Assembly (NCBI GenBank): GCA_046331425.1
Contig: JAXLQU010000007.1
Location: forward strand, 55,437 to 119,436
DNA from: Acidobacteriota bacterium
Lineage (GTDB): Bacteria > Acidobacteriota > Polarisedimenticolia > J045
Direction of reading: 5' to 3'
Length of the DNA stretch: 64,000 bases
Shown here: piece by piece, positions 1 to 64,000 of the stretch
Layout: every line of letters begins with the position of its first letter
Numbering within the stretch: the stretch's first letter is position 1
Program-made: the position numbers and the translations under genes
Notes under the pieces: model-generated
What the model saw: the letters and a program-made list of their open reading frames with translations, nothing else
Told to the model about the DNA's origin: nothing
Databases searched by the model: none

Positions 1-1495
1 GATAAAACAACACGGTCATCGGCTCCAACTCATGCAGGCGTGCTTGGAGTAACTCGAGCGGGCGTCGACGAGCGTTGAAATCGACCGACGATCGGGCCTG
101 CTCCAGCCACTGATCTATCTGGGGGTCGTTGAGGCCGGCGTAGTTTTGACCGGTGGGATGTTGCGAGCTGTGCAGCATGTCGAAGAAGTCCGGATCAGGG
201 TCGAGCCATGTGCCGAGCATGATCGCGTCGAATTGCCGCGAACTGAGCCGTTCGAACAGCACCGCGTTCTCGACTCCTTCGGGATGGCACTGCAGGCCCA
301 ACTTTCCCAACGCGCCTTGGATGTAGACACCGATCCGCTCGGATTCCGTATTTCTTCCGTAGGTCAACGCGAACCGAAACGGCTTCCCGTCCTTGTCCAG
401 CGTTCCGTCGTGGTCGCTGTCGATCCATCCCGCCTCACGCAGGAGAGCGGCGGCCGCGGCCGGGTCATACGGCCATGCCTTCACGCTCGGATCGAACCCT
501 GGCAGGTCGGGATGGTGGACCGTAATGCCGACGATACCCAGGCCGCCGGTCACATGCTGAATGTAAGACTCGCGATCGATTGCCAGTGTCAATGCACGGC
601 GCACTCGCGGATCGACGAAGTAAGGATTGCGTCCATCACCAAGCCACGCCACGTAGAACAAGAACGGGAACCGCTGCTCGATCATCTCGAACTTCTTGGT
701 GAACTCGACGTCGTTCTCCGCCTTCGTTGCGATCTCCGGATGAAGCGACGAAAGGTCGATCTGTCCCGCACGCAACGCGTTGTATCGCGTGGTGTAGTCG
801 GGGATGATTTCGAAGCGCAACTCAGAGATGACAGGCGGCTCGAAGTGCTCGGGATTGGCGCGCAGGACTATCCGCCGGCCGCGTTCCCATGAAACGAATC
901 GCCACGCACCACAACCGATCGGGTTCTCGGCCTCGAGCTTTCGATGTGCCGGCAACAGTGGATTCGTAGCCCAGGCTTCCAGCGCTCCGGCATAGCGTTG
1001 TGAAAGAACCGTCTCCACGGTCCAGTCGTCGATCGCGCGAACCGACTGCATCGCGGCGAATTTCACACTCTTGGCAGGCGAGCCTTGGATCGGATCGCGC
1101 AGCAGTTCCCACGTATGGACGGCATCGCGCGCGGTGACCGCCACCCCATCGTGCCACCGTACGTCGCGGCGCAGATGGAATACCAGGCGCCGTCCATCGT
1201 CGAATGACTCCCAGCGCTCGGCGATTCGCGGCACGATCCGCAGGGTCGCGTCGTACGCCACCAAGGTGTCGCCAATCAACATGCAGATTTTTCTGGCGTG
1301 CGAATCACGCCACTTGGCTAGGTCCAGGGTAAGAGGCTCAGTCGGTAGGTCGACCGTAACGGGGCGCTCGGATCCAGGGCTTGGTGCGGGCTGCGAGCAA
1401 GCGGGGACAAACAGCAGGGCGGCGAGCGCGAACAGCGCCCACCAAATCGAACGGTCCCGACTCAGCGAGTGGCCGCGAGTTTCTGTGCACACCAT
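1..1495 (-). CDS. ABC transporter substrate-binding protein, family 5 (peptide/nickel DppA/OppA type); start inside window, 3' end runs past position 1
   Basis: Reverse-strand translation is continuous from ATG at 1495 to the window edge. N-term MVCTETRGHSLSRDRSIWWALFALAALLFVPACSQP looks like a lipoprotein-type signal. The body has family-5 SBP hallmarks such as ...RLVFHLRRDVRWHDGVAVTARD... and ...DPQIDQWLEQAR.... It is absent from the ORF track, presumably because it is truncated at the window edge. The plus-strand ORFs 146..892 etc. are Arg-rich shadows of it. Confidence 0.75.
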   Translation of the reverse strand, partial: MVCTETRGHSLSRDRSIWWALFALAALLFVPACSQPAPSPGSERPVTVDLPTEPLTLDLAKWRDSHARKICMLIGDTLVAYDATLRIVPRIAERWESFDDGRRLVFHLRRDVRWHDGVAVTARDAVHTWELLRDPIQGSPAKSVKFAAMQSVRAIDDWTVETVLSQRYAGALEAWATNPLLPAHRKLEAENPIGCGAWRFVSWERGRRIVLRANPEHFEPPVISELRFEIIPDYTTRYNALRAGQIDLSSLHPEIATKAENDVEFTKKFEMIEQRFPFLFYVAWLGDGRNPYFVDPRVRRALTLAIDRESYIQHVTGGLGIVGITVHHPDLPGFDPSVKAWPYDPAAAAALLREAGWIDSDHDGTLDKDGKPFRFALTYGRNTESERIGVYIQGALGKLGLQCHPEGVENAVLFERLSSRQFDAIMLGTWLDPDPDFFDMLHSSQHPTGQNYAGLNDPQIDQWLEQARSSVDFNARRRPLELLQARLHELEPMTVLFY

Positions 1496-2265
1496 CGGGC
1501 CGTCTCCACCGTGGCCTTGGCGCCGGGAGTCAGGAGGCGTGAGGTCTTCGCATAAGCGTCGTCCAGAACGAGGCGGCGTTCACCGGAACCGTACTCTGCC
1601 AGAGCGTTGATCTTCTCCCGCGACGGAGCGAACGCGGAGGCGACCAACAGAGCAGGCCTGGCACCGAGCGTCGATAGGTCGCGCGAGGGATCGAAACCGG
1701 CTGCCGGTTCCGTCGGGTCGATCATCACCAGAAGACGAAAGTCTGGAATTCGCGCCGCCGTTTCGGCCGCCATGAGTGCGCCTTCGCCGGCGCCGGCGAC
1801 CCCGATGCGGCGCATATCGACTCCGGTGTCTTTTCCGAGCACCTCGATCAAGCGTCGCAAGTCTCCGAGCGTTTTGTGGAAGTCGGTCCATGGAATCAAC
1901 GGGAACGCGTAAAGATGCCGGCCATCTGCCATCTGTCGCGACTTTCCATGACCTCTCACGTCCAGGAGTACGGCTCCGACCCCCTCTCTTACCAATTGAT
2001 AGGCGAGTTCTCCCATAGCATCGCGGTCGAGGATCACGGGATGAAGCAGCACGACGACCGGAAACCTCTGGGCCGGTGCCTGAGCGTCGGCGGATCGGGG
2101 AAGCATCAGCGTCCCGGATACGATCACGCCATCGTCGGCGTTGAACTGGATCTCTCGTTCGAGAGTGTCCGGCGGCGTGAAGTAATCGGGACCCGCGGTC
2201 GGGTCACCGGCCAGCGCGGACCCTGACAGACCACAGACGGAGAGCGCAACGAGGAGTCGGTTCAT
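1462..2265 (-). CDS. secreted alpha/beta hydrolase (dienelactone-hydrolase-like)
   Basis: The ORF 1462..2340 contains the signal peptide MNRLLVALSVCGLSGSALAG at an internal Met, which I take as the start (2265). Lipase-like motifs: VVVLLHPV, DVRGHGKS, GVAGAGEGA. The 3' end overlaps the SBP gene start by 34 nt. Confidence 0.65.
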   Translation of the reverse strand: MNRLLVALSVCGLSGSALAGDPTAGPDYFTPPDTLEREIQFNADDGVIVSGTLMLPRSADAQAPAQRFPVVVLLHPVILDRDAMGELAYQLVREGVGAVLLDVRGHGKSRQMADGRHLYAFPLIPWTDFHKTLGDLRRLIEVLGKDTGVDMRRIGVAGAGEGALMAAETAARIPDFRLLVMIDPTEPAAGFDPSRDLSTLGARPALLVASAFAPSREKINALAEYGSGERRLVLDDAYAKTSRLLTPGAKATVETARWCAQKLAATR

Positions 2266-2336
2266 GCCGCCCACGCTAGCGCGTCGATGCCGCTCTGCCA
2301 AATCGCGAGGTCTCGGCGCGCAACAGTCAGTCGTGA

Positions 2337-3275
2337 TCAAAGCAGGCTCGGGTCGGGTGCCTGTCGCGACCAGATGAAATCAGAGGCTCCGAACGGGATG
2401 ACTCGGTTACCGCCTCGTCGCTGTGCCTGGATCATCGATTCGAGCGCTCGCCCCATGAGGTCCGCTGCCGTCTCGATACCGCGTGCCGGGATCGCCGCGA
2501 CACCGACACTCACCGTCAGCTTCAGTGGTCCCCCACCCCGAGAAGGGGAGCGGCTGGCGCCGCTCGTGAACAGTTGTGCTTCGATCGCCGCGCGCAGGCG
2601 TTCGCCCGCCGCGACCGCTCCGGTGCCGTCGGTTTCGGGCAGCACGACCGCAAATCGCTTGCCCGACAGTCGGCCCAACATGTCCACATCGCGCACCAAA
2701 CTCCTAAGCTGCAGCGCTACATCTCGAAGCAACAGATCGGCGGCATCGACGCCTCGTGCACGCAAGATTTCCTCCTGGCCGTCTGGTTCGATCACCATCA
2801 GCCCCAGGCTGCGCTTGTAGCGCGCGGCGCGATCGAATTCGTGTCGCAACTGTTCTTGTAGACGCCGATACCCGCTCAGGCCGGTGAGCGGATCGAGTCG
2901 CGGTGCACCGCCGAGGTGGGCCCGTCGCGAGAGCGCTATCAGTCGCAGCGCCAGATCGTGCGGCGGTTCGTCGAGTGAGAGCCACACGTCGGCACCGTCC
3001 TCCAACGCCGCGCGGCCGGTTGCAGGTCCCGCCCAAACAGCGATGGGGAGCGCAGACGTTTCGACATCGGCACGAAGCCGCGCAACCCAATCACCATGAT
3101 GTTCGGCGTCGAAGACCAAAACGTCGCACTCGGAAGCGAGGGTGGCCGGCTCAGGTGCTGAAGAGTCTGAGTCGTCGATCACGATCTCGAGCCCGCGTTG
3201 TCGAAGAAATTGGAGCGCTGTCTCCAGCGTCAGCGGAAGCGCCCCGCGGATAACAAGCCGCAACGAGGCACTCAC
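2337..3275 (-). CDS. response-regulator-like protein with a degenerate GGDEF domain
   Basis: N-terminal receiver-like fold. C-terminal region RLDPLTGLSGYRRLQEQL...GRLSGKRFAVVLPETD has the GGDEF-domain layout, but the GG[DE]EF signature is replaced by SGKRF, so it is probably catalytically inactive. Overlaps argS by 4 nt. Confidence 0.7.
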   Translation of the reverse strand: MSASLRLVIRGALPLTLETALQFLRQRGLEIVIDDSDSSAPEPATLASECDVLVFDAEHHGDWVARLRADVETSALPIAVWAGPATGRAALEDGADVWLSLDEPPHDLALRLIALSRRAHLGGAPRLDPLTGLSGYRRLQEQLRHEFDRAARYKRSLGLMVIEPDGQEEILRARGVDAADLLLRDVALQLRSLVRDVDMLGRLSGKRFAVVLPETDGTGAVAAGERLRAAIEAQLFTSGASRSPSRGGGPLKLTVSVGVAAIPARGIETAADLMGRALESMIQAQRRGGNRVIPFGASDFIWSRQAPDPSLL

Positions 3276-5269
3276 ATTCGCGCCGGAACCGCGACACCCA
3301 TCAGGCCGAGAGCCTCGCGAAGTGAACGTTCCGCGACGAGCAGCACTGCAACTCGCGCCGTCCGCACGTCGTCACGTTCCTCTTTGAGCACAGGGTAGCG
3401 GTGATAAAAACCGTTGATCTCTTGAGCGAGTTCGAAGCCGTACTTGGCGAGCACGGCGAATTCCAAATTGTCGACGGCTTGGCGCACCGCTTCGGGGAGT
3501 CGGGCGGCGCGGTGGACCAACTTCCAATGATCCAGCGCGACATCGTCCGGCAACGCATCGAACGACGCGTGCGTCGCCGCTTCGCGTAGCTCGGCGACCG
3601 TGCTTGCGGTCTTCTCAGCGAGTTTGTCGAGAATTCTGGCGATGCGGACCAGCGCGTATTGAGCGTATGGCCCGGTTTCGCCCTCGAACGCCAGTGCCGC
3701 ATCGATATCGAACGCTACCACCTTGTTGCGGCCGAAACGCAGCATGTAATAGCGCAGCGCGCCGATCGCCAGGTCGAGCGCAATCCCTCTTGCATCGTCC
3801 GCGCTGAGTTCGGGGTTGCGCGTTTCGACTTCGATGCGCGCTTTGCGTTCGAGTTGATCGAGTAGATCGTCGGCTTTGACACCCAGGCCGCGCCGGCCAC
3901 TCATGTCCAGATAGGGGCGAGCACGCTCCTCGTCGCTGAGCGCAAGGTCGGGGCGCAACTGCTGCGCTGTCTGTGGTGAGAGCGCCACCATTTCATACGA
4001 GAAGTGAATCGATCGGGTTGCCTCGACAGCGTGTCCGAGCCGCTCCAGTCCTTGTTTGACGACGCGTTGCAGATACGCTTGCCGCACATCGATCACGTTG
4101 TAGACCGTCTCGGCTCGACCGAAGGCCGGTGGTGAGGCGACACCCTGACCCGGTGGAACCGTCTGGTACAACGCCTTGTTGTCGCGGTAGCGAAAGTCGT
4201 CGAGTCTGGCGTACTCGAAATCTCGTCCCAGGAGGCCGAACTTCCAGAGTTGATACGCGATGTCCTTGCCCACATAGGTGACAACGCCGTTGGAACGGAC
4301 GATCACCTTCTCATACTCCTGACCTCCGTCCTCTTCCTCGGCGTGAGGGAGATTCATGATCCAACATCCGGCCGTCTTGCCTTCGTGACTGAGCACGATC
4401 GCTTGCGACTCTTGCAGTCGATGAAACGCTTGTTGCCAAAAACGGTGGGCCAAGATATCGCTTTCCTTCGGCAGCAGGTCGTACTCGATACCGAGCCGAA
4501 GCATCGTTCGCAGGTGACAGCGCACGACGGCATCAGCGACGGCTCGCCCGAGTTTGGCGATCTCGGCGTCGCCATGCTCGAGTGCCGCGATTACCTGTTG
4601 TCGCTTCTGCAGTCGTGATTCGTCCTCTTCGTACCAGCGAGTCACGCGTGCGTAGAGATCCCACAGGTCGTGATCGATGCCGTGCCCGTCGACGGCCGCA
4701 CGTTGCTCGGCGCGGGTCTGAAGCGCCTGAACGCCGGCGTCGTCGAGCCCGGCGAGTTCCGTCAGTGCCACCAGGGCATCGGCCACCTGCACTCCGGTGT
4801 CGTCGATGTAGTTTTGCACTTCGACGGTGTGCCCCTGCGCGCGCAGGCAGCGTGCGAGCGTATCGCCCAGCACTGCATTTCGAAGATGGCCGATGTGTGC
4901 GGCCTTGTTGGGATTGATGTTGGTGTGCTCGACCACGATCTTGCCGCCCGGCCTGGTCGGCGCTGCGTGTGGCGCAAGCATCCGGTGCACGACGCTTGTC
5001 CGATCGAAGCGAATGTTGACGTAGCCCGGGCCCGCGACGTCAACCGTTCCCACCTCGGGAAGCGCGCGGATTGCGTCGGCGAGCGTGCCAGCGATTTCTC
5101 TCGGGGGGCGCTGCATGCTGCGCGCGAGTCCGAGCGCGATCGGCGTGGTGAGGTCGCCGTGGGCAGGGTCGGTAGGAATGCTTAGCGGAATGCTCTCCGG
5201 CGGCGCGGGCAGCGCGGCGCGGATAGCGCGTTCGACAGCGTCCTTGGCGGAGACAAACGGATCGAGCAT
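3272..5269 (-). CDS. argS: arginine--tRNA ligase
   Basis: 665 aa, ATG start. Class I HIGH motif AHIGHLRNAVLGD and typical ArgS anticodon-binding C-terminal half. Confidence 0.9.
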   Translation of the reverse strand: MLDPFVSAKDAVERAIRAALPAPPESIPLSIPTDPAHGDLTTPIALGLARSMQRPPREIAGTLADAIRALPEVGTVDVAGPGYVNIRFDRTSVVHRMLAPHAAPTRPGGKIVVEHTNINPNKAAHIGHLRNAVLGDTLARCLRAQGHTVEVQNYIDDTGVQVADALVALTELAGLDDAGVQALQTRAEQRAAVDGHGIDHDLWDLYARVTRWYEEDESRLQKRQQVIAALEHGDAEIAKLGRAVADAVVRCHLRTMLRLGIEYDLLPKESDILAHRFWQQAFHRLQESQAIVLSHEGKTAGCWIMNLPHAEEEDGGQEYEKVIVRSNGVVTYVGKDIAYQLWKFGLLGRDFEYARLDDFRYRDNKALYQTVPPGQGVASPPAFGRAETVYNVIDVRQAYLQRVVKQGLERLGHAVEATRSIHFSYEMVALSPQTAQQLRPDLALSDEERARPYLDMSGRRGLGVKADDLLDQLERKARIEVETRNPELSADDARGIALDLAIGALRYYMLRFGRNKVVAFDIDAALAFEGETGPYAQYALVRIARILDKLAEKTASTVAELREAATHASFDALPDDVALDHWKLVHRAARLPEAVRQAVDNLEFAVLAKYGFELAQEINGFYHRYPVLKEERDDVRTARVAVLLVAERSLREALGLMGVAVPARM

Positions 5270-5338
5270 GGCCTCGTTGCAGTCCGCACTTCGGCGGGGG
5301 CGGGGAGTATAAGCGCGGACTCGGTCTGGAGTTCGAGT

Positions 5339-6946
5339 TCAGTCCGATCCGGTTTGCAACGCCACAGCCGGTCCCGTAATACGCATCCCTTCGCGCGTGA
5401 CGCCGACCACTCGGTAGAAGACGCGTCGCGCACCATGCAGGGGAGTGTCATGGATCGTGTAGTGCGTTTCTGCGCGCGGCTGCCCGACGGCGGGGACGGG
5501 TACAGGACTGCAGATCTCCCAGGGACCCGCGGAACTTTGTGCGCGCTCCACCACCCAACTGTGGAGTTCCTGCTCCCATGCGCTCGACCAGCGGATCTCC
5601 GCCAAACCATCACCAACCGCCTGAGCGCCAACCGACGAGAGTGCGAAGAGCGGTGATTGACCCTGACCTGCGGCGCGGAATCGAAGTTGGCCGCTACTCG
5701 TCCCCGAGGCCCCTCGAGCCAAGAGGACCGCAGCGCGATCGTAGTCAGTCCAAGGGAGCACCAATTCGCCGGCACGACCGTGATCGAAGCGAACTGGGAC
5801 TCGATCCCACCCGCCACTGACTCGGTGTGCTATCAGGGTGCCTGTCCAACCCTCCTCCGACACGACGAACGACAACCGGGTCGCGATGGAATCACGCCCA
5901 TCGGGTGTTACCGAAATCAGGGCAACGCCGAGCGGCGCGACAAGCATGGAGGTTTCTTGATCGAGTACAGGAAGAGAGGTGATCGCACCGGCCCATCGCG
6001 TTGGGAGACGTCCCCCGACGAGTTCAGAAATACCGGCCCGAAGCTGCAGCTCGACCAGCGTCATGCCCGTGGTCGTGAGCACTCCGTCGTCGATTGCAGC
6101 GAGCGCCGCTTGGGTTTCTGTTCGCGCTGCGAGGCGTCGCCACGTGGCTTGAAGAACGCGAGCTGCACGCGCGCTGTCCTGCAACCCCTGTAGCAACGTG
6201 ACGTTTCCTTGCATCAACAGTGGATCGACAGCGTCGAGTCCCCGTTCGGGATGATTCCAACGAACTTGCAGGGCCCGGTCCTGTTCGAGAGTGGAACCGA
6301 CGACCTCGAGTTGAATCCACTGCACCGACGGCTCGAGCCACCACTGTGGTGCTTCGGCGTCGAGAGCCGCGAAAGCGAGCCTGGCGACGGCACGAACGAC
6401 GGCTGACGAATAGGCTTCGTCGCGCTGGCGCGCGGAGACGTCCACCATCGCGAATCCAGCCGCGCCGCGGCTCGGCGGCAATCGTGTTTCCAGCGACACA
6501 ACGGATGGCGTGATGCCGTCGAGCGCGAGCAGGTACAGGTCGAGTTCGCCGTCGCCGTCGTCGGCCGGAGTTGAAAGCCCAAGCTGGCGAAGCGCCTGGA
6601 TCGTTCTAACCGCCAGCTTCAGGGCCAACGCGCCGCGATCGGGAATACCGTCTGAATCACTGTCTCTCAGGGCGGAGCCCATCGGAACATGAACACGTAC
6701 GGCGGGATCGGTGCTGTGAATCTCGAGGAAGCGCCCGCTCGGGCGCTGCAACCAACTGAATTTCTCTGCCGGGGTTGTTGCGATGATCGACCCGAGGTCG
6801 ACTCCCTGTAGCCCGCGCGTTGCCGCGGCGGCCCGAAGTTCATCGAGGGCGGTAGGGGGAGGGAGCACGCGGCCGGCCCACACCTGGGTCGCGCCCATCA
6901 GCACGAACAATAGCGAAGGCAAGCGGAGGCGCAGAGTCACAGCCAT
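5339..6946 (-). CDS. secreted hypothetical protein
   Basis: 535 aa, ATG start. Signal peptide MAVTLRLRLPSLLFVLMGATQVWAGR. No catalytic motif recognised. High GC3 throughout. Confidence 0.6.
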   Translation of the reverse strand: MAVTLRLRLPSLLFVLMGATQVWAGRVLPPPTALDELRAAAATRGLQGVDLGSIIATTPAEKFSWLQRPSGRFLEIHSTDPAVRVHVPMGSALRDSDSDGIPDRGALALKLAVRTIQALRQLGLSTPADDGDGELDLYLLALDGITPSVVSLETRLPPSRGAAGFAMVDVSARQRDEAYSSAVVRAVARLAFAALDAEAPQWWLEPSVQWIQLEVVGSTLEQDRALQVRWNHPERGLDAVDPLLMQGNVTLLQGLQDSARAARVLQATWRRLAARTETQAALAAIDDGVLTTTGMTLVELQLRAGISELVGGRLPTRWAGAITSLPVLDQETSMLVAPLGVALISVTPDGRDSIATRLSFVVSEEGWTGTLIAHRVSGGWDRVPVRFDHGRAGELVLPWTDYDRAAVLLARGASGTSSGQLRFRAAGQGQSPLFALSSVGAQAVGDGLAEIRWSSAWEQELHSWVVERAQSSAGPWEICSPVPVPAVGQPRAETHYTIHDTPLHGARRVFYRVVGVTREGMRITGPAVALQTGSD

Positions 6947-7076
6947 GTCCCTCTCGTGGCGCCGAATATAAGGACGGAAGTAAACCCGGTCAAATCAACG
7001 GCTTCGGACCGGTAAGCGCGACTCCCGCAGCAGGGAAGAGGGGAGTGCCGGCGCAAGCATCGAGACCCATGAACTT

Positions 7077-7841
7077 CTATTGAGGTCGAGTGGCCTCGCC
7101 GTCGCCCTCGTCGCCGCTCGCCTGAAGAACGACGACCGTGATGTTGTCCTCGCCGCCGGCCTCGTTGGCCGCTGCCACTAGGCGCTCGCAAACACTCTGA
7201 AGGTCCCCCGCCGGCGCCGCGAGTAGGTCGGAGATCCGCTTGTCGCCCAACATGGTATTTAGGCCGTCGGAGCACAGCAGCACCAGATCGCCAGGCTGTA
7301 GCAGTTCCTGCTGAATATCCGGGACAACGACCGTACCGCTACCCAATGCCCGCGTGACGACGTTTCTGCGAGGATCACGCGCTGCCTGTTCGCGAGAGAG
7401 CATTCCCAGGCGGACGAGCTCATTGACGAATGAATGATCGGTCGTGATCTGTCTCAGATTTCCGTCGCGCAACAGATAGGCGCGCGAGTCTCCAACATGG
7501 GCTACCCAGAACTGACCGCCGTTGACGACCGCAACAACGACCGTGGTACCCATCCCGCGGCACTCCGGGCGTTCTTCCATCCGGTTGGCGATCCGCTGAT
7601 TCGCTTCCTCGACCGCTTGCAGGAGGAGTTCGGGAACCGAGAGCTCACCGTTTTGACTTCGATCGCGAAGGCTGTCGCCGATGGCCTCGATTGCCAGATG
7701 CGACGCGACTTCTCCCGCGGCGTGACCACCCATACCGTCTGCAACCGCGAAAACGCCGCTTGGCGTCTCGACCAACAGCGCATCTTCGTTGTGAGGACGG
7801 ATCAACCCTTTGTCCGTGAGTCCGGCGGCTAGAACCCTCAC
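7077..7841 (-). CDS. PP2C-family (PPM) Ser/Thr protein phosphatase
   Basis: N-term TDKGLIRPHNEDALLVE...FAVADGMGGHAAGEVAS is the classic PPM metal-binding signature. GTG start overlaps the TPR gene stop (GTGA). Confidence 0.85.
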   Translation of the reverse strand: MRVLAAGLTDKGLIRPHNEDALLVETPSGVFAVADGMGGHAAGEVASHLAIEAIGDSLRDRSQNGELSVPELLLQAVEEANQRIANRMEERPECRGMGTTVVVAVVNGGQFWVAHVGDSRAYLLRDGNLRQITTDHSFVNELVRLGMLSREQAARDPRRNVVTRALGSGTVVVPDIQQELLQPGDLVLLCSDGLNTMLGDKRISDLLAAPAGDLQSVCERLVAAANEAGGEDNITVVVLQASGDEGDGEATRPQ

Positions 7842-8806
7842 GGCTCCCCCTGCGCAATGACGTGCCGCGGGCGGTTGCGGGGGGCCGCCGACAACTGCTC
7901 AGCCAGATGCAGTGCGGGCGAATTGTCGGGTTCCCGTTCGAGCACCTCTTGCAAACACAATCGAGCCTGTTCCACGTCGTCGAGACTGAAGCAGACGTAA
8001 GCCAGGTTGAGCCATGCGACCAGATAGCCTGGATTGATCTCTACCGAGCGACGGAATGCATCGCACGCCGCCTCACGCTCGGTTCCTTCAGCCAGTGCCA
8101 CGCCCAAGTAGTTCTGCACGTCGGCGAACCGCGGGCAGACTCGCGCGGCTTCGCTCAGTTCGCGCACCGCGTCGTCCCACTTCTCCGTGCGCAACAGCGC
8201 CAGCCCGGCTTCGAGGTGTGAACGGAACTGACCGTAGTCCTCGCGAAACACGTCCTGATAAAGCTCGCGCGCTTCACCCGTCTGCCCCTTGACCAGTGCT
8301 TCTTCCGCAGCAAGAACGCGGTTCTCCTGGATCTGGATTCGATCTGCGTGTGCGGTCCGAAACTCACGCCGCGATTCCTCGAGGCGCCCCTCCGACAGCA
8401 GCATGTAGGCCAAGCGCAATCGCGCATCGACGTACACGGGGTTGGATTCCAGCGCGGCGCGGTAATGCTCGATCGCTGCGTCAGCTTGGCCCTGCTGCGC
8501 ATAGGCATCGGCCAACTTGAGCTCGACGTCGGGGTAACCGGGCATCACGTCGAGCGCAAGCCGGTACTGTTCGATCGCCCTGTCGATTTCACCTTTGGCC
8601 TCGAACTCGACAGCGGCGCCGATTCGAGTGTGGACCAGGTAGTAGATTGCCGCGCGTCGATCCGCCGCGGAGAGATCAGAGTCCTCGGTGAGCGTGCGAG
8701 TCAGGAACTCCGCGGCGGGCCCATGCTCGCCTCGATAGAAGTGGAACACCCCAGACTTGAGGTGGTAGTTCTTGAGATGCTGACGTACTTCCTTCAGCAC
8801 GCGCAT
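7838..8806 (-). CDS. tetratricopeptide (TPR) repeat protein
   Basis: 322 aa of repeated 34-residue A/Y/L-rich motifs (AYAQQGQADAAIEHYRAALESNP etc.). ATG start. Confidence 0.8.
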   Translation of the reverse strand: MRVLKEVRQHLKNYHLKSGVFHFYRGEHGPAAEFLTRTLTEDSDLSAADRRAAIYYLVHTRIGAAVEFEAKGEIDRAIEQYRLALDVMPGYPDVELKLADAYAQQGQADAAIEHYRAALESNPVYVDARLRLAYMLLSEGRLEESRREFRTAHADRIQIQENRVLAAEEALVKGQTGEARELYQDVFREDYGQFRSHLEAGLALLRTEKWDDAVRELSEAARVCPRFADVQNYLGVALAEGTEREAACDAFRRSVEINPGYLVAWLNLAYVCFSLDDVEQARLCLQEVLEREPDNSPALHLAEQLSAAPRNRPRHVIAQGEP

Positions 8807-8900
8807 TGCGTGTCCTCGAACCTGGTGGCGATACGGCCGGCATCCAACCGTGTGGCGGGCGACATTCTAGAGCCCAGTTGGCAATCGATGCAGCCGTTCA

Positions 8901-10049
8901 TCAGTGCTTCTTTCCAGGGGTGCGCACTCGACGCCGCTCCTCACGCGCCTCGAAGATCCGTTTGGCCTGGCGCCGAACCGCGTCAGACACGTTCCTATTC
9001 TTCAGCAACAGAGTGACGTCGCGGTCGTTGAGTCGGGCCAAGAACACCAGGGCAAGGTCGATCGGGCACCGCGGGTTCTTCACCAAGTTGTGTTGGATCG
9101 AGTAGTTGGAACCGAAGTCACGATGGCGCGCGACGAGCCGCATCACCACGTCATTGACGTTTCTACTCTTGGAAACGGTCTCAGCTTCTTGTTCGGTGAA
9201 CTTCGGGTTCTTGACCACCGAGGCCGCCACCAGGCGATTGCTGTCACGCACCAAGATCGCTCGCTCGGCCGCAGTTCCGAACAGTGCGACACGAAGCTTC
9301 TGTCCAACGTTCATCTTCGACAGCTTGGTGAAGACCGACGCGTCGTCATCCTCCTCGAGCCCACCCATCAACTCGCTTTTCTCTGATAGCTCACCGATGT
9401 CGATGTCGAGTTGCGGCAGCAGCGCCTCGACTTCCGCATCGATCCCGAGCGCTGCGAGAAACGGGTTTCGTGCCGGTTGCAAGGCTTGTGAGCCATCGAG
9501 CTTCGCCTCGGTGGCGGTCGCCGCCAGCATCTGACGCAAGCGATCGGCCTTCTCGATCTCCTCCAGGACATCGAGCAGTCGCCCGCGCGCGCCCTCGGGC
9601 AGCGCAGGGTTGGCGTGCAGCGTGGCTCCCAGACTCGAATGGGAGGCCAGTGCTACCTGGTTGAGCGAGAGGATCGACAGCGTCTCGGCATCGGAGCACT
9701 CACACAGTGCATGAAGAGTTTCCACGTCGAGTGACTGACGTGAGGCGAGTACCTGGCCCGCTTGCGGCCAGCGCGACAGTTCGCGGCTCAAAAACAGCAG
9801 GACAGAGGCGGGCGTTTCTCGATCGTTCGCCAGTTCGACAGCGGAGGCTGCGCTCAGTTGAGAGAGCGCCTCTTGTGCTGCCTGCGCGATCTCAGCATCG
9901 GAGTCGTTTCGCAACTCGATCTGGATCTGCGCCAGCTCGCCGAGCGCCAATGGCAGAGCGCCGCGCGCCGCCGCCACCCGCGCCGCCCTCGGCGCCGCAC
10001 CGCTGAGGATCCGCTCGACAACGCTCGACGCAGGCACGGCTGTAGTCAT
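8901..10049 (-). CDS. hypothetical alpha-helical repeat protein
   Basis: 382 aa, ATG start. Repetitive helical segments. Its ATG overlaps the stop of the downstream HTH gene (ATGA). No enzyme motif recognised. Confidence 0.55.
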   Translation of the reverse strand: MTTAVPASSVVERILSGAAPRAARVAAARGALPLALGELAQIQIELRNDSDAEIAQAAQEALSQLSAASAVELANDRETPASVLLFLSRELSRWPQAGQVLASRQSLDVETLHALCECSDAETLSILSLNQVALASHSSLGATLHANPALPEGARGRLLDVLEEIEKADRLRQMLAATATEAKLDGSQALQPARNPFLAALGIDAEVEALLPQLDIDIGELSEKSELMGGLEEDDDASVFTKLSKMNVGQKLRVALFGTAAERAILVRDSNRLVAASVVKNPKFTEQEAETVSKSRNVNDVVMRLVARHRDFGSNYSIQHNLVKNPRCPIDLALVFLARLNDRDVTLLLKNRNVSDAVRRQAKRIFEAREERRRVRTPGKKH

Positions 10050-10516
10050 GGGCGCACCGTGTCACTTTGCTGGGGCGGCGAGTAGTGGGCCTTGCCGGGG
10101 CGCGACACCAAGAACCAAGCTCCGATTCCCAGCAGCGTCGCCAACAACAGAACACCACCGAGCACCACGGCGACCCGCATCCGTTGTCGCCTTCTATCGT
10201 CGGTACCGTATTCGACTTGGAAGTGTTCTCGCAGGGGGTCGACGCTCGCCGTCGACTCCAGGCTCGTCTGTCCCTTTTCTTTGTTGGCGATTTCGAACAG
10301 GTAGGCGTTGAGCATCTCGGCTTCATCGACGCCGATATAGCGAGCGTAGGCGCGAATGAACCCTTTGGTGAACGCGCCGCCAGGGAGGTAAGTGAACTCG
10401 TTACGCTCGAGTGCTTCGAGATAGCGACTGTTGATCTTTGTCGCCTCAGATACCTCCCGAAGAGTGATCCGCCTCAGCTCTCGCTCGCGGCGCAAGGTTT
10501 CTCCGAAGGACGCCAT
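10046..10516 (-). CDS. RodZ-like membrane protein (XRE-type HTH + single TM)
   Basis: MASFGETLRRERELRRITLREVSEATKINSRYLEALERNEFTYLPGGAFTKGFIRAYARYIGVD is the RodZ-type N-terminal HTH, followed by TM segment MRVAVVLGGVLLLATLLGIGAWFLV. The maximal ORF extends to 10714 with a low-complexity S/G/P-rich extension. I chose the internal ATG at 10516; the start is uncertain. Confidence 0.55.
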   Translation of the reverse strand: MASFGETLRRERELRRITLREVSEATKINSRYLEALERNEFTYLPGGAFTKGFIRAYARYIGVDEAEMLNAYLFEIANKEKGQTSLESTASVDPLREHFQVEYGTDDRRRQRMRVAVVLGGVLLLATLLGIGAWFLVSRPGKAHYSPPQQSDTVRP

Positions 10517-10769
10517 CCTCGAAGAGTCTCCAGAGGTTGTCGAAGGCGACGCTGCCGCGGGCTGCGGGGGGCCGGGATGATAGGCGGGCGTGCGGGCCGA
10601 AGTCAAACCGAACGACCCCGAACCGGTCTGGGAGTTTGGCTCAGGAGTGGGGAGCGTCCCAACCCCACTGCCAGACTGATAATGGCCCTTGCGGTGCCGC
10701 TGCCGCCGACCCATCCGAACCCTCCCTCGACCGGAATATAGGAGAGAGAGGGGCGATCAGGCACGCTGC

Positions 10770-11696
10770 TTAGTGAGCGGGAAGCGGTATCGCCGGTGCT
10801 TGTGCCACACGTGTAATGGCGGCGAGCGCCGACGCGAGGTCCTTTTCGGTCGTGGCGGGGGCGACACTCGCCCTCAACCATCGAGTCTGAACCGACTCGG
10901 CCAGAGCCGAGTTTGGTGGCGGGCCCGCGACCCAAACTCCGAACGCCTCCCGTAGCACCGTAACGGCTTCCTCCGGCGCCCACTGCTCGAAGCGGAATGC
11001 AACGATTCCGGTCTCGAATAGTGGAGATGACGAGACGATCACACCCGGCAAGCCGGTCAGCGCGGCTCGCAGTCGGGCCGCGTTCAGCACCGTCCGTTTT
11101 GCCATCGATGTACGCGTCCCGAGGGGAGTTCCCAGCGAGAGTCCCCAGCAACCGACAGGTTCGTCGTGCCAGCGATCCAGTGCAGCGACGACGGCGCTGG
11201 GCGTCCATTCGACAAACGCCCGAGCCGTGGTCCAGGGGGCTAGGGTCGCATCGATCGCGGTTGCTATTCGGTACCGGCTGGAAAGCGCGGCAAGGTCGGA
11301 AAAGCTGGCGGGAGTTCCATCGGGATGAACCGCGCTCGCGAACAAAAGCATTCGACGAGATTCGGAACGTTGGCTCAAATCGGCGACGGCCATCGGGTCG
11401 AACAGGCTGCTACCGACGCTCGGCACCACCGCGAGCGCGTCGTCACCAAAATGAAGCGTCTTGCCCACCGCTTCAACGAACTCCGCGGCCTCTCCCGCTC
11501 CAACCGCAACGACGGAAGGTTCAGAGTCGAGTCCGAGGCGAGCGCGCGCCCGCGCCAGCGCATGTTCGAGCCCGGGTAGGTGCTCGGAGTGGGGGGCAGG
11601 CCATTGGCACAGGCGTGCCGCGCACGGCGCGACACGTCCGGATCGTCGCGGGTCGTTGGGGAGCACGGGTGGCTCAGTCCAGGCCAGAAAAACCAT
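10770..11696 (-). CDS. hypothetical protein with weak class-V aminotransferase (PLP-fold)-like layout; catalytic Lys not evident
   Basis: 308 aa, high GC3. The segment ...TARAFVEWTPSAVVAALDRWHDEPVGCWGLSL sits where class-V enzymes carry the SGHK PLP-lysine motif, but the Lys is absent. The functional call is inference only. The plus ORF 10997..11719 is an Arg-rich shadow. Confidence 0.4.
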   Translation of the reverse strand: MVFLAWTEPPVLPNDPRRSGRVAPCAARLCQWPAPHSEHLPGLEHALARARARLGLDSEPSVVAVGAGEAAEFVEAVGKTLHFGDDALAVVPSVGSSLFDPMAVADLSQRSESRRMLLFASAVHPDGTPASFSDLAALSSRYRIATAIDATLAPWTTARAFVEWTPSAVVAALDRWHDEPVGCWGLSLGTPLGTRTSMAKRTVLNAARLRAALTGLPGVIVSSSPLFETGIVAFRFEQWAPEEAVTVLREAFGVWVAGPPPNSALAESVQTRWLRASVAPATTEKDLASALAAITRVAQAPAIPLPAH

Positions 11697-11810
11697 CGTG
11701 GCTTCGTCCTTCCGGTTGACGGGTCCGCTGCGGTAACTTGGTGCTACGACCCGCTCGGTCGCCAGTCTTGGTTGAATCAGAGCGGTGAGCAGGAGGGGAT
11801 CATTCCCGGT

Positions 11811-12836
11811 TTGGAGCGGTCACCGCGTCGAGTCGTGGTTGCGCAACTCGCGTTCATCGGCGACATGGTTTTCTCCACCCCGTTGTTGGCCGCTCTGCGA
11901 GCCCGTTGGCCGGATTCGGAGTTGCTGATTGTCGGTCGTCCCGCTGCGCTCGAGGTGCTGGAGGACCATCCGTCGAGTCCCTCGCTGATGCCCTACGACA
12001 AGGATCGGGACAGGGGATGGTCTGCCTTGAGGGCGGCTGGTGCTGCTTTGAGTCGATGGAAGCCCGATCTGAGCTTGGCGGTCAGCCGCTCGCTTCGATC
12101 AGCCCTCTTGACTCGTTTGTCGGGCGCGCCGACGAGGGTTGGCTTCAACAGCCGAGGTTGCAACTGGGCGTATACACACACGGTCGACCGTAACGATGCG
12201 ACCACGCCATTTCCAGAGCGCCCGATGCGATTGCTTCAAGCACTTGGGATCGAGGCACGGACCGAACCGCTGCTGCTCGCGGTAAGCGCGGCGCGTCGCG
12301 CGGCCAGTGCCCATCGCTTGCGCGCCGCCGGTTGGGGACCAGGACCGCTGCTTGCGATCGCGCCTGGCGCGCACTACGCCACCAAACGTTGGCCCGAGAG
12401 CCACTACGCAAAGCTGCTCCAGATGATCGAGCGCAAGACCGATTGGTGGGTAGCGCTGTATGGCGGACCGGCAGAAGAACCGCTGATGCAGCGATTGGCA
12501 GAGGCTCGCACTCGGGTCCTGCTCCGAAGTGGAATCGGAATCCGCGGCGTGTTGTCTGAATTGCCACACGCGAACGGATTCCTCGGAGGCGACTCTGGTC
12601 CCGCGCACATGGCGCGCGCGCTCGGTGTACCTGCGCTGATTCTCCACGGGCCGACCGACCCACGTCCGCTCTCCGACGGTCGCGACTATCCGTCGCTGTC
12701 TTTGGGTATCGACTGTCAGCCGTGCAGTCCTCACGGTGACAAAGTCTGTCCATTGAAACACCACCGCTGCATGATCGACCTCACGGCTGAGCACGTCTTC
12801 GATGCCCTCACGGCGCGCGTCTTGGTGGCGTCATGA
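11811..12836 (+). CDS. glycosyltransferase family 9 (ADP-heptose:LPS heptosyltransferase-like)
   Basis: RVVVAQLAFIGDMVFSTPLL near the N-term, then GAHYATKRWP and LGGDSGPAHMARALGVPALILHGPTDP, all GT9 signatures. Perfect AGGAGG at 11791-11796. The start is ambiguous (TTG 11811 or GTG 11835); the maximal ORF (11580) overlaps the divergent upstream gene and is rejected. Confidence 0.8.
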   Translation: MERSPRRVVVAQLAFIGDMVFSTPLLAALRARWPDSELLIVGRPAALEVLEDHPSSPSLMPYDKDRDRGWSALRAAGAALSRWKPDLSLAVSRSLRSALLTRLSGAPTRVGFNSRGCNWAYTHTVDRNDATTPFPERPMRLLQALGIEARTEPLLLAVSAARRAASAHRLRAAGWGPGPLLAIAPGAHYATKRWPESHYAKLLQMIERKTDWWVALYGGPAEEPLMQRLAEARTRVLLRSGIGIRGVLSELPHANGFLGGDSGPAHMARALGVPALILHGPTDPRPLSDGRDYPSLSLGIDCQPCSPHGDKVCPLKHHRCMIDLTAEHVFDALTARVLVAS

Positions 12837-13963
12837 AGGGCGCCCGCGACCTGTCGATCCTGCATGTCGATACGGGACGCGAATACCGCGGCGGCCAGCG
12901 TCAGGTGGAACTGTTGGTACGTGGGTTGGCGCAGCGCGGTCATCGGATCGGAGTAGTTGTTCCCCCGAGCGCTCCGCTGGCCGAACGACTGTTCGGCGTG
13001 CCAGGGATTCAACTGCACATCGCGCCTTTCTCCGGGGAGTTTTCGTGGCGCTCGGCGCAACGGCTACGTCGCTATCTCGAAGAGGGTGACTACCGCCTGC
13101 TGCACACGCATACAGCACACGCGATCACTCCAGCCCACCTCGCACGTCGTTGTGGGTCGGTAGCTCTGATCGCGCATCGGCGAGTCGACTTTCCACTGCG
13201 CCGAAATCCGCTGGCGCGATGGAAGTCGCGCTGGCCCGACGCTTGGATCGCGGTCAGCGAGGGAGTTCGGCGGCAACTGGTTCGTGACGGCCTGCGCGCC
13301 GAGCGGATCGCGGTGGTCGAGAGTGCGATCGATCCAGCGCGCCTCGAACCACAGCGCAGTCGTGACGCGCTACGCAGAGAGTTCTCGGTCGCCGAGTCGG
13401 CGAAGGTAATCGTGAGCGTCGGGGAGTTGGCGGCTCACAAAGGGCACACCGATCTGATCGCAGCTGTCGAGCGTTGCGACGACACGATCCTCTGGATCGT
13501 CGGCGAGGGCGGCGAGAGGCGGGCACTGCAATCGCAGATCGAGCGTCTCGATCTAGGTGCTCGGGTTCGGCTGCTTGGCAATCGCAACGACGTCGCCGAC
13601 CTGCTCGCTGCGTCGGATCTGTTTGTCTTCCCATCCAGATCGGGAGAGGGCTCTCCGGCGGCTGTGAAGGAAGCGATGGCACTAGGGGTGCCAATCGTTG
13701 CCAGTGATATTACAGCGCATCGAGACCTCGGAATCGCAGTCCCGAGTCTGTTCTCGCCAGGCGACGCTGGTGGCTTGAGGGCCCTGATTGCAGCAACGCT
13801 GGAGAACCTGCCGCATGCTCGCGAGTTGGCGCAGACGAGACAAGAAGAACTTGTGCGATTCCTTCCGGAGCGGATGGTCGCGCGTACGGAACGGATCTAC
13901 ATCGCCGTGTTGAATGGGAGCAGCGTCGAAACCGCAGAGTCGCTAGAATCCACGCCGGCCTGA
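12833..13963 (+). CDS. glycosyltransferase family 4 (GT-B)
   Basis: ATG overlaps the GT9 stop (ATGA). LSILHVDTGREYRGGQRQVELLVRGLAQRGHRIGVVVP N-term and C-terminal E...E motif region (ASDLFVFPSRSGEGSPAAVKEAMALGVPIVASD) typical of GT4. Confidence 0.85.
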   Translation: MKGARDLSILHVDTGREYRGGQRQVELLVRGLAQRGHRIGVVVPPSAPLAERLFGVPGIQLHIAPFSGEFSWRSAQRLRRYLEEGDYRLLHTHTAHAITPAHLARRCGSVALIAHRRVDFPLRRNPLARWKSRWPDAWIAVSEGVRRQLVRDGLRAERIAVVESAIDPARLEPQRSRDALRREFSVAESAKVIVSVGELAAHKGHTDLIAAVERCDDTILWIVGEGGERRALQSQIERLDLGARVRLLGNRNDVADLLAASDLFVFPSRSGEGSPAAVKEAMALGVPIVASDITAHRDLGIAVPSLFSPGDAGGLRALIAATLENLPHARELAQTRQEELVRFLPERMVARTERIYIAVLNGSSVETAESLESTPA

Positions 13964-13984
13964 GGTCAAGGAGGTTCGAGCGAT

Positions 13985-14476
13985 ATGGCGTGGACAGCGC
14001 GACAGATTTGGAAGGGAATGAACCGAGATCAAAGGCTTCGTGCGGCCGAGGCGTTGTTTGCGGATCAACGCTTGGACAAAGTGCAGCGGCTGCAGGCGCT
14101 CGCTCCATGGATGGTGGCCCAGGGCCTACGGCCGCAGTTCCTCGATTCGCTGCCGAAAGCGCGCCGGGCCTCGCTCCTGGCGGGATCGGGCCTTCCCGAA
14201 GAGACCGCCGCGCAGGTGCTGCTTTCCTTTCATCTCGTAGCGCAGCGTCCGCTATTGAGTCGTTTCCTCGACTTGCTCGGCGTGAAACACCAAGAAGGGC
14301 TGGTGGAAGACGATCAAGAAATGAAGCCGGATGCAGCGAAACTGCCTGAGGCGGCAGCGGTTATGCGCCGCGAGTTTCCCGGTGATGACGTCGATCTGTA
14401 CTTCCGCACGCTGGTGGCGGCCGACCCGGAAGGTTGGGAGCCGTTGATCCGCGAAGTGACAGCGCCCACGGCGTAG
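13985..14476 (+). CDS. hypothetical protein
   Basis: 163 aa, ATG preceded by AAGGAGG at 13967-13973. No recognisable domain. Confidence 0.55.
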   Translation: MAWTARQIWKGMNRDQRLRAAEALFADQRLDKVQRLQALAPWMVAQGLRPQFLDSLPKARRASLLAGSGLPEETAAQVLLSFHLVAQRPLLSRFLDLLGVKHQEGLVEDDQEMKPDAAKLPEAAAVMRREFPGDDVDLYFRTLVAADPEGWEPLIREVTAPTA

Positions 14477-14571
14477 GGGTTGCAGTCAGAGGTCCGGTCG
14501 ACGTAGCGTGTCGCCACCGCGATATCGCGTGGGAGTCCCGTGTCGGGCATGCCGGTTCGCGAGGAGGTCTT

Positions 14572-14676
14572 GTGACCGATTTCATCTTCGTGGTGGTCGG
14601 AGCGCTAGCAACGTTGTTGCTGCTCGCAATCGGGCTTTCCGTGTTCGGACTGGTCCGTCTAGCAAAGCTCTGCTGA
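14572..14676 (+). CDS. small hydrophobic membrane peptide (34 aa)
   Basis: GTG at 14572 lies 4 nt after GAGGAGG (14561-14567). Product (M)TDFIFVVVGALATLLLLAIGLSVFGLVRLAKLC is a single predicted TM helix. It lies inside a longer Met-less reading frame (14434..14676). Confidence 0.35.
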   Translation: MTDFIFVVVGALATLLLLAIGLSVFGLVRLAKLC

Positions 14677-14765
14677 TCACACCCGCACGCGCGATTCGCT
14701 CCCGCACTCGACTCTTGCTCGGGAGTTGCGCTCTCGTTCCCGCTCGCTCAGGACGGACTTGCTGA

Positions 14766-15824
14766 GTGACTGAATCCGAACGGAGTCGTTACGCCTCTTT
14801 CGTGCCGCGAAGCTCTCGAGCTCGCGAGGCGCTCTGGCTCTGCAACTACTGCGGCTCCGATCGCCAGAGCCCTGAGGAATTGGGTCTGCAGCCGGATGTG
14901 GTGACGGAGTTGGCGCGTGCTCATCGGCTCTCCGCGGTTGCGGGCTTCAAGCTGCACGCGGCCCAGGCGGTCTCGACCGAATGGCAGCGCACCATGGTGC
15001 GCGACTGGCGCCAAGCGCTCGGTGACGAAACGTTGTTCGGCAGTGAACTCGAGCGAATCGATGCAGCGATGTCACGAGCGGGAATTCGTTTCGTCCTGTT
15101 GAAGGGCGCCGACTTGGCGCGACGCGGGATCTACCACCCTGGCCAGCGCACGCACAATGATCTTGATCTGCTGATCGAACCAAGGGATCGCGATGTCGTG
15201 CATCGGCTCTTGAAGGAACTGGGATTTCACTCCGATCATCCGGCGCCTGACGCCGCCGCGCGGCATTGGTTCGCCAGCACCTACCGCCACAGTACGCAGG
15301 CGCGAGTGCAGTTGGATCTGCATTGGGATCTTGGCGCTCCGGGACGCGGCGAGTGGAATATCACGCGCGTCATGGAAACGTCGGAACCGTTGGGGGAGTG
15401 GCGCGCCGCACGGCGGCTGTGTCGAGCCGATCTGTGGGCGCACCTAGCCCTCCACGCCGTTGCCTACCATGGCGCGGCCGGGCGATGGATCTGGTGGCTG
15501 GACATCCATCGATTGCATCAGCAGTCACCGGTGACCGCGGGAGAGTGGGAGATGGTGCGCGCGCGTGGCGCCGAGATAGCACTACAGGCAGCGCTGTTGC
15601 GTGCTGCGGGGCTATTCGACCCGCGCAGGTTCGCCGATCTCGAGACCCGCTGGCGGGCTCGAGCCGTGGCACGTTGGGGCGCTCGATTCGAACGTGGTGG
15701 AGATTCGCGGTTGAAGCGCTGGTTGATCGGGGCCCTGAGCTTGGATCGGCCGAGCGACCTCGGCCTCGCCGCGATGAGCGTGGCGCGGCGACTCTCCGAT
15801 TCAGTGCGAGCCAAGAAAACCTAA
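14766..15824 (+). CDS. nucleotidyltransferase-family protein (PF14907-like 'uncharacterised nucleotidyltransferase')
   Basis: IRFVLLKGADLARRGIYHPGQRTHNDLDLLIEPRDRDVVHRLLKELGF matches the KGxxL...R.x.DiDLLv core of this family. GTG start. The 3' end overlaps the convergent rSAM gene by 4 nt. Confidence 0.8.
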   Translation: MTESERSRYASFVPRSSRAREALWLCNYCGSDRQSPEELGLQPDVVTELARAHRLSAVAGFKLHAAQAVSTEWQRTMVRDWRQALGDETLFGSELERIDAAMSRAGIRFVLLKGADLARRGIYHPGQRTHNDLDLLIEPRDRDVVHRLLKELGFHSDHPAPDAAARHWFASTYRHSTQARVQLDLHWDLGAPGRGEWNITRVMETSEPLGEWRAARRLCRADLWAHLALHAVAYHGAAGRWIWWLDIHRLHQQSPVTAGEWEMVRARGAEIALQAALLRAAGLFDPRRFADLETRWRARAVARWGARFERGGDSRLKRWLIGALSLDRPSDLGLAAMSVARRLSDSVRAKKT

Positions 15825-16909
15825 CCGAGATCGCAAACGACCTGTCGTTCTCCGAACTTGGTCTTGAGCATTTCCTCGATGGTCTGCCCGCCCTTGGCGT
15901 GCGCTTCCTGGCGCACTTCGGCTTGCGTGCAGGCCCAGGAGTTGGGGCCGAAGAAGTCGCCGTCCTCGAACAGCGAATCCAGACTGCATCGACCACAGAA
16001 TGAATTGTTGTGGCAACCCGAGCAGGTCGGAAGGTCCTGCGAAGTGATGTTCCGCAGGCGCAGCAGCAAGGGGGAACTCTCCCAGATCTCGCGGAACGAC
16101 TGTTCTCTCAGCGAGCCGGCAGGTGGAAATCGCTGTGAGCACGGGTAGACCAGGCCGCGCGCTGAGATCAACGCGACGCGACGCGCCGTTGCGCAAATGG
16201 CCTGATCATCGTTCGGTGTGGTGCCCGATCCGGGCTGCACCGCAAGGCCGAGATGCGGATCGACGCAAATCCCGAGCAGGTCGGCGCGATTCATGCGGTG
16301 GGCGAGTGGGGAATCGTCGAGGTCATAACGAACCACGAGAGTAGGGTCGAAGCGATACTCCGCGCCGATTTCGCGCGCGAAAGAAATGACCTGCTGATAC
16401 TCCCGAGTCAGGCCAGCCATGATCGGCGCCTTGACCACGGTCGGGACCCCGCGTTCTCGCAGCATCCGGGCGGCACGCAGCGTCCGGGCGTGACTCCCCG
16501 GAATTCGCGTGATCTCGTCGTGCTTGGCGGCGTCCATCGAGTAGAGTGACAACTCGACGGCGACCACACCAATGCTGGCGATCTGATCAGCGACTGACTC
16601 TGTGATCAACGTGCCATTGGAAAAAATCCGCAACGCAAAACCGAGGTTGCGTGCGTAGCGCACCAATGGAAGCGCGTCTTTGCGGGTGAAGATCTCTCCC
16701 CCCGTAAACGTCAGGAACAAAGTCCCCATGGCATGGAGCTCATCGAGAATGCGTTCGGCTTCTGTTTGCGTCAGCTCGTCGTGAACGTCTCCCAGATCGA
16801 CGTAGCAGTGCTTACAGTCCTCGTTGCACCGATTGGTCAACTCGAACAGCACCGAGATCGGAATCTGCTGGCGCAACGCTTCGGTCAGAACCTTGGTCAT
16901 TCCGATCAT
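15821..16909 (-). CDS. radical SAM/SPASM-domain peptide-modifying enzyme (PqqE-like), no fused RRE domain
   Basis: LFELTNRCNEDCKHCYVD carries the CxxxCxxC radical SAM cluster motif near the N-term, and TFTGGEIF is the SAM-binding GGE motif. The C-terminal SPASM domain has 7 Cys including CSGCHNNSFCGRC. The maximal ORF starts with TTG at 16954; I chose ATG 16909 (MIGMTKV...), which has GGAG 9-12 nt upstream. Confidence 0.85.
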   Translation of the reverse strand: MIGMTKVLTEALRQQIPISVLFELTNRCNEDCKHCYVDLGDVHDELTQTEAERILDELHAMGTLFLTFTGGEIFTRKDALPLVRYARNLGFALRIFSNGTLITESVADQIASIGVVAVELSLYSMDAAKHDEITRIPGSHARTLRAARMLRERGVPTVVKAPIMAGLTREYQQVISFAREIGAEYRFDPTLVVRYDLDDSPLAHRMNRADLLGICVDPHLGLAVQPGSGTTPNDDQAICATARRVALISARGLVYPCSQRFPPAGSLREQSFREIWESSPLLLRLRNITSQDLPTCSGCHNNSFCGRCSLDSLFEDGDFFGPNSWACTQAEVRQEAHAKGGQTIEEMLKTKFGERQVVCDLG

Positions 16910-17196
16910 GAGCTGATCTCCGTCACACGCTTCACGAGCGCTTGAGGACTCCAAGCGGTTGCGGCTTCGGTCCGGGTGTGGCCCTCAGCGACGCTAGTTT
17001 CTTGGGCTTGGGGCGGAAGAACGCGAATTCAGGCAAGCGATCGATGGCGCCCCAAAAACTCTGATCCGGCGTGAACTCGAGTCGGTACGGGTGACTCTGC
17101 GGAAGCACCTCACCGCGCTAAGGGTAATGCGGACTGAAATCGGCGGGAGCGGTGCTCCGCCGGCCTTCAAAGAGTGCGGCAGCGCATCGGCTGGTT

Positions 17197-17644
17197 TCAA
17201 TCAGTGACTCGATGCTGGGGTGCAAGGCCAAGAAGAAGAGTGCGCTTCCAAGGGGCCGAGGGAATTTTTACGTGCCAGAAGGGGTTCCGTGGACGCGAGT
17301 TCCGGATCCCACATCTGCGGACCACTACCATTTCATCCGCGAGCACAATCTGACCAGCATCTCGAGCAGCGATCGTGCTCTTGCCTGCGCCCGATCGACC
17401 CCGAGAAGACCACGCCGAAGTGGTCGCGCTTTACCACAGCCGCCGAGTGCAGCAGAGTGCTTCCTTCACGAAGCAGCACACCGCCCAGGGCGATCCGAAC
17501 GAACTGGGTCCAGATGCGCGAGGAATCGAGAATCGCCGACCCGTCCGAGCTCGAACTCCGCCCAGACCCTCGAAGCCGTCGCCCTCGATTCTTGCAGCGG
17601 ACAGGCTGCCGCTCGCCGCCGGCGGCGATGTAGGATGCAGCCGC
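17197..17644 (-). pseudogene. HprK-like P-loop kinase remnant (frameshifted, internal stops, lower GC)
   Basis: One frame gives ...RIALGGVLLREGSTLLHSAAVVKRDHFGVVFSG. A +1 shift at a C4 run (17399-17402) continues with GRSGAGKSTIAARDAGQIVLADEMVVV. Joined, this is the HprK C-domain signature (hydrophobic strand, G.SG.GKST, about 10 aa, L.ADD/E). Only about 100 codons are recognisable. Flanking sequence is AT-richer with stops in all frames. Confidence 0.45.
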
Positions 17645-17854
17645 TCAGGCCGACGGGTCGGGTCGACCTTGAGTGTCCAGCTGAACTCGGGGCGCCCACT
17701 TTCCTTCAAGAACCCCGCGTACGTTCGCGCAGCCGGGTCGAGAACTCGGCTCCTGTCACGGAAATGTCGAAGGCCTGCGATTTGGAGAATCGCGGGGTCA
17801 GCAAGCGGGAGAATGAACTGGGCCGCGCTGTTGCAGCTCGATTCGGAGACGAAA

Positions 17855-18001
17855 TCAATCGCGAGCACCGGCGCCGCAGTTGAATGGCTGACTGGTGCAA
17901 GAGGCCGAGAAGACCACCGGCTCGTAGTCCTCTTCCCATTCGATGGCAGGAACCTGCCATGTCTTCTTGTTGGTCGAACTGGATACGGTCGTCGAATTCA
18001 T
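17855..18001 (-). CDS. candidate RiPP precursor peptide, 48 aa (not in ORF track)
   Basis: ATG at 18001 lies 27 nt downstream of the stop of 18029..18676, with GGGGG 6-10 nt upstream. Product MNSTTVSSSTNKKTWQVPAIEWEEDYEPVVFSASCTSQPFNCGAGARD then TGA. It lies between the PqqD-like gene and the rSAM gene on the same strand. Whether it is really coding is unproven. Confidence 0.4.
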   Translation of the reverse strand: MNSTTVSSSTNKKTWQVPAIEWEEDYEPVVFSASCTSQPFNCGAGARD

Positions 18002-18028
18002 GCAGACCCCCGCAAGGTTGTGGGCCGG

Positions 18029-18676
18029 TCAACGGCCGCCTTCGATTCTAAAGGAAGTCGCGCTGGAAGAGAGCACCTTTCCAGCTTTCACCGCCGAGAT
18101 TTCCACCTGCCAAGTCCCGTAGAGCCCGTGACCGGTAACCCATGTTCCGCTCACCGGGAGCGGTACAGCCACGAACGCCGCGTTCTTCATCTGTCGCGGG
18201 GTCAATGATCCGGCTGGAAGTGCCCGCGCCAAACGTTTCGCGCGCAGGATGGGAAGGGTTTCGACTGGATGTGGGGCCAGGTCATCACGCAACACCGCGG
18301 TCTGTGTTCCTGCCGGATCGACTGGGTCGATCCGGGTCTCGTAGATGTTGCCATCCGGCAACACGAACTTGGCGACTTGATCGAACCCAGCGTCCCCGAC
18401 TCGGGTGCGGTCGTAGACTGCGATGATGTAGAGCTGAAGCGTCTGTGGTCCATCGAATGGACCTGTATTCAGCCGATTCGGCGCGGTTCGTGACTGCAAC
18501 AGCGATTGAGGGTCGACGTCGGTCACGAACACCCCTACAACAGCGTTGCCCGCAATCGGCTCCGGTTTTGGTTTGGCGATGATCGCAGCATGAGCGGTGA
18601 CGCCGGGGAGTCCCAACGTGATCGCGAGGGCGGCGAGCAGCTTTCGATCGATGCGCATCATAGTCGTCATCCTCAT
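18029..18676 (-). CDS. secreted hypothetical protein
   Basis: 215 aa. Signal peptide MMRIDRKLLAALAITLGLPGVTAHAA. The true start is probably the second or third ATG (18664/18661), which has GAGG upstream. No motif recognised. Confidence 0.65.
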   Translation of the reverse strand: MRMTTMMRIDRKLLAALAITLGLPGVTAHAAIIAKPKPEPIAGNAVVGVFVTDVDPQSLLQSRTAPNRLNTGPFDGPQTLQLYIIAVYDRTRVGDAGFDQVAKFVLPDGNIYETRIDPVDPAGTQTAVLRDDLAPHPVETLPILRAKRLARALPAGSLTPRQMKNAAFVAVPLPVSGTWVTGHGLYGTWQVEISAVKAGKVLSSSATSFRIEGGR

Positions 18677-18716
18677 CTCGGCAGTGGCAGATGGACTGCC
18701 GCTGACCGGTTTTCAA

Positions 18717-21076
18717 TCAGTTGATCTTCACCCAGTGGTACGTGCCGCCCGTGGTACCGACAACGATCCCTTGGTTGGTGCCGTTGTTGTAGTCGAAGGT
18801 TGGTGTACCGATCGTCGTTCCGGCCTCGACGGTCCAAGAACGAACGACCGCGCCCGAGGTGGCGTTGATCTCGTAAAGTTTTCCGTCGGAGGATCCCACA
18901 TACGCGTAGGTGTCGTTGCCTCCGGTGACGTCACGCAGCACGATCGGCGCACTCGGCGACGCAATGCTCGTGGTCCAGTAGGTGGCTTCGTCGAACGTAC
19001 CGTCTCCGAGTAACTTGATGCCGTGCACCTTCGAGTCCGTGGTCCAGACGATCCAGTTCACCCACAAGGCGTTCTCGGCAATGCTATTTCCCGGCGCCAC
19101 GCCGCGGACCGCGCCGTCGCTTTGCGCACAGCCGCCAGCGACCGTGCAACTGTCCAGACTCAGCAGCGAGCCACCCGACGCAACCAGGGCGTTGTAGACA
19201 TACACGTCGCCGGTGGTGTTTCCCGCGACCAGGATCCGATCCGAGCCTTTCTTGGCAATCGCAAGGCCAGCGTCGATGTCTCCGATGCCGCTGATTACGG
19301 CGTATTCGGGCACATTGAATGCCGGCGTCGAGTTGACTTCGAGGACCACGATCGACTCGCCACCATCGTCTCGCACGCCGACGTAAACCAAGTTGTTGGC
19401 GCTATCGCGGTACTGGATCGTGGGTGCGCCGTTGGAGATACCGAGAGTACCGCCACCGTTGTAGCTGTCTCGCAGCGTCGCCAGATCATGGCTGTACATC
19501 AGAATCTTGTTGTTGGCGGCGCCGCAGCGAGTCGCAACCACGACGACATCGTCGCTGTTGTTGGAGTTGGCGTCGAAGCCGTCGAGCATGACAACAGGAG
19601 ATGTTTGCAGGAGGCCCGAAGTGCACCCAGCGTCGCCACCGGTGCCGGCGACGTTTCGTGTCGCCTCCGCGCCCGAGGTGCCATCGTCGGCGGAGTAGCG
19701 GTATAGGCGACCCGGCTCTGCGACGAAACGTAGCAGGTGTAGTCCGTTCCTCCTGCATCGAGATCGTCGCACAGCGGTCGTGCTTGTACAGCACCGCCGG
19801 CGAGCGGTGGGACCCAACCGCCACGGCTTCCATCGGTCTCACTCATCCGTTGGAGCAAGCGATCGTTGCCGATCCCAATCACGTATGCAGCCGGAATCGC
19901 TCCGACCGGAGCCAAGGTTGTGGCGTTGGTCTTGAACGCGAACTTGAAGGACGAGACCGCGCGCGGATAGCCGGTCGTCGCCACGCCGCTCGAGTAGTTG
20001 TAGTCGCCGTCGTAGGCGAAGGCCTTGTAGTAGTAGGTTGTGCCATTGGAGACCAACAGGTCGTTGCAGGAGTCGTTGGGGCTATCGCCTGAGTCGACGA
20101 TGCACGTTACCGACGCCGTACCGATGGAGTCGCCGAGGCTGTAGGAGGTGCCGGCGACCGGTGCATCCGTCACCGCCGAGCCGGTCTGACTCAGAACCAA
20201 CATTCCTGCGTAGTCAGTGTCGAGCGGGTTCTCCCACTCGGCGGTGACGATCAGATCGGAGGACGCCGCTGTCACCTTGCTTGGATTGCCTGGGGGGACC
20301 GTGTCAGCCAGCGTAAATGCCCACTGATTCCCGGTTGTCGCCGAGGCAGAACTGATATCGCCGCTGGCCTTGTACCAAAGGCCGACCGTGCCCGCGCCGT
20401 TCTCACTGCCGACCAGGTTCGGGTGGTCGGCGGCCGCCGCCCCCGCTTCGCTGACGATCTCGACAAACGCTTCGTCGGTGACGGTATCCAGAGCGAGTTG
20501 CACGGTTACCAGAACATCGCCGTCGATGTTCGGCACACTCGTCCACTGCACGACGAAGCAATGGTCGTTTCCTCCAGCGCCATCGCGATCGACATTGCAA
20601 GTGGTTGACTGGTACTTGACTGAACCACCGGCACTGGGATCCAGGTCGTCACCGTACGCATAGACCGCGTTGTTCGGGGGCCCCGAATCGGGCACGCTGG
20701 AGCCACCGGCGTCATTGGTGTAACCGGCGCCAAAAGACACGTACCCGTTGGACGAGATGTACGCGCCGGAGTAGGTGCTGCCGTACCAAGTGAACGAGCC
20801 ACCGATGTTGGTGACCAGCTTGTAGCAATCGTCGCCGCTACATCCACTGGGCTTCCAACCGGTCACGGTCGTGCCGGTTCCCGAAATGTCCGGTATCCAG
20901 TTGTTGGCGTCGAGTTGGCAATAGTAGCCGCCGGTGTCTTTGACAGCGGCCCCCGTGCACTCCGAGTCGGTTGCGAAACTGATCGTCGACAGGGTTCCAA
21001 CGACGACGACTGCGAATGCACGACACAACGTCGGCCACGTCCTCTTGTTGCGACCCATCTTCTCGCTCCCGTTCAT
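18717..21076 (-). CDS. large secreted Cys-rich protein with C-terminal beta-propeller-like repeats; interrupted by a 1-nt frameshift
   Basis: ORFs 19499..21076 and 18717..19817 are consecutive frames of one gene. The upstream frame is real to ...GGTDYTCYV and the downstream frame is real (GC3 about 80%) from ...AEPGRLYRYSADDGTSG. Restoring one A in the A3 run at 19726-19728 gives ...CYVFVAEPGRLY.... Signal peptide MGRNKRTWPTLCRAFAVVVVGTLSTISFA. Its ATG overlaps the PqqD-like stop (ATGA). Confidence 0.6.
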
Positions 21077-21483
21077 AACCTGTCCTCCGAGGCGTTCCCC
21101 GGCGCCGCGGCCTCAGGCTCGCGTTGCGAGCCCGAAGGGCCCGTGGGCGCCTCGACGATCAACCCACGAGAGGCCAGCTCTCGTAGGAATGCGTGCACGT
21201 CGGGAGCGGCAGCCGCCTCGTCCAGGCCGGCGCTCGCCGCGAGTACCCGCGTTACGTCTTCCACAGTGCGGACCCCGTCGAGCAGTCCCCAAACCTGGGA
21301 ACCGTTTTCGTTGAGTCCGAGTAGTTTTCTTCCTTCGTAGTGCAGCACTACGGCCTTGCCGCCCAATGTTTGCTTGGCCAGACGCGGGTTGTGTGAGAAG
21401 CGCGTTGCCGTCGAGAACGGAATCGGCCGCTCTGAGGAGGGGACCACTTTTCCTGCCTTTCCTCTCGTCGGCGGTGTGGGCAC
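21073..21483 (-). CDS. PqqD-family protein (stand-alone RiPP recognition element-like)
   Basis: LAKQTLGGKAVVLHYEGRKLLGLNENGSQVWGLLDGVRTVEDVTRVLAASAGLDEAAAAPDVHAFLRELASRGLIV is a textbook PqqD/RRE sequence. The maximal ORF starts with GTG at 21483. An internal GTG at 21447 with AGGAAAGG upstream is the more likely start. Confidence 0.8.
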   Translation of the reverse strand: MPTPPTRGKAGKVVPSSERPIPFSTATRFSHNPRLAKQTLGGKAVVLHYEGRKLLGLNENGSQVWGLLDGVRTVEDVTRVLAASAGLDEAAAAPDVHAFLRELASRGLIVEAPTGPSGSQREPEAAAPGNASEDRL

Positions 21484-21598
21484 ACCGGCCGGGGGCGTTC
21501 ACATGCGTCCGACGGGAAATCTAGGCATCGAGCGAGACAACGCAAACCGGGTCTCTGTTCTGCCCCCGGGACCACCGCGCGTCCCCCATCGACGCCCT

Positions 21599-21670
21599 AC
21601 GGTACATTTCGAAAGCCGCCGGATCGTAGCGTACCCCTTCCGTACCTGTCTATCGGTACCGCGCGGTACC
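21599..21670. promoter_or_regulatory. GTAC-repeat element with perfect 16-bp palindrome GGTACCGCGCGGTACC, in the divergent intergenic region
   Basis: Five GTAC(C) cores lie within 70 bp (21602, 21632, 21643, 21657, 21667), including the palindrome at 21655-21670. Position is between the PqqD-like gene start and the divergent GT4 gene start. Function unknown. Confidence 0.3.
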
Positions 21671-21798
21671 CCGCGTCACCCGGCAACCGCTGGACAGAGC
21701 AACGAAAGAGCCTCGCCTCAGACAGGAAGAGCGGTCCGCTCGCGCCGCTTTACAGCGATGGTCCAATCACCCCACAGTGCGGTGGGAGGCTCGGTAGC

Positions 21799-23058
21799 GT
21801 GTCGCACGAAAGATCGGTCGTGGTCCACGTCATTACCCGGATGATCTTGGGGGGGCCGACCCGGCCGGTCCTCGCCGCCCTGTCGCGACTGCCATCACAC
21901 GGTCTGAGCCCGGTGTTGATCACTGGGCCCCCGGCGGCACATGAACTTCCAGATCGGCAGGCGTATGAGGCTATCGCGGGGCTGCAGGTCATCGAACTGC
22001 GCGAACTGGTGCGCGATCCTGCCGGTTGGAGAGATCTGCGGGCGACTTTGACCCTGATCCGAAAACTCCGTCGGTTCGACCCGATGTTGATCCACACGCA
22101 CACCGCGAAAGCGGGTGCGCTCGGCAGGCTCGCAGGATGGTTCCTTGGGAGTCATCGGCCACCGGCCGTCCACACGTTTCATGGACACTCACTCAGTCGC
22201 GCGGCCGCCGGTCGGATGGCACCCGTGTGGCGCACCATCGAGCGAGGACTCGCGCGTTTCGCTACCGACTTGGTCCTGACGCTCTCGCCACGTCAGCGCC
22301 AGGAGATCGTCGATCTCTTGGGCAGGAAACTCGCTTCACGTGTGGTGGTGCAGCCGCTCGCCTTCGACTTCGCGATGTGCCCCGAGGATCTTGCAGAGTC
22401 ACGACGATTCACAGCCGCGGTGCGGCGATCGGACGAGCGACTCCTCGCTTTCGTCGGTCGAGGAGTGGTTGTCAAAGGCCTGCACGACCTGGCGCGTGCT
22501 CACGCGCGACTGATGGCTTTGGATCTGCGTGCCGGGCGACGATTGCGCGTCACACTGATTGGTCCGCTCGAACCGGTTGTCGAGAACATCGTGCGCCGCG
22601 TCCTCAGCGACTCAGGCTTGCTTGACCAATGGAACTTCTGGGGGCCGACGCTGAATCCTCGTCCGCTGTTGGAAGCTGTCGATGGTGTTGTCTTGCCGTC
22701 GCACACCGAGGGCACGCCGGTATCGATACTCGAGGCGTTTGCTCTGGGATTGCCGGTCATTGCCTCGGCCGTTGGGGGAGTGCCGGAACTCTTGGCGGGC
22801 AGATGGGAGCGGATCGCCGCGGGTGATTGGCGCGTCGAACGAACCGCGCCGCGCGGTTTGCTAGTTCCGTCGGGCGACATCGACGCCTGGGCGGCAGCGC
22901 TCCAGACGTTCGCCTCAGACCCAACGCAGATTCCTGGCGATCCAGCGGAAAGAAAGGCGTTCGTGACGACGACGTTCGATGCGGACCAACACGTACGCGA
23001 TCTACTCGAGCTTTATGCCCGCGCCGGAGCGAAGGCGCACACGAACCGGATCGGTTAG
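21799..23058 (+). CDS. glycosyltransferase family 4 (GT-B)
   Basis: VVVHVITRMILGGPTRPV N-term, HTHTAKAGALG, C-terminal EGTPVSILEAFALGLPVIAS. GTG start with GGGAGG 10 nt upstream. Confidence 0.85.
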   Translation: MSHERSVVVHVITRMILGGPTRPVLAALSRLPSHGLSPVLITGPPAAHELPDRQAYEAIAGLQVIELRELVRDPAGWRDLRATLTLIRKLRRFDPMLIHTHTAKAGALGRLAGWFLGSHRPPAVHTFHGHSLSRAAAGRMAPVWRTIERGLARFATDLVLTLSPRQRQEIVDLLGRKLASRVVVQPLAFDFAMCPEDLAESRRFTAAVRRSDERLLAFVGRGVVVKGLHDLARAHARLMALDLRAGRRLRVTLIGPLEPVVENIVRRVLSDSGLLDQWNFWGPTLNPRPLLEAVDGVVLPSHTEGTPVSILEAFALGLPVIASAVGGVPELLAGRWERIAAGDWRVERTAPRGLLVPSGDIDAWAAALQTFASDPTQIPGDPAERKAFVTTTFDADQHVRDLLELYARAGAKAHTNRIG

Positions 23059-24269
23059 AGCGACCGACAGTACGCGCGGATCTTCTCGTACGCCTCGGTC
23101 AGCAGCGGCTCCTGTGGAAGAAACACGATTCGCACATGTTTGGTGCCGACTCTCTGACCGAAACCTGTTCCGTGCACCAATACGACCCCTGTGTTCTCGA
23201 TCAAGCCACGCACCAACTCGGTATCGGGTATCGGGAAGTCGACGCGCGGAAACGCATAGAACGCACCCTGCGGCGGCACGAGCGAAAATCCGGGTATGCG
23301 CTCCAACTGCTCGACGGTGATGTCTCGACGTCGCCGCAGTTTTTGTTGAACCTCGCGGATATGGTCCTGGGGACCTTCCAACGCCGCGGCTACCGCACAC
23401 TGCACCGGGTGACTGGCACATAGCCGAGCGCGGGCTAACTGGGCCATCGCGCCAGCGAGTGGGGCGGTGACGGCATCAGGTCCGGAGAGGATGCACCAAC
23501 CGAGTCGAAGCCCCGGGCCAAGCCAGACCTTCGACAGTCCAGCGAACGTCGCAATCGGGATATCGCGGCGCAGCGATGCCGTGGCGACGTGTTTCACATC
23601 GTCGTCCAGGACCATGCGGTCGTAAATTTCATCCGACAGCACCACCAGTTGATGGCGTGCAGCGACTTCCAACAGCTCCTCGAGCACGTGAGCGGGCGAA
23701 ATCGAGCCGGTCGGATTGTTGGGATTGATCAAAACCAGCGCGCGTGTTCCAGGCTTGATCTTGCTAGCCAACTCCGCCGGGTTCGGTTGCCATCCGTTGC
23801 TTTCGTCCAGGTCGTAGGGAATGGCCTCGACCCCGAGTTTGGCGAGCACAGCCTGATAGAGCGGATATCCAGGCTGCGGCACCAACACCGACTCGCCGGC
23901 ATCGAGCAGAGCGGTGAGCAAGATCTCGATCGGCTCCGAAGCACCGTGGCCGATCAACATGTAGCGAATGTCGCGAATCCCTTTGCGCTGCTCGGCATCG
24001 TGCCGAATGGCGGCCAACGCCTGCGGGGTTCCTTCGGATGCCGTGTAGGAGGTTTTGTTTTCGCGCAGCGCTCGTACGATCGCCTCGATCACGTGTTCTG
24101 GTGTCTTGAAGTCGAACAGACAAGGATCGCCGATGTTCAGTGGGATCAAGGTTCGGCCGGCAGCCGCCGCTTGCTGGGCCCACACGACCACATCTCGAAC
24201 CGCATACGTGACGTTGGCAACGTGACTGGAAGTTCGAATCGGATTCACGACGGCCTCGTGCTTACTCAC
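23055..24269 (-). CDS. PLP-dependent aminotransferase class I/II (alanine-aminotransferase-like)
   Basis: NVTYAVRDVV...LNIGDP...SKVWLGPGLRLGW carries the class-I aminotransferase PLP-Lys region. The maximal ORF (to 24398) has an Arg-rich extension. I chose GTG 24269 (VSKHEAVVNPIRTSSHVANVTY), which matches AlaA-type N-termini. Confidence 0.8.
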   Translation of the reverse strand: MSKHEAVVNPIRTSSHVANVTYAVRDVVVWAQQAAAAGRTLIPLNIGDPCLFDFKTPEHVIEAIVRALRENKTSYTASEGTPQALAAIRHDAEQRKGIRDIRYMLIGHGASEPIEILLTALLDAGESVLVPQPGYPLYQAVLAKLGVEAIPYDLDESNGWQPNPAELASKIKPGTRALVLINPNNPTGSISPAHVLEELLEVAARHQLVVLSDEIYDRMVLDDDVKHVATASLRRDIPIATFAGLSKVWLGPGLRLGWCILSGPDAVTAPLAGAMAQLARARLCASHPVQCAVAAALEGPQDHIREVQQKLRRRRDITVEQLERIPGFSLVPPQGAFYAFPRVDFPIPDTELVRGLIENTGVVLVHGTGFGQRVGTKHVRIVFLPQEPLLTEAYEKIRAYCRSL

Positions 24270-25896
24270 CCGGTTGCAGGAACGGATAGGAGAAATGCGA
24301 CGGCGGGACGAACGTCTCCTTGATCGCGCGCGGTGAGGTCCAGCGGACAAGATTGAGCAACGACCCTGCTTTGTCGTTGGTGCCGGAGGCGCGCGCACCG
24401 CCGAACGGTTGTTGTCCTACCACCGCTCCGGTGCACTTGTCGTTGATGTAGAAATTCCCGGCCGCGTTGCGAAGTGAATTGGAAAGCGCCTGAATCACCC
24501 GCCGATCTCGCGCAAAGATCGCGCCGGTCAAGGCATAGTTGCTGGTCGAGCGACACAACTCGAGAGTCGACTCCAACTCTCGGTCGGGGTAGACGAAGAC
24601 GGTCAAGACCGGTCCGAAAAGCTCTTCCTTCATCAAACGGTGCTTGGGATCCTTTACCTCGATGACGGTGGGCTCGATGAACCATCCCGTGCGCGCATCG
24701 CAGCCCCCTCCGGCCACGATCGTGCATGCCGACGAGCGTTTGGCCTGCGCGATCGCCCCGCTGAGTTTCTGAAACGAGGCTTTGTCGATGACGGCACCCA
24801 TGAAGTTGGTGAAGTCGGCGACATCGCCGGTCTTGATCTCAACCAGTTGGGATTTCATCTCCTTGCGAATCTTCGCCCACAACGACTGAGGCAAATAGGC
24901 GCGACTCGCCGCGGAACACTTCTGACCCTGATACTCGAACGCGCCGCGCACGAGAGCGGTCGCAACCTCGCTGGCCTCGGCCGATGCATGCACGAAGATG
25001 AAATCCTTTCCGCCCGTTTCTCCGACCAGTCGAGGGTAGCCGTGGTAGCTGCGGATGTTCGATCCGACCGTCTCCCAGATCGAGTGGAAGGTGCTGGTCG
25101 ACCCGGTGAAGTGCACACCCGCGAGGTCGGGTTGGGAGAGCGCGATCGGCCCGATCTCGCTGCCCGCGGAGGGCACGAAGTTGATCACTCCGGGTGGTAG
25201 CCCGGCCTGCTGAAGCACCTGGAACAGGACGTAGTTCGAAGCCACCGAGGTGGTCGCCGGCTTCCACAGTGCGACGTTGCCCATCAACGCCGGCGCACTC
25301 GGCAGATTGCCGCCGATCGAACTGAAGTTGAATGGCGTGATCGCCAAGACGAACCCTTCGAGCGGCCGGTACTCGAGTGAGTTCCAGGTGCCGGCTGGCG
25401 AGATCGGTTGATCGGCGTAGATCTGCTGCATGAAGTGCGGATTGAAGCGCCAAAAATCGATCATCTCGCAGGCGCTGTCGATCTCGGCCTGGTGCGCGGT
25501 CTTGCTTTGACCGAGCATCGTGGCGGCATTCGATCTTTGGCGCATCGGCCCGGCGAGAATCTCCGCAGCGCGCAAGAAAATCGCGGCGCGAGCCTCCCAT
25601 GGCGTGCGTGACCACGACTCCCAGGCCTCGCGAGCGGCCCTGACCGCTGCCAGGATCTCGCGCGGCCCGGCCAGATGGACGCGGGCCAGAACGTGCCGGT
25701 GTCGATGTGGAACTCGCTGCTCGACGATACGTCCGGTGCGAACCTCGCGATCGCCAATCACGCAGGGGATCTCGAGTACGTCGGATGTCATGTCGCTCAA
25801 CGCTCGCTTCAACGCGGCACGTTCCTTGGTGTGCGGCGCATAGCTCAAAACTGGTTCGTTGACGGGGGCGGGGACACGCCACAAGCCGTTCGGCAT
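24262..25896 (-). CDS. 1-pyrroline-5-carboxylate (L-glutamate gamma-semialdehyde) dehydrogenase, ALDH family
   Basis: 544 aa. ALDH catalytic region FEYQGQKCSAASR and ...LVGETGGKDFIFV...; the length and N-term fit RocA/PruA-type P5CDH. ATG with GGAGG 7 nt upstream. Confidence 0.85.
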   Translation of the reverse strand: MPNGLWRVPAPVNEPVLSYAPHTKERAALKRALSDMTSDVLEIPCVIGDREVRTGRIVEQRVPHRHRHVLARVHLAGPREILAAVRAAREAWESWSRTPWEARAAIFLRAAEILAGPMRQRSNAATMLGQSKTAHQAEIDSACEMIDFWRFNPHFMQQIYADQPISPAGTWNSLEYRPLEGFVLAITPFNFSSIGGNLPSAPALMGNVALWKPATTSVASNYVLFQVLQQAGLPPGVINFVPSAGSEIGPIALSQPDLAGVHFTGSTSTFHSIWETVGSNIRSYHGYPRLVGETGGKDFIFVHASAEASEVATALVRGAFEYQGQKCSAASRAYLPQSLWAKIRKEMKSQLVEIKTGDVADFTNFMGAVIDKASFQKLSGAIAQAKRSSACTIVAGGGCDARTGWFIEPTVIEVKDPKHRLMKEELFGPVLTVFVYPDRELESTLELCRSTSNYALTGAIFARDRRVIQALSNSLRNAAGNFYINDKCTGAVVGQQPFGGARASGTNDKAGSLLNLVRWTSPRAIKETFVPPSHFSYPFLQPGE

Positions 25897-25995
25897 CAGA
25901 AACCTCCGAGATCGCGAATTCGAGGCGAGAGTTCAGCAGCCGCGCCCGCTACCTGCCGCGGGTCCGTATACTCTCGGTCCGGAACGAGGGTGACG

Positions 25996-27264
25996 ATGGA
26001 GACGCGTACGAGTCATCACAGCGGTCTGCATCCAGATCTGCTGAAGCGGGTGCTGGTCTACGTCCTGGCCGGCGGACGCGGCGAACGGTTGTCGCCGCTC
26101 ACGCGAGATCGTTCCAAGCCAGCCGTACCGTTCGGTGGCAGTTATCGCATCATCGATTTCACACTTTCCAACGTGCTCAACTCGGGACTGCGACGCGTCT
26201 TTCTGATCACGCAGTACAAAGGCGCCTCACTCGACGCGCACATACGCTACGGCTGGAACATCTTCAGTCCGGAACTGGGTGAGTTCATCTCGTCGATCCC
26301 GCCGCAACTGCGTGTGGGCGATACGTGGTATCTGGGTACCGCCGATGCGATCTACCAAAACCTCTACACGCTCGACGATGAGCGGCCCGAGCACGCGCTG
26401 ATTCTGTCCGGCGATCACATCTACCGAATGGATTACCGCGAGATGGTGGCTGAGCACGTCGACCGAAACGCCGACATAACCATGGCCGTGATGCCGGTGC
26501 CTGCCAGTGAAGCCTCGCGCTTCGGCATCGTCGACGCCGACGCTTCGGGAACGATTCGGGGTTTTCGCGAGAAACCCAAGGACATCGACCCATCCGGCCC
26601 TGAAGTCGTCGCCAACATGGGCGTTTACCTGTTCAAATCGGAAATCCTGCGTCAGTCACTGTTGGTCGATGTCGCGCGGGACGGATCCAAACGAGATTTC
26701 GGACACGACGTACTCCCGTGGCTGGTCCAAACCGGCGCCACGGTCGTGGCGCATCGATTTCATGAAGCAGGCGCGCGCGCCGGTCACGTCGGCCTTCCGT
26801 ACTGGCGCGACATCGGCACACTCGATGCATTCTACGAAGCGACGATGGACCTGGTCTCGGTGACGCCTCAGTTCAGCCTCTACGATCCGCTTTGGCCAAT
26901 TCGCAGCGCTCCAGCACAGGCTCCTCCCTCGAAGTTCGTGTTTGCCGGAGGCGAGGAGGGACGCATCGGTCAGGCACTCGATTCGCTGGTTTGCCCGGGA
27001 GCGATCATCAGCGGAGGACACGTCGAACGCTCTGTCATCGGCTCCGGTGTGCGCATCAACTCATGGTCGCGCGTCAGTGACAGCATCCTGATGGACCGTG
27101 TACAGATCGGCCGTCATGCGGTCGTGCAGCGCGCGATCATCGACAAGGATGTGGTGGTGCCGGCGGGATTGCAGATCGGTGTCGACTTGGAACGTGATCG
27201 AGCTCGCTTTACGGTCAGCGATGGTGGAATCGTGGTGATTCCTAAAGGGGCACATCTCGCCTGA
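25996..27264 (+). CDS. glgC: glucose-1-phosphate adenylyltransferase
   Basis: VLAGGRGERLSPLTRDRSKPAVPFGGSYRIIDFTLSNVLNSGL is the GlgC N-terminal signature. ATG 25996 with GAGGG 5 nt upstream. The maximal ORF (25675) has a spurious extension. Confidence 0.9.
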   Translation: METRTSHHSGLHPDLLKRVLVYVLAGGRGERLSPLTRDRSKPAVPFGGSYRIIDFTLSNVLNSGLRRVFLITQYKGASLDAHIRYGWNIFSPELGEFISSIPPQLRVGDTWYLGTADAIYQNLYTLDDERPEHALILSGDHIYRMDYREMVAEHVDRNADITMAVMPVPASEASRFGIVDADASGTIRGFREKPKDIDPSGPEVVANMGVYLFKSEILRQSLLVDVARDGSKRDFGHDVLPWLVQTGATVVAHRFHEAGARAGHVGLPYWRDIGTLDAFYEATMDLVSVTPQFSLYDPLWPIRSAPAQAPPSKFVFAGGEEGRIGQALDSLVCPGAIISGGHVERSVIGSGVRINSWSRVSDSILMDRVQIGRHAVVQRAIIDKDVVVPAGLQIGVDLERDRARFTVSDGGIVVIPKGAHLA

Positions 27265-28555
27265 TCGATGTGCGCGCGAGCACGATCCAGACGAGACCGG
27301 CCGCAATCAAGGCCGAACCGAGGAGTGCCGTGAGGTTGGAGAGTGCGATCAGGTTCGCATCGAGTGCTCGCCCGTACAGATGGGTCACGACACAACTGGT
27401 GATGGTGCACGCCCCGATGTCCAGCGCCAGCCAGCGGCCACGCAGTCGATCCGGCGCGGCTCTTTGTACCAGAAGCGTTGAGTAGACCCACAACGCGCTC
27501 TCACCGATCGAGCCGACGAACACCACGGCGATCGCCCAGTTGAGCGCATGGATTTGACCCAGACCGGCATAGGCTGCACCGAATACAAGAAAACCGAGTG
27601 CGATCGCGGTTGCTAGGCGCCGTGTTCCCAAGGCTGTGAAGCGGTGCAAGAGCAGTGGGCCGATTCCCATTCCCAAGCCGCGCGCGACGTACAGCGCAGC
27701 CACCGCGAGCTCGGCTTCGCCGTGTGGCGCAAACACGCGGGCTCCGAACAGAGTCAACAGAACCGTCATGGCGCCACCGAGTCCCCATCCGGTTTTGATC
27801 CAAAACAGTCGAAGCACGCTACGACGTCGCAGCAGCGAGCGGATTGCGTGGAGCATGTCCGGGCCGCCGACCAAGGCCCACGCGTCGAGTCGGCGTGCAT
27901 GGTGCGGGGGAGGCGGAAGCTGCAGCGGACGTACCAGCGCGATCGAGACGAGGTAAGAGAGTGCATCGAGCCCGAGTGCGACCTGCCACCCCAGGTAGCG
28001 AGTCGCCAAACCGCCGGCCGCAGCACCGAACGTGTAGGTCGCCGACCACGCCAGGACCGAGAGTGTGTTGGCCGCGCCCAACCAGGCAGCAGGGACTGTG
28101 TTGGGGATGGACGCGGCGCGCGCTGGCTCACCGATCGCGCCGAAGAAACTCTGCAGAAAGGTCAAGGTCAACAGATACGCAGCCGCACCCCGCTCGAGAT
28201 ACGGCGCTGCGAACATCGCCGACACAAGCACGAAACGAACCGAGTCGCAGACGATCATGACGAGGCGACGCGGAAACCGATCCGCGATCACGCCTGCAAG
28301 CGGCCCTGCAACGGCCACCGGCAAGAACTTCAAGATCACGACGCCACCCGTGGAGGTGGCATCGCGGTAACCGAGTTTCTCGAGCAGCGAAAGCAGCGCC
28401 AGCAGATTGAACCAGTCGCCCAGCATGCTGGCGGCGCGAGAGAGAAACAGGGCACGAAATCTTGGCGCGAGGCGCACGAGCGACCACAAGGACGTCGGCG
28501 GTCCCGCTGACGTCGGTGTGACGCCTGGCGAGACCTCCAGCCTCGGACTGCTCAT
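27242..28555 (-). CDS. MFS transporter
   Basis: 437 aa with about 12 hydrophobic segments. GDWFNLLALLSLL and DRFPRRLVMI motifs typical of MFS_1. ATG overlaps the upstream stop (ATGA). Confidence 0.8.
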   Translation of the reverse strand: MSSPRLEVSPGVTPTSAGPPTSLWSLVRLAPRFRALFLSRAASMLGDWFNLLALLSLLEKLGYRDATSTGGVVILKFLPVAVAGPLAGVIADRFPRRLVMIVCDSVRFVLVSAMFAAPYLERGAAAYLLTLTFLQSFFGAIGEPARAASIPNTVPAAWLGAANTLSVLAWSATYTFGAAAGGLATRYLGWQVALGLDALSYLVSIALVRPLQLPPPPHHARRLDAWALVGGPDMLHAIRSLLRRRSVLRLFWIKTGWGLGGAMTVLLTLFGARVFAPHGEAELAVAALYVARGLGMGIGPLLLHRFTALGTRRLATAIALGFLVFGAAYAGLGQIHALNWAIAVVFVGSIGESALWVYSTLLVQRAAPDRLRGRWLALDIGACTITSCVVTHLYGRALDANLIALSNLTALLGSALIAAGLVWIVLARTSIRRDVPL

Positions 28556-29250
28556 CGAGCAGGAGGAGGGAACAGTGTCAGCTGCCTGGGGACCTTCTTG
28601 CGATCGGAGCGTGTCCTGCGAGCCGGCGCTGACGCGGCCAAGGTGGGCGAGGCGGTTCCAGCGGTACGGCGCTCGCTGCCAACAGGCTGATAGACGCCCT
28701 GCTCACGGGCCCACCTCAAAAGCCGCTGGTCCAACGCGCGAAACTCCGGCCCATGATCCATGTACCGAAGGTGGGCGAGTTCATGGCACATCGTTGCGAT
28801 CAAACTCGAATAGCGCAGGAATTCCCCGGTCGTGCGCGAGCGCAACCGGATCCGAATATTTCCATCCGCATCGCAGCAGCCGTAAAGCTTGGCATCGGAA
28901 CGCGTTCTCTTGACCGACGACCATCGCAGTCCAAATGCATCCGCAATCGGCCGGCAATCGTTGCGCAACCGCTCCAACAACCTTTCTTCTTCTCGGCGTC
29001 GTTCGATCATCGTGAGGGGAGCCGGTTGAATCGACCGGCGACGGAGATTAGCACGCCCCCGATGCCCGCTGGCAAATTCCTGGAAAGCCGCTCCCAGAGC
29101 GGAGAGCCAGCCATGAAACGACCCCCAACCGTGATTCTGCCGGGGAGCTCTGGATCCCGTCGACCGCCTGTCCTGGCGCCGACCTGCGCGGGTCACCAGG
29201 TGATCTCGTCCGGGAGCAATTCCCGATTGGCGCGCTTTTGAAAGATCCAC
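28552..29250 (-). CDS. YgjP/SprT-like zinc metallopeptidase (HExxH)
   Basis: MCHELAHLRYMDHGPEFRAL resembles the DUF45/YgjP metal-binding motif. The maximal ORF overlaps the upstream gene by 58 nt. The first in-frame start past that overlap is ATG 29010 (MIERRREEE...), which may be the real start. Confidence 0.5.
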   Translation of the reverse strand: MDLSKARQSGIAPGRDHLVTRAGRRQDRRSTGSRAPRQNHGWGSFHGWLSALGAAFQEFASGHRGRANLRRRSIQPAPLTMIERRREEERLLERLRNDCRPIADAFGLRWSSVKRTRSDAKLYGCCDADGNIRIRLRSRTTGEFLRYSSLIATMCHELAHLRYMDHGPEFRALDQRLLRWAREQGVYQPVGSERRTAGTASPTLAASAPARRTRSDRKKVPRQLTLFPPPAR

Positions 29251-29777
29251 AGGCGCTGTTCCTCGCGGTCGCTGCCCTGCTCCTCATCGGGAGTCAAGGG
29301 CTCCGCAATCGTTACGTGTACGCGCATCGGGTCTTGTAGCCAAACGAGCTGGCGGCCGTCGTAGCTGCGGTACAACTGAACGTCTCCGGTCTCGTCCAAC
29401 TGTGCCCCGCGGCGCGCTTTCTGCTCGCGTTTGTAGTGAAACACCAAGACACTGTCGTTGGAGCGCGAGGGGTCGAACTCGAGTTCGATGAATCCCGGGA
29501 AGCCGTCGTAAACAAACTCGGCACGCTGATGGAACGCAGTATCGAGCGAGACCCCACCGTCGATATCCCATCGGAACGACAGCTCCCAGTGACCGCTCGC
29601 CGCTTTGCGAAGCATCACCACTTGCTTCCACTTCGGTTGTTGACGCGTCCATGTGCCGGCGAAGTTACCGGTGGCTACCGGCGTGGGCGGCGTTTGGCGC
29701 GCGGCCCAAACACACAGTGCGAACAGGGTCGATGCAACCACAGTGATGACCCATCGAGCGCAACGCGAACGACTCAT
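29193..29777 (-). CDS. membrane-anchored hypothetical protein
   Basis: 194 aa with N-terminal anchor WVITVVASTLFALCVWAA. No motif recognised. Confidence 0.5.
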   Translation of the reverse strand: MSRSRCARWVITVVASTLFALCVWAARQTPPTPVATGNFAGTWTRQQPKWKQVVMLRKAASGHWELSFRWDIDGGVSLDTAFHQRAEFVYDGFPGFIELEFDPSRSNDSVLVFHYKREQKARRGAQLDETGDVQLYRSYDGRQLVWLQDPMRVHVTIAEPLTPDEEQGSDREEQRLWIFQKRANRELLPDEITW

Positions 29778-30712
29778 AGTGACCCCTTGGGCCGCGCCAG
29801 GCGACGCGCCGGGCGGAGCGTACGGCCAGCGGCGCCACGCGGCAATCCAAGCGCTCGCAACATCTGCGAGGCTCGCGCCGGAGTGATCCGCTTCGACCCG
29901 ACACCGATCGCAATCGTGATGGCCGAGAGCCAGCGGTGGGCAATCGCCGCGCCGTCGTTGGAGACGCGCTGCGCTTTCAGTGCCTGCTCGTGGTGCTGAA
30001 GCGTGGCCAGATCACCGCGCATCGCCGGCCCGGTGAGTGCGTCGGACGCGCTCCGCCCCTCGAGGTTTGCCACGGCGTTGTAGGCCAGGCCAAGTGCTGC
30101 GCGCCGGGCCACGGCCGGCTTAAGGCCGGCGCGAGTCAACCATTCGATGGAACTGGCCAAGAGCGCGGTGAGATCGCCGGCCGCCAGGACACAGGCGACG
30201 TGCAACAAGGCCCGCTCGCTATCGGCAATGACATGGGCTTCCAAATCGGCAGCGCGGGCGAGTCGCTTGGCCGCCGTCACCGCGCGGCGGTCGCCGCTGA
30301 TGTCGGCCAAACCAGGACGGGTAGGCGCGCTCCCCACCAGCGGAAGCAACGGATGTAGTACGCCAACAGAATGTCTGTTGGCAGCCAAGGATGAGAGCAG
30401 CGACCGTGCTGGCCATGCGCCCGCCAGATGCAAGACAACGATCGGACGCGTCAGCAACGGTGCCAACTGCCGCGCGACCATCGCGATCGCATCGTCCGGT
30501 ACCGCCAACACCACGACCTGAGCAGCGGACGCGAGTTCATCGAGACGATCGCATCGTCGAACGCGCGCTCGGCGTGCGACGAGTCGCGCTTGCGCCGCGC
30601 GACGCGCCCAGACCATCACCGAAAGCGATCGGTCTCGTTGCCACGCAGGCGCCAACGATTGCGCAGCGCGCCCTCCTCCCACGATGCCGACCCGCAGTGC
30701 TGTTGGACTCAT
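29774..30712 (-). CDS. Rossmann-fold NAD(P)-binding protein (DUF2520-like)
   Basis: N-terminal GIVGGGRAAQSL dinucleotide-binding motif; C-terminal ...LTGPAMRGDLATLQHH resembles the DUF2520 domain. ATGA overlap with rluD. Confidence 0.6.
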   Translation of the reverse strand: MSPTALRVGIVGGGRAAQSLAPAWQRDRSLSVMVWARRAAQARLVARRARVRRCDRLDELASAAQVVVLAVPDDAIAMVARQLAPLLTRPIVVLHLAGAWPARSLLSSLAANRHSVGVLHPLLPLVGSAPTRPGLADISGDRRAVTAAKRLARAADLEAHVIADSERALLHVACVLAAGDLTALLASSIEWLTRAGLKPAVARRAALGLAYNAVANLEGRSASDALTGPAMRGDLATLQHHEQALKAQRVSNDGAAIAHRWLSAITIAIGVGSKRITPARASQMLRALGLPRGAAGRTLRPARRLARPKGSL

Positions 30713-31671
30713 GGGTGAACTCCACCGAGTGCGCGCCAGAGTTGCTCGAGGTCGTCGGGCCAGGGAGCCTCGAAGGCCATTCTCTCCCCGCTGGTTGGAT
30801 GGTCGAGTTCGAGACGCCGCGCGTGCAGCGCCGGGCGCTGGAGTGCCAGTATCGCGCGCCGTCGGACTGGATCCATCACGCTTGCGGCACGAGCGCCGCC
30901 GTACGTTTGATCGCCGATCAACGGATGTCCAAGTGCGGTGAGGTGAACGCGCACTTGATGCGTTCTGCCAGTCAAGATCTGCACCTGGACCCAGGCGAAA
31001 CCCGGCAACTCTTGCTTGACCTCATAGCGACTTTCGGCGGCGCGCGCTTGCTTCGAACGTGTCGACATCTTCACGCGATTCTTGGGGTCGCGTCCGACCG
31101 GCAGGTCGATCGAGCCGGATGATTGTCGTGGCCGGCCCCAGACGAGCGCGTCGTACAGCTTGTTCACGCCACGTGCGACGAACTGCGCATGCAAGGCCCG
31201 GTGCGCCAGCTCATGACGCGCAATCACGATGACCCCGGTCGTGCCCTTGTCGAGTCGATGGACCAACCCCGCGCGCCCCTCGCCGCCGACCCCCGCGAGT
31301 CTTGGATCGCGATTCAAAAGCGCCGCTGCCAGCGTTCCCTGTTTCACGCCGGCCCCAGGATGAACCACCAGGCCGGCCTGCTTGTCGATCACCAGCAACG
31401 CGTCGTCTTCGTAGAGTACCGAAAGCGGGATTGCCTCCGGCACCAATCGATCATCGTGTGCGGGCGGCAGTTCGATGGTCACGATCGAGCCCGCGCGCAC
31501 GAGTTCGGAGGGACGCGCGCTGCGGCCATCGAGTTGCACTTGGCCAGCCTTGATCAACTCGGTGAGGCGCGAGCGGGAGTGCTCGCTGTGATGAGTTGCG
31601 CAAAAGCGATCGAGCCGCAGTCCTTCGTCTGCGCTCGAGACTTGGTGACGAAACGATCCGCTGCGTATCAC
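30709..31671 (-). CDS. rluD: RluA-family 23S rRNA pseudouridine synthase
   Basis: S4-like N-term (GLRLDRF...), catalytic LVHRLDKGTTGVIVIARH. I chose the GTG at 31671, which overlaps the lgt stop (GTGA). The maximal ORF (to 32076) runs antisense-free through lgt and is rejected. Confidence 0.8.
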   Translation of the reverse strand: MIRSGSFRHQVSSADEGLRLDRFCATHHSEHSRSRLTELIKAGQVQLDGRSARPSELVRAGSIVTIELPPAHDDRLVPEAIPLSVLYEDDALLVIDKQAGLVVHPGAGVKQGTLAAALLNRDPRLAGVGGEGRAGLVHRLDKGTTGVIVIARHELAHRALHAQFVARGVNKLYDALVWGRPRQSSGSIDLPVGRDPKNRVKMSTRSKQARAAESRYEVKQELPGFAWVQVQILTGRTHQVRVHLTALGHPLIGDQTYGGARAASVMDPVRRRAILALQRPALHARRLELDHPTSGERMAFEAPWPDDLEQLWRALGGVHP

Positions 31672-32507
31672 GCGGATGGAGGTTCGGCCGCGTTGGTGGC
31701 GCTGCGACGCCGCAGCACCCACCACAGCGTCGCTGCGATCACGATCATCGCGGCCGAGATCATTTGACTGGTCGACAAACCAAATGCGAAGACACCGCGG
31801 ACAGCATCTCCGCGCGTTCTTTCGATGAAAAACCGACCGACCGCATAGACCATCAAGTAGGTCAGAATCAATTCCCCGTGGGTCCGGCGGCGAGAGCGCA
31901 TCCACAACAGCAGGGGCAGCACGACCAACAGGTTCCAACCAGCCTCGTAGAGGGGCGATGGATGCAGCGGCGTGTCCAGCGGCACCCCTGTCCGCAGATT
32001 TCCCTCTGGATTGTGGTACTGCAGTCCCCATGGCAACGTCGTCGGCGAACCGAAACAGCAGCCGGCCAACAGGCAACCGACACGGCCGATCGCTTGCGCC
32101 ACGGGCAACGGGAGGGCAGCCGCGTCAAGGACCGTCGCCAGCGGGAGTTTGTATGAGCGTGCGAGCAAGATCATGGCGCCGACACCACCCAACACACCTG
32201 TCCAGATCACGCCTGCAGAGCTGAGAAACTCGAAGCTCACGAAACGCGAGGGGTGCGTGAGGAACGCTTTGGGTTCGACCAGCACCAGGCCGAGCTTGCC
32301 CCCCACGATCCCCGAGATCACCGCCCAGAACACCACGTTCGAGGCGACCTCACGATCGATGCCGTCGCGCGCCGCGTTGCGTACGAACCAACCCCATCCG
32401 ATCACCATCGCGAGCGCGACCAACAATCCGTAAGAGGGGAGCGCCACTCTTATCTCACCCAACAGCGGCAGCGTTGCCGTGCCGAAGTCGATCAGATACG
32501 GGTGCAC
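31668..32507 (-). CDS. lgt: prolipoprotein diacylglyceryl transferase
   Basis: (V)HPYLIDFGTATLPLLGEIRVALPSYGLL N-term like E. coli Lgt; GRFFIERTRGD signature. GTG start lies directly after the lspA stop (TGAGTG). Confidence 0.9.
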   Translation of the reverse strand: MHPYLIDFGTATLPLLGEIRVALPSYGLLVALAMVIGWGWFVRNAARDGIDREVASNVVFWAVISGIVGGKLGLVLVEPKAFLTHPSRFVSFEFLSSAGVIWTGVLGGVGAMILLARSYKLPLATVLDAAALPLPVAQAIGRVGCLLAGCCFGSPTTLPWGLQYHNPEGNLRTGVPLDTPLHPSPLYEAGWNLLVVLPLLLWMRSRRRTHGELILTYLMVYAVGRFFIERTRGDAVRGVFAFGLSTSQMISAAMIVIAATLWWVLRRRSATNAAEPPSA

Positions 32508-33020
32508 TCAGGCCTGCCGTTTGCGGCCGAACAGCGCCTCGACCAACAGCAATGCCGCACCGCAGCAAAGTCCGGTATCGGCGATGTTGAAGGTCGGCCA
32601 CTGATTGGTACCGAAAGTCCGGATCAACCATCCGTCCGGCTTGACCCAGCCCGCATAGACGACGATGAAGTCGATCACGTGGCCGTGCATCAAACGATCG
32701 AGAACGTTGCCGACAGCTCCGCCCAAGATCAGCGCAAGGGCCGGGCGCGCAAAGACCTCATGCAACGGGGTGCGCCAAAGCAACCATGCCAGGAATGGAA
32801 TCGCGACGATCGGGAGTGCCGTCAGCAGGAGACTGCGCCACGGTTCGGACCAGGTTTCGAACAGACTGAACATCGCGCCAGTGTTGTGAGCCAACTCCAT
32901 TCGAAAGAAGTTGGGAACGACCTGCAAGTGCCCCTGCAACCCCGAAGCCCACCATTTGGTGAGTTGATCGAGCAGGAACCAACCGGCGGCGATCGAAAAA
33001 TCCCGAAACCTAGGATTCAC
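32508..33020 (-). CDS. lspA: lipoprotein signal peptidase II
   Basis: LDQLTKWW, NTGAMFSLF and FNIADTGL are LspA signatures. I chose GTG 33020 with AAGGAG 7 nt upstream (171 aa). The maximal ORF (to 33380) would overlap the ileS start region on the other strand. Confidence 0.85.
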   Translation of the reverse strand: MNPRFRDFSIAAGWFLLDQLTKWWASGLQGHLQVVPNFFRMELAHNTGAMFSLFETWSEPWRSLLLTALPIVAIPFLAWLLWRTPLHEVFARPALALILGGAVGNVLDRLMHGHVIDFIVVYAGWVKPDGWLIRTFGTNQWPTFNIADTGLCCGAALLLVEALFGRKRQA

Positions 33021-33113
33021 CTCAGGGCTCCTTGCGGCCGCAGGCTTTTTTCGGCCCGGCCCGCGCGCGTGGCAGAATAGCGCGCTTTTCACAGCCCACC
33101 ACAGGAGCGATCC

Positions 33114-36100
33114 ATGCCGTATCAACGCCCGCGCGGCGACCACAAGTTCGCTGCGATCGAGCGCGAGATTCTCGAGTTCTGGAAGCGCGAACGGATCTTC
33201 GAGCGGTCGATGGCGGCCCGCGTCGGTTGCCCCACGTTCGTGTTCTACGAGGGGCCGCCGACCGCGAACGGGCTCCCTCACAACGGCCATGTCCTGACAC
33301 GCGTCGTCAAGGACCTGTTCCCCCGCTACAAGGCGATGCGCGGCTTCAGCGTTCCGCGCAAAGGGGGTTGGGACACGCACGGCCTACCGGTCGAGGTCGA
33401 GGTCGAAAAGAACTCGGGATCCACGGCAAGGCCGAAATCGACGCGTACGGGATCGAGCCTTTCACCAAACGCTGCATCGAGAGTGTCTTTCGCTACACCA
33501 AGGAGTGGGAGTCGCTTACCGAAAGGATCGGCTTCTGGGTCGATCTGTCCGAAGCCTATGTCACCTATCACAAGCCGTATGTCGAATCGGTCTGGTGGGC
33601 GCTGTCGCGATTGTTCGAAAAGGGGCTGTTGTACCAGGGGCACAAAGTGGTTTGGTGGTGGCCGCAGGGTGGGACCGCGCTCAGCTCCGCGGAGGTCGGA
33701 CTGGGGTATCGCAGCGTCGACGATCCCGAAGTGATCGTGCGGTTCCGCAGTCTGAATCGGCCGGGTGTCTCCTTCCTGGCGTGGACGACCACACCGTGGA
33801 CATTGCCCAGCAATGTTGGTCTCGCGGTCGGTGCCGAACTCGACTACGTGTTGGCCCGCGTCGAGCGTGACGGGCATGCTCCGGAGGATGTGATCGTCGC
33901 GGAGGCGCTCGTTCAACGCGTGCTGGGGGAGACGGGCGTCACGGTACTGGAACGTTTCAAAGGCAAGGCGCTGGAAGGTGAGCGGTACGAGCCGCTGTTT
34001 CGCTACGTCGAACCGCAAGGCGGTAAAGCGTGGGAACTCGTCACGGCCGATTTCGTCGGTGCCAACGATGGGACCGGAATCGTCCACTGTGCTACCGGCT
34101 TTGGTGAGGACGATTTTGCATTGACCAAGACCAAGGGGTTGGCGCTGTTGCAGTTGGTGCAGCCGGACGGACGTTTTCCTGCAGAGGTCTCCGACTTCGC
34201 CGGTCGCTACATCAAGGAGGCGGATCGCGACATCGTCAAGCATTTGAAAGCTCGCGGGCTGGTGTTTCACGAGGGGACCTACCGTCACGACTACCCCTTT
34301 TGCTGGCGCGCGAGCAGTGATCCTCTGATTCAATACGCTCGCCCGGCTTGGTTCATTCGCACCACGGCACAGATCCAGCACGCAATCGAGAACAACCGGG
34401 CGATCAACTGGTTGCCCGACGCGATCAAGGACGGGCGGTTCGGCGACTTTCTCGCCAACAACGTCGACTGGGCGCTCTCGCGTGAACGTTACTGGGGGAC
34501 TCCACTCCCGATCTGGGAGTGCTCGGCGTGCGGCCAGCAGGAGGCCTTTGCGCGTTTGGATGATCTGCTCGCGCGCAATCCGCAAGCCCTCGACCACTGG
34601 CACGAAGCCAAGCGCCAAGACCCGACGTTGTCGGAACACCTGGTCGTGCACAAGCCTTGGGTTGACTCGATTCTTGTTCCCTGCGGCAAGTGCGGCTGGA
34701 CGATGCGCCGCGTGCCCGAGGTGATCGATTGCTGGTTCGACTCCGGCTGCATGCCGTTCGCGCAGTGGGGCTTTCCGCACACAGGCCGCGAGTCGTTCGC
34801 CGCCGCGTTCCCTGCCGACTTCATCTCCGAGGCGATCGATCAAACGCGTGGCTGGTTCTATTCGTTGCTGATGATTTCCACCTTGGTGTTCGACGAAGAG
34901 ACGCAGCGCGAGTTCGACTTGCAACCGCAGCGTGGCTACCCACACCCCTACAAAAGCTGCATCGTGCTTGGTCACGTCTGCGACCCGGAAGGGAAGAAGG
35001 AATCCAAAAGCAGCGGCAACTACACCTCGCCCGATTTGGTGCTGGAAGGGAAGTTCACGCTCACCATCGGCGCTGAGGATCGAATCAAGGGCGGGGTTGC
35101 CGCGGACGGCGCCGTGCTGTTGGCAGCTCAGGTGAAGACTTTGGGTCTGGCCGAGGGGGCACCGCTTACGGTCTGCCGTGTCGATGATCCGGCGCGCCGC
35201 TTCGTGGCCAAACTCGTTTCCGGGACCGCGGGGAAGGAAGCGATCGTACTCGGAGCTGCGGTGCGCGAGGCGTTGGGATTACATGCCGGCGACAAAGTTC
35301 AGATCGATGTCTTGGACGACCCGCCGGGTGCCGATGCCTTCCGCTGGTTTTTCTACAGTTCAGGTCCGCCGTGGAACAATACACGCAACTCGTTACGCGC
35401 GATTCGCGACGGACAGAATGAGTTCTTGGTGCGCTGGCAGAATGTGTTGTCGTTCTTCCTGATCTATGCCGCGATCGATGGGTTCGACCCGGCCGCCGAC
35501 AATCCAGCCCGCGGACAGAAGATTCCAACTGCAAGCGGTGGGCGCGGCTATCGACCAGCGCGTCAGCGTGCGCTGTTGGATCGATGGGTGCTCAGCGAAC
35601 TGGCGATCACCGCGCAGCATGTGACCGAGGCACTGGACGGCTATCGAATCTATGAAGCGGCTTTGGCGCTGAAGGAGTTCATCGACGGCCTGTCGAACTG
35701 GTATGTGCGTCGCAGCCGCGACCGATTCTGGAAGGGGGACCTTACCGACCCATCGAAAGCCGATGCGTATTGGACGCTATGGGAGAGCCTGGTCGGGGTC
35801 TCACAGCTCGCGGCGCCGTTCGTTCCGTTCTTCTCGGAGCACAGTTGGCGGACGTTGGTGACCGCTGCCTGGCCCACGGCAGAACCTGGCTCCGTGCATC
35901 TTTCCGATTGGCCGACATTTGCCGCCGAGTCGGTAGATCAGCCGCTTTCACGCGCGATGTCGCTGGCGCGCGAAACCGTGTCGCTCGGTCTGTCGGCGCG
36001 CGCCGCACACAAACTGCGAGTTCGCCAGCCGCTGGCAACAGCGCGCATCTTCCTTGCCGACCGCAGCGCGCAATCCGAACTCGAGTCGCTGTCGGCGATC

Positions 36101-36703
36101 GTCGCCGAGGAACTGAATGTCAAGCAGGTTGCGTTCGGTGGCGACGCAGACACCTACGTGCACTGGAAGATGCAACCTAACTTCCGCGCGATCGGGCCGA
36201 AGTACGGCACGCTCGTGCCGCAAATCAAACAAGTACTGGCGACCGTCGATGCTGCAACCCTTCGCCGTCAACTCGATGCCGAGGGTGCAATCCAAATCGT
36301 GGTGGAAGGGCAAACCGTCAGACTCGGCCCCGAAGAGATCGCGATCTCGCTTTCGGCTCGAGACCACTACGCAGCCGCCTCGTCGCCGAGAGTGGTGGTG
36401 GTCTTGGAAACCGATCTCAGCCCGGAGCTGATCGAAGAAGGGTTGGCGCGGGAGCTGATCAACCGGATCCAATCGCTGCGCAAGGAACTCGACCTGGACT
36501 ACACCGATCGGATCGCGGTTGCGTGCGAGGCCGCACCGGAGCATGCCGCCACGCTCGCCGCATTGATCGCTCGACACGGGGACTTGATTGCTGGGGAAAC
36601 GCTGGCCGTCGAGCTCGCCTCAGCACGTGCATCGGAACATCAGACCGTGCGCCATGACGAGTTGGAAGGAATTGCCGTGACGCTCGGCGTTTCGCGTCGC
36701 TGA
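33114..36703 (+). CDS. ileS: isoleucine--tRNA ligase (type 2), with an apparent -1 frameshift at 33406-33410
   Basis: N-term [23 protein letters not shown] (HIGH-type) ...[15 protein letters not shown] is in the frame of ORF 33114..33734. The rest of IleS ([14 protein letters not shown]... to the end) is in the frame of ORF 33032..36703. The junction is GTCGAAAAGAACTC; an A5 run instead of A4 would restore EVEKELGI. AGGAG lies 6 nt upstream of the ATG. Confidence 0.85.
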
Positions 36704-36716
36704 TGAGGACCTGCCG

Positions 36717-37865
36717 GTGACGCGACTGTACATGGACTACAACGCGACCGCGCCACCGGCTCCCGGCGTGGCGGAGGCGATCGCGGAGTTCTTTCAACAT
36801 CACTGGGGGAATCCGTCTTCGTCGCACGCCGAGGGACGCCGAGCGCGGATCGCGTGCGAGCAAGCACGCGCTCGCGTGGCGCACGCGTTGGACTGCCAAA
36901 CCGAGGAGGTTGTTTTCACCTCAGGCGGCTCGGAGGCCGATGCGCTCGCGATTCGAGGTTTGTTCGAGTCAGGGAGAGTCGACGCGTTGGTGCTGGGTGG
37001 CTTGGAGCATCCCGCCGTGATGGCGACTGCACGGTGGCTGGCCGATCACCGCAACGCCAAGGTCCAGCTCACGCGCGTCGATCGGCACGGGCGTGTTACG
37101 GCGGAAGCGGTCGCCGAGGCGCTCGATCGCCTCGAGCGGCACGATCGACCACTCGTTTCGGTGATGCTTGCCCAGAACGAACTCGGCACGCTCAACCCGC
37201 TCGACGAGATCTCAGCGATAACTCGCGCGCGCGGCGCGTTGCTTCACAGCGATGCCGTGGCTGCGTTCGGCAAGATCCCGATCTCTGTGAGTAATCTGGG
37301 CGTCGATCTGCTCACCGTTTCGGCTCACAAGATCGGAGGCCCGGCCGGTGCAGGAGCGTTGATCGTGAGGCGCGAACTTCAGCCGGCGGCTTTCTGTCAA
37401 GGAGGCCACCAAGAGCAAGGACGTCGACCCGGAACGGAGCCGCTCTCGCTCTTGGTTGGATTCGGGGTAGCGGCACAAGCGGTCCCGCAGCGAGTGGCGA
37501 GTTGTGCATCCGCGGCGCCGATGCGCGCACGACTAGAAACACAACTCATGGCGACGATCCCAGATGTTTTGGTGGCCGGCCTCGAAGCACCCAGACTCCC
37601 CAACACGGTGGCGGCGATCTTTCGAGATGTCGTCGGAACGAGCGTCGTCGCGGCGTGCGACGCTGCAGGCCTATCGATTTCGGCAGGCGCGGCCTGTCAC
37701 TCGGCGACTGGATCGCCCACGATGCGCGCGCTCGCGCTACCCGATGGGTATCGGGAGGGGCTCGTCCGACTTTCAGTGGCGCCCACGGTCCAAGCCGGGG
37801 AGATCGATCGCGCCGTCACGATACTGGCCAACGCTGTCGGCGCGTTGCGCGGGGCCGCGGCGTGA
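36717..37865 (+). CDS. cysteine desulfurase (class V aminotransferase, IscS/NifS-like)
   Basis: (M)TRLYMDYNATAPP N-term like IscS; SAHKIGGPAGAGALIV PLP-Lys region. GTG with GAGGA 8 nt upstream. Confidence 0.85.
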   Translation: MTRLYMDYNATAPPAPGVAEAIAEFFQHHWGNPSSSHAEGRRARIACEQARARVAHALDCQTEEVVFTSGGSEADALAIRGLFESGRVDALVLGGLEHPAVMATARWLADHRNAKVQLTRVDRHGRVTAEAVAEALDRLERHDRPLVSVMLAQNELGTLNPLDEISAITRARGALLHSDAVAAFGKIPISVSNLGVDLLTVSAHKIGGPAGAGALIVRRELQPAAFCQGGHQEQGRRPGTEPLSLLVGFGVAAQAVPQRVASCASAAPMRARLETQLMATIPDVLVAGLEAPRLPNTVAAIFRDVVGTSVVAACDAAGLSISAGAACHSATGSPTMRALALPDGYREGLVRLSVAPTVQAGEIDRAVTILANAVGALRGAAA

Positions 37866-38116
37866 TCTTCAAGCGGCGACGCCGGAGCAAAGGATCGGGC
37901 CCTGCCGGGCTGGGGGAAGGGTTCGTTCAGGTCGGAAGCACAGCCCAACTTCGAGGAAGGCTCGAGGGGCAGGGGCTGGTGCTGATTCACGGCCGCCTCA
38001 CGGGCGAGCTTTCCCTCAGTGGTGAGCTGATCGTTGCGGCCGACGGCGAAACGACGAGCCTCAACGGGGCGGCGGATGCCCTTCGAGTCGAAGGAAGGCC
38101 GAGGGCCGTCTCGTGA
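37862..38116 (+). CDS. possible bactofilin-like small protein (84 aa)
   Basis: GTG overlaps the preceding stop (GTGA). GC3-rich. Product ...GFVQVGSTAQLRGRLEGQGLVLIHGRLTGELSLSGELIVAADGETTSLNG shows the G-x-hydrophobic periodicity of bactofilin (DUF583) beta-helix repeats. Low confidence. Confidence 0.3.
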   Translation: MIFKRRRRSKGSGPAGLGEGFVQVGSTAQLRGRLEGQGLVLIHGRLTGELSLSGELIVAADGETTSLNGAADALRVEGRPRAVS

Positions 38117-38333
38117 TCCACGGGGTAGCGACGGTAGCCGCTGGCGGGATTCTGACAGGTGAGCTCGACGCCCGGAAATTAGACGCTTCCCCCGACGCGA
38201 CTGTCTCGGCAAGCCTCCGCATTGTTCCGTAATGGTCCACGTTGCCCTCTCCCCTTGTCCAATTCCCCTCAAGCGCTGAGGTTATTTGCCGAAAGGAACT
38301 CCGTACGCGACGGGATCAACTGGGGAGAGGTGA

Positions 38334-39698
38334 ATGCAGCCGGCAGCACGCTTGCTTCTTGTGGATGACGATCCGTTTGCGCTGGAAACGTTGTCGGAGG
38401 CCCTGACCCGAACCGGGTACCTGGTGGAGGTTGCCGCAGACGGCCCTTCGGCCCTGAAACGGATGGAAGAATGCCGTTTCGACCTGGTGGTCACCGACAT
38501 TCGCATGGAACCGATGGACGGTTTGACGCTCCTGTCTCGAATCGCGGAGTCGTTTCCCCTCACGCCGTCGCTGGTAGTTACCGGCTTCGCCTCATTGGAA
38601 GGAGCGGTGGAGGCGATGCGCGCCGGGGCGCTCGACTATCTGGCCAAGCCGTTCCACGTCGAAGACCTGACGCATGCGGTGAAGCGCGCGTTGTCCCGCG
38701 GCGCTGGCGGCGGCGTCGACGACACGGTGGCGCGCAGCGTCGGTCCGTTGGGTGAGTTCGAAAGTCTGATCGGTCGCAATCCGAGAATGCAACGCGTCTA
38801 CACCTTGATCCGCACGGTGGCGCCCGCCAACAGCACGGTATTGATCACGGGCGAGTCGGGAACAGGTAAGGAGCGCGTGGCGGCGGCGATTCATCGGCAA
38901 AGCTCACGACGCGGAGGGGCCTTCATTCGAGTCAACTGCTCCGCGTTTGCCGAAGGGGTTTTGGAGAGCGAGTTGTTCGGTCACGAACACGGCGCCTTCA
39001 CCGGCGCCGTCAAAGCGCGCGCCGGTGTCTTCCGCAAAGCCGATGGCGGCACACTGTTTCTGGATGAAATTGGCGACCTGCCGCTGTCGACGCAGGTCAA
39101 GCTGCTGCGTGTGATCCAGGAACGAGAAGTTCAGCCGGTGGGAGGAGACCTGGCACTCCCGGTCGACGTTCGCTTGGTCGCCGCGACCAACCGTGATCTG
39201 GCTTCCGAGGTTCGCGCTGGTCGATTCCGTGAAGATCTTTACTTCCGTCTGAATGTCATTCCCGTCCATCTACCGCCGCTCCGTGAGCGAGCCGACGACA
39301 TCTCGACGCTCGCCGAGCACTTCGTGCAGCGGTTTTCGAAGGAGTGCAGCAAGAACGTGCGCGGCCTGACCGAGCGCGCCGTGTCGTTGATGGAGCGCTA
39401 CACCTGGCCGGGCAATGTGCGCGAGTTGGAGAACGCCATCGAGCGCGCCGTCGTGCTGTGCGCCGAAGGTGTCATCGATATCCAAGATCTCCCGCCGGAG
39501 CTTCGTGGCAGCGGGACCTCCGTCGATGGCTCGTTCCAACTCAACACCGTGAAGCTGGGCGAGGTCGAAGAGATCGTGATTCGGCGCGTCCTGACGAAGA
39601 CCGCCTGGAACATCAAGAAATCGGCGTCGGTATTGGGGATCACGCGCGCAACGCTGTATTCCAAGATCAAGAAATTCGGTTTGGCGGTGGCACGCTGA
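38334..39698 (+). CDS. sigma-54-dependent response regulator (NtrC family: REC + AAA+ + Fis-type HTH)
   Basis: [12 protein letters not shown]...[12 protein letters not shown] is the receiver; [15 protein letters not shown] is Walker A; [15 protein letters not shown] is the GAFTGA sigma-54 contact motif. C-terminal HTH. ATG with GGAGAGG upstream. Confidence 0.9.
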
Positions 39699-39810
39699 AG
39701 GGGAGCCCATCGATCGGTGCGGGGCCGCCCGGCCCTCGCACGGATCGGCTGCCGCTCCAAGTCTGATCTGGATCAAGGCGAGCTTTCATCGAGATTCGTA
39801 TCGTCGCCCT

Positions 39811-41208
39811 ATGCCGCGAACGATCATCGAGCCGTTCCGAATCAAAGTCGTCGAACCGATCCGCATGACCACGCGCGAAGAACGGCGGCGCCTGCTCCAC
39901 GAGGCGGGCTTCAATCCATTCAAGTTGCGGGCCGAGGACTGCCTGATCGATCTACTCACCGACTCTGGAACCGGAGCGATGAGCAGTGAGCAGTGGGCCG
40001 CGATGATGCGAGGCGACGAAAGCTATGCCGGCGCCAAGAGCTGGTTCCGCTTCGAGGCCGCGGTGCGTGATCTATTCGGCAAAGCATTCGTGTTCCCAAC
40101 CCATCAAGGGCGAGCCTCGGAGCGGCTTCTGTTTCAAGCCGCGCTGAGCGCCGGTCAAACGGTTCCCGGCAACACACACTTCGATACCACCCGAGCCAAT
40201 ATCGAGGCTCGAGGCGCGATTGCGCTCGACCTTCCGACGCCGCACGCCGATGACCTGGTCAGCAACTACCCCTTCAAGGGAGATATCGACCTCGCGGCGC
40301 TCGAGCGCGTGCTGCTGGAGTTGGGTTCGGATCGCGTTCCGATGGTGGTTCAAACGCTCACCAACAACAGCGGCGGCGGCCAGCCAGGGAGCCTGGAAAA
40401 CCTGCGCGCGTTGCGGCAACTGTGCCGTCGCTTCGGGATTCCGCTCTACATCGACGCGGCACGATTCGCCGAGAATGCGTGGTTCATCAAGATGCGCGAG
40501 CCGGGTCAGGCGGCGCGGACCCCCAAGCAGATCGCGCAAGAGATGTTCTCGCTGTGTGACGGCGCGATGATGAGCATGAAGAAGGATGCGTTCGGCAATA
40601 TCGGCGGTCTGTTGACCTTCGACGATGAACGGCTCGTGGAACTGGTGCGAGCCCGACTGATACTGACCGAAGGGTATGTCACCTACGGTGGCCTGGCGGG
40701 GCGCGACTTGGAAGCGCTCGCCGTCGGTCTCACAGAGATCCTGGATGAGGACTATCTCAACTACCGCTTCGCGTCGGTCCGCTATCTGGAGCAGCGGCTG
40801 ATCGAAGCCCACGTCCCGGTGCTCGAGCCGGTCGGCGGCCACGCGGTCTATCTCGATGCGCGGCGCTTCTGTGCGCACCTGCGTGACGAGGACCTGCCAG
40901 GCTGGGCGCTTTCCGTGGCGCTGTACGAGTGGGCGGGAATTCGCAGTTGCGAGATTGGGCACGTGATGTTTGGCAAGCGTGATGCCGTGAGTGGCCAGAT
41001 GGTCTGGCCCGAGAAAGATCTTGTTCGGCTGGCGATTCCGCGTCGTGTCTACACACAGAGCCACATCGACTACGTAGCGGAAGGGGTGATCGAGTTGTTC
41101 GAGCGGCGCCATGAGATCGAAGGGTTGCGCTTTTCGTACCGACCGGAGGTTCTCCCGCACTTCACCGCCACGTTCGCGCCGGCGGCGTCGCGAGCTGGAC
41201 ATCGCTAA
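39811..41208 (+). CDS. tryptophanase / tyrosine phenol-lyase family beta-eliminating lyase
   Basis: (M)PRTIIEPFRIKVVEP N-term and the SMKKDAFGNIGGLL PLP-lysine region are characteristic of TnaA/Tpl. 465 aa. Confidence 0.85.
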   Translation: MPRTIIEPFRIKVVEPIRMTTREERRRLLHEAGFNPFKLRAEDCLIDLLTDSGTGAMSSEQWAAMMRGDESYAGAKSWFRFEAAVRDLFGKAFVFPTHQGRASERLLFQAALSAGQTVPGNTHFDTTRANIEARGAIALDLPTPHADDLVSNYPFKGDIDLAALERVLLELGSDRVPMVVQTLTNNSGGGQPGSLENLRALRQLCRRFGIPLYIDAARFAENAWFIKMREPGQAARTPKQIAQEMFSLCDGAMMSMKKDAFGNIGGLLTFDDERLVELVRARLILTEGYVTYGGLAGRDLEALAVGLTEILDEDYLNYRFASVRYLEQRLIEAHVPVLEPVGGHAVYLDARRFCAHLRDEDLPGWALSVALYEWAGIRSCEIGHVMFGKRDAVSGQMVWPEKDLVRLAIPRRVYTQSHIDYVAEGVIELFERRHEIEGLRFSYRPEVLPHFTATFAPAASRAGHR

Positions 41209-41241
41209 CAGTCACGCGGGACATCAACGTACAATGCGCGC

Positions 41242-41955
41242 GTGACTCGACTCTCGGTCAACGTCAACAAGGTCGCTCTGCTACGCAATGCACGAGGCCA
41301 AGGTCGGCCTGACCTGTTGCAGGTTGCCTTGGATTGCGTGCGCTTCGGCGCTCAGGGAATCACGGTCCATCCGCGCCCGGATCAGCGACACATTCGCATT
41401 GCCGACTGCGAGCTGTTGGCGCCGAGGGTTGGGGTCGAGTTCAACGTCGAAGGGTTTCCATCACGCGAGTACCTGGACTTGGTCGCTCGCCTCAGGCCGG
41501 CGCAAGCGACGCTCGTGCCGGATCCACCGGAGGCGCTGACCTCCAACGCCGGCTGGGACACGGTGGCCCATCGCTCCTTCTTGCGCGACATCTGCCAAGA
41601 GATCCAATCGGTCGGTACACGAGTCTCACTGTTCATCGAATGCGATCGCGCGCGAATCGAAACGGCCAAGCTGGCCGGGGCCGATCGGGTCGAGTTGTAC
41701 ACCGGGCCTTACGCGCACGACTACGGGCGCGATCGCGAGCAGGCGGTGCATCCGTATCGACAGGCAGCTGAGTGGGCTCACGCGGCAGGGCTAGGATTGA
41801 ACGCCGGCCACGATCTGGATCTGGACAATCTGAGTTGGTTCAAGCAACAGGTACCGCATCTCGAAGAGGTCTCGATTGGGCACGCGCTGTGGAGCGATGC
41901 GCTCTACCTCGGCTTGCAGACGACGATTGGCGAGTATCTGTCGAGGCTCCAATAG
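41242..41955 (+). CDS. pdxJ: pyridoxine 5'-phosphate synthase
   Basis: (M)TRLSVNVNKVALLRNARGQG N-term and NAGHDLDLDNL are PdxJ signatures. GTG start. Confidence 0.9.
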   Translation: MTRLSVNVNKVALLRNARGQGRPDLLQVALDCVRFGAQGITVHPRPDQRHIRIADCELLAPRVGVEFNVEGFPSREYLDLVARLRPAQATLVPDPPEALTSNAGWDTVAHRSFLRDICQEIQSVGTRVSLFIECDRARIETAKLAGADRVELYTGPYAHDYGRDREQAVHPYRQAAEWAHAAGLGLNAGHDLDLDNLSWFKQQVPHLEEVSIGHALWSDALYLGLQTTIGEYLSRLQ

Positions 41956-41985
41956 GCGCGCTGGGGAGCTGATCCCATCGCGGAC

Positions 41986-43521
41986 TCACCACGGACCCTC
42001 GATCCCCGCCGCGACCGGTACCACGCTATAGACCTGCAGCGCCCCGAACAGTGTGCCTGCCGGGTCGGTGAATGTGTTGGTGCTGACTTCCGCCAACAGC
42101 GTCCAAGAGGCGTGCGGCAAGTTGGGAGAACCCGCGGCGTAGATCCGATAGCTGGTCGCAGCCGCCTGCGTTTCCCAACTCAACACGGCGTCGTTGCCGT
42201 TGCGGCCGACCCTCAGGGCGCGGACGGCAACCAAGCCCCGGTCCTGCCGGTAGGCGTCGGCGTCGAGCGGCGTATCCGCCAGTTGTCGGTATAGATCGCC
42301 CCATGAGGCATCCCCCTCCGCGCGGCACAACGGGTACATTCGGATCCGCAACACGATCGCGTTGATCTGTGAATCGCGCAGGCCGACCACACGCAGCCCG
42401 TGGTCACCGATTGCTCTGTCGTCCTCGTCGCCGTACTCCGGGTTGAGCGGGACCTGATCGTTGTATGACGCATCATCGCGATAGTAAAACTGCTTGTCCT
42501 GATACAACACCGAGTCAGGGACGTCGAACAAACTCAGGAGCCCTCCACGCGGGCCGCGCATCACGGTCCAATCCGCCCAACTCGAACTCACGCCCGCATC
42601 GTTCAGCCCATCGACCTTCAAACCGGATCGTTTGGTGGGAGTGAAAAGCGTCAAGCTCGAATCCAGTCGCCAATCGGCGTAAAACCAGATCTCTTGCAGC
42701 GGATGAACACGCAGATTCACGGTTCGAGAAACGAATGTGTCGTAGACCAGATCGTAGTAGATGGTGTTGACACCGCTGGTCGCTCCGCGCACGTAACGAA
42801 TGGCGCGTACCGGCCCAACCTTCGCGCCGAGAAAGGTCGAGTTGGCGCTCCAGTTCTCCTCGTCCTCCGTCAGCGTCCCTACCGTGCGTGCGCGCCCCTT
42901 GAGGCGATCGATCAGGTCCACGCCATCTCCACACGGCGGCAGCACCGCGATACCTGTGAGTAGCCAATTGCCGGTGTAGTCGAGTCGAAAACGGCTCGAT
43001 GTAATCGAGGCATCGGCAAGCCCATTCCAATCGACATAACGCACGTTCGATAGCGGCAGCGCCGTGCCCTCGTAAAGGTAGACCCAGCGGGGTGGGCTGT
43101 TGACGCCGGGGCGCGGATCGAGAACTTCGATCTCCCAACGATCAGCCCCCGCGCCCGTCGGCCACGGTGCCTGCGCGGGCGCCCTTTGCGTTCCGCCATC
43201 ACGAAACATGAAGACGAGTTGATCGTCGTCGTCGAGGATTCCGTCCTCTTCGCCCAACACGTCGTACATCCCGACCTCGGTGAACTCGAACTCGGTGCCA
43301 ACGTTGAAGACTCGATCGAGTCGCTCGTCGAACTGAAACGGTATGGGAACGAAGCCGCTCGAGCTGGGGTCATAGCGAAACAAAGCCACCGCAGGGATAG
43401 CGGTTCCGGAGAGGTCTACCAACCGCGCGACATCGAGGGTGACCGGCTCGTCATCCCGACCGCTTCCATAGGTCGTGCTCATAGAAACAAGCAATACCAA
43501 GGCGAGAACAGCGCATCTCAT
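41986..43521 (-). CDS. secreted hypothetical protein
   Basis: 511 aa, ATG start. Signal peptide MRCAVLALVLLVSMSTTYGSG. No motif recognised. Confidence 0.6.
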   Translation of the reverse strand: MRCAVLALVLLVSMSTTYGSGRDDEPVTLDVARLVDLSGTAIPAVALFRYDPSSSGFVPIPFQFDERLDRVFNVGTEFEFTEVGMYDVLGEEDGILDDDDQLVFMFRDGGTQRAPAQAPWPTGAGADRWEIEVLDPRPGVNSPPRWVYLYEGTALPLSNVRYVDWNGLADASITSSRFRLDYTGNWLLTGIAVLPPCGDGVDLIDRLKGRARTVGTLTEDEENWSANSTFLGAKVGPVRAIRYVRGATSGVNTIYYDLVYDTFVSRTVNLRVHPLQEIWFYADWRLDSSLTLFTPTKRSGLKVDGLNDAGVSSSWADWTVMRGPRGGLLSLFDVPDSVLYQDKQFYYRDDASYNDQVPLNPEYGDEDDRAIGDHGLRVVGLRDSQINAIVLRIRMYPLCRAEGDASWGDLYRQLADTPLDADAYRQDRGLVAVRALRVGRNGNDAVLSWETQAAATSYRIYAAGSPNLPHASWTLLAEVSTNTFTDPAGTLFGALQVYSVVPVAAGIEGPW

Positions 43522-43692
43522 GCGTACGTTCTACGCCCGTTCACGCTCCGCCTTCGGTAAACGTTGAAAATTGTTCGAAGCATCGCTCCGCGCACCGGAC
43601 TGCCCTTGCAGACAACGGCGCGGCGGGTTACCGTCTGCGTCCTTCAACCGTCAATCGCGTCCGGTTTATTTGTAGCGGCGCGCATGTCTCGA

Positions 43693-43768
43693 GCGGGCGT
43701 AGCTCAGTTGGCAGAGCATCAGCTTCCCAAGCTGAGGGTCGCGGGTTCGACCCCCGTCGCCCGCTCCA
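43693..43768 (+). tRNA. tRNA-Gly (anticodon CCC), CCA encoded
   Basis: The 76-nt sequence GCGGGCGTAGCTCAGTTGGCAGAGCATCAGCTTCCCAAGCTGAGGGTCGCGGGTTCGACCCCCGTCGCCCGCTCCA folds as a cloverleaf. Acceptor stem is GCGGGCG/CGCCCGC; anticodon stem TCAGC/GCTGA; loop TTCCCAA gives anticodon CCC with U33 and A37; T-loop TTCGACC; discriminator U73. Confidence 0.85.
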
Positions 43769-43961
43769 CTGTCGTCGGGACGAGACGTTGACAAGATCGC
43801 TGCTGTTCGTGAGCGTTCCAGCGAACCTTCTCGATTGTTCCCCCCATGGCCTGGTGGTAGATTTCGCCCGGCGTTCGGGTCATTTGCACGATGCGTTGGC
43901 TCGCGAGTCGAGCCGGCCACGAAGCGGTGCCGAGCAGACCGTCGACGCCCGGAAGGAGCTG

Positions 43962-44663
43962 ATGCATCGCGTACTGCTCGTCGACGATGCCCGTTTGCTC
44001 GCCGAGTTGGAAGGGACTGCGCTCGCTCGGCGTAGCCTGGTGCGTCGCATCGTCTCGCGCGACGCCGACCTGTTGGCCGAGGCCTTGGCGTTGCGACCGG
44101 AGTTGATCGTGCTCGAAGAGGGGGAGTTTTGCCCCGATGCTCTCGATGCGGCTCGCCGGCTCGCCAGTCATCCGGTAACCCGTTCGATCCCGGTTTTATA
44201 TATCGGCAGTCCGCTCCATCGCGAGCGGGCGGTCGACTTGGGTGTGCGTGCCTTCGCGGCGCGGCCGGTCACGCGACGGGCACTGCGCGAGGCTCTCGAT
44301 TCCTCCGGGTTGATCGTCGATCGCAGCAGTGTGAGGCGCGTCGTCGACATGCCGGCGCGGTTGCGGTTCGACGACGGCGAGATGGTGTCGGGACGTTGTA
44401 TCGATTTGTGTTTGGGCGGGGCGTTGTTGGAATTCGATCTTGACTTGGAGTTGGGAAGCTCAGGGAGCCTATTCATCGATACGATGCCCACCCAGATCCA
44501 GCTGCGTGCAACATTGATTCGCGGCGGCAGCGGTTACGGAACACGGTTCGATCCGCTGCCGTTGTCGGACGCTGTGCATTTCTCACGGTTCGTGCGTCGG
44601 GCCGGTGAGCGGCGACATGCAAGGCAAGTAGAAGCGGCGCCTGCGGGTGGAGATCGACCATGA
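43962..44663 (+). CDS. degenerate receiver + PilZ domain protein
   Basis: ATG 43962 has GGAAGGAG upstream. The maximal ORF (43788) would overlap the tRNA. The receiver-like N-half has LIVLEEGEF where the phospho-Asp motif would be (degenerate). The C-half RRVVDMPARLRFDDGEMVSGRCIDLCLGGALLE is PilZ-like (RxxxR ... D.S.GG). Confidence 0.7.
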   Translation: MHRVLLVDDARLLAELEGTALARRSLVRRIVSRDADLLAEALALRPELIVLEEGEFCPDALDAARRLASHPVTRSIPVLYIGSPLHRERAVDLGVRAFAARPVTRRALREALDSSGLIVDRSSVRRVVDMPARLRFDDGEMVSGRCIDLCLGGALLEFDLDLELGSSGSLFIDTMPTQIQLRATLIRGGSGYGTRFDPLPLSDAVHFSRFVRRAGERRHARQVEAAPAGGDRP

Positions 44664-45046
44664 GCCCCGCCGTGCTGCTGGTCGACGACGACCGAGAGAT
44701 CCTCGAAATGACCGAGCTGTTGTTGCGAGCCTCGGGTTACACGGTTCGCTTGGCAGGCTCCGGCGAAGAGGCGCTGTTTCAGGTTCAGGAGCTAGCCCCC
44801 GATTTGATCCTCTTGGACATCAACATGCCGGGATTGGACGGCTGGGAGACGCTGCGCGTCCTGAAAGAGGACGAGGCGACGTCCAGCATTCCTGTCGTGA
44901 TGTTTTCGGTCAACTTCGAGGTCCGTGAAAAGTTGCGTGCGCTGCAGCAAGGGGCTCGCGACTACGTCACCAAGCCATTCGACACAGAAGGGCTGCTGCG
45001 TCGTGTGGCGGAAATTGCCGGCGCCCCCGCGAGCCCCTCGGCATGA
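44660..45046 (+). CDS. single-domain response regulator (CheY-like)
   Basis: VLLVDDDREILEMT...DLILLDINMPGLDG...DYVTKPF is a canonical receiver. ATGA overlap with the upstream gene. Confidence 0.85.
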   Translation: MSPAVLLVDDDREILEMTELLLRASGYTVRLAGSGEEALFQVQELAPDLILLDINMPGLDGWETLRVLKEDEATSSIPVVMFSVNFEVREKLRALQQGARDYVTKPFDTEGLLRRVAEIAGAPASPSA

Positions 45047-46380
45047 CACAAAGACCTCACGACGAGTTTCACCGCATGCGAACGGCGTATCTGCGGCTGC
45101 GCGCCGCGATGCGCGACCCCGTCACAGGCCTGTTCCATTACGCGCTGGCCTTCGACGAGGTGCGCGCGCTGTTGACCGATCGCAGTCGCATCGGCGTGCT
45201 CTGGATCTCACTCGGTGAACGACGCCTGATCGAAACTGTGTACGGTTGGGAGGCCTACGACCGGGTGCTCAGACATGTCAGCGAGACGTTGAGCGAGGCC
45301 AAAGGGAACGCGATACCGGCCACCAGCCTGATTGCGAGCGCCGGAATCCACGCCGATGCCTTTTGCGTCTTCATCGATGCCGACTTGGATGGCGTGGAGC
45401 TGACCGCATCGTCGATTGCGGATCTCGGCCGTGGGCTCGAAGCCTCGATCGATCGACGACTGGCTGCGCTCGGTGAGGCACCGATGCCGGGTACCGGACG
45501 CGCGCGCATCGGCACCGCCTTGTTGACCGACAATCCGTTCCATCGCTTCGAGCGGTTGCTCTACGCCGCGCTGGAGGAGGCTCGCTCGCTGGCCGATCGA
45601 CCACGCGACTCCGAGCGCTTGGCTTGGATGGCAGAGCTTCAGCGCGTGCTTCGCGATCGTGACGTCCACGCGGTGTTCCAACCGGTGATCGATCTGGAGG
45701 ACGGGACCGAGGTCGGTCTCGAGGCGTTCACTCGCGGGCCCGAGGTTTCGGTGTTTCGCCTGCCGCGCGTGATGTTCTCGGTGGGGCGTGAGGCGGGACT
45801 TGCGACAGAACTCGATCGACTCTGCCGGCGCAGCGCATTCGATGCGTTGGCCGGAGCTGCGGCGCCGTCGTTGCTTTTCATCAACACCGCTGCCGATAGC
45901 TTGGTCGACCCCGACTGGTGGGCCCCCGACACGCTGGCGGCGATGCACCGCGCCAACTTGGATCCGTCGCGGATCGTGCTCGAGGTCAACGAAGGGGCCG
46001 TCGCCGACAACCCTGAGGCGTATCGCGACGCCATGGGTTGGCTGCGCGGTGTCGGGTATCGATTGTCGCTGGACGATGTCGGCTCCAGTCCGCACACGTC
46101 ACTGATCGTGGAGAAGTTGCAGCCCGAGTTCTTGAAGTTCGATCTCACCTTGGTGCGTGGAATCGAGGGCGATCAGTTGCGTCGCGAACTGGTCCGCTCG
46201 TTGGTGCTGCTGGCGAAGCGAGCCGGATCGACGTTGATCGCCGAGCGTGTCGAGAGCGAAATCGAACGCCAGACATTGATCGAGTGTGGGGCACGCTGGG
46301 GGCAAGGGTATCTGTTTGCGACCGAAACGAGACGCCGGGTCGTGTCTGGCACCGCGCCCGCACCGCGAGCCGACGGATGA
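45043..46380 (+). CDS. GGDEF-like/EAL domain protein (c-di-GMP phosphodiesterase-type; both domains partly degenerate)
   Basis: The C-half VFQPVIDLEDGTEVGLEAFTRGP...LDDVGSS...ERVESEIERQTLIECGARWGQGYLF has the EAL-domain layout (EAF instead of EAL). The N-half resembles a GGDEF fold without the motif. ATGA overlaps on both sides. Confidence 0.75.
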   Translation: MTQRPHDEFHRMRTAYLRLRAAMRDPVTGLFHYALAFDEVRALLTDRSRIGVLWISLGERRLIETVYGWEAYDRVLRHVSETLSEAKGNAIPATSLIASAGIHADAFCVFIDADLDGVELTASSIADLGRGLEASIDRRLAALGEAPMPGTGRARIGTALLTDNPFHRFERLLYAALEEARSLADRPRDSERLAWMAELQRVLRDRDVHAVFQPVIDLEDGTEVGLEAFTRGPEVSVFRLPRVMFSVGREAGLATELDRLCRRSAFDALAGAAAPSLLFINTAADSLVDPDWWAPDTLAAMHRANLDPSRIVLEVNEGAVADNPEAYRDAMGWLRGVGYRLSLDDVGSSPHTSLIVEKLQPEFLKFDLTLVRGIEGDQLRRELVRSLVLLAKRAGSTLIAERVESEIERQTLIECGARWGQGYLFATETRRRVVSGTAPAPRADG

Positions 46381-48617
46381 ACGGCGGGGTTTCAGAATTC
46401 GGCACGCTTGTCGTGCTGCTGCTTCCCGGACTTTTCCTGGCCGGAGTTGGCGCTTTGCTGTTGTGGCTTGGATTCCGTTGGGGAAGGAGCACGCCGCCGC
46501 AGGGACTTCGCAGCATCGAGCGCTATCTGCGTGGTCTGGCCTCCGGTCGTGAAGAGCCGCACCCGGAAATCACGCGCGGCGACGCTTCCTCCAGCGTGGC
46601 GGCCGCTGCGGTCGACTTGGGACGAGCGCTCCGCGCCCGCCATGGCGAGCAAGAACGGCGGCAACTCATCGCCGGCAGTGCGCTCGAATCGGTTTCGGGT
46701 CGAGGACTGATGTTGATCGATCGTGATGCCGTGGTGATGCAATGCTCCGACGCCGTGGCGCGTTTGGCCGGGTTGCGATCGGCCGACATGGAAGGGGCGC
46801 CGTTGGCGGCGCTGTTCAGCCCGGAGTCTTGGAAAGAATTTCTGCCGCGCCTCACGGCCAGAGAGGAACGCGTTCGCGGGTTTTCCCAAACGATGAAGAT
46901 GCAGCGTGAGCAAGCGCCGCCGCTGCCGGTGCTGATACATGCCACAGCGGTGGAGCACCCACCGGGCGCGACCGTGCTGTGGATCGAACCCGATCCGGGA
47001 GTCGAACTCGAACGCGACGAGCAGATCACGGCGCTGACCCGCTACCGTGAGTTGTACACGGTCCAGATCGATGCGGTTTTGATCGTTGTCGACGGTCTCG
47101 TCCGCGAGGCCAACCCCACCGCACTGCTGTGGTGGGGCGCCGAGTTGCAAGGGCTTGCGCTCCGCGACCTGATCGCCACCGAGGAGATGCTGCGCCTCAC
47201 CGATCGCGCATTGAGGGCGCAGCGCGGAGAAGCGGTTGCGCCGGTTCGCTGTCGCTTGATCCCGCAACGCGCAGGACTGACAGCGCGCGATGTGGAAGTT
47301 CACCTCGAGCCGCTCGCCGGTGGGTTGGTGGCATTGACGATGCGCGATCTCTCGGTGCTGCGAACTCCGTACGAGCAGCTACGTCTGCAACAAGCGCGTC
47401 TGGCTGCAGTATTGGAGGCAGCCGGGGCGGGGATGGCGTTGCTGGCGCCTCAGGGCGGCGACATCGAGGGGTGGCGCGTCTCCTTGGTCAATCGCCGTTT
47501 TGCCGAGTGGGTCGGGTTGGATGCTGCCATTCTGACCGGTGCCCTGGAGGGAGAATTTACTGCCTTGCTCTCGTCGCGGTTCGTCGAGCCGGCGGCGCTT
47601 GCGGCGTTTCTGCATGCTGCGTCGGAGAAAACCGAGCGCGAACACCGCGGCAGTTTCGAATTGAGCGGACCGACACGACGCGCGGTCGAGTTGGTGGTCG
47701 GTCCCGTCGTCGCTCAAGGTGGCGACCTGAGCGGTCGACTGCTGGTGTTGCGCGATATCACCGAGCACCGCGAGACGACGATGCGGTTGCATGCCGACGC
47801 GGCGACGCTCGCTCGCTCACGCGAAGCGTTGCAACGCGCCTACGAAGAGCTCGCCACCGTGCACCGAGATTTGGAGAAGAAGTCGAGCGAACTCGATCGA
47901 CTCAACAAGGAGTTGGTGGAACTGGATCGAGCGCGCGCACAGTTGTTCTCCGAGGTGACACACGAGTTGCAAACGCCCTTGGTCTCGATCCGCGGATACA
48001 CCCAGATGATCCTCGAAGGCCGTTTGGGGAAGATCAACGACGAGCAGCGCCGCGGGTTGGAGGTGGCGCTGAGGAATGTCGATCGGATGGTGGAACTGAT
48101 CCAAAACCTGCTGGCCTTGGCGAAGTCGGAAGGGCAGCAGCCGCTCCGCGCCGAACCGGTTGACCTGGAAGTTGTCGTCGACGCGGTGTTCCAGCGTGTC
48201 GAAGGTCAGGCGCGCCGCAAGAACGTCGAACTCGTGCGGCGCATCACCGTTCCGGTCAAGGCCTTGGCCGAACGCGATGGGCTGACGTTGGTGCTCGAGA
48301 ACCTGGTCAGCAACGCGATCAAATTCAATCGCAGCGCTGGTCGCGTGGTCGTCAGCGTGAACCCGACCGCCGCCGGCTTCGTCACGATCGACGTCGAAGA
48401 CACCGGTGTCGGCATTCCCGAGGACGAGCGGGCGCGGGTCTTCGAGCGTTTCTATCGCGGGCGGAGTTCAACCGGGACCAGTGGATCGGGGATCGGTTTG
48501 TCGACGGCCAAGAACGTGGTCGAGCGCCACGGCGGAAGAATCGAAGCGCTCTCGGCTCCAGGTGGCGGCACGCTCATGCGCGTCTCTTGGCCTCAATCGA
48601 ACATCCTGGTCTCGTAG
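46377..48617 (+). CDS. membrane-anchored PAS-domain sensor histidine kinase
   Basis: ATG 46377 overlaps the EAL gene stop. The maximal ORF (46038) extension is an Arg-rich overlap. TM segment FGTLVVLLLPGLFLAGVGALLLWLGF, PAS-like repeats, H-box VTHELQTPLVSIRGY, N/G boxes NLVSNAIKFN and GSGIGLS. Confidence 0.85.
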   Translation: MNGGVSEFGTLVVLLLPGLFLAGVGALLLWLGFRWGRSTPPQGLRSIERYLRGLASGREEPHPEITRGDASSSVAAAAVDLGRALRARHGEQERRQLIAGSALESVSGRGLMLIDRDAVVMQCSDAVARLAGLRSADMEGAPLAALFSPESWKEFLPRLTAREERVRGFSQTMKMQREQAPPLPVLIHATAVEHPPGATVLWIEPDPGVELERDEQITALTRYRELYTVQIDAVLIVVDGLVREANPTALLWWGAELQGLALRDLIATEEMLRLTDRALRAQRGEAVAPVRCRLIPQRAGLTARDVEVHLEPLAGGLVALTMRDLSVLRTPYEQLRLQQARLAAVLEAAGAGMALLAPQGGDIEGWRVSLVNRRFAEWVGLDAAILTGALEGEFTALLSSRFVEPAALAAFLHAASEKTEREHRGSFELSGPTRRAVELVVGPVVAQGGDLSGRLLVLRDITEHRETTMRLHADAATLARSREALQRAYEELATVHRDLEKKSSELDRLNKELVELDRARAQLFSEVTHELQTPLVSIRGYTQMILEGRLGKINDEQRRGLEVALRNVDRMVELIQNLLALAKSEGQQPLRAEPVDLEVVVDAVFQRVEGQARRKNVELVRRITVPVKALAERDGLTLVLENLVSNAIKFNRSAGRVVVSVNPTAAGFVTIDVEDTGVGIPEDERARVFERFYRGRSSTGTSGSGIGLSTAKNVVERHGGRIEALSAPGGGTLMRVSWPQSNILVS

Positions 48618-48633
48618 GCTCCCCAGGTTTGGT

Positions 48634-49458
48634 TCAGGGCGTCGAACGAAGTCTCAGATGCGCCATCGCTAGCAACACGGTGCCGGCCATCGCCACACCC
48701 AACGACTCGACACCGGCAGCCAGTGGCAACGTCAATGTCGTCGCTTCCAAGCAGAGCGCCGCCGGCAAGCCTTTCGTTTCGGAACCGAGCAGCAACACCT
48801 CGAGTTGGTTCCAATCGACGTGCTGTGGATCGACCCCGCCATGCGCGACCGCGGCTGCGACGCGCCCGCCGCGCTCGCGCAACAGCGATGAAATCGCCGA
48901 CTCATCGGCACGTGCCACCGCGATGCGATGAATCGCTCCAGCGCTGGCGCGCACCGATTTCTCGTTCCATGGATCGGCACCGCCGACAGTGATCACGCCC
49001 CCTGCACCGAAGGCCGCAGCACTGCGAATCAAGCTGCCGACGTTCCCAGGTTGAACTGGCTGCCAAATCACGACCACGAGTCCGGCACGTTGCTGCAATA
49101 GCGAAGCGGCATCGTCACAGTTGGCCGGCAGTCGACAGGCGGCCAGCAAGCCCGGACCGTGCTCTGTAGGAGCGAGTCGAACCAGAAGTTCACTCGCTAC
49201 CGGCTGCACCGGCACTCGCCGTTCTCGTGCGGTTGCAATCGCGGTTGCGACAGTCGTCTCGTCGAGTCGTTCGGCAGCAACCATGACCCAGGCCAACGGC
49301 GCCTCGGCCTGAAACGCTTCGTCGAGTGCACGCGGTCCCTCGATCAAAAACAACCCGTGCTCGCGGCGTTCGCGAACGCCCTTGCACAGGTCTCGCACCT
49401 GCCGCGCCAGCGGGTGCGACGCGGAGCGAATCGTGGTCGACGAGAACAAGTTGGCCAT
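48634..49458 (-). CDS. TrmH/SpoU-family RNA 2'-O-methyltransferase
   Basis: QPGNVGSLIRSAAAFGAGGVI...LLLGSETKGLP...VESLGVAMAGTVLL are SPOUT-class motifs. I chose ATG 49458 (MANLF..., 274 aa). An upstream ATG at 49479 is possible. Confidence 0.75.
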   Translation of the reverse strand: MANLFSSTTIRSASHPLARQVRDLCKGVRERREHGLFLIEGPRALDEAFQAEAPLAWVMVAAERLDETTVATAIATARERRVPVQPVASELLVRLAPTEHGPGLLAACRLPANCDDAASLLQQRAGLVVVIWQPVQPGNVGSLIRSAAAFGAGGVITVGGADPWNEKSVRASAGAIHRIAVARADESAISSLLRERGGRVAAAVAHGGVDPQHVDWNQLEVLLLGSETKGLPAALCLEATTLTLPLAAGVESLGVAMAGTVLLAMAHLRLRSTP

Positions 49459-49488
49459 AGGGTCGTTGTGTTGCAGCATACCTTCCGA

Positions 49489-50127
49489 ATGAAAGCTCCG
49501 GGAACGTTCCTCGCGCCAGACCCAGCAGGAATCGATGCGATCGCACGTCATCTGCTGGGTGGTGGTGTGGCCTTGATCCCCACCGAGACCTTCTATGGGT
49601 TGGCGGCGGATCCTCACCAGCCGAGGGCGGTCGAGCGGATCTTCGAATTCAAACTTCGCGAGGAAGGAAAGGCGCTCCCGCTAATCGCTTCGGATGTAGA
49701 GCAGGTTGATCGACTCGCCCCGGGCTGGCGCACGATCGCGGCGGCGTTGCGCTTGAGCGAACGCTTCTGGCCCGGCCCACTCAGCCTGATTCTTCCGGCA
49801 TCCTCCGGCCTTTCCCCCGGTGTCGCTGCAGCAGATCGATCGGTCGCGGTTCGCGTGACGTCGAATGTTCCTGCTGCAGCGCTGGCGCGCCGCTGCGGTT
49901 CGGCGCTGATCGCGACATCAGCCAACCGTTCGGGCCGGCCGCCGCACAGCAACGCGCGCCAGGCATGGCTCGAACTGGGAGCCTCGGCCGAGTTGTGGGT
50001 GCTCGACGCCGGGCCGACGCCGGGAGGAGCGCCCTCGACCCTCATCGACCCGCGCACCAATCCTCCGAACGTCGTCAGGCAGGGCGCGATCACACTCGGA
50101 ACGAGCGATCTGAACACCGCCCTCTAG
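49489..50127 (+). CDS. tsaC: L-threonylcarbamoyladenylate synthase (TsaC/YrdC/Sua5 family)
   Basis: IARHLLGGGVALIPTETFYGLAADP is the YrdC signature. I chose ATG 49489 (MKAPG...). The maximal ORF (49159) runs antisense through the divergent methyltransferase gene and is rejected. Confidence 0.75.
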   Translation: MKAPGTFLAPDPAGIDAIARHLLGGGVALIPTETFYGLAADPHQPRAVERIFEFKLREEGKALPLIASDVEQVDRLAPGWRTIAAALRLSERFWPGPLSLILPASSGLSPGVAAADRSVAVRVTSNVPAAALARRCGSALIATSANRSGRPPHSNARQAWLELGASAELWVLDAGPTPGGAPSTLIDPRTNPPNVVRQGAITLGTSDLNTAL

Positions 50128-50206
50128 GCCGGCTCATGGGCCGACCAAACCGTGCATGCTAGGCTCCCCGCCTAACGCCGGGCGCGCCGATCCGGCCGAG
50201 GGTTAG

Positions 50207-52471
50207 ATGACGCGTCGAACCGCCTTCGCTTTGATGTTGATCCTGTGTGCCTTGCCCGTTGTTGCAGCGAGTAGCCCCAAGAAGGTGGTGGTCATCGGGT
50301 TCGACGGAGCCGACCCGGGGTTGGTTCAGACGTACATGGACCAAGGGTTGCTGCCGCACCTCAAGCAGCTCTCCGAGGAAGGAAAGTTCACACCGCTCAA
50401 CCCCACCAACCCACCCCAGACGCCGGTGTCATGGAGTGCCTTCGCAACCGGTTTGAATCCGGGGCGAACCGAGATCTTCGACTTCTTGCAGCGCGACAAG
50501 GGAACCTACACACCCGACTTCGCACTGGTGCGGCGCCTGAAGAAGACGTTCATGTTCGGAGAGAACAACGGTTTGGTGGGCGCACTCTCGATCGGCATCG
50601 TGGCCGCGTTGGTCTTGCTGTTGGTCTTGGGACTGTTGGCCAAAAAGTGGAAGGCCGCTGCGGTCGGTGCGGTCGTGCTGCTGGTGGGTGCGACATTCGG
50701 GTTGAAGAGCTCCATCGCCACGTTGTTGCCGACCGAAGTTCCCGATGGTGTGAATGCGCGGCAAGGAACACCGTTCTGGACGATCGCAGCCAATCACGGC
50801 AGCAAAGTGAAGGTCACGCATGTGCCGGTGACATTCCCGGCAGAAGAACTGCCCTCCGGCTCGACGATGATTTCCGGTCTCGGCGTGCCAGACATGCGCG
50901 GACGCGTCGGCTCTCCCACGATCTGGACCACGGATCGACAGTTCGATGCCCGCCGCAATGAATTCAGTCTGACGCTCGACGTGCTTGCGGCTCGCTCTGG
51001 ACCGGTCGAAGCGACGGTGCTAGGGCCGACCAACTATCCGTTCAATATCTATGTCGTCGAGCGCGCACGTGACCGCTGGAAGAAAGACGGTCTGTCGATC
51101 TCCGAACGTGCAGCCAAGGAGAAGGAGCTCAAGGAGAAGCTGCGCGCGCAGGGATATCCCGATCACCTCGACACGAAGGTGCGCTTCGACATAGGAACAA
51201 CGAGCGTGACGTGGGCGGTGGGAAATCAAAGCGGCACGTTGAAAGTCGGTGAGTGGTCCGATTGGGTAATCTTCGATTTCCCGCTCAACGGACTGGTCGA
51301 CAAGTTGCAGCCCCTGCGTGGTATGTCGCGCTTCCGTCTCAACCGCCTCGACGATCAGGTCGAGATCTACCTGGCGCCCGTCAACTTCCATCCCTCCTGC
51401 CATCCGGTGCGCTACAGCTGGCCTCCCGATTGGGCCGAGGAACTCTCCGAGAAAACCGGGTTGTTCAAGACCATCGGGTGGCAGATCGATACCTGGACGC
51501 TACCCACGGGATTCGGCGATCTAGCGTTGTTTGCCGAGGACATGTGGCACACGGTCGACCTGCAGCAAAAGATCCTCGATGAGCAACTGGGCCGCCAGCC
51601 GAGCGACATGTACGTCCAGATCTTCGACTTTCCCGATCGTGCGGGGCACATGTTGTGGCACCAGCTCGACGATGGGCACCCACTGCACAAAACTGAAACG
51701 GCCGAGCGATATCGAGCGCTCATGAGGGACGTGTACGTGCGCATGGACACGATCGTGGGTCGGGCGCGTGAGCTCTCGGGTCCCGAGGCGCTGTTCATCG
51801 TGGTCAGCGATCACGGGTTCTCGAGTTTCCGGCGGCAGGTCAACCTCAACACTTGGTTGTACAAGCAGGGGTTGTTGGCGCTCAAGGGACAGGTCGGACC
51901 CCGTGACCTCGAGCAGCTGTTCGACAAGGATGTCACGGGCGTGAATGTCTTCGAAGGAATCGACTGGTCTCGCACCAAAGCGTGGGCGATGGGCTTGGGC
52001 TCGATCTATATCAACCTCGTGGGGCGTGAACCGCAGGGAATCGTGATGCCGGGCGAGGACTACGAAGACGTTGTCAAACAGATCCAAACCGGACTCGAGA
52101 GCGAGATCGATCCTGTCACGGGCCTCAAGCCGATTAGCCGTGTTTACCGCCGCGACGAGCTTTACCACGATTACGATGCCGGCAAGCTCCCCGACTTGCG
52201 TGCCGCGAACATCCTGAACTACCGCGTTTCATGGCAAGACACGCTGGGCGGGATCTCGAAAGCAGTGTTCGAAGACAACGACCGGACCTGGTCCGGCGAT
52301 CACTGCTCGCTCGATCCGAAGTTCGTCCCCGGGATCCTGTTCGTGAATCGCAAGCTCTCTGTCGAGGACCCCTCGATCATGGACATCGCGCCCTCGATTC
52401 TCAGCGAGCTGGCGTTACAGCCCGATGCCAAACTCGACGGCCGCGTGGTGTGGCAACCGCAGGGGAAGTGA
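50207..52471 (+). CDS. alkaline-phosphatase-superfamily protein (type I phosphodiesterase/nucleotide pyrophosphatase-like) with TM segments
   Basis: VVVIGFDGADPGLVQ...NPTNPPQTPVSWSAFATG is the metal-binding N-term of PF01663-like enzymes; C-term ...VVSDHGF. Signal/TM segments present. ATG with GAGGG upstream. Confidence 0.7.
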   Translation: MTRRTAFALMLILCALPVVAASSPKKVVVIGFDGADPGLVQTYMDQGLLPHLKQLSEEGKFTPLNPTNPPQTPVSWSAFATGLNPGRTEIFDFLQRDKGTYTPDFALVRRLKKTFMFGENNGLVGALSIGIVAALVLLLVLGLLAKKWKAAAVGAVVLLVGATFGLKSSIATLLPTEVPDGVNARQGTPFWTIAANHGSKVKVTHVPVTFPAEELPSGSTMISGLGVPDMRGRVGSPTIWTTDRQFDARRNEFSLTLDVLAARSGPVEATVLGPTNYPFNIYVVERARDRWKKDGLSISERAAKEKELKEKLRAQGYPDHLDTKVRFDIGTTSVTWAVGNQSGTLKVGEWSDWVIFDFPLNGLVDKLQPLRGMSRFRLNRLDDQVEIYLAPVNFHPSCHPVRYSWPPDWAEELSEKTGLFKTIGWQIDTWTLPTGFGDLALFAEDMWHTVDLQQKILDEQLGRQPSDMYVQIFDFPDRAGHMLWHQLDDGHPLHKTETAERYRALMRDVYVRMDTIVGRARELSGPEALFIVVSDHGFSSFRRQVNLNTWLYKQGLLALKGQVGPRDLEQLFDKDVTGVNVFEGIDWSRTKAWAMGLGSIYINLVGREPQGIVMPGEDYEDVVKQIQTGLESEIDPVTGLKPISRVYRRDELYHDYDAGKLPDLRAANILNYRVSWQDTLGGISKAVFEDNDRTWSGDHCSLDPKFVPGILFVNRKLSVEDPSIMDIAPSILSELALQPDAKLDGRVVWQPQGK

Positions 52472-53622
52472 TCGCACGCCTTACCGTTCGTCTGCTTTGC
52501 ACCGCGTTGCTGACTCTGGGCAGCGGCGAGCTGGACCTCGCGGCTGACGATCAGGCGGTGCGACAGTTGGAACGGGTGCGAGAGGAGATCGCTCAACTCA
52601 GCGCGGATCGCGAGCGGTTTGCGCACGAGGAAGAGGGGCTGCTCGGGAAGCTGCAGCGGATCGAGGCCGAGACCCGCTGGCTCGATGCCAAGCGTGAAGA
52701 AGCGCAGTTGCTCTCCGATCAAGCGCAGCGTGAGCTGGATGTGGCCGAGCGCGACCTTCATCGCTCGGAGCTGGCTCTGGCTCACGCGCGAGAGCAATTT
52801 CGCAGTCTTCTTGCGCTCTTGCATCGGGCGGGACCGCTGGGACCGGTACGTGCCCTGCTCACCGCGCAGACGGCGAGCGACCTGGCGCAAGGGGCCCGTA
52901 TCGCGCATGAGTTGTCGCGCCGGCAGCGCAGCGAGGTGCTCGCACTGCGTGAAGCGAACCAGGTGACCCAACAGCAAAGAGACGAGCGGGCCAAGCGTGC
53001 GGCAGAGTTTCAGACCTCGCTGGTACAAACGCGGCAGGCGGTGCTTGCCCTGCAGAGCGCGAGCGCCGAGCGCCGGCGACTGGTCGAGCAGGTTCACCGT
53101 GAGCGAACGGTGCGCGAGCAAGCGTTGATGGAACTGCACCGGGCCGGCGAGCAACTGCAAACGTTACTCGGCGATCAGCGCGATGCTCAGTCGGTTGCTC
53201 TGGACATCACGCGCTTTCGTGGGCTGCTGACACCGCCGGCCGGCAAGTTGGTGCGCGGTTTTGGTGATCGTGTCGATGCTCGATTCGGGACGCGGCTGCC
53301 GCACCCGGGCTGGGACGTCGAGTTGCCATTCGGGGCGAGGGTCGATGCGGTCTTCGACGGCCGCGTCGTATTCGCGGATTGGTTCCGTGGTTACGGGTTG
53401 ACGGTGGTGCTCGATCACGGACACGGCATCCACTCGGTGTATGCACATCTTTCGGCGATCACGGCGCCCTCCGGTTCGACGCTGAGCAAGGGGGAACCTC
53501 TCGGCCGCGTGGGCGACACAGGGTCGTTGGAAGGGGTCGGCTTGTACTTCGAGCTGCGTCAGAAGGGGAAGGCGATCGATCCCGCCGATTGGTTCACTCA
53601 CGGCTCGAACGCAGAAAGGTAA
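52468..53622 (+). CDS. coiled-coil + M23/LytM-domain protein (EnvC-like murein hydrolase activator)
   Basis: GTG overlaps the upstream stop (GTGA). Signal-like N-term IARLTVRLLCTALLTLGSG, a long Q/E/R/L-rich coiled coil, and C-terminal LytM region GWDVELPFGARVDAVFDGRVVFADWFRGYGLTVVLDHGHGIHSVYAHL. Confidence 0.75.
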   Translation: MIARLTVRLLCTALLTLGSGELDLAADDQAVRQLERVREEIAQLSADRERFAHEEEGLLGKLQRIEAETRWLDAKREEAQLLSDQAQRELDVAERDLHRSELALAHAREQFRSLLALLHRAGPLGPVRALLTAQTASDLAQGARIAHELSRRQRSEVLALREANQVTQQQRDERAKRAAEFQTSLVQTRQAVLALQSASAERRRLVEQVHRERTVREQALMELHRAGEQLQTLLGDQRDAQSVALDITRFRGLLTPPAGKLVRGFGDRVDARFGTRLPHPGWDVELPFGARVDAVFDGRVVFADWFRGYGLTVVLDHGHGIHSVYAHLSAITAPSGSTLSKGEPLGRVGDTGSLEGVGLYFELRQKGKAIDPADWFTHGSNAER

Positions 53623-53626
53623 CGAG

Positions 53627-54604
53627 ATGACCGATCCAGGACTCTTTCTCGTCGACGCGATCCTTCGTCAACTCGATCTGGAAGCGACTCGCGTTGTGAA
53701 GGAACCTCGTGGCTTCATGTGGTGGGGTGGTGGTTTGGCGCAGCGCGTCTGGGCCGATGAACCGTTGCGCGGCAGCGAGCTGACACTCGGCCGCGTACAC
53801 CTGCGTACCGACATGCTGCGCGGCTTCAAGGCTCGGCGCGACGACCTCGAAGAGCTGCAACTGTCGATGGACGACTTGGCGCTGTGTGGCATGGTGCAAG
53901 GCGACGATCCAGCGCGCGCACAGTTGCAGTTGACGGCGAGTCTTTATTGTTCCGAAGCCGACTCCGAGTGGCAACGGCGGCTCGCGCCGTTCGCGTGCAG
54001 CCTGCAGTCGGGAATTGCACACCGCATCTCAGGGACGCTGGCGTTGTTGGTAGAGGCTGAGCCCGATCTCACCGCGCCCGCGACAGGCGAGATAACCTGC
54101 GGTGACGAAACCTTGCTCGGGATCGAGGAGACGGTGGTGCGACCTCTGGGAGAGGGTGAAAGCGCGTGGCAACCGGCGGTCTTGGCGCAGGTCGCTTCAA
54201 TTGCGATCGAGAAACTCCTCAAATCCCAAGTCAAGAATCACGACGGTGTGCTGACCGCGGCGCTGCCGTTTGGCGAGAGCGATGAACCGGCCCTGCTGGT
54301 GATCGAACCGACGCGCCGGCACCCGTTTCTTGGCGCCGGCGTGTGGTCATGGCTGCTGCTGCCGAGCGGAGCGACTCCCGAGCCGTCGATGACAATGATT
54401 CTCGCGCTCAACACAGCGGAGCAGCGTAGTTCAACGGGCGCGCACTTCCTTGGTTCTTGGACGGAGCACCGTAGCCAACTCGCCTATCAGGTGTTTCTAC
54501 CCAACGCGATCTTCGCTCCCGGCCTGCTCGAACCTGTGGTGTTGTCGCAGGCGGTCCGAGCGCAATGGGCCGCTGCCTTCCTGGGCGCAGCGTTCGAAGA
54601 CTAG
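53627..54604 (+). CDS. hypothetical protein
   Basis: 325 aa, ATG with AAAGG upstream, high GC3. No motif recognised. Confidence 0.55.
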   Translation: MTDPGLFLVDAILRQLDLEATRVVKEPRGFMWWGGGLAQRVWADEPLRGSELTLGRVHLRTDMLRGFKARRDDLEELQLSMDDLALCGMVQGDDPARAQLQLTASLYCSEADSEWQRRLAPFACSLQSGIAHRISGTLALLVEAEPDLTAPATGEITCGDETLLGIEETVVRPLGEGESAWQPAVLAQVASIAIEKLLKSQVKNHDGVLTAALPFGESDEPALLVIEPTRRHPFLGAGVWSWLLLPSGATPEPSMTMILALNTAEQRSSTGAHFLGSWTEHRSQLAYQVFLPNAIFAPGLLEPVVLSQAVRAQWAAAFLGAAFED

Positions 54605-54687
54605 TGTCTCGGGTCGGGATCTCGCGCCACTCTCTCGAAAGAATGCGAGCGGTCCGAAGCCGGAGCCGCCCGCATCTCGCTTGCGAA

Positions 54688-57600
54688 CTACAGGTCGTCG
54701 CTTGCCTTCGGAATCGAGCCCAACGAAGGGCCGTTGGCGTTGGCGCCGATTCGCTCGAGGTCCTTGGGCTTGTAGCCGACGCCGTTCTTGACGACCAACT
54801 CGACACTGTCGGTGTTCTCGATCCGTTCCAGCGGGTTCTTTCCGAGCACCACGAAATCGGCCAGTTTGCCGGGTTCGATCGAACCGAGATCGTTGTCCAG
54901 GCCGAGAGTCTTCGCAGGCGACAGTGTGGCTACTCGCAGCGCCTCCAACGGTGACATGCCGCCTTGCACGAACCCCCAAATTTCCCAGTGCGGCCCCAGC
55001 CCTTGCAATTGACCGTGACCACCCAGACAAACCGTTCCACCGGAGTCGACTACACGTTTTGCACCGGCTGCCACGTTGATGTGATGCCAGTCCTCGTCCG
55101 GGAGCATCTGGCGACGACGGGACTTGCCATCGATCACCCCTTGCGGCGTGACGCTCAGCAGCCGCTCGTTCTTCCACACGTCATAGTGCTGATAGAACCA
55201 CTTTTCCCCTGACGGTCCGCCGTAGGCTACCAACAGCGTCGGCGTATAGCTGGTCTTGCTCTTGCCCAGCAACGTCACGACATCTTTGTAGAGCGGTGTC
55301 GTTGGAAGCGCGTGTTCGATGGTGGTGTGGCCGTCCAACACGAATGTCAGATCCATTTCCAGGTCACCGCCACCTTCAGGGACGACCATCATGTTCAGCT
55401 CACGCGCCGCCTGGATGATCCACTGCCGGACATCGCGCCGTGGCTGCATGTACGACTTGACGCTGAACGCGCCCAACGTTTTGAGGCGCTGCAGGTGATG
55501 GCGCGCATCGTCGAGGCTATCGATCACGGCGCCGTTGGCGTCGTCGGCACCGTAGAGAATGTAGCCGGTCGAGAAGATCCGGGGGCCAGGCACCAGCCCC
55601 GCTTCTACCATCTCGGCTTGGCCGAAGACTTCCTGCGTGCTGGCCGACGGGTCGTGCGTCGAGGTCACACCGTAGGCGAGGTTGGCCAGGTATTTCCAGG
55701 GACGCTGAGGGAAGACATCGAGTGTGGAGTAATGCAGGTGTGCGTGTTCATCGAACAGACCTGGAATGACCGTCTTGCCAGTGAGGTCGACCACCGTGGC
55801 GCCGGCCGGCAGCGTGATCGCATTCGATGCGCCGACCGCCTTGATCCGATCGCTCTCCACCACGATCGTCCCAGCGGCGATGACCTCGTCTCCTTTCATC
55901 GTGATCAGCCGCGCGTTGGTGTACGCGACCGTCCCTGAAGGTTTCTCGCGCGGCAACGTGAGTGTGATCTCGGTCACCTCCGGCTGCGGCAACCCCGGCT
56001 TGTCGTCTGCTTTCTTGTCGGCCGCATTCGCGCTCGCCGGTTTTCCGCTCGGCTTGGCGACGTCGGCCGGTGCCGGGCTTGGATCGGGAAACGCTTTGGC
56101 GAGTGCGAGACGGTAGTAGTTGGGTCCGTAACTCCAACTGATCGTGTCGGCCCCCTCGGCCCAGCCGACCCACTCGCCGCCGTTCTCCGTCAGCTTGGCG
56201 ACGGGGAAGGCGCCGCCCGCGGTGGCGACGTCGATCGGACCTTCACCAGCTTCCGGTAGCGCCGTCACATAAACGTTGTGTCGTTCTCGATACACCACCC
56301 ACTGCTCGTTGGGCGAAACGGCGGCTTCCTCGGCGGGACCGAACTGCAGCCGTTTGCGCTTGTCGGTACCGTCGAGTTTCACCGAGACCAACTGAGCGGA
56401 AGGAATCGAGAGTGGTTTGGCGTCTGGATCGTCCTCGACAAAGTAGATGCGATCGCCCTTGGCGTTGAACGATGGTCGCGGTGTGCGCCGATTCGGGCCA
56501 CGAACCGCTGTGGCGATGACCAGTTGGGCCGCTCCTCCTTCGGCGGAGACGAGTCGAACCTCGTGCCACAGCTCATCGGAAAGATCGTGATCGCGCATCG
56601 CTGCGCCGCTGCTGGCCACATAGACGACCTGTGTGCCGTCGGGCGAGAAGGCCGGGTTGACGTATTGGCCGGGCACACGGGTGAGCCGCTTGGCGATGCC
56701 GCCCGCAGCGGGGATCACGACGACGTGACCACCCTCTCTGTCGTTCCACGTGGTGAACACGATTCGCTTGCCGTCCGCCGAGAAGGCGGGCGCGTACTCG
56801 AAGTCCAGGGCAGCGGTCAGTCGTTGCGGGGAGCCGTTGGGAAAGTCCATGCCGTACAAATGGCCGGCGGCGGAGAACACGAGACGTTTGCCGTCCGGAG
56901 ACATCGCCGGCCAGCGAATCACCCGCAGCCGCACCGGGTCGGTTCCGAGTCGTTGCGGCGAGCGAACCGCCTCGCTGACCGCCTGGTCGACCTGCGCACT
57001 GAATGGAATCGGTGTGCGCGAACCGTCACTGACGTTGTAGCGCCAGATCTTTCCTTCCGCGGTGGCGACGATCGAGTGGCCATCGGGCATCCAAGCGTAG
57101 CCAGGGAAGGTGCCGTGAAAAGAAAACCCTTCCTGATTGTCGCGGGTCAGTCCCTCGGCGACCCGTCTGATTCGGCCGCTGGCCAGATCGAGTAACTCGA
57201 GCACGGTGGTGGCTCGAACGCGCCGGACGAAGGCCAGCGTCGATCCATCGGGTGAAACGGCGGGTGCTGCGCATCCGCCGAATTCTCCGGTCAGCGGAGT
57301 GGATTGCCCGTTGCGCCGGTCGAACCGTTTGAGTTGCCAGATTCCTTCGTTGGGATCGCGGTCGTAGCGATAGCGCGCCTCGCGGCTCGAGAAGTAGACG
57401 AACCGGCCATCTTTCGAAAACACCGGATCGGCCGCGTCGGGTTGCTCGCTCTTCTTGGTGAGCGCCACGCCCTCGCCCCCCTTCAGATGCCACAGCCACA
57501 ACTCGACGGTGCCAAGCGAGCTGACATCGGTCAAGCGTTTGCGACCGATCAAGTACTGTCCATCTGGCGACCACGCCGGACTGCTGACGGTGCGCTTCTT

Positions 57601-58029
57601 CTCTTTGCTGATCTGTCGACAATTGGCGCCGCTCCGATCACAGACCCACAGGTTTTCCAACCCGTCGCGATCGGACGCGAATGCGATCGACTTCCCATCG
57701 GGGCTGAAGCGCGGTTGCACGTCGTACGCCGGCCCGCTGGTGATCCGGGTTGCCGCGCCCCCTTCGATCGGCAGCGTATACAGATCGCCGAGCAACGAGA
57801 AGACGATCTGTTTGCCGCTCGGATCGACATCGAGCGCCAGCCAGGTCCCTTCATCGGTTGAAAACGACAGCGCCGTGGAAGGTCCATGCGGCGCATCGAC
57901 CTTCCATCCGTCACTGCTCAGCGGCGCCGGTTTGGCGTCGGCGGCCGGTTTCGATTTGGCTGCGCCCGCCGATGGAACGCTCACGAGCAACGCGGCCAAC
58001 GCCGCGACAGTCACGCCAGTCAAACGCAT
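54688..58029 (-). CDS. secreted TolB-like (PD40) beta-propeller + C-terminal metal-dependent amidohydrolase fusion protein
   Basis: 1113 aa. Signal peptide MRLTGVTVAALAALLVSVPSAGA. Multiple FSPDGK/WSPDG PD40 repeats. C-terminal region has GLFDEHAHLHYS (HxH metal site of the amidohydrolase superfamily). ATG with GAGAGGTG upstream. Confidence 0.8.
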   Translation of the reverse strand: MRLTGVTVAALAALLVSVPSAGAAKSKPAADAKPAPLSSDGWKVDAPHGPSTALSFSTDEGTWLALDVDPSGKQIVFSLLGDLYTLPIEGGAATRITSGPAYDVQPRFSPDGKSIAFASDRDGLENLWVCDRSGANCRQISKEKKRTVSSPAWSPDGQYLIGRKRLTDVSSLGTVELWLWHLKGGEGVALTKKSEQPDAADPVFSKDGRFVYFSSREARYRYDRDPNEGIWQLKRFDRRNGQSTPLTGEFGGCAAPAVSPDGSTLAFVRRVRATTVLELLDLASGRIRRVAEGLTRDNQEGFSFHGTFPGYAWMPDGHSIVATAEGKIWRYNVSDGSRTPIPFSAQVDQAVSEAVRSPQRLGTDPVRLRVIRWPAMSPDGKRLVFSAAGHLYGMDFPNGSPQRLTAALDFEYAPAFSADGKRIVFTTWNDREGGHVVVIPAAGGIAKRLTRVPGQYVNPAFSPDGTQVVYVASSGAAMRDHDLSDELWHEVRLVSAEGGAAQLVIATAVRGPNRRTPRPSFNAKGDRIYFVEDDPDAKPLSIPSAQLVSVKLDGTDKRKRLQFGPAEEAAVSPNEQWVVYRERHNVYVTALPEAGEGPIDVATAGGAFPVAKLTENGGEWVGWAEGADTISWSYGPNYYRLALAKAFPDPSPAPADVAKPSGKPASANAADKKADDKPGLPQPEVTEITLTLPREKPSGTVAYTNARLITMKGDEVIAAGTIVVESDRIKAVGASNAITLPAGATVVDLTGKTVIPGLFDEHAHLHYSTLDVFPQRPWKYLANLAYGVTSTHDPSASTQEVFGQAEMVEAGLVPGPRIFSTGYILYGADDANGAVIDSLDDARHHLQRLKTLGAFSVKSYMQPRRDVRQWIIQAARELNMMVVPEGGGDLEMDLTFVLDGHTTIEHALPTTPLYKDVVTLLGKSKTSYTPTLLVAYGGPSGEKWFYQHYDVWKNERLLSVTPQGVIDGKSRRRQMLPDEDWHHINVAAGAKRVVDSGGTVCLGGHGQLQGLGPHWEIWGFVQGGMSPLEALRVATLSPAKTLGLDNDLGSIEPGKLADFVVLGKNPLERIENTDSVELVVKNGVGYKPKDLERIGANANGPSLGSIPKASDDL

Positions 58030-58048
58030 TCAATCACCTCTCTGGCCG

Positions 58049-58981
58049 TCAATGGCCGCGTGCCTCGAGCCAACGTTCACAATCGATGGCGGCCATGCAG
58101 CCCGTTCCAGCGGCCGTTACCGCCTGGCGATAGACCCAATCCTGCGCATCGCCACACGCGAAAACGCCTGGGATGTTGGTCAATGAAGTCCCAGGTTTGG
58201 TGATGATGTAACCCGCCTCGTTGAGTTGAAGTTGGTCGACGAACAGCTCCGTGTTCGGCTTGTGGCCGATGGCTACGAACACCGCATTCGTCGGGGTCTG
58301 GCTGATCGAGTCGGTCTGCAAGTTCCGAAGGCGCACCGCCTCGACCTTCTGCTCGCCCAAAATCTCTTCAACCGCTGTGTTCCAGATGAACTTGATCTTG
58401 GGATTGGCCAGCGCGCGATCCTGCATCGCTTTGGAAGCGCGCAGGGTGTCGCGCCGATGTACGACGGTGACCTGCTTTCCGAAGCGGGTGAGAAATGTCG
58501 CTTCTTCCATCGCCGTGTCGCCGCCACCGACGACCATGATCTCTTGATCGCGAAAGAAAAAACCGTCGCAGGTCGCGCAGCCGCTGACACCGCGTCCCAT
58601 CAGCCGCTGTTCGGACGGCAGCCCGATCCACTTGGCGGAGGCGCCGGTCGCGACGATCACGCTTTCGGCCAGCAACCGCTCCTGCCCGTCGTACTCGACC
58701 TCGAATGGATAGCTCCCGAGATTGACCTTGGTCGCCAAGCCGGGGCGGATCTCGGTCCCGAAGCGTGCCGCCTGACCCTTGAACATCTCCATCAAATCCG
58801 GGCCCATGACCCCTTCAGGAAACCCAGGGTAGTTCTCGACGTCGGTCGTGATCGTCAGTTGGCCGCCGGGTTGGAGTCCTTCGAGCAACACCGGCGCAAG
58901 GTTGGCGCGCGACGCGTAGATCGCTGCTGTGTAGCCGGCCGGGCCGGATCCGATGATGACTGTCTTATGCGTGCTGGACAC
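58049..58981 (-). CDS. trxB: thioredoxin-disulfide reductase
   Basis: (V)SSTHKTVIIGSGPAGYTAAIYA is the FAD motif; CATCDGFFFRDQEIMVVGGGDTAMEEATFLTRF has the redox CxxC and the NADPH motif. GTG start. Confidence 0.9.
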   Translation of the reverse strand: MSSTHKTVIIGSGPAGYTAAIYASRANLAPVLLEGLQPGGQLTITTDVENYPGFPEGVMGPDLMEMFKGQAARFGTEIRPGLATKVNLGSYPFEVEYDGQERLLAESVIVATGASAKWIGLPSEQRLMGRGVSGCATCDGFFFRDQEIMVVGGGDTAMEEATFLTRFGKQVTVVHRRDTLRASKAMQDRALANPKIKFIWNTAVEEILGEQKVEAVRLRNLQTDSISQTPTNAVFVAIGHKPNTELFVDQLQLNEAGYIITKPGTSLTNIPGVFACGDAQDWVYRQAVTAAGTGCMAAIDCERWLEARGH

Positions 58982-59044
58982 AAAACCTCCACGGGCGGAT
59001 CGGCAGCGACGGCTCTTCCCGTGCGAGCTGCCGAGGTGATGCGC

Positions 59045-59803
59045 TCAACGCGACCCACTACCAAGCAATCGGTCGGCGAGCGCTGTCAAATTCGGAACCT
59101 TCATCGTTACCGTCACATCTTCTGGCAGCGGCTCACCGCGCCGGTCGATGTACACCGAGGGGATGCCGAGATCCTCGGCCGCAGCCAGATCGAACTGGGC
59201 ATAGGCCGAACAATGGAGCAGTTCCTCGGGCTCGAGTTCTCGCTCGTGCAGCAGTGCCAGCAGGTGGTCGGGCTCCGGCTTGTAGCACTGCACGTCGTCC
59301 GCGGTCACGCGGTGGGTGATCGGCGCGTCGATCGACGACAGCGTGAGGTCGAGATCGGCACGATCGACGTTGGAGAGCACCGCCAACGGCCAGCGCGCCG
59401 CGAGTCGGCGAAGTGCTGCCGCGGTATCGGCGAACGGCGGCCAACGGCCAATGCTGCTGGCAATCTCCTCGGCCTCCGCTTGCGACAAGGACACACCCCG
59501 CGATTGGGCCCCATCGCGAACCGATTCGGTCAACAACTGCCGGTACGGCACGAACTCCTCGAGCTCCTGGAGGCGCTCCCATTCCTCGGCATGGATCGCA
59601 TCGACCAGTCCGCTGGGGAGCAACTGACCTCGCCGCTTGAGCACACCGAATAGCGCCTCGGAGAGGCCCCGATTCCAATCGATCAGCGTCCCATAGCAGT
59701 CGAAGGAGAGGCAGCGAATCGAACGCAGTTCGGTCGGCAGCGCGGCCCAACGGGGGGCCTGATGCGGGGTCGGGCGGGGGCCTGGGCGCGGGTTTCGGTT
59801 CAT
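59045..59803 (-). CDS. HAD-superfamily hydrolase (2-haloacid-dehalogenase-like, DxYGTL motif)
   Basis: LSFDCYGTLIDW (motif I) and ...LSNVDRAD... downstream. I chose internal ATG 59803 (MNRNPRPG...). The maximal ORF (59983) has a basic low-complexity extension. Confidence 0.7.
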   Translation of the reverse strand: MNRNPRPGPRPTPHQAPRWAALPTELRSIRCLSFDCYGTLIDWNRGLSEALFGVLKRRGQLLPSGLVDAIHAEEWERLQELEEFVPYRQLLTESVRDGAQSRGVSLSQAEAEEIASSIGRWPPFADTAAALRRLAARWPLAVLSNVDRADLDLTLSSIDAPITHRVTADDVQCYKPEPDHLLALLHERELEPEELLHCSAYAQFDLAAAEDLGIPSVYIDRRGEPLPEDVTVTMKVPNLTALADRLLGSGSR

Positions 59804-59964
59804 GCTCGGGTCCGTGGAAGGGGCGAGAGTTTGGACCCGCGCCCGGCCGAGAGCAACGCCGCGTCCGGGCCCCCCGCGATCCCGAGTTGACCAGGCTCTA
59901 CGCCGGTCCTTACCATCTCCTGCGAGCCGTCTCGTAAGGACGTGTAGGTAGGGGGCCGATCGGT

Positions 59965-60948
59965 TTGGATTTCCCGGCGTCAATCCTGGTCGTGGACGAC
60001 AACCGACTCGTACGCGAGTTGGTCCGCGACGCGTTCTTGGAGGCGGGTTTCGCTGTGCTCACCGCAGCCAACGGCAAGGAGGCGCTCGATCGCGTGGCAG
60101 AAGAGCGCCCCGACCTGATCATCACCGATGTGGTCATGCCCGAGATGGATGGTTGGGCCTTGTGCGATGCCTTGAAGGCCGACGCCCACACACGAGATGT
60201 CCCGCTGGTCTTTCTCGCCGGCCAACGAGAGATCCCTCAGCGAATTCGCGGACTGAAGTCGGGTGCGTACGACTACCTGACCAAGCCGTTCTCGACGGAA
60301 GAGTTGTTGCTGCGAGTCAAGTTGATCTTGGAGCGAACCCGGCAAGGATCGGCCTCGGGAGAAACGCCGCGCGCCTACCTCTCGGGACACACCAGCCATC
60401 TTCCGGTGGCCGATCTGGTTCAACTCTTGGCGATGAACGGCAAGACCGGCTGCCTGCGATTGCGCGCCGGCGGCGAGGCGGCGCGCCTGCATTTTCGCCA
60501 CGGCCGAATCGCGGGCGCGTTCACGGCCAGGACGCGCGGACGCAAGGCGTTGTTTCGAGTGCTCGGTTGGTCGGAAGCAGACTTTCACTTCGATCCGGTC
60601 GATGACCCTACCGTGGGCGAAGAACTCGAAGCCAACACGCAGCGGTTGTTGATGGACGCATTGGTCTCGCTCGACGATCTGGCGCGCCTGCGTGCCGATC
60701 TTCCGACCGAGGATCTGCAACTCGAGTTGGGGATGGCCGCGCGACAACTGCTTTCGACGCCCGGTGATGTCAGCCCGGTGGAGTTTGCGGTGCTGCGCTC
60801 CTGCCGGGAACGCGCGACGCTTCGCGAGTTGCTCGATCGAATCGAGTCGACCGATCTGGAAATCGCTTCGGCCGTCGTGAAACTGCTGCACAAAGGGGCC
60901 GTGCTGCCTTACATGGAAACAGGTGATGTGATCGATCCACAGGCGTGA
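59965..60948 (+). CDS. response regulator with C-terminal DUF4388-like domain
   Basis: ILVVDDNRLVRELV...DLIITDVVMPEMDG...DYLTKPF is the receiver. Then LSGHTSHLPVADLVQLLAMNGKTGCLRL, typical of DUF4388. TTG start with GGGGG upstream. Confidence 0.75.
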   Translation: MDFPASILVVDDNRLVRELVRDAFLEAGFAVLTAANGKEALDRVAEERPDLIITDVVMPEMDGWALCDALKADAHTRDVPLVFLAGQREIPQRIRGLKSGAYDYLTKPFSTEELLLRVKLILERTRQGSASGETPRAYLSGHTSHLPVADLVQLLAMNGKTGCLRLRAGGEAARLHFRHGRIAGAFTARTRGRKALFRVLGWSEADFHFDPVDDPTVGEELEANTQRLLMDALVSLDDLARLRADLPTEDLQLELGMAARQLLSTPGDVSPVEFAVLRSCRERATLRELLDRIESTDLEIASAVVKLLHKGAVLPYMETGDVIDPQA

Positions 60949-60995
60949 GCCGGACGCTACCACCGGCTGTGCGAAGAATTGTCGACGCGCCTGAC

Positions 60996-61682
60996 CTATA
61001 GCCGTGCTCGGAATGCGACGTAGAGCGTAAGGCACACATACCAGCAGAAAAGCGCGCTCCAAAACATGTGCGAGACGAAGTGCGCTCCCTGCACGACCCG
61101 CCCAAAACCGATCAACAAGCCGAGTACCGTGACAATCGCGAACGCCCACCGAGAGCGCTTCGGCGATCGGTTTCTCCAAACAAAATAAAGAGCGTAGAAC
61201 GCAAACGGGCCCGCAGCGTGGCCCGAGGGCCAACAGGCCCCACGGTCCATTCCAGGGACTACGGGCTCCAACAGTGTTACGTAGGGCGCCATCCCACCGT
61301 ACCGATCGATATCCCACGGGCAATGCTGCACGGAGACCGCTTTGATCCCGCCCACCACCAGCGGCGCCAACAACAGGCACAAGAACAGATACCCCAACAC
61401 TCTGCGCTTGCTAGCCAACGTAGAGGAGTGCCATGACGCCAACCACAACACTCCCACGAAGAGCCCAAACACCACGATCGCCCACTTGATTCCATCGTGT
61501 GCGAACTCTTCGAAGAACCAACTCCTTCGCAACCAGAACCGGCCGCGCGCGAAATCGTAGAACCGATCGCTGACCGCCAGATCCCAGTGACTCGGTTCGA
61601 AGATCGCCAACAACGAGAGCGCGATGACGACCGGCAGGCCCGCGTGCCACAACCAGAAGCGACGATCGAGCGTTGGATTCAC
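60996..61682 (-). CDS. PAP2-family (type 2 phosphatidic acid phosphatase-like) membrane phosphatase
   Basis: PSGHAAG and GRVVQGAHFVSHM are PAP2 motifs 2 and 3. Several TM helices. GTG overlaps the downstream stop (GTGA). Confidence 0.8.
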   Translation of the reverse strand: MNPTLDRRFWLWHAGLPVVIALSLLAIFEPSHWDLAVSDRFYDFARGRFWLRRSWFFEEFAHDGIKWAIVVFGLFVGVLWLASWHSSTLASKRRVLGYLFLCLLLAPLVVGGIKAVSVQHCPWDIDRYGGMAPYVTLLEPVVPGMDRGACWPSGHAAGPFAFYALYFVWRNRSPKRSRWAFAIVTVLGLLIGFGRVVQGAHFVSHMFWSALFCWYVCLTLYVAFRARL

Positions 61683-62545
61683 GGGACGCAGAGTCTGGCG
61701 GCAGCCGGCAGAATTCGCACCGCGAGCGGGGTCGTTCCGGCTGGATCGCCATCGATCTGAACGGCGACCGGATCACCGAGCGCTTCGATCGTCAGTTGAA
61801 GCGCCGTGCCGTACTCGAGGGAGGCGAGCGGCCGCTTTCGGATCGCTGCCCAGGCCCAACGCAGCGAGGACCAAGCTCCGGCAGGTGGTCGCGCCACCCA
61901 GTCCAGCCGGCCGTCATTGGCGATTGCATTCGGAGCGACCGCGAAGTACGCAGCGTAGTTCCTTACGTTGCAGACGATGATGTCTTGCAGTGTCGAAGCG
62001 AACGGCGCGCCGTCGACGGTCAAGCGCAGCCGCGGTCGCGCCGGCTCGGTGAGTGCGCGCCAGGTGGGAGCGAGGTAGTCGCTTTTGCGTATCGGGCCGA
62101 CGCGTGTGGTGTGAAGAGCATCGATGATCTCGGCGTCGAGGCCGACGCCGGTCATCGCCAGAAAGTGCCGGCCGTTGGCGTCGCCCAAATCGAACGGCTG
62201 GGTGTGCCCCGCAGCGATCACGGCCGCAGCCCCTTCTGGGTCGAGCGGAATCTTCAGTTCGCGCGCGACCACGTTGGCCGTGCCGATCGGAATTACTGCG
62301 GCGCTCACCGGACGCTGAAGTCCGTCCAACACCGTGCGCAGCGTCCCGTCACCGCCGACGGCCGCGACCACATCCGCGTGCAGAGAGGCCTGGCCTGCGA
62401 ACTCCCGCGTCGCCTCTGCCGTGGTGGGCATCTGCACCCGTACCTGGCAACCGGCCGAGACAAGAACGCGCTGCGCCGCTTCGGCCGCGGCGCGCCCGCG
62501 CCCGCGTCCTGCGTGCGCGTTGGCGATCAGTTCAACGCGGAGCAC
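61679..62545 (-). CDS. YegS/BmrU-type lipid kinase (DAGK catalytic domain)
   Basis: RVELIANAHAGRGRG...AAVGGDGTLRTVLDGL...AVIPIGTANVVAREL is the DAGK_cat signature. I chose GTG 62545. The maximal ORF (62638) overlaps the upstream gene by 107 nt. Confidence 0.75.
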   Translation of the reverse strand: MLRVELIANAHAGRGRGRAAAEAAQRVLVSAGCQVRVQMPTTAEATREFAGQASLHADVVAAVGGDGTLRTVLDGLQRPVSAAVIPIGTANVVARELKIPLDPEGAAAVIAAGHTQPFDLGDANGRHFLAMTGVGLDAEIIDALHTTRVGPIRKSDYLAPTWRALTEPARPRLRLTVDGAPFASTLQDIIVCNVRNYAAYFAVAPNAIANDGRLDWVARPPAGAWSSLRWAWAAIRKRPLASLEYGTALQLTIEALGDPVAVQIDGDPAGTTPLAVRILPAAARLCVP

Positions 62546-63992
62546 GCGATCCCGGCGATTGCGGCAAGTGATAGCGCTTATTTTCGAGCGCGTCGTAGGT
62601 GGTTTGATAGACAGCCATCGCGTCCTTGGCCAACTCATGCATCGCTGGTGTGATCTCGGCAGGCTCGACGGCCGTGAACAGATCGGAGTGACGATCCGGG
62701 CGCGTGTAGAACTCGATCCTCTTTTTCAGACCCAGCACCACCAGCGTGTTGTCGGTGAGCATCCCGACGTTGCGGTTGTGCTGCAGAAACGCGCGCCCAC
62801 CGTCGGCTGGCAACCGGGTCAGGTCCTCGCCCAGAAAGGGCGTCTCATCATGCACTCCGACCAAAGACAGCAGCGTGGGGGCCAAATCGATCTGTGAGGA
62901 CAGGCGATCGATTCGCTTCCCATCCCAGGTTTCGCCAGGCACTACGAAGAGCGCAGGAATTCTGTAGCTTTGCGCCGGGATCATCTCGCGGCCGTAGACG
63001 CGAGCACCATGATCACCCAAGACCAACACCAGCGTGTGATCGAGCAGACCCTCCTGCTGCGACATGTCAAGGTACCGCGCAAGAGCCCAGTCGGAGTAGG
63101 CAACGGCCGATTCGCGATTTTTCTTGCTGGCGGGCCACGCCGTTCCGCGCTCGGGAACTTCGTACGGCTTGTGATTGCTCACAGTGAGCGCTGAAACGAA
63201 CAGCCGCTCGCCGTTGGCTCTGGCCTTTCGTTGGCGGGCCAGCAGGGTGTCGAACATGTACTCGTCGGCCACGCCCCAGATCGTTGCGAACGCATCGTTG
63301 GGCATCGACGAGCGTTCGATGAACTCCTCGAACCCGTTATTGGGCATAAACGGTTTCATGCTGTCGAAGGTGCCCCAGCCGCCATAGACGAACGCGGTCT
63401 TGTAGCTGCGGCGTCGAAAGACTTCTGCCAGCGTGGCAAGGCCGATCGCGTCGTTGCGCTTGAGGACCGCATCACCCGGCAGGGGAACGAGCGAGCAGAG
63501 CGTTCCCTCCAAGCCGCGCACCGTTCGATTTCCGGTCGAGACCAGTCCCGTCAAAAACAACCCTTGCAGGGCCCAGCGATCGAACCCGGGCGAGGTCCTG
63601 CGCGATTCGTTTCCCAAAGCTCCAATGAATTCCGAGCCCAGGCTCTCCTCGAAGATCACGACGACATCCCACGGTTGGGCGACGGCATCGGTCGGCGCTG
63701 CTGGGGCGATGCCGCTCTTCAGCACGCGCGCCGCGCGCTCGGCCGCTTCCGCGTCAGGCAGCGAGGCGTAGTACTGCCGGTAGTCGAGTTTTGCCGTCCG
63801 GAAAGCGCGCACCAAAGACGCGAGTCCGTTGGCTGCGATCTCGCCGGTAACGCGGTTGTTGGGGTCGTCGAGGTCGGGGAGCAGGCGCAGCATCGCAGCG
63901 ACGGCAAGCGTGCTCAGCAACACCACACCGACGGCGCGCCCACGCGCGCGCCACGGAATACGTTCGAACCGAGCTGCCTTCAGACGGCGCAA
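62532..63992 (-). CDS. sulfatase-domain membrane protein (LtaS/EptA/MdoB-like alkaline-phosphatase superfamily)
   Basis: N-terminal TM (AVGVVLLSTLAVAAMLRLL). VVIFEESLGSEF...LTVSNHKPYEVPE...LVLVLGDHGARVYG are sulfatase-family motifs. TTG start near the window end. Confidence 0.7.
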   Translation of the reverse strand: MRRLKAARFERIPWRARGRAVGVVLLSTLAVAAMLRLLPDLDDPNNRVTGEIAANGLASLVRAFRTAKLDYRQYYASLPDAEAAERAARVLKSGIAPAAPTDAVAQPWDVVVIFEESLGSEFIGALGNESRRTSPGFDRWALQGLFLTGLVSTGNRTVRGLEGTLCSLVPLPGDAVLKRNDAIGLATLAEVFRRRSYKTAFVYGGWGTFDSMKPFMPNNGFEEFIERSSMPNDAFATIWGVADEYMFDTLLARQRKARANGERLFVSALTVSNHKPYEVPERGTAWPASKKNRESAVAYSDWALARYLDMSQQEGLLDHTLVLVLGDHGARVYGREMIPAQSYRIPALFVVPGETWDGKRIDRLSSQIDLAPTLLSLVGVHDETPFLGEDLTRLPADGGRAFLQHNRNVGMLTDNTLVVLGLKKRIEFYTRPDRHSDLFTAVEPAEITPAMHELAKDAMAVYQTTYDALENKRYHLPQSPGSRAPR

Positions 63993-64000
63993 ACCTGGCC

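What the first reader, a model, noticed from the sequence alone, without database searches (positions are those of the whole stretch)
14572..21483. Candidate uncharacterised RiPP-like peptide-modification locus: rSAM/SPASM maturase, discrete PqqD-like RRE, PF14907 nucleotidyltransferase, HprK-like kinase remnant and a 48-aa precursor candidate
Seen in sequence: a PqqE-like radical SAM enzyme (CNEDCKHC cluster motif, 7-Cys SPASM tail) that begins directly with the rSAM core, so it lacks the N-terminal RRE domain many peptide maturases carry. The missing RRE is supplied as a separate PqqD-family gene (21073..21483) 4 kb upstream on the same strand. Between them, same strand, lie two secreted proteins (one 786-aa Cys-rich propeller protein, ATGA-coupled to the PqqD gene), a 48-aa ORF, and a decayed HprK-like P-loop kinase. 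A PF14907-type nucleotidyltransferase converges on the rSAM gene with a 4-nt 3' overlap, preceded by a 34-aa TM peptide with a perfect SD.

Established knowledge: PqqD-like RREs recruit leader peptides to rSAM/SPASM enzymes (PqqD/PqqE, MftB/MftC, sactisynthases). In lasso-peptide clusters, HprK-like kinases, PF14907 nucleotidyltransferases and PqqD-like B1 proteins are the characteristic peptide-tailoring and recognition trio.

Inference: this locus combines that trio with an rSAM/SPASM enzyme in place of the lasso cyclase and protease. I do not recognise this architecture as any characterised RiPP class. It is not PQQ (no pqqB/C), not mycofactocin (no GVY C-terminus or creatininase), and not the quinohemoprotein amine dehydrogenase system (no small Cys/Trp-rich gamma subunit or dihaem alpha-subunit gene).
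Basis: partly seen in the sequence, partly recalled or inferred. Interest (0 to 1): 0.85.

Follow-up and report, generated by a model that had tools for sequence, protein, structure and literature searches.

The report
Uncharacterised radical-SAM peptide-modification gene cluster
This soil Acidobacteriota locus encodes a small conserved peptide and the enzymes to modify it chemically, a combination found in many genomes that no paper or curated family searched here describes.

Summary

**Confirmed genes**
- Profile searches confirm the radical SAM/SPASM enzyme (15821-16909, minus strand), a discrete PqqD-family recognition protein (21073-21483) and a PF14907 nucleotidyltransferase (14766-15824).
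- The 48-aa ORF (17855-18001) is a real, conserved precursor. Its last 33 residues are identical in a genome only 82% identical in DNA there. It carries a WxxPxI leader motif and two invariant cysteines.

**Corrections**
- The "786-aa propeller" is split by a 2-bp insertion near 19714.
- The HprK-like gene (16932-17792) is a true pseudogene, with about 25 indels against an intact copy in a sister genome 93% identical in DNA.

**Wider distribution**
- In 66 of 91 sources examined, an HprK-like (ScmC-family) gene and a PqqD gene lie close to the rSAM. 47 of those also carry a peptide of this family and 41 carry PF14907.
- The peptide family has 4,446 clusters at 90% identity. None is named.

**Comparison with known systems**
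- No curated NCBIfam model reaches its cut-off.
- The closest characterised relative is the Bacillota LPP family (2026), which lacks the rSAM.

**Verdict:** a candidate new RiPP architecture. In this genome the kinase has been lost.

The parts
21073..21483 (-). Discrete PqqD-family peptide-recognition protein (RRE). Longest ORF 136 aa. The start called in sister genome L090 maps to 21447 (124 aa).
   Evidence: PF05402 at 5e-15. Weak, sub-threshold NCBIfam hits to GeoRSP, lasso, PQQ and ScmD chaperones. dN/dS 0.14 against L001. Start mapping.
18717..21076 (-). Large secreted protein: signal peptide, beta-sandwich and Fn3-like N-terminal half, 8-bladed BamB-like beta-propeller C-terminal half. 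Disrupted here by a 2-bp insertion near 19714. Start overlaps the PqqD stop (ATGA).
   Evidence: Two ORFs in different frames. Indel mapped against L001 and L090. Intact 786-aa homologue P0241 is 95-97% identical. AF2 model and Foldseek search. Both halves have dN/dS 0.05-0.07. Same position in L001, L081, L082, L087, L088, L089 and L090.
18029..18676 (-). 215-aa protein with a signal-peptide-like N-terminus, no family assignment. Conserved between the large secreted protein and the precursor gene in this clade.
   Evidence: No Pfam or NCBIfam hit. Counterparts of 210-259 aa at the same position in seven syntenic loci. dN/dS 0.10.
17855..18001 (-). Precursor peptide, 48 aa: MNSTTVSSSTNKKTWQVPAIEWEEDYEPVVFSASCTSQPFNCGAGARD. 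It has a WxxPxI leader motif and two invariant Cys (C35, C42).
   Evidence: Conserved in L001, L081, L082, L087 (two copies), L088, L089 and L090. The family profile finds members in 51 of 91 sources. Invariant positions are P18, E23, C35 and C42. dN/dS 0.10, and no amino-acid change in the last 33 residues against L001 although the gene is only 82% identical in DNA.
16932..17792 (-). Pseudogene of an HprK-like P-loop protein (ScmC family). Start codon deleted, about 25 small indels, P-loop GRSGAGKSTIA still readable.
   Evidence: Three-frame reading. Alignment to the intact 297-aa gene of L090 and the 317-aa gene of L001. Identity 87%, equal to third-codon-position identity of neighbouring genes. 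Family assignment of the intact orthologues: ScmC TIGR04249 1e-9, HprK_rel_B 2e-9, Hpr_kinase_C 0.0016, precomputed PF27840 ScmC. Boundaries.
15821..16909 (-). Radical SAM/SPASM peptide maturase candidate, 362 aa (ORF open to the TTG at 16954). CX3CX2C cluster motif and a full 7-Cys SPASM domain.
   Evidence: Pfam. No NCBIfam equivalog reaches its cut-off. Closest solved structures by sequence are SkfB 7e-18 and PqqE 2e-14. 126 homologues at E <= 1e-20, mostly Acidobacteriota. dN/dS 0.021.
14766..15824 (+). PF14907 nucleotidyltransferase, convergent with the rSAM gene (4-nt overlap). Last gene of a co-directional run: GT9, GT4, 163-aa protein, 34-aa protein, PF14907.
   Evidence: PF14907 at 5e-31. 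The same convergent position in L001, L081, L082, L087, L088 and L090. Within 10 kb of the rSAM in 41 of 66 triad loci. dN/dS 0.14.
14572..14676 (+). 34-aa hydrophobic ORF (VTDFIFVVVGALATLLLLAIGLSVFGLVRLAKLC) with GGAGG upstream. Possible small membrane protein; link to the system unproven.
   Evidence: Homologous ORF in L001 and L090. Absent from L081 and L082, where no gene is called at this position.
11580..14476 (+). Context genes upstream of the nucleotidyltransferase on the same strand: GT9 heptosyltransferase-family (11580-12836), GT4 (12833-13963) and a 163-aa protein of unknown family (13985-14476). Possible glycosylation accessory; association is by synteny only.
   Evidence: Pfam. 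The same order next to PF14907 in L082, L087, L088 and L090.
21799..23058 (+). GT4 glycosyltransferase, divergent from the PqqD gene. Context only.
   Evidence: Pfam. The same divergent position in L081, L082 and L087.

Best explanation
The locus is a ribosomal-peptide (RiPP-type) maturation cassette.

**Proposed mechanism**
1. The 48-aa product of 17855-18001 is the substrate.
2. Its WxxPxI motif is bound by the discrete PqqD-family protein.
3. That protein presents the peptide to the radical SAM/SPASM enzyme.
4. The enzyme most likely installs one or two cross-links involving the two invariant cysteines. These would be sacti- or ranthipeptide-like thioethers.

**The second branch, seen in the wider family**
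- An HprK-like (ScmC-family) P-loop protein probably phosphorylates a serine, and a PF14907 nucleotidyltransferase probably decorates that phosphate. This is what happens in paeninodin-type lasso peptides and in LPPs.
- The likely target is the invariant C-terminal Ser of the common Terriglobia-type peptides.

**State of this genome**
- The kinase is a pseudogene. The clade's peptides no longer keep a C-terminal Ser.
- So the rSAM branch is the part still maintained here.
- The large secreted propeller protein and the 215-aa secreted protein belong to the same operon in this clade. Their role is unknown.

**Shown:** gene identities, conservation, co-occurrence, purifying selection, pseudogenisation.
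**Inferred:** RRE-leader binding, the chemistry of the rSAM reaction, kinase and nucleotidyltransferase activity, leader removal and export.
For: **Domains**
- Domain identities are confirmed.

**Co-occurrence**
- 66 of 91 sources have an HprK-like gene within 3 kb and a PqqD gene within 6 kb of the rSAM; in most the three ORFs abut or overlap. 47 of the 66 also have a peptide of the family and 41 have PF14907.
- The cassette occurs in Acidobacteriota and also in MAGs labelled Omnitrophota, Elusimicrobia, Planctomycetia, Verrucomicrobiota and Thermomonas.

**The peptide**
- Invariant positions are P18, E23, C35 and C42.
- The [Y/W]xxP motif matches the motif shown crystallographically and by mutagenesis to bind lasso and LPP RREs (PMC13381572).
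- Terriglobia-type peptides read Y.KP.F..E.VFET.AL.CGK...C......S. That resembles the LPP leader YxxPxVLxHQxIxFETxxS.
- 44 of 53 peptides end in Ser. HPr-kinase homologues phosphorylate the C-terminal Ser of lasso precursors, and a nucleotidyltransferase then adds hexoses to that phosphate (PMC8498205).

**Selection**
- dN/dS is 0.021 for the rSAM, 0.10 for the peptide and 0.14 for PqqD.
- There is no excess of amino-acid changes on the window's branch.
- The kinase region evolves at the neutral rate and carries about 25 indels.

**Relatives of the rSAM**
- The closest solved structures by sequence are peptide-modifying enzymes: SkfB and PqqE.
Against: - No modification has been observed. The chemistry is argued only from the invariant Cys and the enzyme class.
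- The best NCBIfam scores of the window's rSAM are to haem-pathway enzymes (NirJ2 151 bits, AhbD 133 bits). These are marginally above MftC and PqqE, and all are far below their cut-offs.
- No leader peptidase or exporter lies in the 64-kb window.
- Two of the operon's genes are broken here.
- In this clade the C-terminal residue varies (D, S or R) although sister genomes keep an intact kinase. The C-terminal-Ser model therefore does not transfer simply to this clade.
- ScmC-family proteins have never been shown to be kinases. Their sequence matches to HprK and PEPCK cover little more than the P-loop region.
Confidence: 0.75

Rival explanations
1. Same cassette, different chemistry. The rSAM/SPASM enzyme does something other than Cys-based thioether formation: a carbon-carbon cross-link of the PqqE type (Glu-Tyr) or StrB type, epimerisation, or oxidative decarboxylation. 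The two cysteines would then form a disulfide or bind a metal.
For: - The leader-proximal block holds invariant Glu and aromatic residues: E23 and [YW]...E..[FY]E.
- PqqE and MftC are among the best-scoring relatives.
- The peptide's KPAF-type motif resembles the N-terminus of PqqA. This comes from memory and was not tested.
Against: - The only invariant positions outside the leader motif are the two Cys.
- LPP precursors share the leader but have neither the conserved Cys pair in their reported consensus motif nor an rSAM in their core gene set (PMC13381572). That links the Cys pair to the rSAM.
- SkfB, a thioether-forming enzyme, is the closest solved relative.
Confidence: 0.25
2. The peptide is not a free natural product. 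It is matured into a cofactor or a cross-linked small subunit for the co-encoded secreted beta-propeller protein. The analogies are the quinohemoprotein amine dehydrogenase gamma subunit (matured by QhpD) and PQQ with its propeller dehydrogenases.
For: - A large secreted propeller-type protein sits inside the operon in all eight members of this clade.
- A different large secreted Ser/Thr-rich protein abuts the cassette in 29 further loci.
- Propeller proteins with PQQ_2 hits flank the cassette in L086.
- The peptide block is about as conserved as the enzyme: 56% against 59% mean identity.
Against: - The peptide has no signal peptide.
- The propeller model matches BamB-like scaffolds, not specifically quinoprotein dehydrogenases.
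- The two kinds of secreted protein are not demonstrably homologous: hhalign probability 31% over one blade.
- The segment between the two Cys and the tail are variable, as in ordinary RiPP cores.
- No haem subunit, QhpE-like protease or exporter lies nearby.
Confidence: 0.1
3. In this particular genome the locus is a decaying, non-functional remnant. The intact genes simply have not yet accumulated lesions.
For: - Two of seven genes are disrupted: the kinase carries about 25 indels and has lost its start codon, and the propeller gene has a 2-bp frameshift.
- No leader peptidase or exporter is present in the window.
Against: - The kinase has drifted at the neutral rate long enough to collect about 25 indels. 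Over the same period the rSAM, PqqD, peptide, nucleotidyltransferase and both halves of the propeller gene collected none beyond the one 2-bp insertion.
- There is no excess of amino-acid replacements on the window's branch: rSAM 1 against 1, PqqD 2 against 1, propeller 5 against 10.
- The propeller frameshift may be an assembly error.
Confidence: 0.12
4. The rSAM/SPASM enzyme acts on a non-peptide substrate or on a protein (haem d1 or haem b pathway, anaerobic sulfatase maturation). Its neighbours would then be coincidental.
For: - The top NCBIfam scores are to NirJ2 and AhbD.
- A sulfatase gene lies at 62532-63998.
Against: - Those scores are 130-150 bits against cut-offs of 500.
- No haem-pathway neighbours are present.
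- The sulfatase gene is 46 kb away.
- The tight linkage to PqqD, the HprK-like gene and the peptide is conserved across phyla.
Confidence: 0.02

Closest known systems
Linear polyphosphorylated peptides (LPP) of Bacillota (Popov et al., Nat Commun 2026, PMC13381572)
   Same: - Discrete RRE, HprK-like kinase and NTP transferase acting on a ribosomal peptide without a lasso cyclase.
- Leader with the [Y/W]xxP motif followed by a ...FET-type block.
- Clusters embedded in glycosyltransferase or polysaccharide loci.
- Final product and biological role unknown.
   Different: - LPP clusters have an SpI-type leader peptidase and an MsbA-like exporter, and no radical SAM enzyme.
- Their precursors have variable C-termini and are phosphorylated on Ser3 of the core.
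- The present family has an rSAM/SPASM enzyme, two invariant Cys and usually a C-terminal Ser.
- It occurs mainly in Acidobacteriota and is often linked to a large secreted protein.
Paeninodin- and pseudomycoidin-type phosphorylated lasso peptide clusters (reviewed in PMC8498205)
   Same: - The trio of PqqD-like B1, HPr-kinase homologue and nucleotidyltransferase.
- Phosphorylation of a C-terminal Ser.
- The [Y/W]xxPx[L/V/I/F/A] leader motif.
- A B2-type transglutaminase-like gene in four related loci.
   Different: - No Asn-synthetase-like cyclase in the window or among the conserved neighbours.
- No B2 protease in this window.
- A radical SAM/SPASM enzyme occupies the central position.
SynChlorMet cassette (NCBIfam TIGR04248-04251: ScmC, ScmD, ScmE, ScmF) and the GeoRSP system (TIGR04302-04303, probably with HprK-related kinase B TIGR04355). 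Both are bioinformatic definitions without experimental characterisation, as far as I know.
   Same: - The same three protein types side by side: HprK-like P-loop protein, PqqD-like protein, rSAM/SPASM enzyme.
- ScmC is the best NCBIfam hit of the HprK-like protein, and precomputed Pfam assigns it to PF27840 ScmC.
   Different: - All scores are far below the curated cut-offs: ScmC 38-44 against 125, ScmD 22-26 against 100, ScmE 85-105 against 400, GeoRSP rSAM 99-109 against 400.
- One rSAM gene rather than two.
- The peptide family matches no NCBIfam model.
Sactipeptide and ranthipeptide maturases (SkfB, AlbA, PapB type) and PqqE/PqqD
   Same: - An rSAM with a full SPASM domain, a Cys-containing precursor and RRE-guided recognition.
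- SkfB and PqqE are the closest solved structures by sequence.
   Different: - The RRE is a separate protein, not an N-terminal domain.
- Kinase and nucleotidyltransferase partners are present.
- No pqqB or pqqC genes.
- Scores are below every equivalog cut-off.

Membership tests
Lasso peptide cluster | Asn-synthetase-like macrolactam cyclase (C protein) | tested here: not met
   No Asn_synthase hit among the predicted coding ORFs of the whole 64-kb window. No such family appears among the conserved neighbour clusters that were inspected.
Lasso peptide cluster | Transglutaminase-like leader peptidase (B2) | tested here: not met
   jackhmmer seeded with the Transglut_core3 genes of L084 and L086 finds hits only in L004, L084, L085 and L086, none in the window.
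Lasso peptide cluster | PqqD-like RRE (B1) and a [Y/W]xxPx[L/V/I/F/A] leader motif | tested here: met
   PF05402 at 5e-15. The peptide has W15-Q-V-P18-A-I20. The motif definition comes from PMC13381572.
LPP family (PMC13381572) | SpI-type (SipW-like) leader peptidase and MsbA-like exporter | tested here: not met
   No signal-peptidase or ABC-exporter Pfam hit in the window. ABC ATPase and permease genes occur in only 10-15 of the related loci.
LPP family (PMC13381572) | Discrete RRE + HprK-like kinase + NTP transferase | tested here: inconclusive
   The RRE and the PF14907 gene are present and intact. The kinase is a pseudogene here but intact in L090, L001 and others. The paper does not state whether LppN belongs to PF14907.
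LPP family (PMC13381572) | Leader consensus YxxPxVLxHQxIxFETxxS with phospho-Ser at core position 3 | tested here: inconclusive
   Terriglobia-type relatives read YxKPxFxxExVFETxALxC. That is similar but two residues shorter, and S or A occupies the position before Cys. The window peptide reads WQVPAIEWEEDYEPVVFSASC. The comparison was by eye with the published motif only; no LPP sequences were available.
SynChlorMet cassette (NCBIfam) | ScmC, ScmD, ScmE and ScmF above curated cut-offs | tested here: not met
   ScmC 38.1 and 44.1 bits (cut-off 125). ScmD 22-26 (100). ScmE 85-105 (400). ScmF 57-71 (400)..
GeoRSP system / HPr-rel-A system (NCBIfam) | System-specific rSAM, PqqD and HprK-related models above cut-off | tested here: not met
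   GeoRSP rSAM 99-109 bits (400). GeoRSP PqqD 19.5-33 (100). HprK_rel_B 17-37 (200). HprK_rel_A 25-28 (200). PqqD_rel_X 15-16 (35)..
PQQ biosynthesis | PqqE and PqqD equivalogs, PqqB/C genes, PqqA with the E-x3-Y core | tested here: not met
   PqqE 92.8 bits (cut-off 381). PqqD 25-32 (46).. No pqqB or pqqC-type hit in the window.
Mycofactocin | MftC equivalog and a precursor ending in GVY | tested here: not met
   MftC 111 bits (cut-off 265). The peptide ends ...GAGARD.
Sactipeptide / ranthipeptide | rSAM with a SPASM (or twitch) domain plus a Cys-containing precursor | tested here: met
   PF04055 + PF13186 with seven SPASM cysteines. Two invariant Cys in the peptide family.
Sactipeptide / ranthipeptide | Cys sulfur to C-alpha, C-beta or C-gamma thioether cross-links in the product | not testable with these tools
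   Needs mass spectrometry or NMR of the modified peptide.
Quinohemoprotein amine dehydrogenase (QhpD system) | Dihaem alpha subunit, Cys/Trp-rich gamma subunit, subtilisin-like QhpE, ABC exporter QhpF | tested here: not met
   None of these domains appears in the window. The peptide has only two Cys.

The most novel reading that the evidence does not exclude
The cassette defines a new, very widespread RiPP class of soil Acidobacteriota and a few other phyla. The products would be short peptides cross-linked by a radical SAM/SPASM enzyme at two invariant cysteines. In most lineages they would also carry a C-terminal phospho-serine extended by a PF14907-dependent glycosyl or nucleotidyl group. 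They would act together with a co-encoded secreted beta-propeller-type protein or with the cell-envelope polysaccharide machinery, rather than as classical antibiotics. The kinase loss in this genome would be a natural experiment separating the two modification branches.
Probability: 0.3. Interest if true: 0.85.

Novelty: new variant of a known kind. Interest (0 to 1): 0.7.

Why it matters
- Acidobacteriota are among the most abundant soil bacteria, and their peptide natural products are almost unexplored.
- The precursor family is large: 4,446 clusters at 90% identity and 693 representatives at 50% identity. Every source name shown for it is 'hypothetical protein', and it has no Pfam or NCBIfam model.
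- The enzyme set joins two modification logics that have so far been seen apart. One is RRE-guided radical SAM cross-linking. The other is the kinase and nucleotidyltransferase tailoring of phosphorylated lasso peptides and LPPs.
- A defined substrate and a small gene set make the system directly testable by heterologous expression.
- The system could also help explain why phosphorylated lasso peptides and LPPs sit in polysaccharide loci. Their biological roles are still unknown.

Tried and rejected
**Literature**
- Searches for SynChlorMet, GeoRSP and HPr-rel-A found nothing relevant.
- So did searches for Pfam accession combinations and for ranthipeptide + Acidobacteriota + PqqD.
- The rSAM-RiPP compendium (PMC10288494) and the RRE-Finder paper (PMC7470986) do not mention kinases or Acidobacteria.
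- The first search was swamped by the unrelated acronym 'SCMC'.

**Sequence and structure tests that led nowhere**
- NCBIfam on three representative peptides: no hit even at E = 1.
- Promoter and terminator scan of 13900-22000: no more sites than in shuffled sequence.
- Rfam on the whole window: only one tRNA.
- Homology between the window-type propeller protein and the Terriglobia-type secreted protein: hhalign probability 31% over one blade, so homology is not shown.
- PDB searches with the HprK-like protein and with its family profile: P-loop-level hits only.

**Ideas rejected**
- Sequencing error as the cause of the broken kinase gene. The indels are confined to that one gene while 13 kb of flanks have almost none.
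- A lasso cluster: there is no cyclase.
- A 'highly conserved core, hence cofactor' argument. This was weakened when the segment between the two Cys and the tail proved variable.

Full report
**1. What is in the window**

The window is a 63% G+C chromosomal segment of an Acidobacteriota bacterium.

- PF14907 nucleotidyltransferase at 14766-15824 (+), E = 5e-31.
- Radical SAM + SPASM at 15821-16954 (-), 3e-24 and 1e-8.
- PqqD at 21073-21483 (-), 5e-15.

The rSAM enzyme starts directly with its CX3CX2C core (TNRCNEDCKHCY). It carries a full SPASM cysteine set, CX12GX4C ... CX2CX5CX2C ... C. Homologues are 362 aa long, so the likely start is the ATG at 16909, which has GGAG 10 nt upstream.

The ATGA overlap of PqqD with the next gene is as described. 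So is the 4-nt convergent overlap of the nucleotidyltransferase and rSAM genes.

Two details need correcting.
- **The '786-aa' protein is two ORFs in different frames.** These are 19499-21076 and 18717-19817; the span of 2360 nt is not a multiple of three.
- **The HprK-like remnant (P-loop GRSGAGKSTIA) is much more decayed than a frameshift or two.**

**2. Close relatives show what the locus looked like intact**

Two genomes were used for comparison.

| Locus | Record | Similarity to the window |
|---|---|---|
| L001 | JANNUT010000060 | rSAM 95% identical in protein, 81% in DNA |
| L090 | GCA_964484415.1 | 93% DNA identity over 14 kb |

Both carry the same gene order with every gene intact:
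PqqD, 786/787-aa secreted protein, ~215-aa secreted protein, small peptide, 297-317-aa HprK-like protein, rSAM. PF14907 is convergent.

- **The kinase is a true pseudogene.**
  - Against L090 the window has about 25 small indels confined to 17091-17839, plus loss of the start codon.
  - The other 13 kb show only a handful of indels.
  - Aligned identity in that stretch is 87%. That equals the third-codon-position identity of neighbouring genes, 84-87%.
  - The region is therefore drifting neutrally. Sequencing error does not explain it.
- **The propeller gene has one lesion, a 2-bp insertion near 19714.** Both halves remain under strong purifying selection (dN/dS 0.05-0.07). The lesion is therefore recent or an assembly error.
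- **The remaining genes are constrained.**
  - dN/dS against L001 is 0.021 for the rSAM, 0.10 for the peptide and the 215-aa protein, and 0.14 for PqqD and PF14907.
  - With L001 as outgroup, the window's branch shows no excess of amino-acid changes: rSAM 1 against 1, PqqD 2 against 1, propeller 5 against 10, PF14907 6 against 4.
  - The lineage has lost the kinase and kept the rest.

**3. The small ORF is a conserved precursor**

The 48-aa product is MNSTTVSSSTNKKTWQVPAIEWEEDYEPVVFSASCTSQPFNCGAGARD. It recurs at the same position in eight syntenic loci whose rSAM is 53-95% identical where measured. Examples are ...TWIRPAIEWEEDYEPVVFAASCTSEAFNCGGGAHS and ...TWQKPAIEWEEPYEPVVFAASCTLQAFNCGAGAHD. 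L087 has two copies.

Between the window and L001 the last 33 residues are identical, although the peptide gene is only 82% identical in DNA.

A related peptide lies just upstream of the HprK-like gene in the more distant Terriglobia-type loci, for example KKPYQKPAFRHERVFETMALSCGKVQSTQGQCHFNRKNS.

Features of the whole family:
- Invariant positions are P18, E23, C35 and C42.
- Across 34 species-level genomes the consensus is Y.KP.fr.E.VFET.AL.CGK...tq..C..nrk.S.
- The segment between the two Cys and the tail are variable. The block as a whole is about as conserved as the enzyme: 56% against 59% mean identity.
- 44 of 53 peptides end in Ser. The window's clade is the exception, ending in D, S or R.
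- The family has 4,446 clusters at 90% identity.
- It has 693 representatives at 50% identity with E <= 0.001, and the match nearly always runs to the protein's C-terminus.
- The only source name shown among the hits listed is 'hypothetical protein', and none has a Pfam domain.
- Three representative peptides match no NCBIfam model.

**4. The partners are conserved**

Six-frame ORFs of the window and 90 fetched loci were searched with iterated profiles.
- 66 of the 91 sources have an HprK-like gene within 3 kb and a PqqD gene within 6 kb of the rSAM. In most the order is kinase-PqqD-rSAM, with ORFs that abut or overlap.
- 47 of the 66 have a family peptide.
- 41 of the 66 have PF14907 within 10 kb.
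- Sources without the HprK-like gene are mostly the more distant rSAM relatives (about 30% identity) from gut Bacteroidota and Firmicutes.
- The cassette also occurs in MAGs labelled Omnitrophota, Elusimicrobia, Planctomycetia, Verrucomicrobiota and Thermomonas, each with a recognisable peptide.
- Four loci add a transglutaminase-like, lasso-B2-type gene. In three it sits right after the rSAM.
- A large secreted protein is tightly linked to the cassette.
  - The window-type propeller protein is present in the eight clade members.
  - A different Ser/Thr-rich family is present in 29 further loci.
  - Homology between the two could not be shown.
- The AF2 model of the intact homologue (pLDDT 83.5) has a C-terminal 8-bladed propeller most like BamB and YxaL.

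**5. What it is not**

No curated equivalog claims the proteins.

| Protein | Best NCBIfam scores (bits) | Cut-offs (bits) |
|---|---|---|
| rSAM | NirJ2 151, AhbD 133, TIGR04053 115, MftC 111, GeoRSP 99, PqqE 93 | 265-500 |
| PqqD protein | GeoRSP, lasso, PQQ and ScmD chaperones, about 22-33 | 46-100 |
| Intact HprK-like orthologues | ScmC 38-44, HprK_rel_B 17-37, HprK_rel_A 25-28 | 125, 200, 200 |

- Precomputed Pfam places the HprK-like protein in PF27840 'ScmC'.
- The whole window has no Asn-synthetase-type cyclase, B2 protease, signal-peptidase-type leader peptidase, ABC exporter, pqqB/C gene or QHNDH subunit.
- It is therefore not a lasso, LPP, PQQ, mycofactocin or QHNDH locus by their defining features.
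- The closest solved structures by sequence are SkfB (7e-18) and PqqE (2e-14). Both are peptide-modifying enzymes.

**6. Closest known systems**

- **LPP.** Popov et al. (Nat Commun 2026, PMC13381572) describe linear polyphosphorylated peptides in Bacillota.
  - There is no cyclase, and the clusters sit in glycosyltransferase-rich capsule loci.
  - The leader consensus is YxxPxVLxHQxIxFETxxS. It is cleaved after T-1, and Ser3 of the core is polyphosphorylated.
  - The [Y/W]xxP motif is the RRE-binding element.
- **Resemblance.** The Terriglobia-type peptides (YxKPxFxxExVFET...) resemble that leader, and the window peptide has the WxxP variant. This was judged by eye against the published motif and is not a statistical test.
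- **Lasso tailoring.** The lasso review PMC8498205 documents two steps: HPr-kinase homologues phosphorylate the C-terminal Ser of paeninodin-type precursors, and a nucleotidyltransferase then adds hexoses to that phosphate.
- **Catalogued cassettes.** NCBIfam already lists cassettes with the same three protein types, SynChlorMet ScmC/D/E/F and GeoRSP. As far as I know these remain uncharacterised.
- **Literature.** No search found a description of the present architecture or its peptide family. Subscription-only literature could not be searched.

**7. Most likely mechanism**

*Shown:* identities, synteny, selection.

*Inferred:*
1. The PqqD protein binds the [W/Y]xxP leader and delivers the peptide to the rSAM/SPASM enzyme.
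2. The enzyme most plausibly makes thioether cross-links from the two invariant Cys.
   - These are the only invariant positions outside the leader motif.
   - LPP precursors share the leader but have neither the conserved Cys pair in their reported motif nor an rSAM in their core gene set.
3. In most lineages the ScmC-family P-loop protein phosphorylates a Ser, probably the invariant C-terminal one, and PF14907 extends the phosphate.
4. In this clade the C-terminal Ser is not conserved, and in this genome the kinase is dead. The rSAM branch is therefore what selection maintains here.

Leader removal, export and the role of the two secreted proteins are open. The ScmC family keeps an invariant His, a GxSGxGK[ST] P-loop and an Asp (H123, G138-T146, D161 in alignment A4). 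From memory, this spacing is similar to the His, P-loop and Asp of HPr kinase; it was not tested.

**8. Verdict**

This is a conserved, widespread and apparently undescribed RiPP-type cassette. It joins the kinase and nucleotidyltransferase tailoring module of phosphorylated lasso peptides and LPPs to an RRE-guided radical SAM/SPASM enzyme.

It is best rated as a new variant of a known kind. The copy in this window has a pseudogenised kinase and a frameshifted propeller gene.

Noticed in passing
window 14572-14676 (+); L001 12238-12342 (-); L090 8344-8448 (-): A 34-aa hydrophobic ORF with a strong Shine-Dalgarno sequence is conserved between the window, L090 (1 substitution) and L001 (59% identity). 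It lies between the 163-aa unknown gene and PF14907. It is absent from L081 and L082. It may be a small membrane protein.
   Followed up: partly
window ~19713-19714: A 2-bp insertion (CG) splits the secreted propeller gene. The gene is intact in L090 (P0241, 786 aa, 95-97% identical) and in L001. The lesion could be a recent mutation or an assembly error.
   Followed up: partly
L036 4019-4255 and 8188-8418; L087 6683-6832 and 6936-7097: Some loci carry two copies of the precursor gene. In L087 the two differ in their N-terminal regions and have identical C-terminal halves.
   Followed up: no
L023 (Thermomonas MAG, NZ_JADKKV010000003.1), whole 21-kb locus: Three HprK-like, two PqqD-like and three PF14907-like ORFs lie within 21 kb. 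This suggests two or three related cassettes side by side in a gammaproteobacterium.
   Followed up: no
29 related loci, e.g. L046 6115-8118, L005 11227-13116, L036 12422-14290: A family of 600-1000-aa secreted Ser/Thr-rich proteins sits directly upstream of the precursor gene or directly downstream of the rSAM gene. They carry propeller-blade-like 'GDxxGxLY' motifs. Homology to the window's propeller protein was not demonstrable.
   Followed up: partly
L084 11025-11411; L086 11152-11658; also L004 and L085: A short (128-168 aa) Transglut_core3 (lasso B2-type) gene is present. In three of the four loci it follows the rSAM directly, in the sub-clade with gene order PqqD-ScmC-rSAM. My peptide profile found no precursor in these loci.
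   Followed up: partly
window 13985-14476 (+): A 163-aa protein with no family assignment is conserved next to PF14907 in L001, L090, L087, L088 and L082 (dN/dS 0.08 against L001).
   Followed up: no
window 62532-63998 (-): A sulfatase-family gene runs off the end of the window. No anaerobic sulfatase-maturase-type neighbour was seen. It is 46 kb from the rSAM gene and is not linked to it in related loci.
   Followed up: no
window 43693-43768 (+): tRNA-Gly (CCC), the only RNA family hit in the window.
   Followed up: yes
window 10046-10756 to 7077-7898 (-); same genes in L082, L087, L090: A conserved gene string (HTH_25 protein, ~380-aa unknown protein, TPR protein, PP2C phosphatase) lies just beyond the GT9 gene in all close relatives. 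It looks like vertically inherited chromosomal context, not a mobile island.
   Followed up: no

What the first reader, a model, noticed from the sequence alone, without database searches (positions are those of the whole stretch)
17197..17644. HprK-like P-loop kinase signature split across two frames at a C4 homopolymer, embedded in a lower-GC decayed stretch
Minus-strand frame 3 reads ...LHSAAVVKRDHFGVVFSG. After a +1 slip in the run CCCC (plus strand 17399-17402), frame 1 reads GRSGAGKSTIAARDAGQIVLADEMVVV. Joined, this is the HprK/P C-domain fingerprint (beta-strand, G.SG.GKST, about 10 aa, L.ADD/E).

Only about 100 codons are recognisable. The flanks (16955-17200 and 17450-17850) have stops in every frame and AT-richer patches such as GGGAATTTTTACGTG. 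This looks like a degraded kinase gene rather than a single sequencing error.

It matters because HprK-like kinases are the phosphorylating tailoring enzymes of lasso-type RiPP clusters, and this one sits exactly between the candidate precursor and the rSAM gene.
Basis: partly seen in the sequence, partly recalled or inferred. Interest (0 to 1): 0.6.

Follow-up and report, generated by a model that had tools for sequence, protein, structure and literature searches.

The report
Kinase-like gene garbled in one assembly
The broken kinase-like gene is real in this sequence, but two other assemblies of an almost identical strain carry it intact, and the damage is far too dense and too sharply bounded to be evolutionary decay, so it is most likely a local assembly error in an ordinary, conserved gene.

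Summary
On the minus strand the HprK-type motif is split at the C4 run 17399-17402 (LHSAAVVKRDHFGVVFSG | GRSGAGKST...LADEM).

It is not a 100-codon remnant. All 297 codons of a ScmC-family (PF27840) gene can be traced across 16932-17790. GC is not lower (0.627 against 0.630 for the window).

Two public assemblies of a 99.9%-identical strain (CAZSWZ010000022.1 and Logan SRR26348421) carry the gene intact. So do all 11 Acidobacteriota relatives with sequence upstream of the rSAM gene, and dN/dS is about 0.1.

Against CAZSWZ010000022.1 the window has 28 indels and about 30 mismatches inside 17090-17841. The other 38.6 kb has only 29 differences (Poisson P about 1e-93). The block starts 51 nt upstream of the start codon and stops 156 nt short of the stop codon. 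Indels roughly equal substitutions. The allele is otherwise the same type as the intact one.

The same contig has homopolymer frameshifts in ileS and in a bactofilin gene. The block is already in the deposited MAG (locus tags U0V87_07285 to 07290, no kinase call).

Best reading: a local consensus artefact in an indel-prone assembly (about 0.66). A real, strain-specific allele is about 0.2. Gradual pseudogene decay is rejected. The cluster is of rSAM/SPASM-PqqD type, not lasso.

The parts
16932..17790 (-). Disrupted copy of a 297-codon ScmC-family (PF27840), HprK/PEPCK-fold P-loop gene. The start codon is lost through a 3-nt deletion (GCGATGATT to GCGATT). The stop codon TGA is at 16932-16934.
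   Evidence: Alignment to the intact genes L067:3085-3978 and L001:5197-6090. tblastn E 1e-43 in two frames. Family assignment. Fold.
17090..17841 (.). Sharp-edged block of 28 indels (20 deletions totalling 52 nt, 8 insertions totalling 12 nt) and about 30 mismatches relative to a 99.93%-identical strain. It begins 14 nt after the peptide gene's stop codon and ends 156 nt before the kinase-like gene's stop codon.
   Evidence: The rest of the 39.3-kb comparison holds only 29 differences.
17399..17402 (+). It carries one extra base relative to the intact gene (GGG to GGGG on the coding strand). It is one of 23 frame-changing indels.
17374..17400 (-). Walker A / P-loop GRSGAGKST. It corresponds to the invariant G138 S140 G143 K144 T146 of the family.
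17815..17844 (-). Remains of a 14-bp stem-loop that follows the peptide gene's stop codon in relatives. In the window it is destroyed by the first three lesions of the block.
   Evidence: L067 -28.7 kcal/mol with z -5.1, L001 -28.4, L002 a 13-bp stem of different sequence, window z -0.3.
17855..18001 (-). Conserved 48-aa peptide gene and candidate precursor (MNSTTVSSSTNKKTWQVPAIEWEEDYEPVVFSASCTSQPFNCGAGARD). It is annotated U0V87_07290 in the deposit.
   Evidence: dN/dS 0.06-0.13. Accession.
15821..16909 (-). Intact radical SAM/SPASM gene directly downstream (362 aa from the ATG).
   Evidence: dN/dS 0.01-0.02.
14766..15824 (+). Intact NTP_transf_5 (PF14907) nucleotidyltransferase gene, convergent with the rSAM gene.
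21073..21447 (-). PqqD-family gene (124 aa as called) at the head of the operon.
18029..21076 (-). Two genes for secreted proteins between PqqD and the peptide gene. One encodes 210 aa (18029-18661). The other encodes 786 aa (18717-21076) and is frameshifted in the window at 19714-19747.

Best explanation
The organism's lineage carries an ordinary, functional 297-aa gene here, and the window shows a locally corrupted rendering of it.

The gene. It is a ScmC-family P-loop protein with the PEPCK/HprK fold. It sits directly upstream of an rSAM/SPASM gene in a conserved Acidobacteriota peptide-modification operon: PqqD, two secreted proteins, a 48-aa peptide, the ScmC-like gene, rSAM/SPASM, and a convergent NTP_transf_5.

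The damage. A 752-nt block of raw-read-like noise (about 7-8% error: deletions > insertions, mismatches about half of events) sits in an otherwise clean, deposited MAG contig. The most likely cause is a stretch of an indel-prone (long-read-type) assembly that escaped consensus polishing. The frame split at the C4 run is one of 23 frame-changing indels.

Shown versus inferred. Shown: the intact gene in near-identical strains, the block's boundaries, the lesion spectrum, and the homopolymer frameshifts elsewhere in the contig. Inferred: the technical cause, because sequencing technology and reads were not available.

Inferred function of the intact protein. It is probably an ATP-dependent modification (most likely phosphorylation) of the 48-aa peptide. 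This would work alongside the PqqD-type recognition protein and the rSAM/SPASM cross-linking enzyme. NTP_transf_5 could then decorate the phosphate, by analogy with PsmK/PsmN in pseudomycoidin.
For: 1. Intact gene in near-identical strains. Two separately built public assemblies carry the window's exact rSAM protein. Both have an intact 297-aa PF27840 gene and an intact 786-aa gene.

2. Extreme local clustering. Over window 1-39337, identity to CAZSWZ010000022.1 is about 99.93% outside the block (29 differences). Inside 17090-17841 there are 58 differences. Poisson P is 1e-93, and 3e-61 for indels alone.

3. The flanks show real strain variation. The 23 point differences outside are 14 synonymous, 7 non-synonymous and 2 intergenic, with 18 transitions and 5 transversions. 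At that divergence a neutral 750-nt stretch would collect about one substitution.

4. Same allele type. The block matches L067 at 74 of 81 sites where L067 and L001 differ. It shares 15 of 20 L067-branch derived states, and 4 of the 5 exceptions lie next to indels.

5. Unnatural spectrum. There are 28 indels against about 15-30 substitutions, 12 indels are 2 nt or longer, and lesions are spread evenly.

6. Edges ignore the gene. Five lesions fall in the upstream intergenic hairpin. None falls in the last 156 nt of the ORF.

7. Indel-prone contig. The same contig has A5 to A4 in ileS, which puts the HIGH-motif N-terminus out of frame. It also has G3 to G2 in a bactofilin gene and a net -1 change in the 786-aa gene.

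8. The gene is under purifying selection and strictly syntenic. dN/dS is 0.09-0.10. It lies uninterrupted upstream of the rSAM gene in L001-L003 and L005-L013.

9. The block was not added later. Consecutive PGAP accessions and locus tags run from the rSAM gene to the peptide gene with no kinase call. The 525-aa fragment is MFN7965477.1.
Against: - No reads, coverage or quality values were available, and the technology behind the U0V87 MAG is unknown. If it is Illumina-only or HiFi, such a noise block is hard to produce and the lesions would have to be real.
- The window comes from a distinct strain (23 natural-looking SNPs), so 'intact in the same strain' is not strictly shown.
- Deletion bias (20:8) and transition bias (about 18:10) are also what natural mutation gives.
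- A 750-nt block with sharp edges is the size of a typical recombination tract.
- A second gene of the same operon is also frameshifted, which could hint at biological loss of the pathway.
- The two intact assemblies may have been built from the same reads, so they may not be fully independent.
Confidence: 0.66

Rival explanations
1. The lesioned allele is real and strain-specific. The kinase-like gene was silenced very recently. One route is an unusual, local, indel-rich mutational event. Another is a roughly 750-nt recombination tract importing an already decayed allele from a closely related strain.
For: - The block is in the deposited MAG.
- The window is a distinct strain with natural-looking SNPs.
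- The block has the size and sharp edges of a recombination tract.
- Deletion and transition bias fit natural mutation.
- A second gene of the operon is frameshifted.
- One clean site (17611) carries the ancestral state shared with L001 and L002 rather than the L067 state.
Against: - Indels are at least as frequent as substitutions. Natural bacterial pseudogenes are generally reported to show several-fold more substitutions than indels (general knowledge, not tested here).
- The allele shares nearly all L067-branch derived states, so any donor lineage was very young.
- No local mutagenic mechanism that produces 28 spaced indels is known.
- ileS and bactofilin homopolymer frameshifts in the same contig show that its indels are not trustworthy.
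- The rSAM gene, the peptide gene, NTP_transf_5 and PqqD are untouched.
Confidence: 0.2
2. This is the first reader's reading: an old pseudogene that decayed gradually under relaxed selection, leaving about 100 recognisable codons in a lower-GC stretch.
For: There are many frameshifts and stops in all frames. The start codon is lost.
Against: - The flanks are 99.93% identical to a strain with the intact gene. At that divergence about one change is expected in 750 nt, against 58 observed.
- The whole gene is still traceable.
- GC is not lowered.
- The last 156 nt of the ORF carry no change, and lesions extend upstream of the ORF.
- Closer and more distant relatives are all intact, with dN/dS about 0.1.
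Confidence: 0.03
3. A single sequencing error or programmed frameshift at the C4 run splits an otherwise intact gene.
For: The extra base lies in a homopolymer.
Against: Twenty-two further indels that are not multiples of three lie along the gene, and the start codon is lost. Correcting one base does not restore an ORF.
Confidence: 0.01

Closest known systems
ScmC of the SynChlorMet cassette (NCBIfam TIGR04249; Pfam PF27840)
   Same: It is the best-scoring curated family for the intact protein (E 2.6e-9). PF27840 is precomputed for it and for nearly all of the 120 homologues listed (of 309 found). The context is the same kind: an HprK-like P-loop protein next to PqqD-like and rSAM/SPASM genes.
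   Different: It scores 36.9 bits against a cut-off of 125, so it is not an equivalog. The neighbouring PqqD and rSAM proteins also fall far below the ScmD/ScmE/ScmF cut-offs. This operon has one rSAM gene, two secreted proteins and an NTP_transf_5. No function has been shown for ScmC.
HprK-related kinase A/B systems (TIGR04352, TIGR04355)
   Same: The P-loop region matches (E 4e-7 and 1e-8). Co-occurrence with PqqD-family and NTP_transf_5 genes is recalled from the family descriptions and was not tested here.
   Different: Scores are far below the 200-bit cut-offs, and only about 50-65 residues around the P-loop align.
Lasso-peptide tailoring kinases PadeK/PsmK with the nucleotidyltransferase PsmN
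   Same: An HprK-family kinase phosphorylates a precursor peptide. An uncharacterised NTP transferase then adds hexose to the phosphate (PMC6993621, PMC8498205). Here an HprK-like gene and an NTP_transf_5 gene flank the peptide and rSAM genes.
   Different: No lasso cyclase or B-protease is present. The peptide ends in ...GAGARD, not in Ser. The core enzyme is rSAM/SPASM. Homology to PsmK and PsmN was not tested.
HPr kinase/phosphorylase and ATP-dependent PEP carboxykinase (the shared P-loop fold)
   Same: The AF2 model (pLDDT 91.9) matches PEPCK at E 5e-8 and HprK/P at E 5e-5 to 4e-4. The LH...GxSGxGKS...LxADE signature is conserved.
   Different: Sequence identity is 11-22%. Pfam Hpr_kinase_C scores 19.1 bits, below the gathering score of 33.3. 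No HprK N-terminal domain hit was returned.
Unpolished or low-consensus blocks in long-read metagenome assemblies
   Same: The profile is about 7-8% error with deletions > insertions, and mismatches about half of events. The edges are sharp and unrelated to gene boundaries. Residual homopolymer frameshifts occur elsewhere in the contig.
   Different: The technology of the source MAG is unknown. The rest of the contig is of high consensus quality.

Membership tests
HPr kinase/phosphorylase superfamily (PEPCK-like P-loop fold) | Walker A GxSGxGKS(T/E), preceded by a conserved His and followed about 12-15 residues later by an acidic L-x-A-D-(D/E) motif | tested here: met
   H123, G138, S140, G143, K144, T146 and D161 are invariant in 55 homologues. 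The motif is readable in the window but split over two frames.
HPr kinase/phosphorylase superfamily (PEPCK-like P-loop fold) | Three-dimensional fold similar to solved HprK/P or PEPCK structures | tested here: met
   Model pLDDT 91.9. Foldseek PDB gives PEPCK 2pc9 at E 5e-8 with TMq 0.43-0.53, and HprK/P 1ko7 at E 5e-5 and 1jb1 at E 3e-4.
HPr kinase/phosphorylase proper (Pfam PF07475 Hpr_kinase_C) | Score at or above Pfam's gathering threshold | tested here: not met
   19.1 bits against 33.3. Only residues 122-172 align.
ScmC (TIGR04249 equivalog) / SynChlorMet cassette | Score at or above the curated cut-off (125 bits), with neighbours that meet the ScmD, ScmE and ScmF cut-offs | tested here: not met
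   ScmC 36.9 bits. ScmD 22.3 bits against 100, ScmE 85.2 against 400, ScmF 71.3 against 400.
Pfam PF27840 (ScmC family, broad) | Significant match to the family model | tested here: inconclusive
   PF27840 is listed as a precomputed hit for the intact protein and almost all homologues. The local Pfam copy returned no PF27840 hit, so no score was seen.
Lasso-peptide biosynthetic cluster | Asparagine-synthetase-like lasso cyclase (C) and transglutaminase-like leader peptidase (B/B2) near the precursor | tested here: not met
   Neither domain appears among the genes called with Pfam over about 39 kb.
Evolutionary pseudogene | Disrupted reading frame while orthologues are intact | tested here: met
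   23 frame-changing indels and loss of the start codon. Orthologues are intact in L001-L003 and L005-L013.
Evolutionary pseudogene | Lesion load commensurate with the divergence of the flanking DNA, with a substitution-dominated spectrum | tested here: not met
   58 lesions against 0.57 expected from the flanks. Indels are about as numerous as substitutions.
Evolutionary pseudogene | Lesions reproduced in independent sequence data of the same lineage | tested here: not met
   The two other assemblies of the 99.9%-identical strain are intact. No fragment ORF from the block exists elsewhere among 15 billion proteins. Reads were not available.
Assembly/consensus artefact | Drop in depth or base quality, or lack of read support, across the block | not testable with these tools
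   No reads or quality values are accessible. The only support is indirect: homopolymer frameshifts in ileS and bactofilin in the same contig.

The most novel reading that the evidence does not exclude
The 752-nt lesion block is real. In one strain of this Acidobacteriota population, an extremely recent, indel-dominated local mutational burst, or import of a heavily damaged allele, silenced only the ScmC-like gene. The rSAM, precursor, PqqD and NTP_transf_5 genes stayed perfectly intact. This would be a natural knock-out of one tailoring step and a hint of an unknown local mutagenic process.
Probability: 0.15. Interest if true: 0.7.

Novelty: not a real feature. Interest (0 to 1): 0.15.

Why it matters
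Taken at face value, the finding would say that a conserved peptide-modification operon has lost its kinase-like step in this organism. That would change any prediction of the product. The evidence says the lineage has the gene intact, so the operon should be treated as complete.

It is also a caution for genome scans. A dense, sharp-edged patch of indels in an otherwise clean MAG contig imitates a pseudogene, and comparison with near-identical assemblies exposes it.

The intact operon is an uncharacterised RiPP-like system. It comprises PqqD, two secreted proteins, a 48-aa peptide, a ScmC-like P-loop enzyme, rSAM/SPASM and NTP_transf_5, and its ScmC-like/rSAM core is conserved across Acidobacteriota (the full set only in the closest relatives). 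It may be worth studying in its own right, but that is separate from this finding.

Tried and rejected
- **Gradual decay.** Rejected by the 100-fold local excess of differences over the flanks.
- **Import of a divergent allele from an L001- or L002-like lineage.** Rejected. The window matches L067 at 74 of 81 sites informative between L067 and L001. The apparent matches to L001 are alignment artefacts next to indels, apart from one clean site.
- **Single-base error or programmed frameshift at C4.** Rejected, because 22 other frame-changing indels are present.
- **Lower-GC island.** Not present.
- **Invertible or repeat-flanked segment as the cause of a bad consensus.** No meaningful inverted or direct repeats bracket the block.
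- **Lesions added after deposition.** Rejected. PGAP accessions and locus tags of the source MAG skip the kinase and include the 525-aa fragment.
- **Backup paralogue in the window.** None found.
- **JGI metagenome scan** for either allele around the C run gave 0 hits.
- **Exact look-ups that found nothing on record:** the 377-aa rSAM (TTG start), the 48-aa peptide, three other window proteins and the 525-aa fragment. Neither the source contig nor an independent copy of the lesioned allele could be fetched.
- **Literature searches** for this cluster type, for SynChlorMet and for the run or assembly accessions found nothing.
- **A GC3-based scan for other ORF-poor patches** was too crude to use.

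Full report
**1. What the sequence shows**

On the minus strand one frame reads ...ILDSSRIWTQFVRIALGGVLLREGSTLLHSAAVVKRDHFGVVFSG. A second frame continues GRSGAGKSTIAARDAGQIVLADEMVVVRR. The switch is at the plus-strand run CCCC 17399-17402. The joined 93-aa peptide hits NCBIfam HprK_rel_A (E 3e-4), HprK_rel_B and ScmC. The core observation is therefore correct.

The claim of lower GC is not. The flagged stretch has GC 0.627 and its flanks 0.626 and 0.646. The window mean is 0.630 with sd 0.023 for windows of that size.

**2. Surroundings**

All genes below are on the minus strand except NTP_transf_5.

| Window coordinates | Gene |
|---|---|
| 21073-21447 | PqqD-family |
| 18717-21076 | secreted protein, 786 aa in relatives |
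| 18029-18661 | secreted protein, 210 aa |
| 17855-18001 | 48-aa peptide |
| about 16932-17790 | the disrupted gene |
| 15821-16909 | radical SAM/SPASM |
| 14766-15824 (+) | NTP_transf_5, convergent |

GT4 glycosyltransferase genes flank the cluster. No lasso cyclase or B-protease domain appears among the genes called over about 39 kb. The cluster is of the rSAM/SPASM-PqqD type, not the lasso type.

**3. Relatives**

A genome scan with the rSAM protein found 66 loci. Thirteen Acidobacteriota-type loci (L001-L013) have rSAM identity of 34-99%.

- L001 has an intact 297-aa ORF between the peptide gene and the rSAM gene, and L002 an intact 317-aa ORF.
- tblastn with the intact protein gives uninterrupted matches directly upstream of the rSAM gene, on the same strand, in L001-L003 and L005-L013. 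L004 lacks upstream sequence.
- dN/dS of the gene among L067, L001 and L002 is 0.09-0.10, at dS up to 1.4. It is a functional, selected gene.

**4. The decisive comparison**

An exact-sequence look-up of the window's 362-aa rSAM protein returned two public contigs. One is CAZSWZ010000022.1 of GCA_964611105.1 (66,318 nt). The other is Logan SRR26348421_36813. Both have an intact 297-aa gene marked PF27840:ScmC and an intact 786-aa gene.

More of that record was then fetched. The window aligns to it from position 1 to 39337. All figures below are against CAZSWZ010000022.1.

- Outside 17080-17850 there are 23-25 point differences and four indel events.
- Inside 17090-17841 there are 28 indels and about 30 mismatches.
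- The flanks predict 0.57 differences for this block, against 58 observed (Poisson P 1e-93). For indels alone the figures are 0.08 expected and 28 observed.

The point differences outside the block are 14 synonymous, 7 non-synonymous and 2 intergenic, with 18 transitions and 5 transversions. That is real strain-level variation of about 0.06%. A neutral 750-nt stretch would collect roughly one substitution at that divergence.

**5. Nature of the block**

- The window matches L067 at 74 of the 81 sites where L067 and L001 differ.
- It shares 15 of 20 states derived on the L067 branch. Four of the five exceptions lie beside indels, and one (17611) is clean.
- The block is therefore the L067-type allele with private lesions added. 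It was not imported from a divergent lineage.
- The lesions are 20 deletions (52 nt) and 8 insertions (12 nt). Sizes run 1-6 nt plus one of 12 nt, and 23 are not multiples of three. They are spread evenly, with about 15-30 substitutions among them.
- The block starts 14 nt after the peptide gene's stop codon, inside a conserved hairpin and 51 nt upstream of the start codon.
- It ends 156 nt before the gene's own stop codon.
- At the density inside the block, 156 untouched nucleotides within the ORF would be very unlikely if the whole gene were decaying.
- All 297 codons can still be traced. 'About 100 recognisable codons' is an underestimate.

**6. Quality of the source contig**

The three indel loci outside the block all break genes.

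- At 33405 an A5 run is A4. This puts the N-terminal ~100 residues of IleS, including the HNGH (HIGH) motif, out of frame.
- At 38092 GGG is GG, inside a 123-aa bactofilin gene.
- At 19714-19747 there is a +2 change and a -3 change. The net -1 shift splits the 786-aa gene into 525-aa and 366-aa ORFs.

A frameshifted ileS is not credible biology. These are consensus indel errors of the kind left by long-read assemblies. That inference rests on general knowledge, because the technology is unknown.

**7. Provenance**

Exact protein look-ups identify the window's source as an NCBI MAG (Acidobacteriota bacterium, locus-tag prefix U0V87, contig 172,783 nt).

- The 525-aa fragment is MFN7965477.1 (U0V87_07305).
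- The rSAM protein is MFN7965473.1.
- The 48-aa peptide is MFN7965474.1 (U0V87_07290).

Accessions and locus tags are consecutive from the rSAM gene to the peptide gene. The deposit therefore has no CDS or pseudogene call for the kinase-like gene. The lesion block is part of the deposited sequence and was not added later.

None of the fragment ORFs of the block occurs elsewhere among about 15 billion proteins. A JGI metagenome scan for either allele found nothing.

**8. What the intact gene is**

- The 297-aa protein (P0001) has 309 homologues at E <= 1e-5. Nearly all of the 120 listed carry PF27840, and those with a source name are called hypothetical.
- Curated models match only around the P-loop and below their cut-offs: ScmC 36.9 bits (cut-off 125), HprK_rel_B 34.6 (200), HprK_rel_A 29.4 (200), and Pfam Hpr_kinase_C 19.1 (33.3).
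- H123, G138, S140, G143, K144, T146 and D161 are invariant in 55 homologues.
- An AlphaFold2 model (pLDDT 91.9) matches ATP-dependent PEP carboxykinase (E 5e-8, TMq up to 0.53). It also matches HPr kinase/phosphorylase (1ko7 E 5e-5, 1jb1 E 3e-4).
- It is an HprK/PEPCK-fold P-loop protein of the ScmC family. It is not HprK proper and not an ScmC equivalog.

**9. How the intact system probably works (inference)**

In lasso clusters the HprK-family kinases PadeK and PsmK phosphorylate the precursor's C-terminal Ser before folding. The uncharacterised NTP transferase PsmN then adds hexose to that phosphate (PMC6993621, PMC8498205).

Here an HprK-like protein, a PqqD-type recognition protein and an NTP_transf_5 protein accompany an rSAM/SPASM enzyme and a conserved peptide. 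The peptide's C-terminal half, EWEEDYEPVVFSASCTSQPFNCGAGARD, is invariant between strains whose synonymous sites are near saturation (dS about 0.9-1.6).

The most likely scheme has four steps:
- PqqD-guided binding of the peptide.
- Cross-linking at the two Cys residues by rSAM/SPASM.
- ATP-dependent phosphorylation by the ScmC-like enzyme.
- Decoration of the phosphate by NTP_transf_5.

None of these steps was tested. The peptide does not end in Ser.

**10. Verdict**

The motif and the frame split are real features of the sequence as given. The interpretation as an evolutionarily decayed remnant is not supported.

| Reading | Confidence |
|---|---|
| Local consensus artefact in an indel-prone MAG assembly | about 0.66 |
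| Real, strain-specific lesioned allele | about 0.2 |
| Gradual pseudogene decay | about 0.03 |
| Single error or programmed frameshift at the C4 run | about 0.01 |

The real-allele reading cannot be excluded without reads. It would be interesting because no known process makes such an indel-rich, sharply bounded patch. Gradual decay and a single-base error are both rejected by the alignments. The remaining probability, about 0.1, is left unassigned.

Noticed in passing
window 19714-19767 (gene 18717-21076, minus strand): The gene for a 786-aa secreted protein is split into 525-aa and 366-aa ORFs. The cause is a small cluster of changes relative to L067 and L001: AT to CGGC (+2), (CCT)3 to (CCT)2 (-3), and one mismatch. 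The gene is intact in L001, L002, L067 and L068. The 525-aa fragment is deposited as MFN7965477.1.
   Followed up: partly
window 33405 (ileS, ORF 33032-36703, plus strand): A homopolymer is A4 here and A5 in CAZSWZ010000022.1. This puts the IleS N-terminus, including the HNGH (HIGH) motif, out of frame with the rest of the gene. It is almost certainly a consensus error and marks the contig as indel-prone.
   Followed up: partly
window 38092 (about 37861-38232): GG here and GGG in the public record, inside a 123-aa bactofilin (PF04519) gene, which is therefore frameshifted in the window.
   Followed up: partly
L067:3026-3059, L001 about 5138-5171, L002 about 7072-7103; window about 17815-17844: A 14-bp GC-rich stem-loop lies directly after the stop codon of the 48-aa peptide gene (-28.7 kcal/mol, z -5.1). 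It is kept in L001, and in L002 with a different sequence. This resembles the attenuator hairpins that follow precursor genes in RiPP operons. In the window it is destroyed.
   Followed up: partly
window 17855-18001; L003:6773-6892; L007:6114-6296; L010:6139-6318; L012:567-752: Small ORFs upstream of the ScmC-like gene share a pattern: K-x-(W/Y)-x-x-P-x-hydrophobic-x-x-E...(Y/F)-E-(P/T)...S/A-C-x7-8-C...R. The N-terminal part recalls PqqA-type leader motifs (from memory). Examples are KKTWQVPAIEWEEDYEPVVFSASCTSQPFNCGAGARD and KKPYVKPEVRHERVFETRALSCGKVQTTQQACYFNRRSS. No NCBIfam or Pfam family matches.
   Followed up: partly
L003:81-6726: In this more distant relative the pair of secreted-protein genes (786-aa-like and 210-aa-like) appears twice in tandem, with the PqqD gene between the two copies.
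   Followed up: no
L037:8001-13299: A bacterium (UBA2214) has a ScmC-like gene (9432-9878) sitting among three rSAM/SPASM genes. This is closer to the published multi-rSAM SynChlorMet cassette layout than the window's operon.
   Followed up: no
window 1-39337 against CAZSWZ010000022.1: Outside the lesion block the two assemblies differ at 23 point positions (14 synonymous, 7 non-synonymous, 2 intergenic; 18 transitions). The window is therefore a distinct but 99.94%-identical strain. The public record ends at window position 39337.
   Followed up: yes

What the first reader, a model, noticed from the sequence alone, without database searches (positions are those of the whole stretch)
17855..18001. 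Previously unlisted 48-aa ORF with precursor-peptide character between the PqqD-like and rSAM genes
The ATG at 18001 (minus strand) starts 27 nt after the stop of the upstream secreted-protein gene, with GGGGG at -6 to -10. Product: MNSTTVSSSTNKKTWQVPAIEWEEDYEPVVFSASCTSQPFNCGAGARD.

The N-half is hydrophilic and acidic, with the feel of a leader peptide (S/T-rich, then an IEWEEDYEP patch). The C-terminal 18 residues are small-residue-rich with two Cys (C35, C42) and Ser/Thr. Those residues could be thioether donors for a SPASM enzyme or phosphorylation sites for an HprK-like kinase.

It fell below the 60-aa cutoff of the ORF track. Its 3' end is overlapped by a 145-aa Arg/Ser/Pro-rich ORF (17431..17868) that I judge to be spurious.
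Basis: partly seen in the sequence, partly recalled or inferred. Interest (0 to 1): 0.8.

Follow-up and report, generated by a model that had tools for sequence, protein, structure and literature searches.

The report
Conserved precursor peptide gene, uncharacterized RiPP system
The 48-codon ORF is a real, strongly conserved small gene that almost certainly encodes the substrate peptide of an unstudied radical-SAM peptide-modification system found in Acidobacteriota and Myxococcota, although in this genome the neighbouring kinase-like gene of that system is dead.

Summary
The ORF at 17855..18001 (-) is exactly as described. It is a real gene. Homologues of 45-78 aa exist in more than 200 protein clusters. 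Substitutions among six close homologues fall 67/69/226 on codon positions 1/2/3, and every homologue keeps an ATG behind a G-rich Shine-Dalgarno-like site.

The peptide sits in a conserved module. It is next to a PEPCK/HprK-fold P-loop protein ('ScmC-like', PF27840), a PqqD-family peptide-binding protein and a radical SAM/SPASM enzyme. A divergent PF14907 nucleotidyltransferase is usually present too. Of 20 distinct loci with enough flank, 19 carry the enzymes.

Family invariants are P18, W22, E24, P28, S34 and C35, plus a second Cys 7 or 9 residues after C35. No Pfam or NCBIfam model matches the peptide, no enzyme reaches a curated family cut-off, and I found no paper on the system.

One correction: the '145-aa spurious ORF' is the wreck of the ScmC-like gene. 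That gene has lost its start codon, carries 17 frameshifting indels and evolves neutrally in this lineage. The peptide and the rSAM gene stay under strong purifying selection.

Precursor identity is well supported by comparative evidence. The chemistry (thioether formation, phosphorylation) is inferred only.

The parts
17855..18001 (-). 48-codon precursor-peptide gene, stop codon included
   Evidence: Sequence read. Homologues. Codon-position bias. dN/dS 0.06 against L012. All 3 substitutions on the window branch are at third positions.
18007..18011 (-). GGGGG Shine-Dalgarno-like site, 5 nt upstream of the ATG
   Evidence: G-rich sites (GGGGG, GAGGGG, GGGAGG) lie at the same place in all homologous loci.
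17960..18001 (-). Codons 1-14: N-terminal part that varies in length and sequence
   Evidence: Alignments A1 and A2 and the 127-sequence family alignment.
17909..17959 (-). Codons 15-31 (W-QV-P-A-IEW-E-E-D-YEPVVF): conserved patch. It is the proposed binding motif for the PqqD-family protein (inference).
   Evidence: Family invariants P18, W22, E24 and P28. Near-invariants [YW]15, [IV]20, [YF]26 and F31.
17858..17908 (-). Codons 32-48 (SASCTSQPFNCGAGARD): Cys-containing core. S34 and C35 are invariant, Q38 and N41 nearly so, and the second Cys (C42) is always present, 7 or 9 residues after C35.
17791..17854 (-). Spacer after the peptide stop. Relatives carry a strong GC-rich hairpin here; in the window it is destroyed by indels.
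   Evidence: Folding z-scores are -2.8 to -4.3 in L012, L009, L006 and L001, each with a different sequence, against 0.2 in the window. The indels are listed.
16932..17790 (-). Pseudogene of the ScmC-like (PEPCK/HprK-fold P-loop) protein.
   Evidence: Fragments lie in three frames with in-frame stops, and a Walker A GRSGAGKST is visible. Compared with the intact 297-aa gene of L012 (92% identical DNA) there are 20 indels, 17 of them frameshifting, and the ATG is lost. The 53 window-branch substitutions fall evenly over codon positions, 18/16/19.
15821..16909 (-). Radical SAM/SPASM enzyme, 362 aa. It probably starts at ATG 16909 rather than the TTG at 16954.
   Evidence: Pfam Radical_SAM 2.9e-24 and SPASM 1.1e-8. 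CX3CX2C plus the full 7-Cys SPASM motif. dN/dS 0.009 against L012. 86% identical to the L009 protein over 362 aa.
21073..21483 (-). PqqD-family protein (RiPP recognition element type)
   Evidence: Pfam PqqD 5.2e-15. Below every NCBIfam subfamily cut-off. Present in syntenic loci.
14766..15824 (+). PF14907 (NTP_transf_5) nucleotidyltransferase-like gene, convergent with the rSAM gene
   Evidence: Pfam 4.9e-31. Found next to the module in about 14 of 20 loci.
18029..18676 (-). 215-aa protein with a predicted signal peptide (judged by eye) and no known family. It lies directly upstream of the peptide gene in the close subfamily.
   Evidence: Syntenic 209-220 aa genes.
18717..21076 (-). Gene for a secreted protein of about 786 aa (Ig-like Big_5 and beta-propeller signals in relatives). 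In the window it is split into ORFs of 525 and 366 aa by a 2-nt insertion near 19714.
   Evidence: Intact at 786 aa in L012. The window-branch substitutions still look constrained, 4/4/37.

Best explanation
The ORF is a real gene for the ribosomal precursor (substrate) peptide of an uncharacterized RiPP-type modification system.

Proposed working:
1. The conserved [WY]xxPx[IV]xWxEx[YF]xPxxF patch (W15-F31) is bound by the discrete PqqD-family protein, which presents the peptide to the radical SAM/SPASM enzyme.
2. That enzyme modifies the invariant S34-C35...N41-C42 core. The most likely reaction is one or two intramolecular thioether cross-links from the two conserved Cys. I put about 0.4 on this specific chemistry.
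3. In intact systems a PEPCK/HprK-fold P-loop enzyme (ScmC-like) and a PF14907 nucleotidyltransferase add accessory modifications. By analogy these would be phosphorylation of a Ser/Thr followed by decoration of the phosphate.
4. In this genome the ScmC-like gene is a long-dead pseudogene while the peptide and rSAM genes are still under purifying selection. Here only the rSAM-dependent step (plus possibly the nucleotidyltransferase) can operate, which shows that the kinase-like step is dispensable.

Shown: the gene is real, is under purifying selection and belongs to a conserved module; the domain and fold identities of the enzymes; the pseudogene state. Inferred: binding by PqqD, the target residues, the type of chemistry and the fate of the product.
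For: Gene reality:
- homologues in 6 and then 208 clusters.
- differences fall 67/69/226 by codon position, 173 synonymous against 83 non-synonymous, with Ser codon-family switches.
- conserved ATG and SD-like site.
- dN/dS 0.06; window-branch changes 0/0/3.

Module:
- Searches show the gene orders.
- in 20 distinct loci with at least 2 kb downstream, rSAM is present in 19, ScmC-like in 19, PqqD in about 19 and PF14907 in about 14.

Enzymes:
- Radical_SAM plus SPASM with all 7 auxiliary Cys.
- the closest solved relatives are SkfB (a thioether former) and PqqE.
- invariant H123, Walker A and D161-E162.

Kinase-like step dispensable:
- window pseudogene.
- L025 has the rSAM gene directly after the peptide gene, and L035 carries a 358-nt deletion inside the ScmC-like gene.
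Against: - There is no experimental evidence for translation, binding or modification.
- No protease gene is evident in the cluster, and an exporter is seen only in some distant loci, so a leader/core split and export are not demonstrated.
- The window subfamily lacks the C-terminal Ser/Thr-containing tail of the main family, so the lasso-type C-terminal Ser analogy does not transfer directly.
- One family member (L017) sits without any of the enzymes within 9 kb.
- Two genes of the operon are disrupted in this genome, so the locus may be on its way to being lost.
Confidence: 0.8

Rival explanations
1. The peptide is the precursor of a peptide-derived cofactor or of a cross-linked small enzyme subunit, in the manner of PqqA/PQQ, MftA/mycofactocin or the QhpC subunit matured by QhpD. 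It would not be a free secreted natural product. The rSAM would cross-link Cys to an acidic or Asn/Trp residue, and the product would serve the co-operonic secreted beta-propeller/Ig-like protein.
For: - The core is almost invariant across two phyla, as in cofactor precursors and unlike typical bacteriocin cores.
- It is a single chromosomal copy in conserved synteny.
- The rSAM is under extreme constraint (dN/dS 0.009).
- No protease or immunity gene is visible.
- In the close subfamily the peptide is co-operonic with a secreted protein of about 786 aa and one of 215 aa.
- W22, E24 and C35 are invariant. My recollection (not tested here) is that QhpD makes Cys-Asp/Glu thioethers and that QhpC carries a Cys-Trp quinone.
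Against: - ABC-2 exporter genes follow the module in several distant loci, which suggests export of a free product.
- The secreted partner proteins are not conserved across the wider family.
- No dehydrogenase partner is consistently present.
- PqqA, PqqE, MftC and PqqD family models are not matched at their cut-offs.
- The 786-aa gene is frameshifted here while the peptide is still maintained.
Confidence: 0.2
2. It is a real small protein that is not post-translationally modified, for example a regulator, chaperone or adaptor co-transcribed with the enzymes. The rSAM would then act on something else, such as the secreted proteins or a small molecule.
For: Conservation alone does not prove that it is a substrate. 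The best NCBIfam scores of the rSAM are to the haem-pathway enzymes NirJ2 and AhbD.
Against: - Those scores are far below the cut-offs (151 against 500 bits) and cover only the rSAM core.
- A discrete PqqD-family peptide-binding protein is always present.
- The peptide is the only partner conserved across all gene orders.
- Its size, its Cys pair and the hairpin after its stop codon fit a precursor.
Confidence: 0.07
3. It is a chance ORF in GC-rich DNA, and the conservation reflects an overlapping feature on another frame or strand.
For: Many ORFs of this size occur by chance. ORFs overlap it in other frames, for example 17706..18032 (-) and 17375..18208 (+).
Against: Third-position bias appears in this frame only, together with Ser codon-family switches, conserved start and stop codons, and length variation confined to the N-terminus. 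The overlapping ORFs differ in length in L012.
Confidence: 0.01

Closest known systems
SynChlorMet (SCM) cassette of TIGRFAMs/NCBIfam: ScmC, ScmD (PqqD-like), ScmE and ScmF (rSAM/SPASM)
   Same: It combines the same parts: a PEPCK/HprK-fold 'ScmC' protein (PF14907 aside), a discrete PqqD homologue and a PqqE-like rSAM/SPASM enzyme. Relatives of the decayed window gene carry precomputed PF27840 (ScmC) hits. From memory, not verified here, the SCM cassette is described as having no identified precursor peptide.
   Different: There is one rSAM rather than two. All scores are far below the SCM equivalog cut-offs: ScmC 27-28 against 125 bits, ScmD 22-26 against 100, ScmE 85 against 400. A PF14907 gene is added, the taxa differ, and here a precursor candidate is identified.
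Tailoring set of phosphorylated or glycosylated lasso peptides (paeninodin, pseudomycoidin; HPr-rel-A system)
   Same: An HPr-kinase-fold enzyme, a PF14907-type nucleotidyltransferase and a PqqD-family protein act on a ribosomal peptide (PMC8498205).
   Different: No lasso cyclase or B2 protease gene lies in the cluster. The HprK_rel_A score is 28-29 against a cut-off of 200 bits. An rSAM/SPASM enzyme takes the place of the lasso machinery. The window peptide has no C-terminal Ser.
Thioether RiPPs made by rSAM/SPASM enzymes (sactipeptides such as SkfA/SkfB and subtilosin/AlbA; ranthipeptides)
   Same: A small Cys-containing peptide lies next to an rSAM enzyme with a full 7-Cys SPASM domain. 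SkfB is the closest solved structure by sequence.
   Different: The enzyme has no fused N-terminal RRE and uses a separate PqqD protein. It is far below the SkfB, AlbA and StsB cut-offs. There are only two Cys, and the peptide matches no known precursor family. A thioether has not been demonstrated.
PqqA/PqqD/PqqE and MftA/MftB/MftC cofactor pathways
   Same: A short peptide, a discrete PqqD-type chaperone and an rSAM/SPASM enzyme, with a very conserved core. The aromatic-x-x-Pro start of the conserved patch recalls PqqA (from memory; a lead, not a test).
   Different: The peptide gives no PqqA or MftA model hit even at E<=1. PqqE scores 93 against 381 bits and MftC 111 against 265. There are no PqqB/C or MftD/E/F genes, and the core is Cys-based rather than Glu/Tyr or Val-Tyr.

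Membership tests
RiPP precursor peptide (generic) | Small ribosomal ORF, under selection as a coding sequence, adjacent to its modifying enzymes | tested here: met
   for coding selection. for adjacency (19 of 20 loci).
RiPP precursor peptide (generic) | Bipartite leader/core organisation, with the leader bound by an RRE | tested here: inconclusive
   There is a variable N-terminus, a conserved W15-F31 patch and a conserved Cys core. No cleavage site or protease was identified, and binding cannot be tested with these tools.
RiPP precursor peptide (generic) | Post-translational modification of the peptide demonstrated | not testable with these tools
   Needs co-expression and mass spectrometry.
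SynChlorMet cassette | ScmC, ScmD, ScmE and ScmF each above the equivalog cut-off, with two rSAM/SPASM genes | tested here: not met
   ScmC 27-28 against 125 bits, ScmD 22-26 against 100, ScmE 85 against 400, ScmF 71-74 against 400. Only one rSAM gene per locus.
HprK/P-PEPCK fold P-loop kinase superfamily (the ScmC-like neighbour) | PEPCK/HprK fold with Walker A and conserved His and Asp | tested here: met
HprK/P-PEPCK fold P-loop kinase superfamily (the ScmC-like neighbour) | Intact gene in this window | tested here: not met
   Start codon lost, 17 frameshifting indels, in-frame stops and a neutral substitution pattern.
Lasso peptide with kinase/nucleotidyltransferase tailoring (HPr-rel-A) | Lasso cyclase (Asn-synthetase-like) and B2 protease present; C-terminal Ser on the precursor | tested here: not met
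   No such domains in the cluster. The peptide ends in ...GAGARD. HprK_rel_A scores 28-29 against 200 bits.
PQQ biosynthesis (PqqA) | Peptide matches a PqqA model; PqqE and PqqD reach their cut-offs; PqqB/C present | tested here: not met
   No PqqA hit at E<=1. PqqE 93 against 381 bits and PqqD 25 against 46.
Mycofactocin (MftA) | MftC at cut-off; peptide ending in ...GVY | tested here: not met
   MftC 111 against 265 bits. The peptide C-terminus is different.
Sactipeptide/ranthipeptide | rSAM with a complete SPASM domain (two auxiliary clusters) next to a Cys-containing peptide | tested here: met
   CX3CX2C, CX12GX4C, CX2CX5CX2C and a later Cys. C35 and C42 are conserved.
Sactipeptide/ranthipeptide | Cys S to C-alpha/beta/gamma thioether in the product; membership of a known maturase family | not testable with these tools
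   The chemistry is unknown. All sactisynthase models are far below cut-off: SkfB 65 against 300 bits, AlbA 58 against 850, StsB 88 against 625.

The most novel reading that the evidence does not exclude
This peptide belongs to the founding precursor family of a widespread, unstudied RiPP class (or peptide-derived cofactor class). I found at least 208 peptide clusters and at least 761 ScmC-like clusters, in Acidobacteriota, Myxococcota and probably beyond. The class would be defined by a [WY]xxP...W.E...P..F...SC(x6-8)C precursor, a discrete PqqD protein, an rSAM/SPASM enzyme, a PEPCK/HprK-fold P-loop enzyme and often a PF14907 nucleotidyltransferase. Its chemistry would combine a radical cross-link with phospho-type tailoring that has not been described. 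It would also show where to look for the so far unidentified precursors of ScmC-type (SynChlorMet-like) cassettes.
Probability: 0.5. Interest if true: 0.75.

Novelty: new variant of a known kind. Interest (0 to 1): 0.62.

Why it matters
It gives a concrete substrate candidate to a large set of 'hypothetical' rSAM/PqqD/ScmC-like gene cassettes in hard-to-culture soil and sediment phyla. That makes their chemistry directly testable by co-expression.

The family's few invariant residues (P18, W22, E24, P28, S34, C35 and the second Cys) give sharp mutagenesis targets.

This genome's dead kinase-like gene beside a still-constrained peptide and rSAM pair is a natural experiment. With the two ScmC-less variants, it suggests that the radical SAM step is the core of the system and the kinase-like step an accessory one.

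It also shows again that ORF-length cut-offs hide the key gene of RiPP clusters.

Tried and rejected
- Exact-sequence look-up of the window peptide found nothing. The closest relative differs by one residue (L012).
- Pfam and NCBIfam scans of 16 family peptides at E<=1 gave no family.
- NCBIfam and Pfam naming of the rSAM, PqqD and ScmC-like proteins gave only sub-threshold hits. The local Pfam copy did not report PF27840, although precomputed tables do.
- Literature searches for SynChlorMet, ScmC, PF14907, HprK with SPASM, and HPr kinase with radical SAM and RiPP found nothing on this system. Haft and Basu 2011 (PMC3133131) is not held.
- The first attempt at a metagenome scan failed because alignment A2 was too diverse.
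- Lasso peptide, PQQ and mycofactocin readings were rejected on the membership tests.
- I considered sequencing error as the cause of the frameshifts in the ScmC-like gene and rejected it. The indels include deletions of 5, 6 and 12 nt, the start codon is lost, and the substitutions are spread evenly over codon positions on the window branch only.
- I did not try to model the 215-aa and 786-aa proteins.

Full report
**1. Observation**

The minus-strand ORF 18001..17855 encodes MNSTTVSSSTNKKTWQVPAIEWEEDYEPVVFSASCTSQPFNCGAGARD. It starts 27 nt after the TGA of the upstream 215-aa gene, and GGGGG lies at -6 to -10. In this roughly 62% GC window such an ORF is unremarkable on its own: one search lists 165 ORFs of at least 40 aa in 16 kb. 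The case therefore rests on comparative evidence.

**2. It is a real coding gene**

- A protein search found six homologues of 45-59 aa. They have a variable N-terminus, and 25 of the 48 residues are invariant, nearly all in the C-terminal 34.
- Over the last 35 codons of six homologous genes, pairwise differences fall 67/69/226 on codon positions 1/2/3. That gives 173 synonymous against 83 non-synonymous codon differences. Ser37 is encoded by AGT, AGC or TCG.
- Every homologue has an ATG preceded by a G-rich SD-like site.
- Against the closest relative (L012, an uncultured Acidobacteriota MAG, 92% DNA identity over 10 kb) the gene shows 4 synonymous changes and 1 non-synonymous change.
- The overlapping ORFs in other frames cannot explain this pattern.

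**3. It sits in a conserved module**

In the close subfamily (eight distinct loci, all Acidobacteriota where named) the order is:
PqqD, a secreted protein of about 780-880 aa, a secreted protein of about 210-220 aa, the peptide, a ScmC-like gene, rSAM/SPASM, and then a convergent PF14907 gene. One locus has two tandem peptide genes.

A profile search widened the family to 208 clusters of 45-78 aa. Labelled members include Myxococcota. The peptide again lies beside the ScmC-like, PqqD and rSAM/SPASM genes. A divergent PF14907 gene is usual and an ABC-2 exporter is sometimes present.

I then ran a metagenome scan and an HMM census. Among 20 distinct loci with at least 2 kb downstream, rSAM is present in 19, ScmC-like in 19, PqqD in about 19 and PF14907 in about 14. 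The one orphan is L017.

A more distant ScmC-like/PqqD/rSAM locus in Ca. Sulfotelmatobacter carries a 56-aa ORF with the same logic...YEKP...SC-x8-C.

**4. Family signature (127 sequences)**

- Invariant: P18, W22, E24, P28, S34, C35.
- Nearly invariant: [YW]15, [IV]20, [YF]26, F31, Q38, N41.
- The second Cys lies 7 residues after C35 in the window subfamily (SCTSQPFNC) and 9 residues after it in the main family (SCAKQPGNPGC).
- No Pfam or NCBIfam model matches any of 16 members at E<=1.

**5. The enzymes**

- *rSAM.* It has CX3CX2C and a complete 7-Cys SPASM motif and no fused RRE. It is far below every NCBIfam cut-off: the best scores are NirJ2 at 151 against 500 bits, MftC at 111 against 265, PqqE at 93 against 381 and ScmE at 85 against 400. 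The nearest solved sequences are SkfB and PqqE.
- *PqqD.* The protein matches Pfam PqqD (5.2e-15) but no curated subfamily.

**6. What is special in this window**

The stretch between the peptide and the rSAM gene is not empty, and the 145-aa ORF is not simply spurious. It is the wreck of the ScmC-like gene.

- Fragments lie in three frames with in-frame stops, and a Walker A GRSGAGKST is still visible.
- Of the 28 indels between the window and L012 over 10 kb, 23 fall in 17090-17838.
- Inside the coding sequence there are 20 indels, 17 of them frameshifting. Some are deletions of 5, 6 and 12 nt. The ATG is gone.
- L012 and L013 have intact genes of 297 and 317 aa.

I polarised the substitutions with L013 as outgroup. 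Counts are by codon position 1/2/3.

| Gene | Window branch | L012 branch |
|---|---|---|
| ScmC-like | 53 (18/16/19, neutral pattern) | 29 (9/2/18) |
| rSAM | 22 (1/1/20) | 22 (2/0/20) |
| Peptide | 3 (0/0/3) | 2 (0/1/1) |

So the peptide and rSAM have stayed under strong purifying selection for about as long as the kinase-like gene has been drifting.

Two other natural variants point the same way. L025 has the rSAM gene directly after the peptide gene, whereas its relative L054 has a ScmC-like gene in between. L035 is L031 with a 358-nt deletion inside the ScmC-like gene.

The 786-aa gene is also split here by a 2-nt insertion near 19714. Its substitution pattern is still constrained (4/4/37), so the event is recent or is an error.

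**7. Expression signal**

Most close relatives have a strong GC-rich hairpin immediately after the peptide stop. Its sequence differs between genomes (z -2.8 to -4.3 in L012, L009, L006 and L001). The window has lost it (z 0.2). This fits a precursor-type arrangement in which a stem-loop separates an abundant precursor transcript from the enzyme genes. That reading is inference.

**8. Mechanism**

- *Best supported.* The peptide is the substrate. PqqD binds the W15-F31 patch, and the rSAM/SPASM enzyme modifies the S34-C35...N41-C42 core. Thioether formation from the Cys residues is the most likely chemistry. It is what SPASM enzymes do on Cys-bearing peptides in several characterized systems, such as SkfB and AlbA (established knowledge). 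It is not shown here.
- *Accessory steps.* In intact systems the ScmC-like enzyme probably phosphorylates a hydroxyl. Candidates are the invariant S34, or the Ser/Thr-rich tail of the main family. PF14907 may then decorate the phosphate, by analogy.
- *In this genome.* That branch is lost.
- *Rivals.* A cofactor or cross-linked-subunit role (like PQQ, mycofactocin or QhpC) is favoured by the near-invariant core and the lack of a protease, but opposed by the exporters and the inconsistent partner proteins. An unmodified small protein is unlikely. A chance ORF is refuted.

**9. Comparison and novelty**

The design is closest to the SynChlorMet cassette and to the kinase/nucleotidyltransferase tailoring of lasso peptides. 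It fails every membership test for those families, and for the PQQ, mycofactocin and named sactisynthase families. Eight literature searches found no description, although subscription journals are not covered.

I class it as a new variant of a known kind, namely an rSAM/RRE-dependent RiPP. It comes with an unannotated precursor family and an unusual enzyme set.

Interest is moderate to high as a genome-mining lead. It is tempered by the lack of any experimental data and by the partial decay of the locus in this genome.

Noticed in passing
window 16932-17790 (-): The ScmC/HprK-like gene is a pseudogene. Its start codon is lost, it has 20 indels (17 frameshifting) relative to a relative that is 92% identical, and its substitutions are neutral on the window branch. 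The flanking peptide and rSAM genes remain constrained.
   Followed up: yes
window about 19714 (gene 18717-21076, -): A 2-nt insertion (CAGAGCCGGGTC against CAGAAT--GGTC in L012) splits the 786-aa secreted-protein gene into overlapping ORFs of 525 and 366 aa. The substitution pattern is still constrained, so this is a recent lesion or an assembly error.
   Followed up: partly
window 17791-17854; L012 5138-5171; L006 567-598; L001 10145-10174; L009 10140-10194: Relatives have a strong GC-rich hairpin right after the peptide stop codon, with a different sequence in each genome. Indels in both arms have destroyed it in the window. It may be an attenuator or a transcript-stabilising element.
   Followed up: partly
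L004/L005 9748-9897 and 10001-10162: One relative carries two tandem precursor genes of 49 and 53 aa. Their conserved parts differ at 3 codons but have 17 synonymous codon differences, so this is an old duplication held under selection.
   Followed up: partly
L025 (against L054) and L035 (against L031): These are natural variants without an intact ScmC-like gene. In L025 the rSAM gene follows the peptide gene directly. L035 is 99.6-100% identical to L031 except for a 358-nt deletion inside the ScmC-like gene. Both contigs are short, so an assembly artefact is not excluded.
   Followed up: partly
L017 9001-9237: A 78-aa family member has a full conserved motif but no rSAM, PqqD or ScmC-like gene within 9 kb. 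It sits among FG-GAP, Ser/Thr kinase and FGE-sulfatase domain genes.
   Followed up: no
L021/L022 6328-6498: A Ca. Sulfotelmatobacter locus with ScmC-like, PqqD and rSAM genes has a 56-aa ORF (…KPYEKPGFRYEQVFVTSALSCGKLTSTQSGCSLNTKVS) and an extra 172-aa gene. The same precursor logic probably extends to the much larger ScmC-like family.
   Followed up: partly
window 18029-18676 (-): The 215-aa secreted-protein gene shows more first- and second-position changes on the window branch (8/3/11) than on the L012 branch (0/1/6). This may mean relaxed constraint alongside the decay of its neighbours.
   Followed up: no
window 16909-16954 (-): The mechanical rSAM ORF starts at TTG 16954 (377 aa). Relatives and the alignment indicate that the real start is ATG 16909 (362 aa, MIGMTKVL...), just downstream of the ScmC-like stop at 16932-16934.
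   Followed up: partly
window 43693-43765 (+): This tRNA is the only Rfam match at gathering threshold in the 64-kb window.
   Followed up: no
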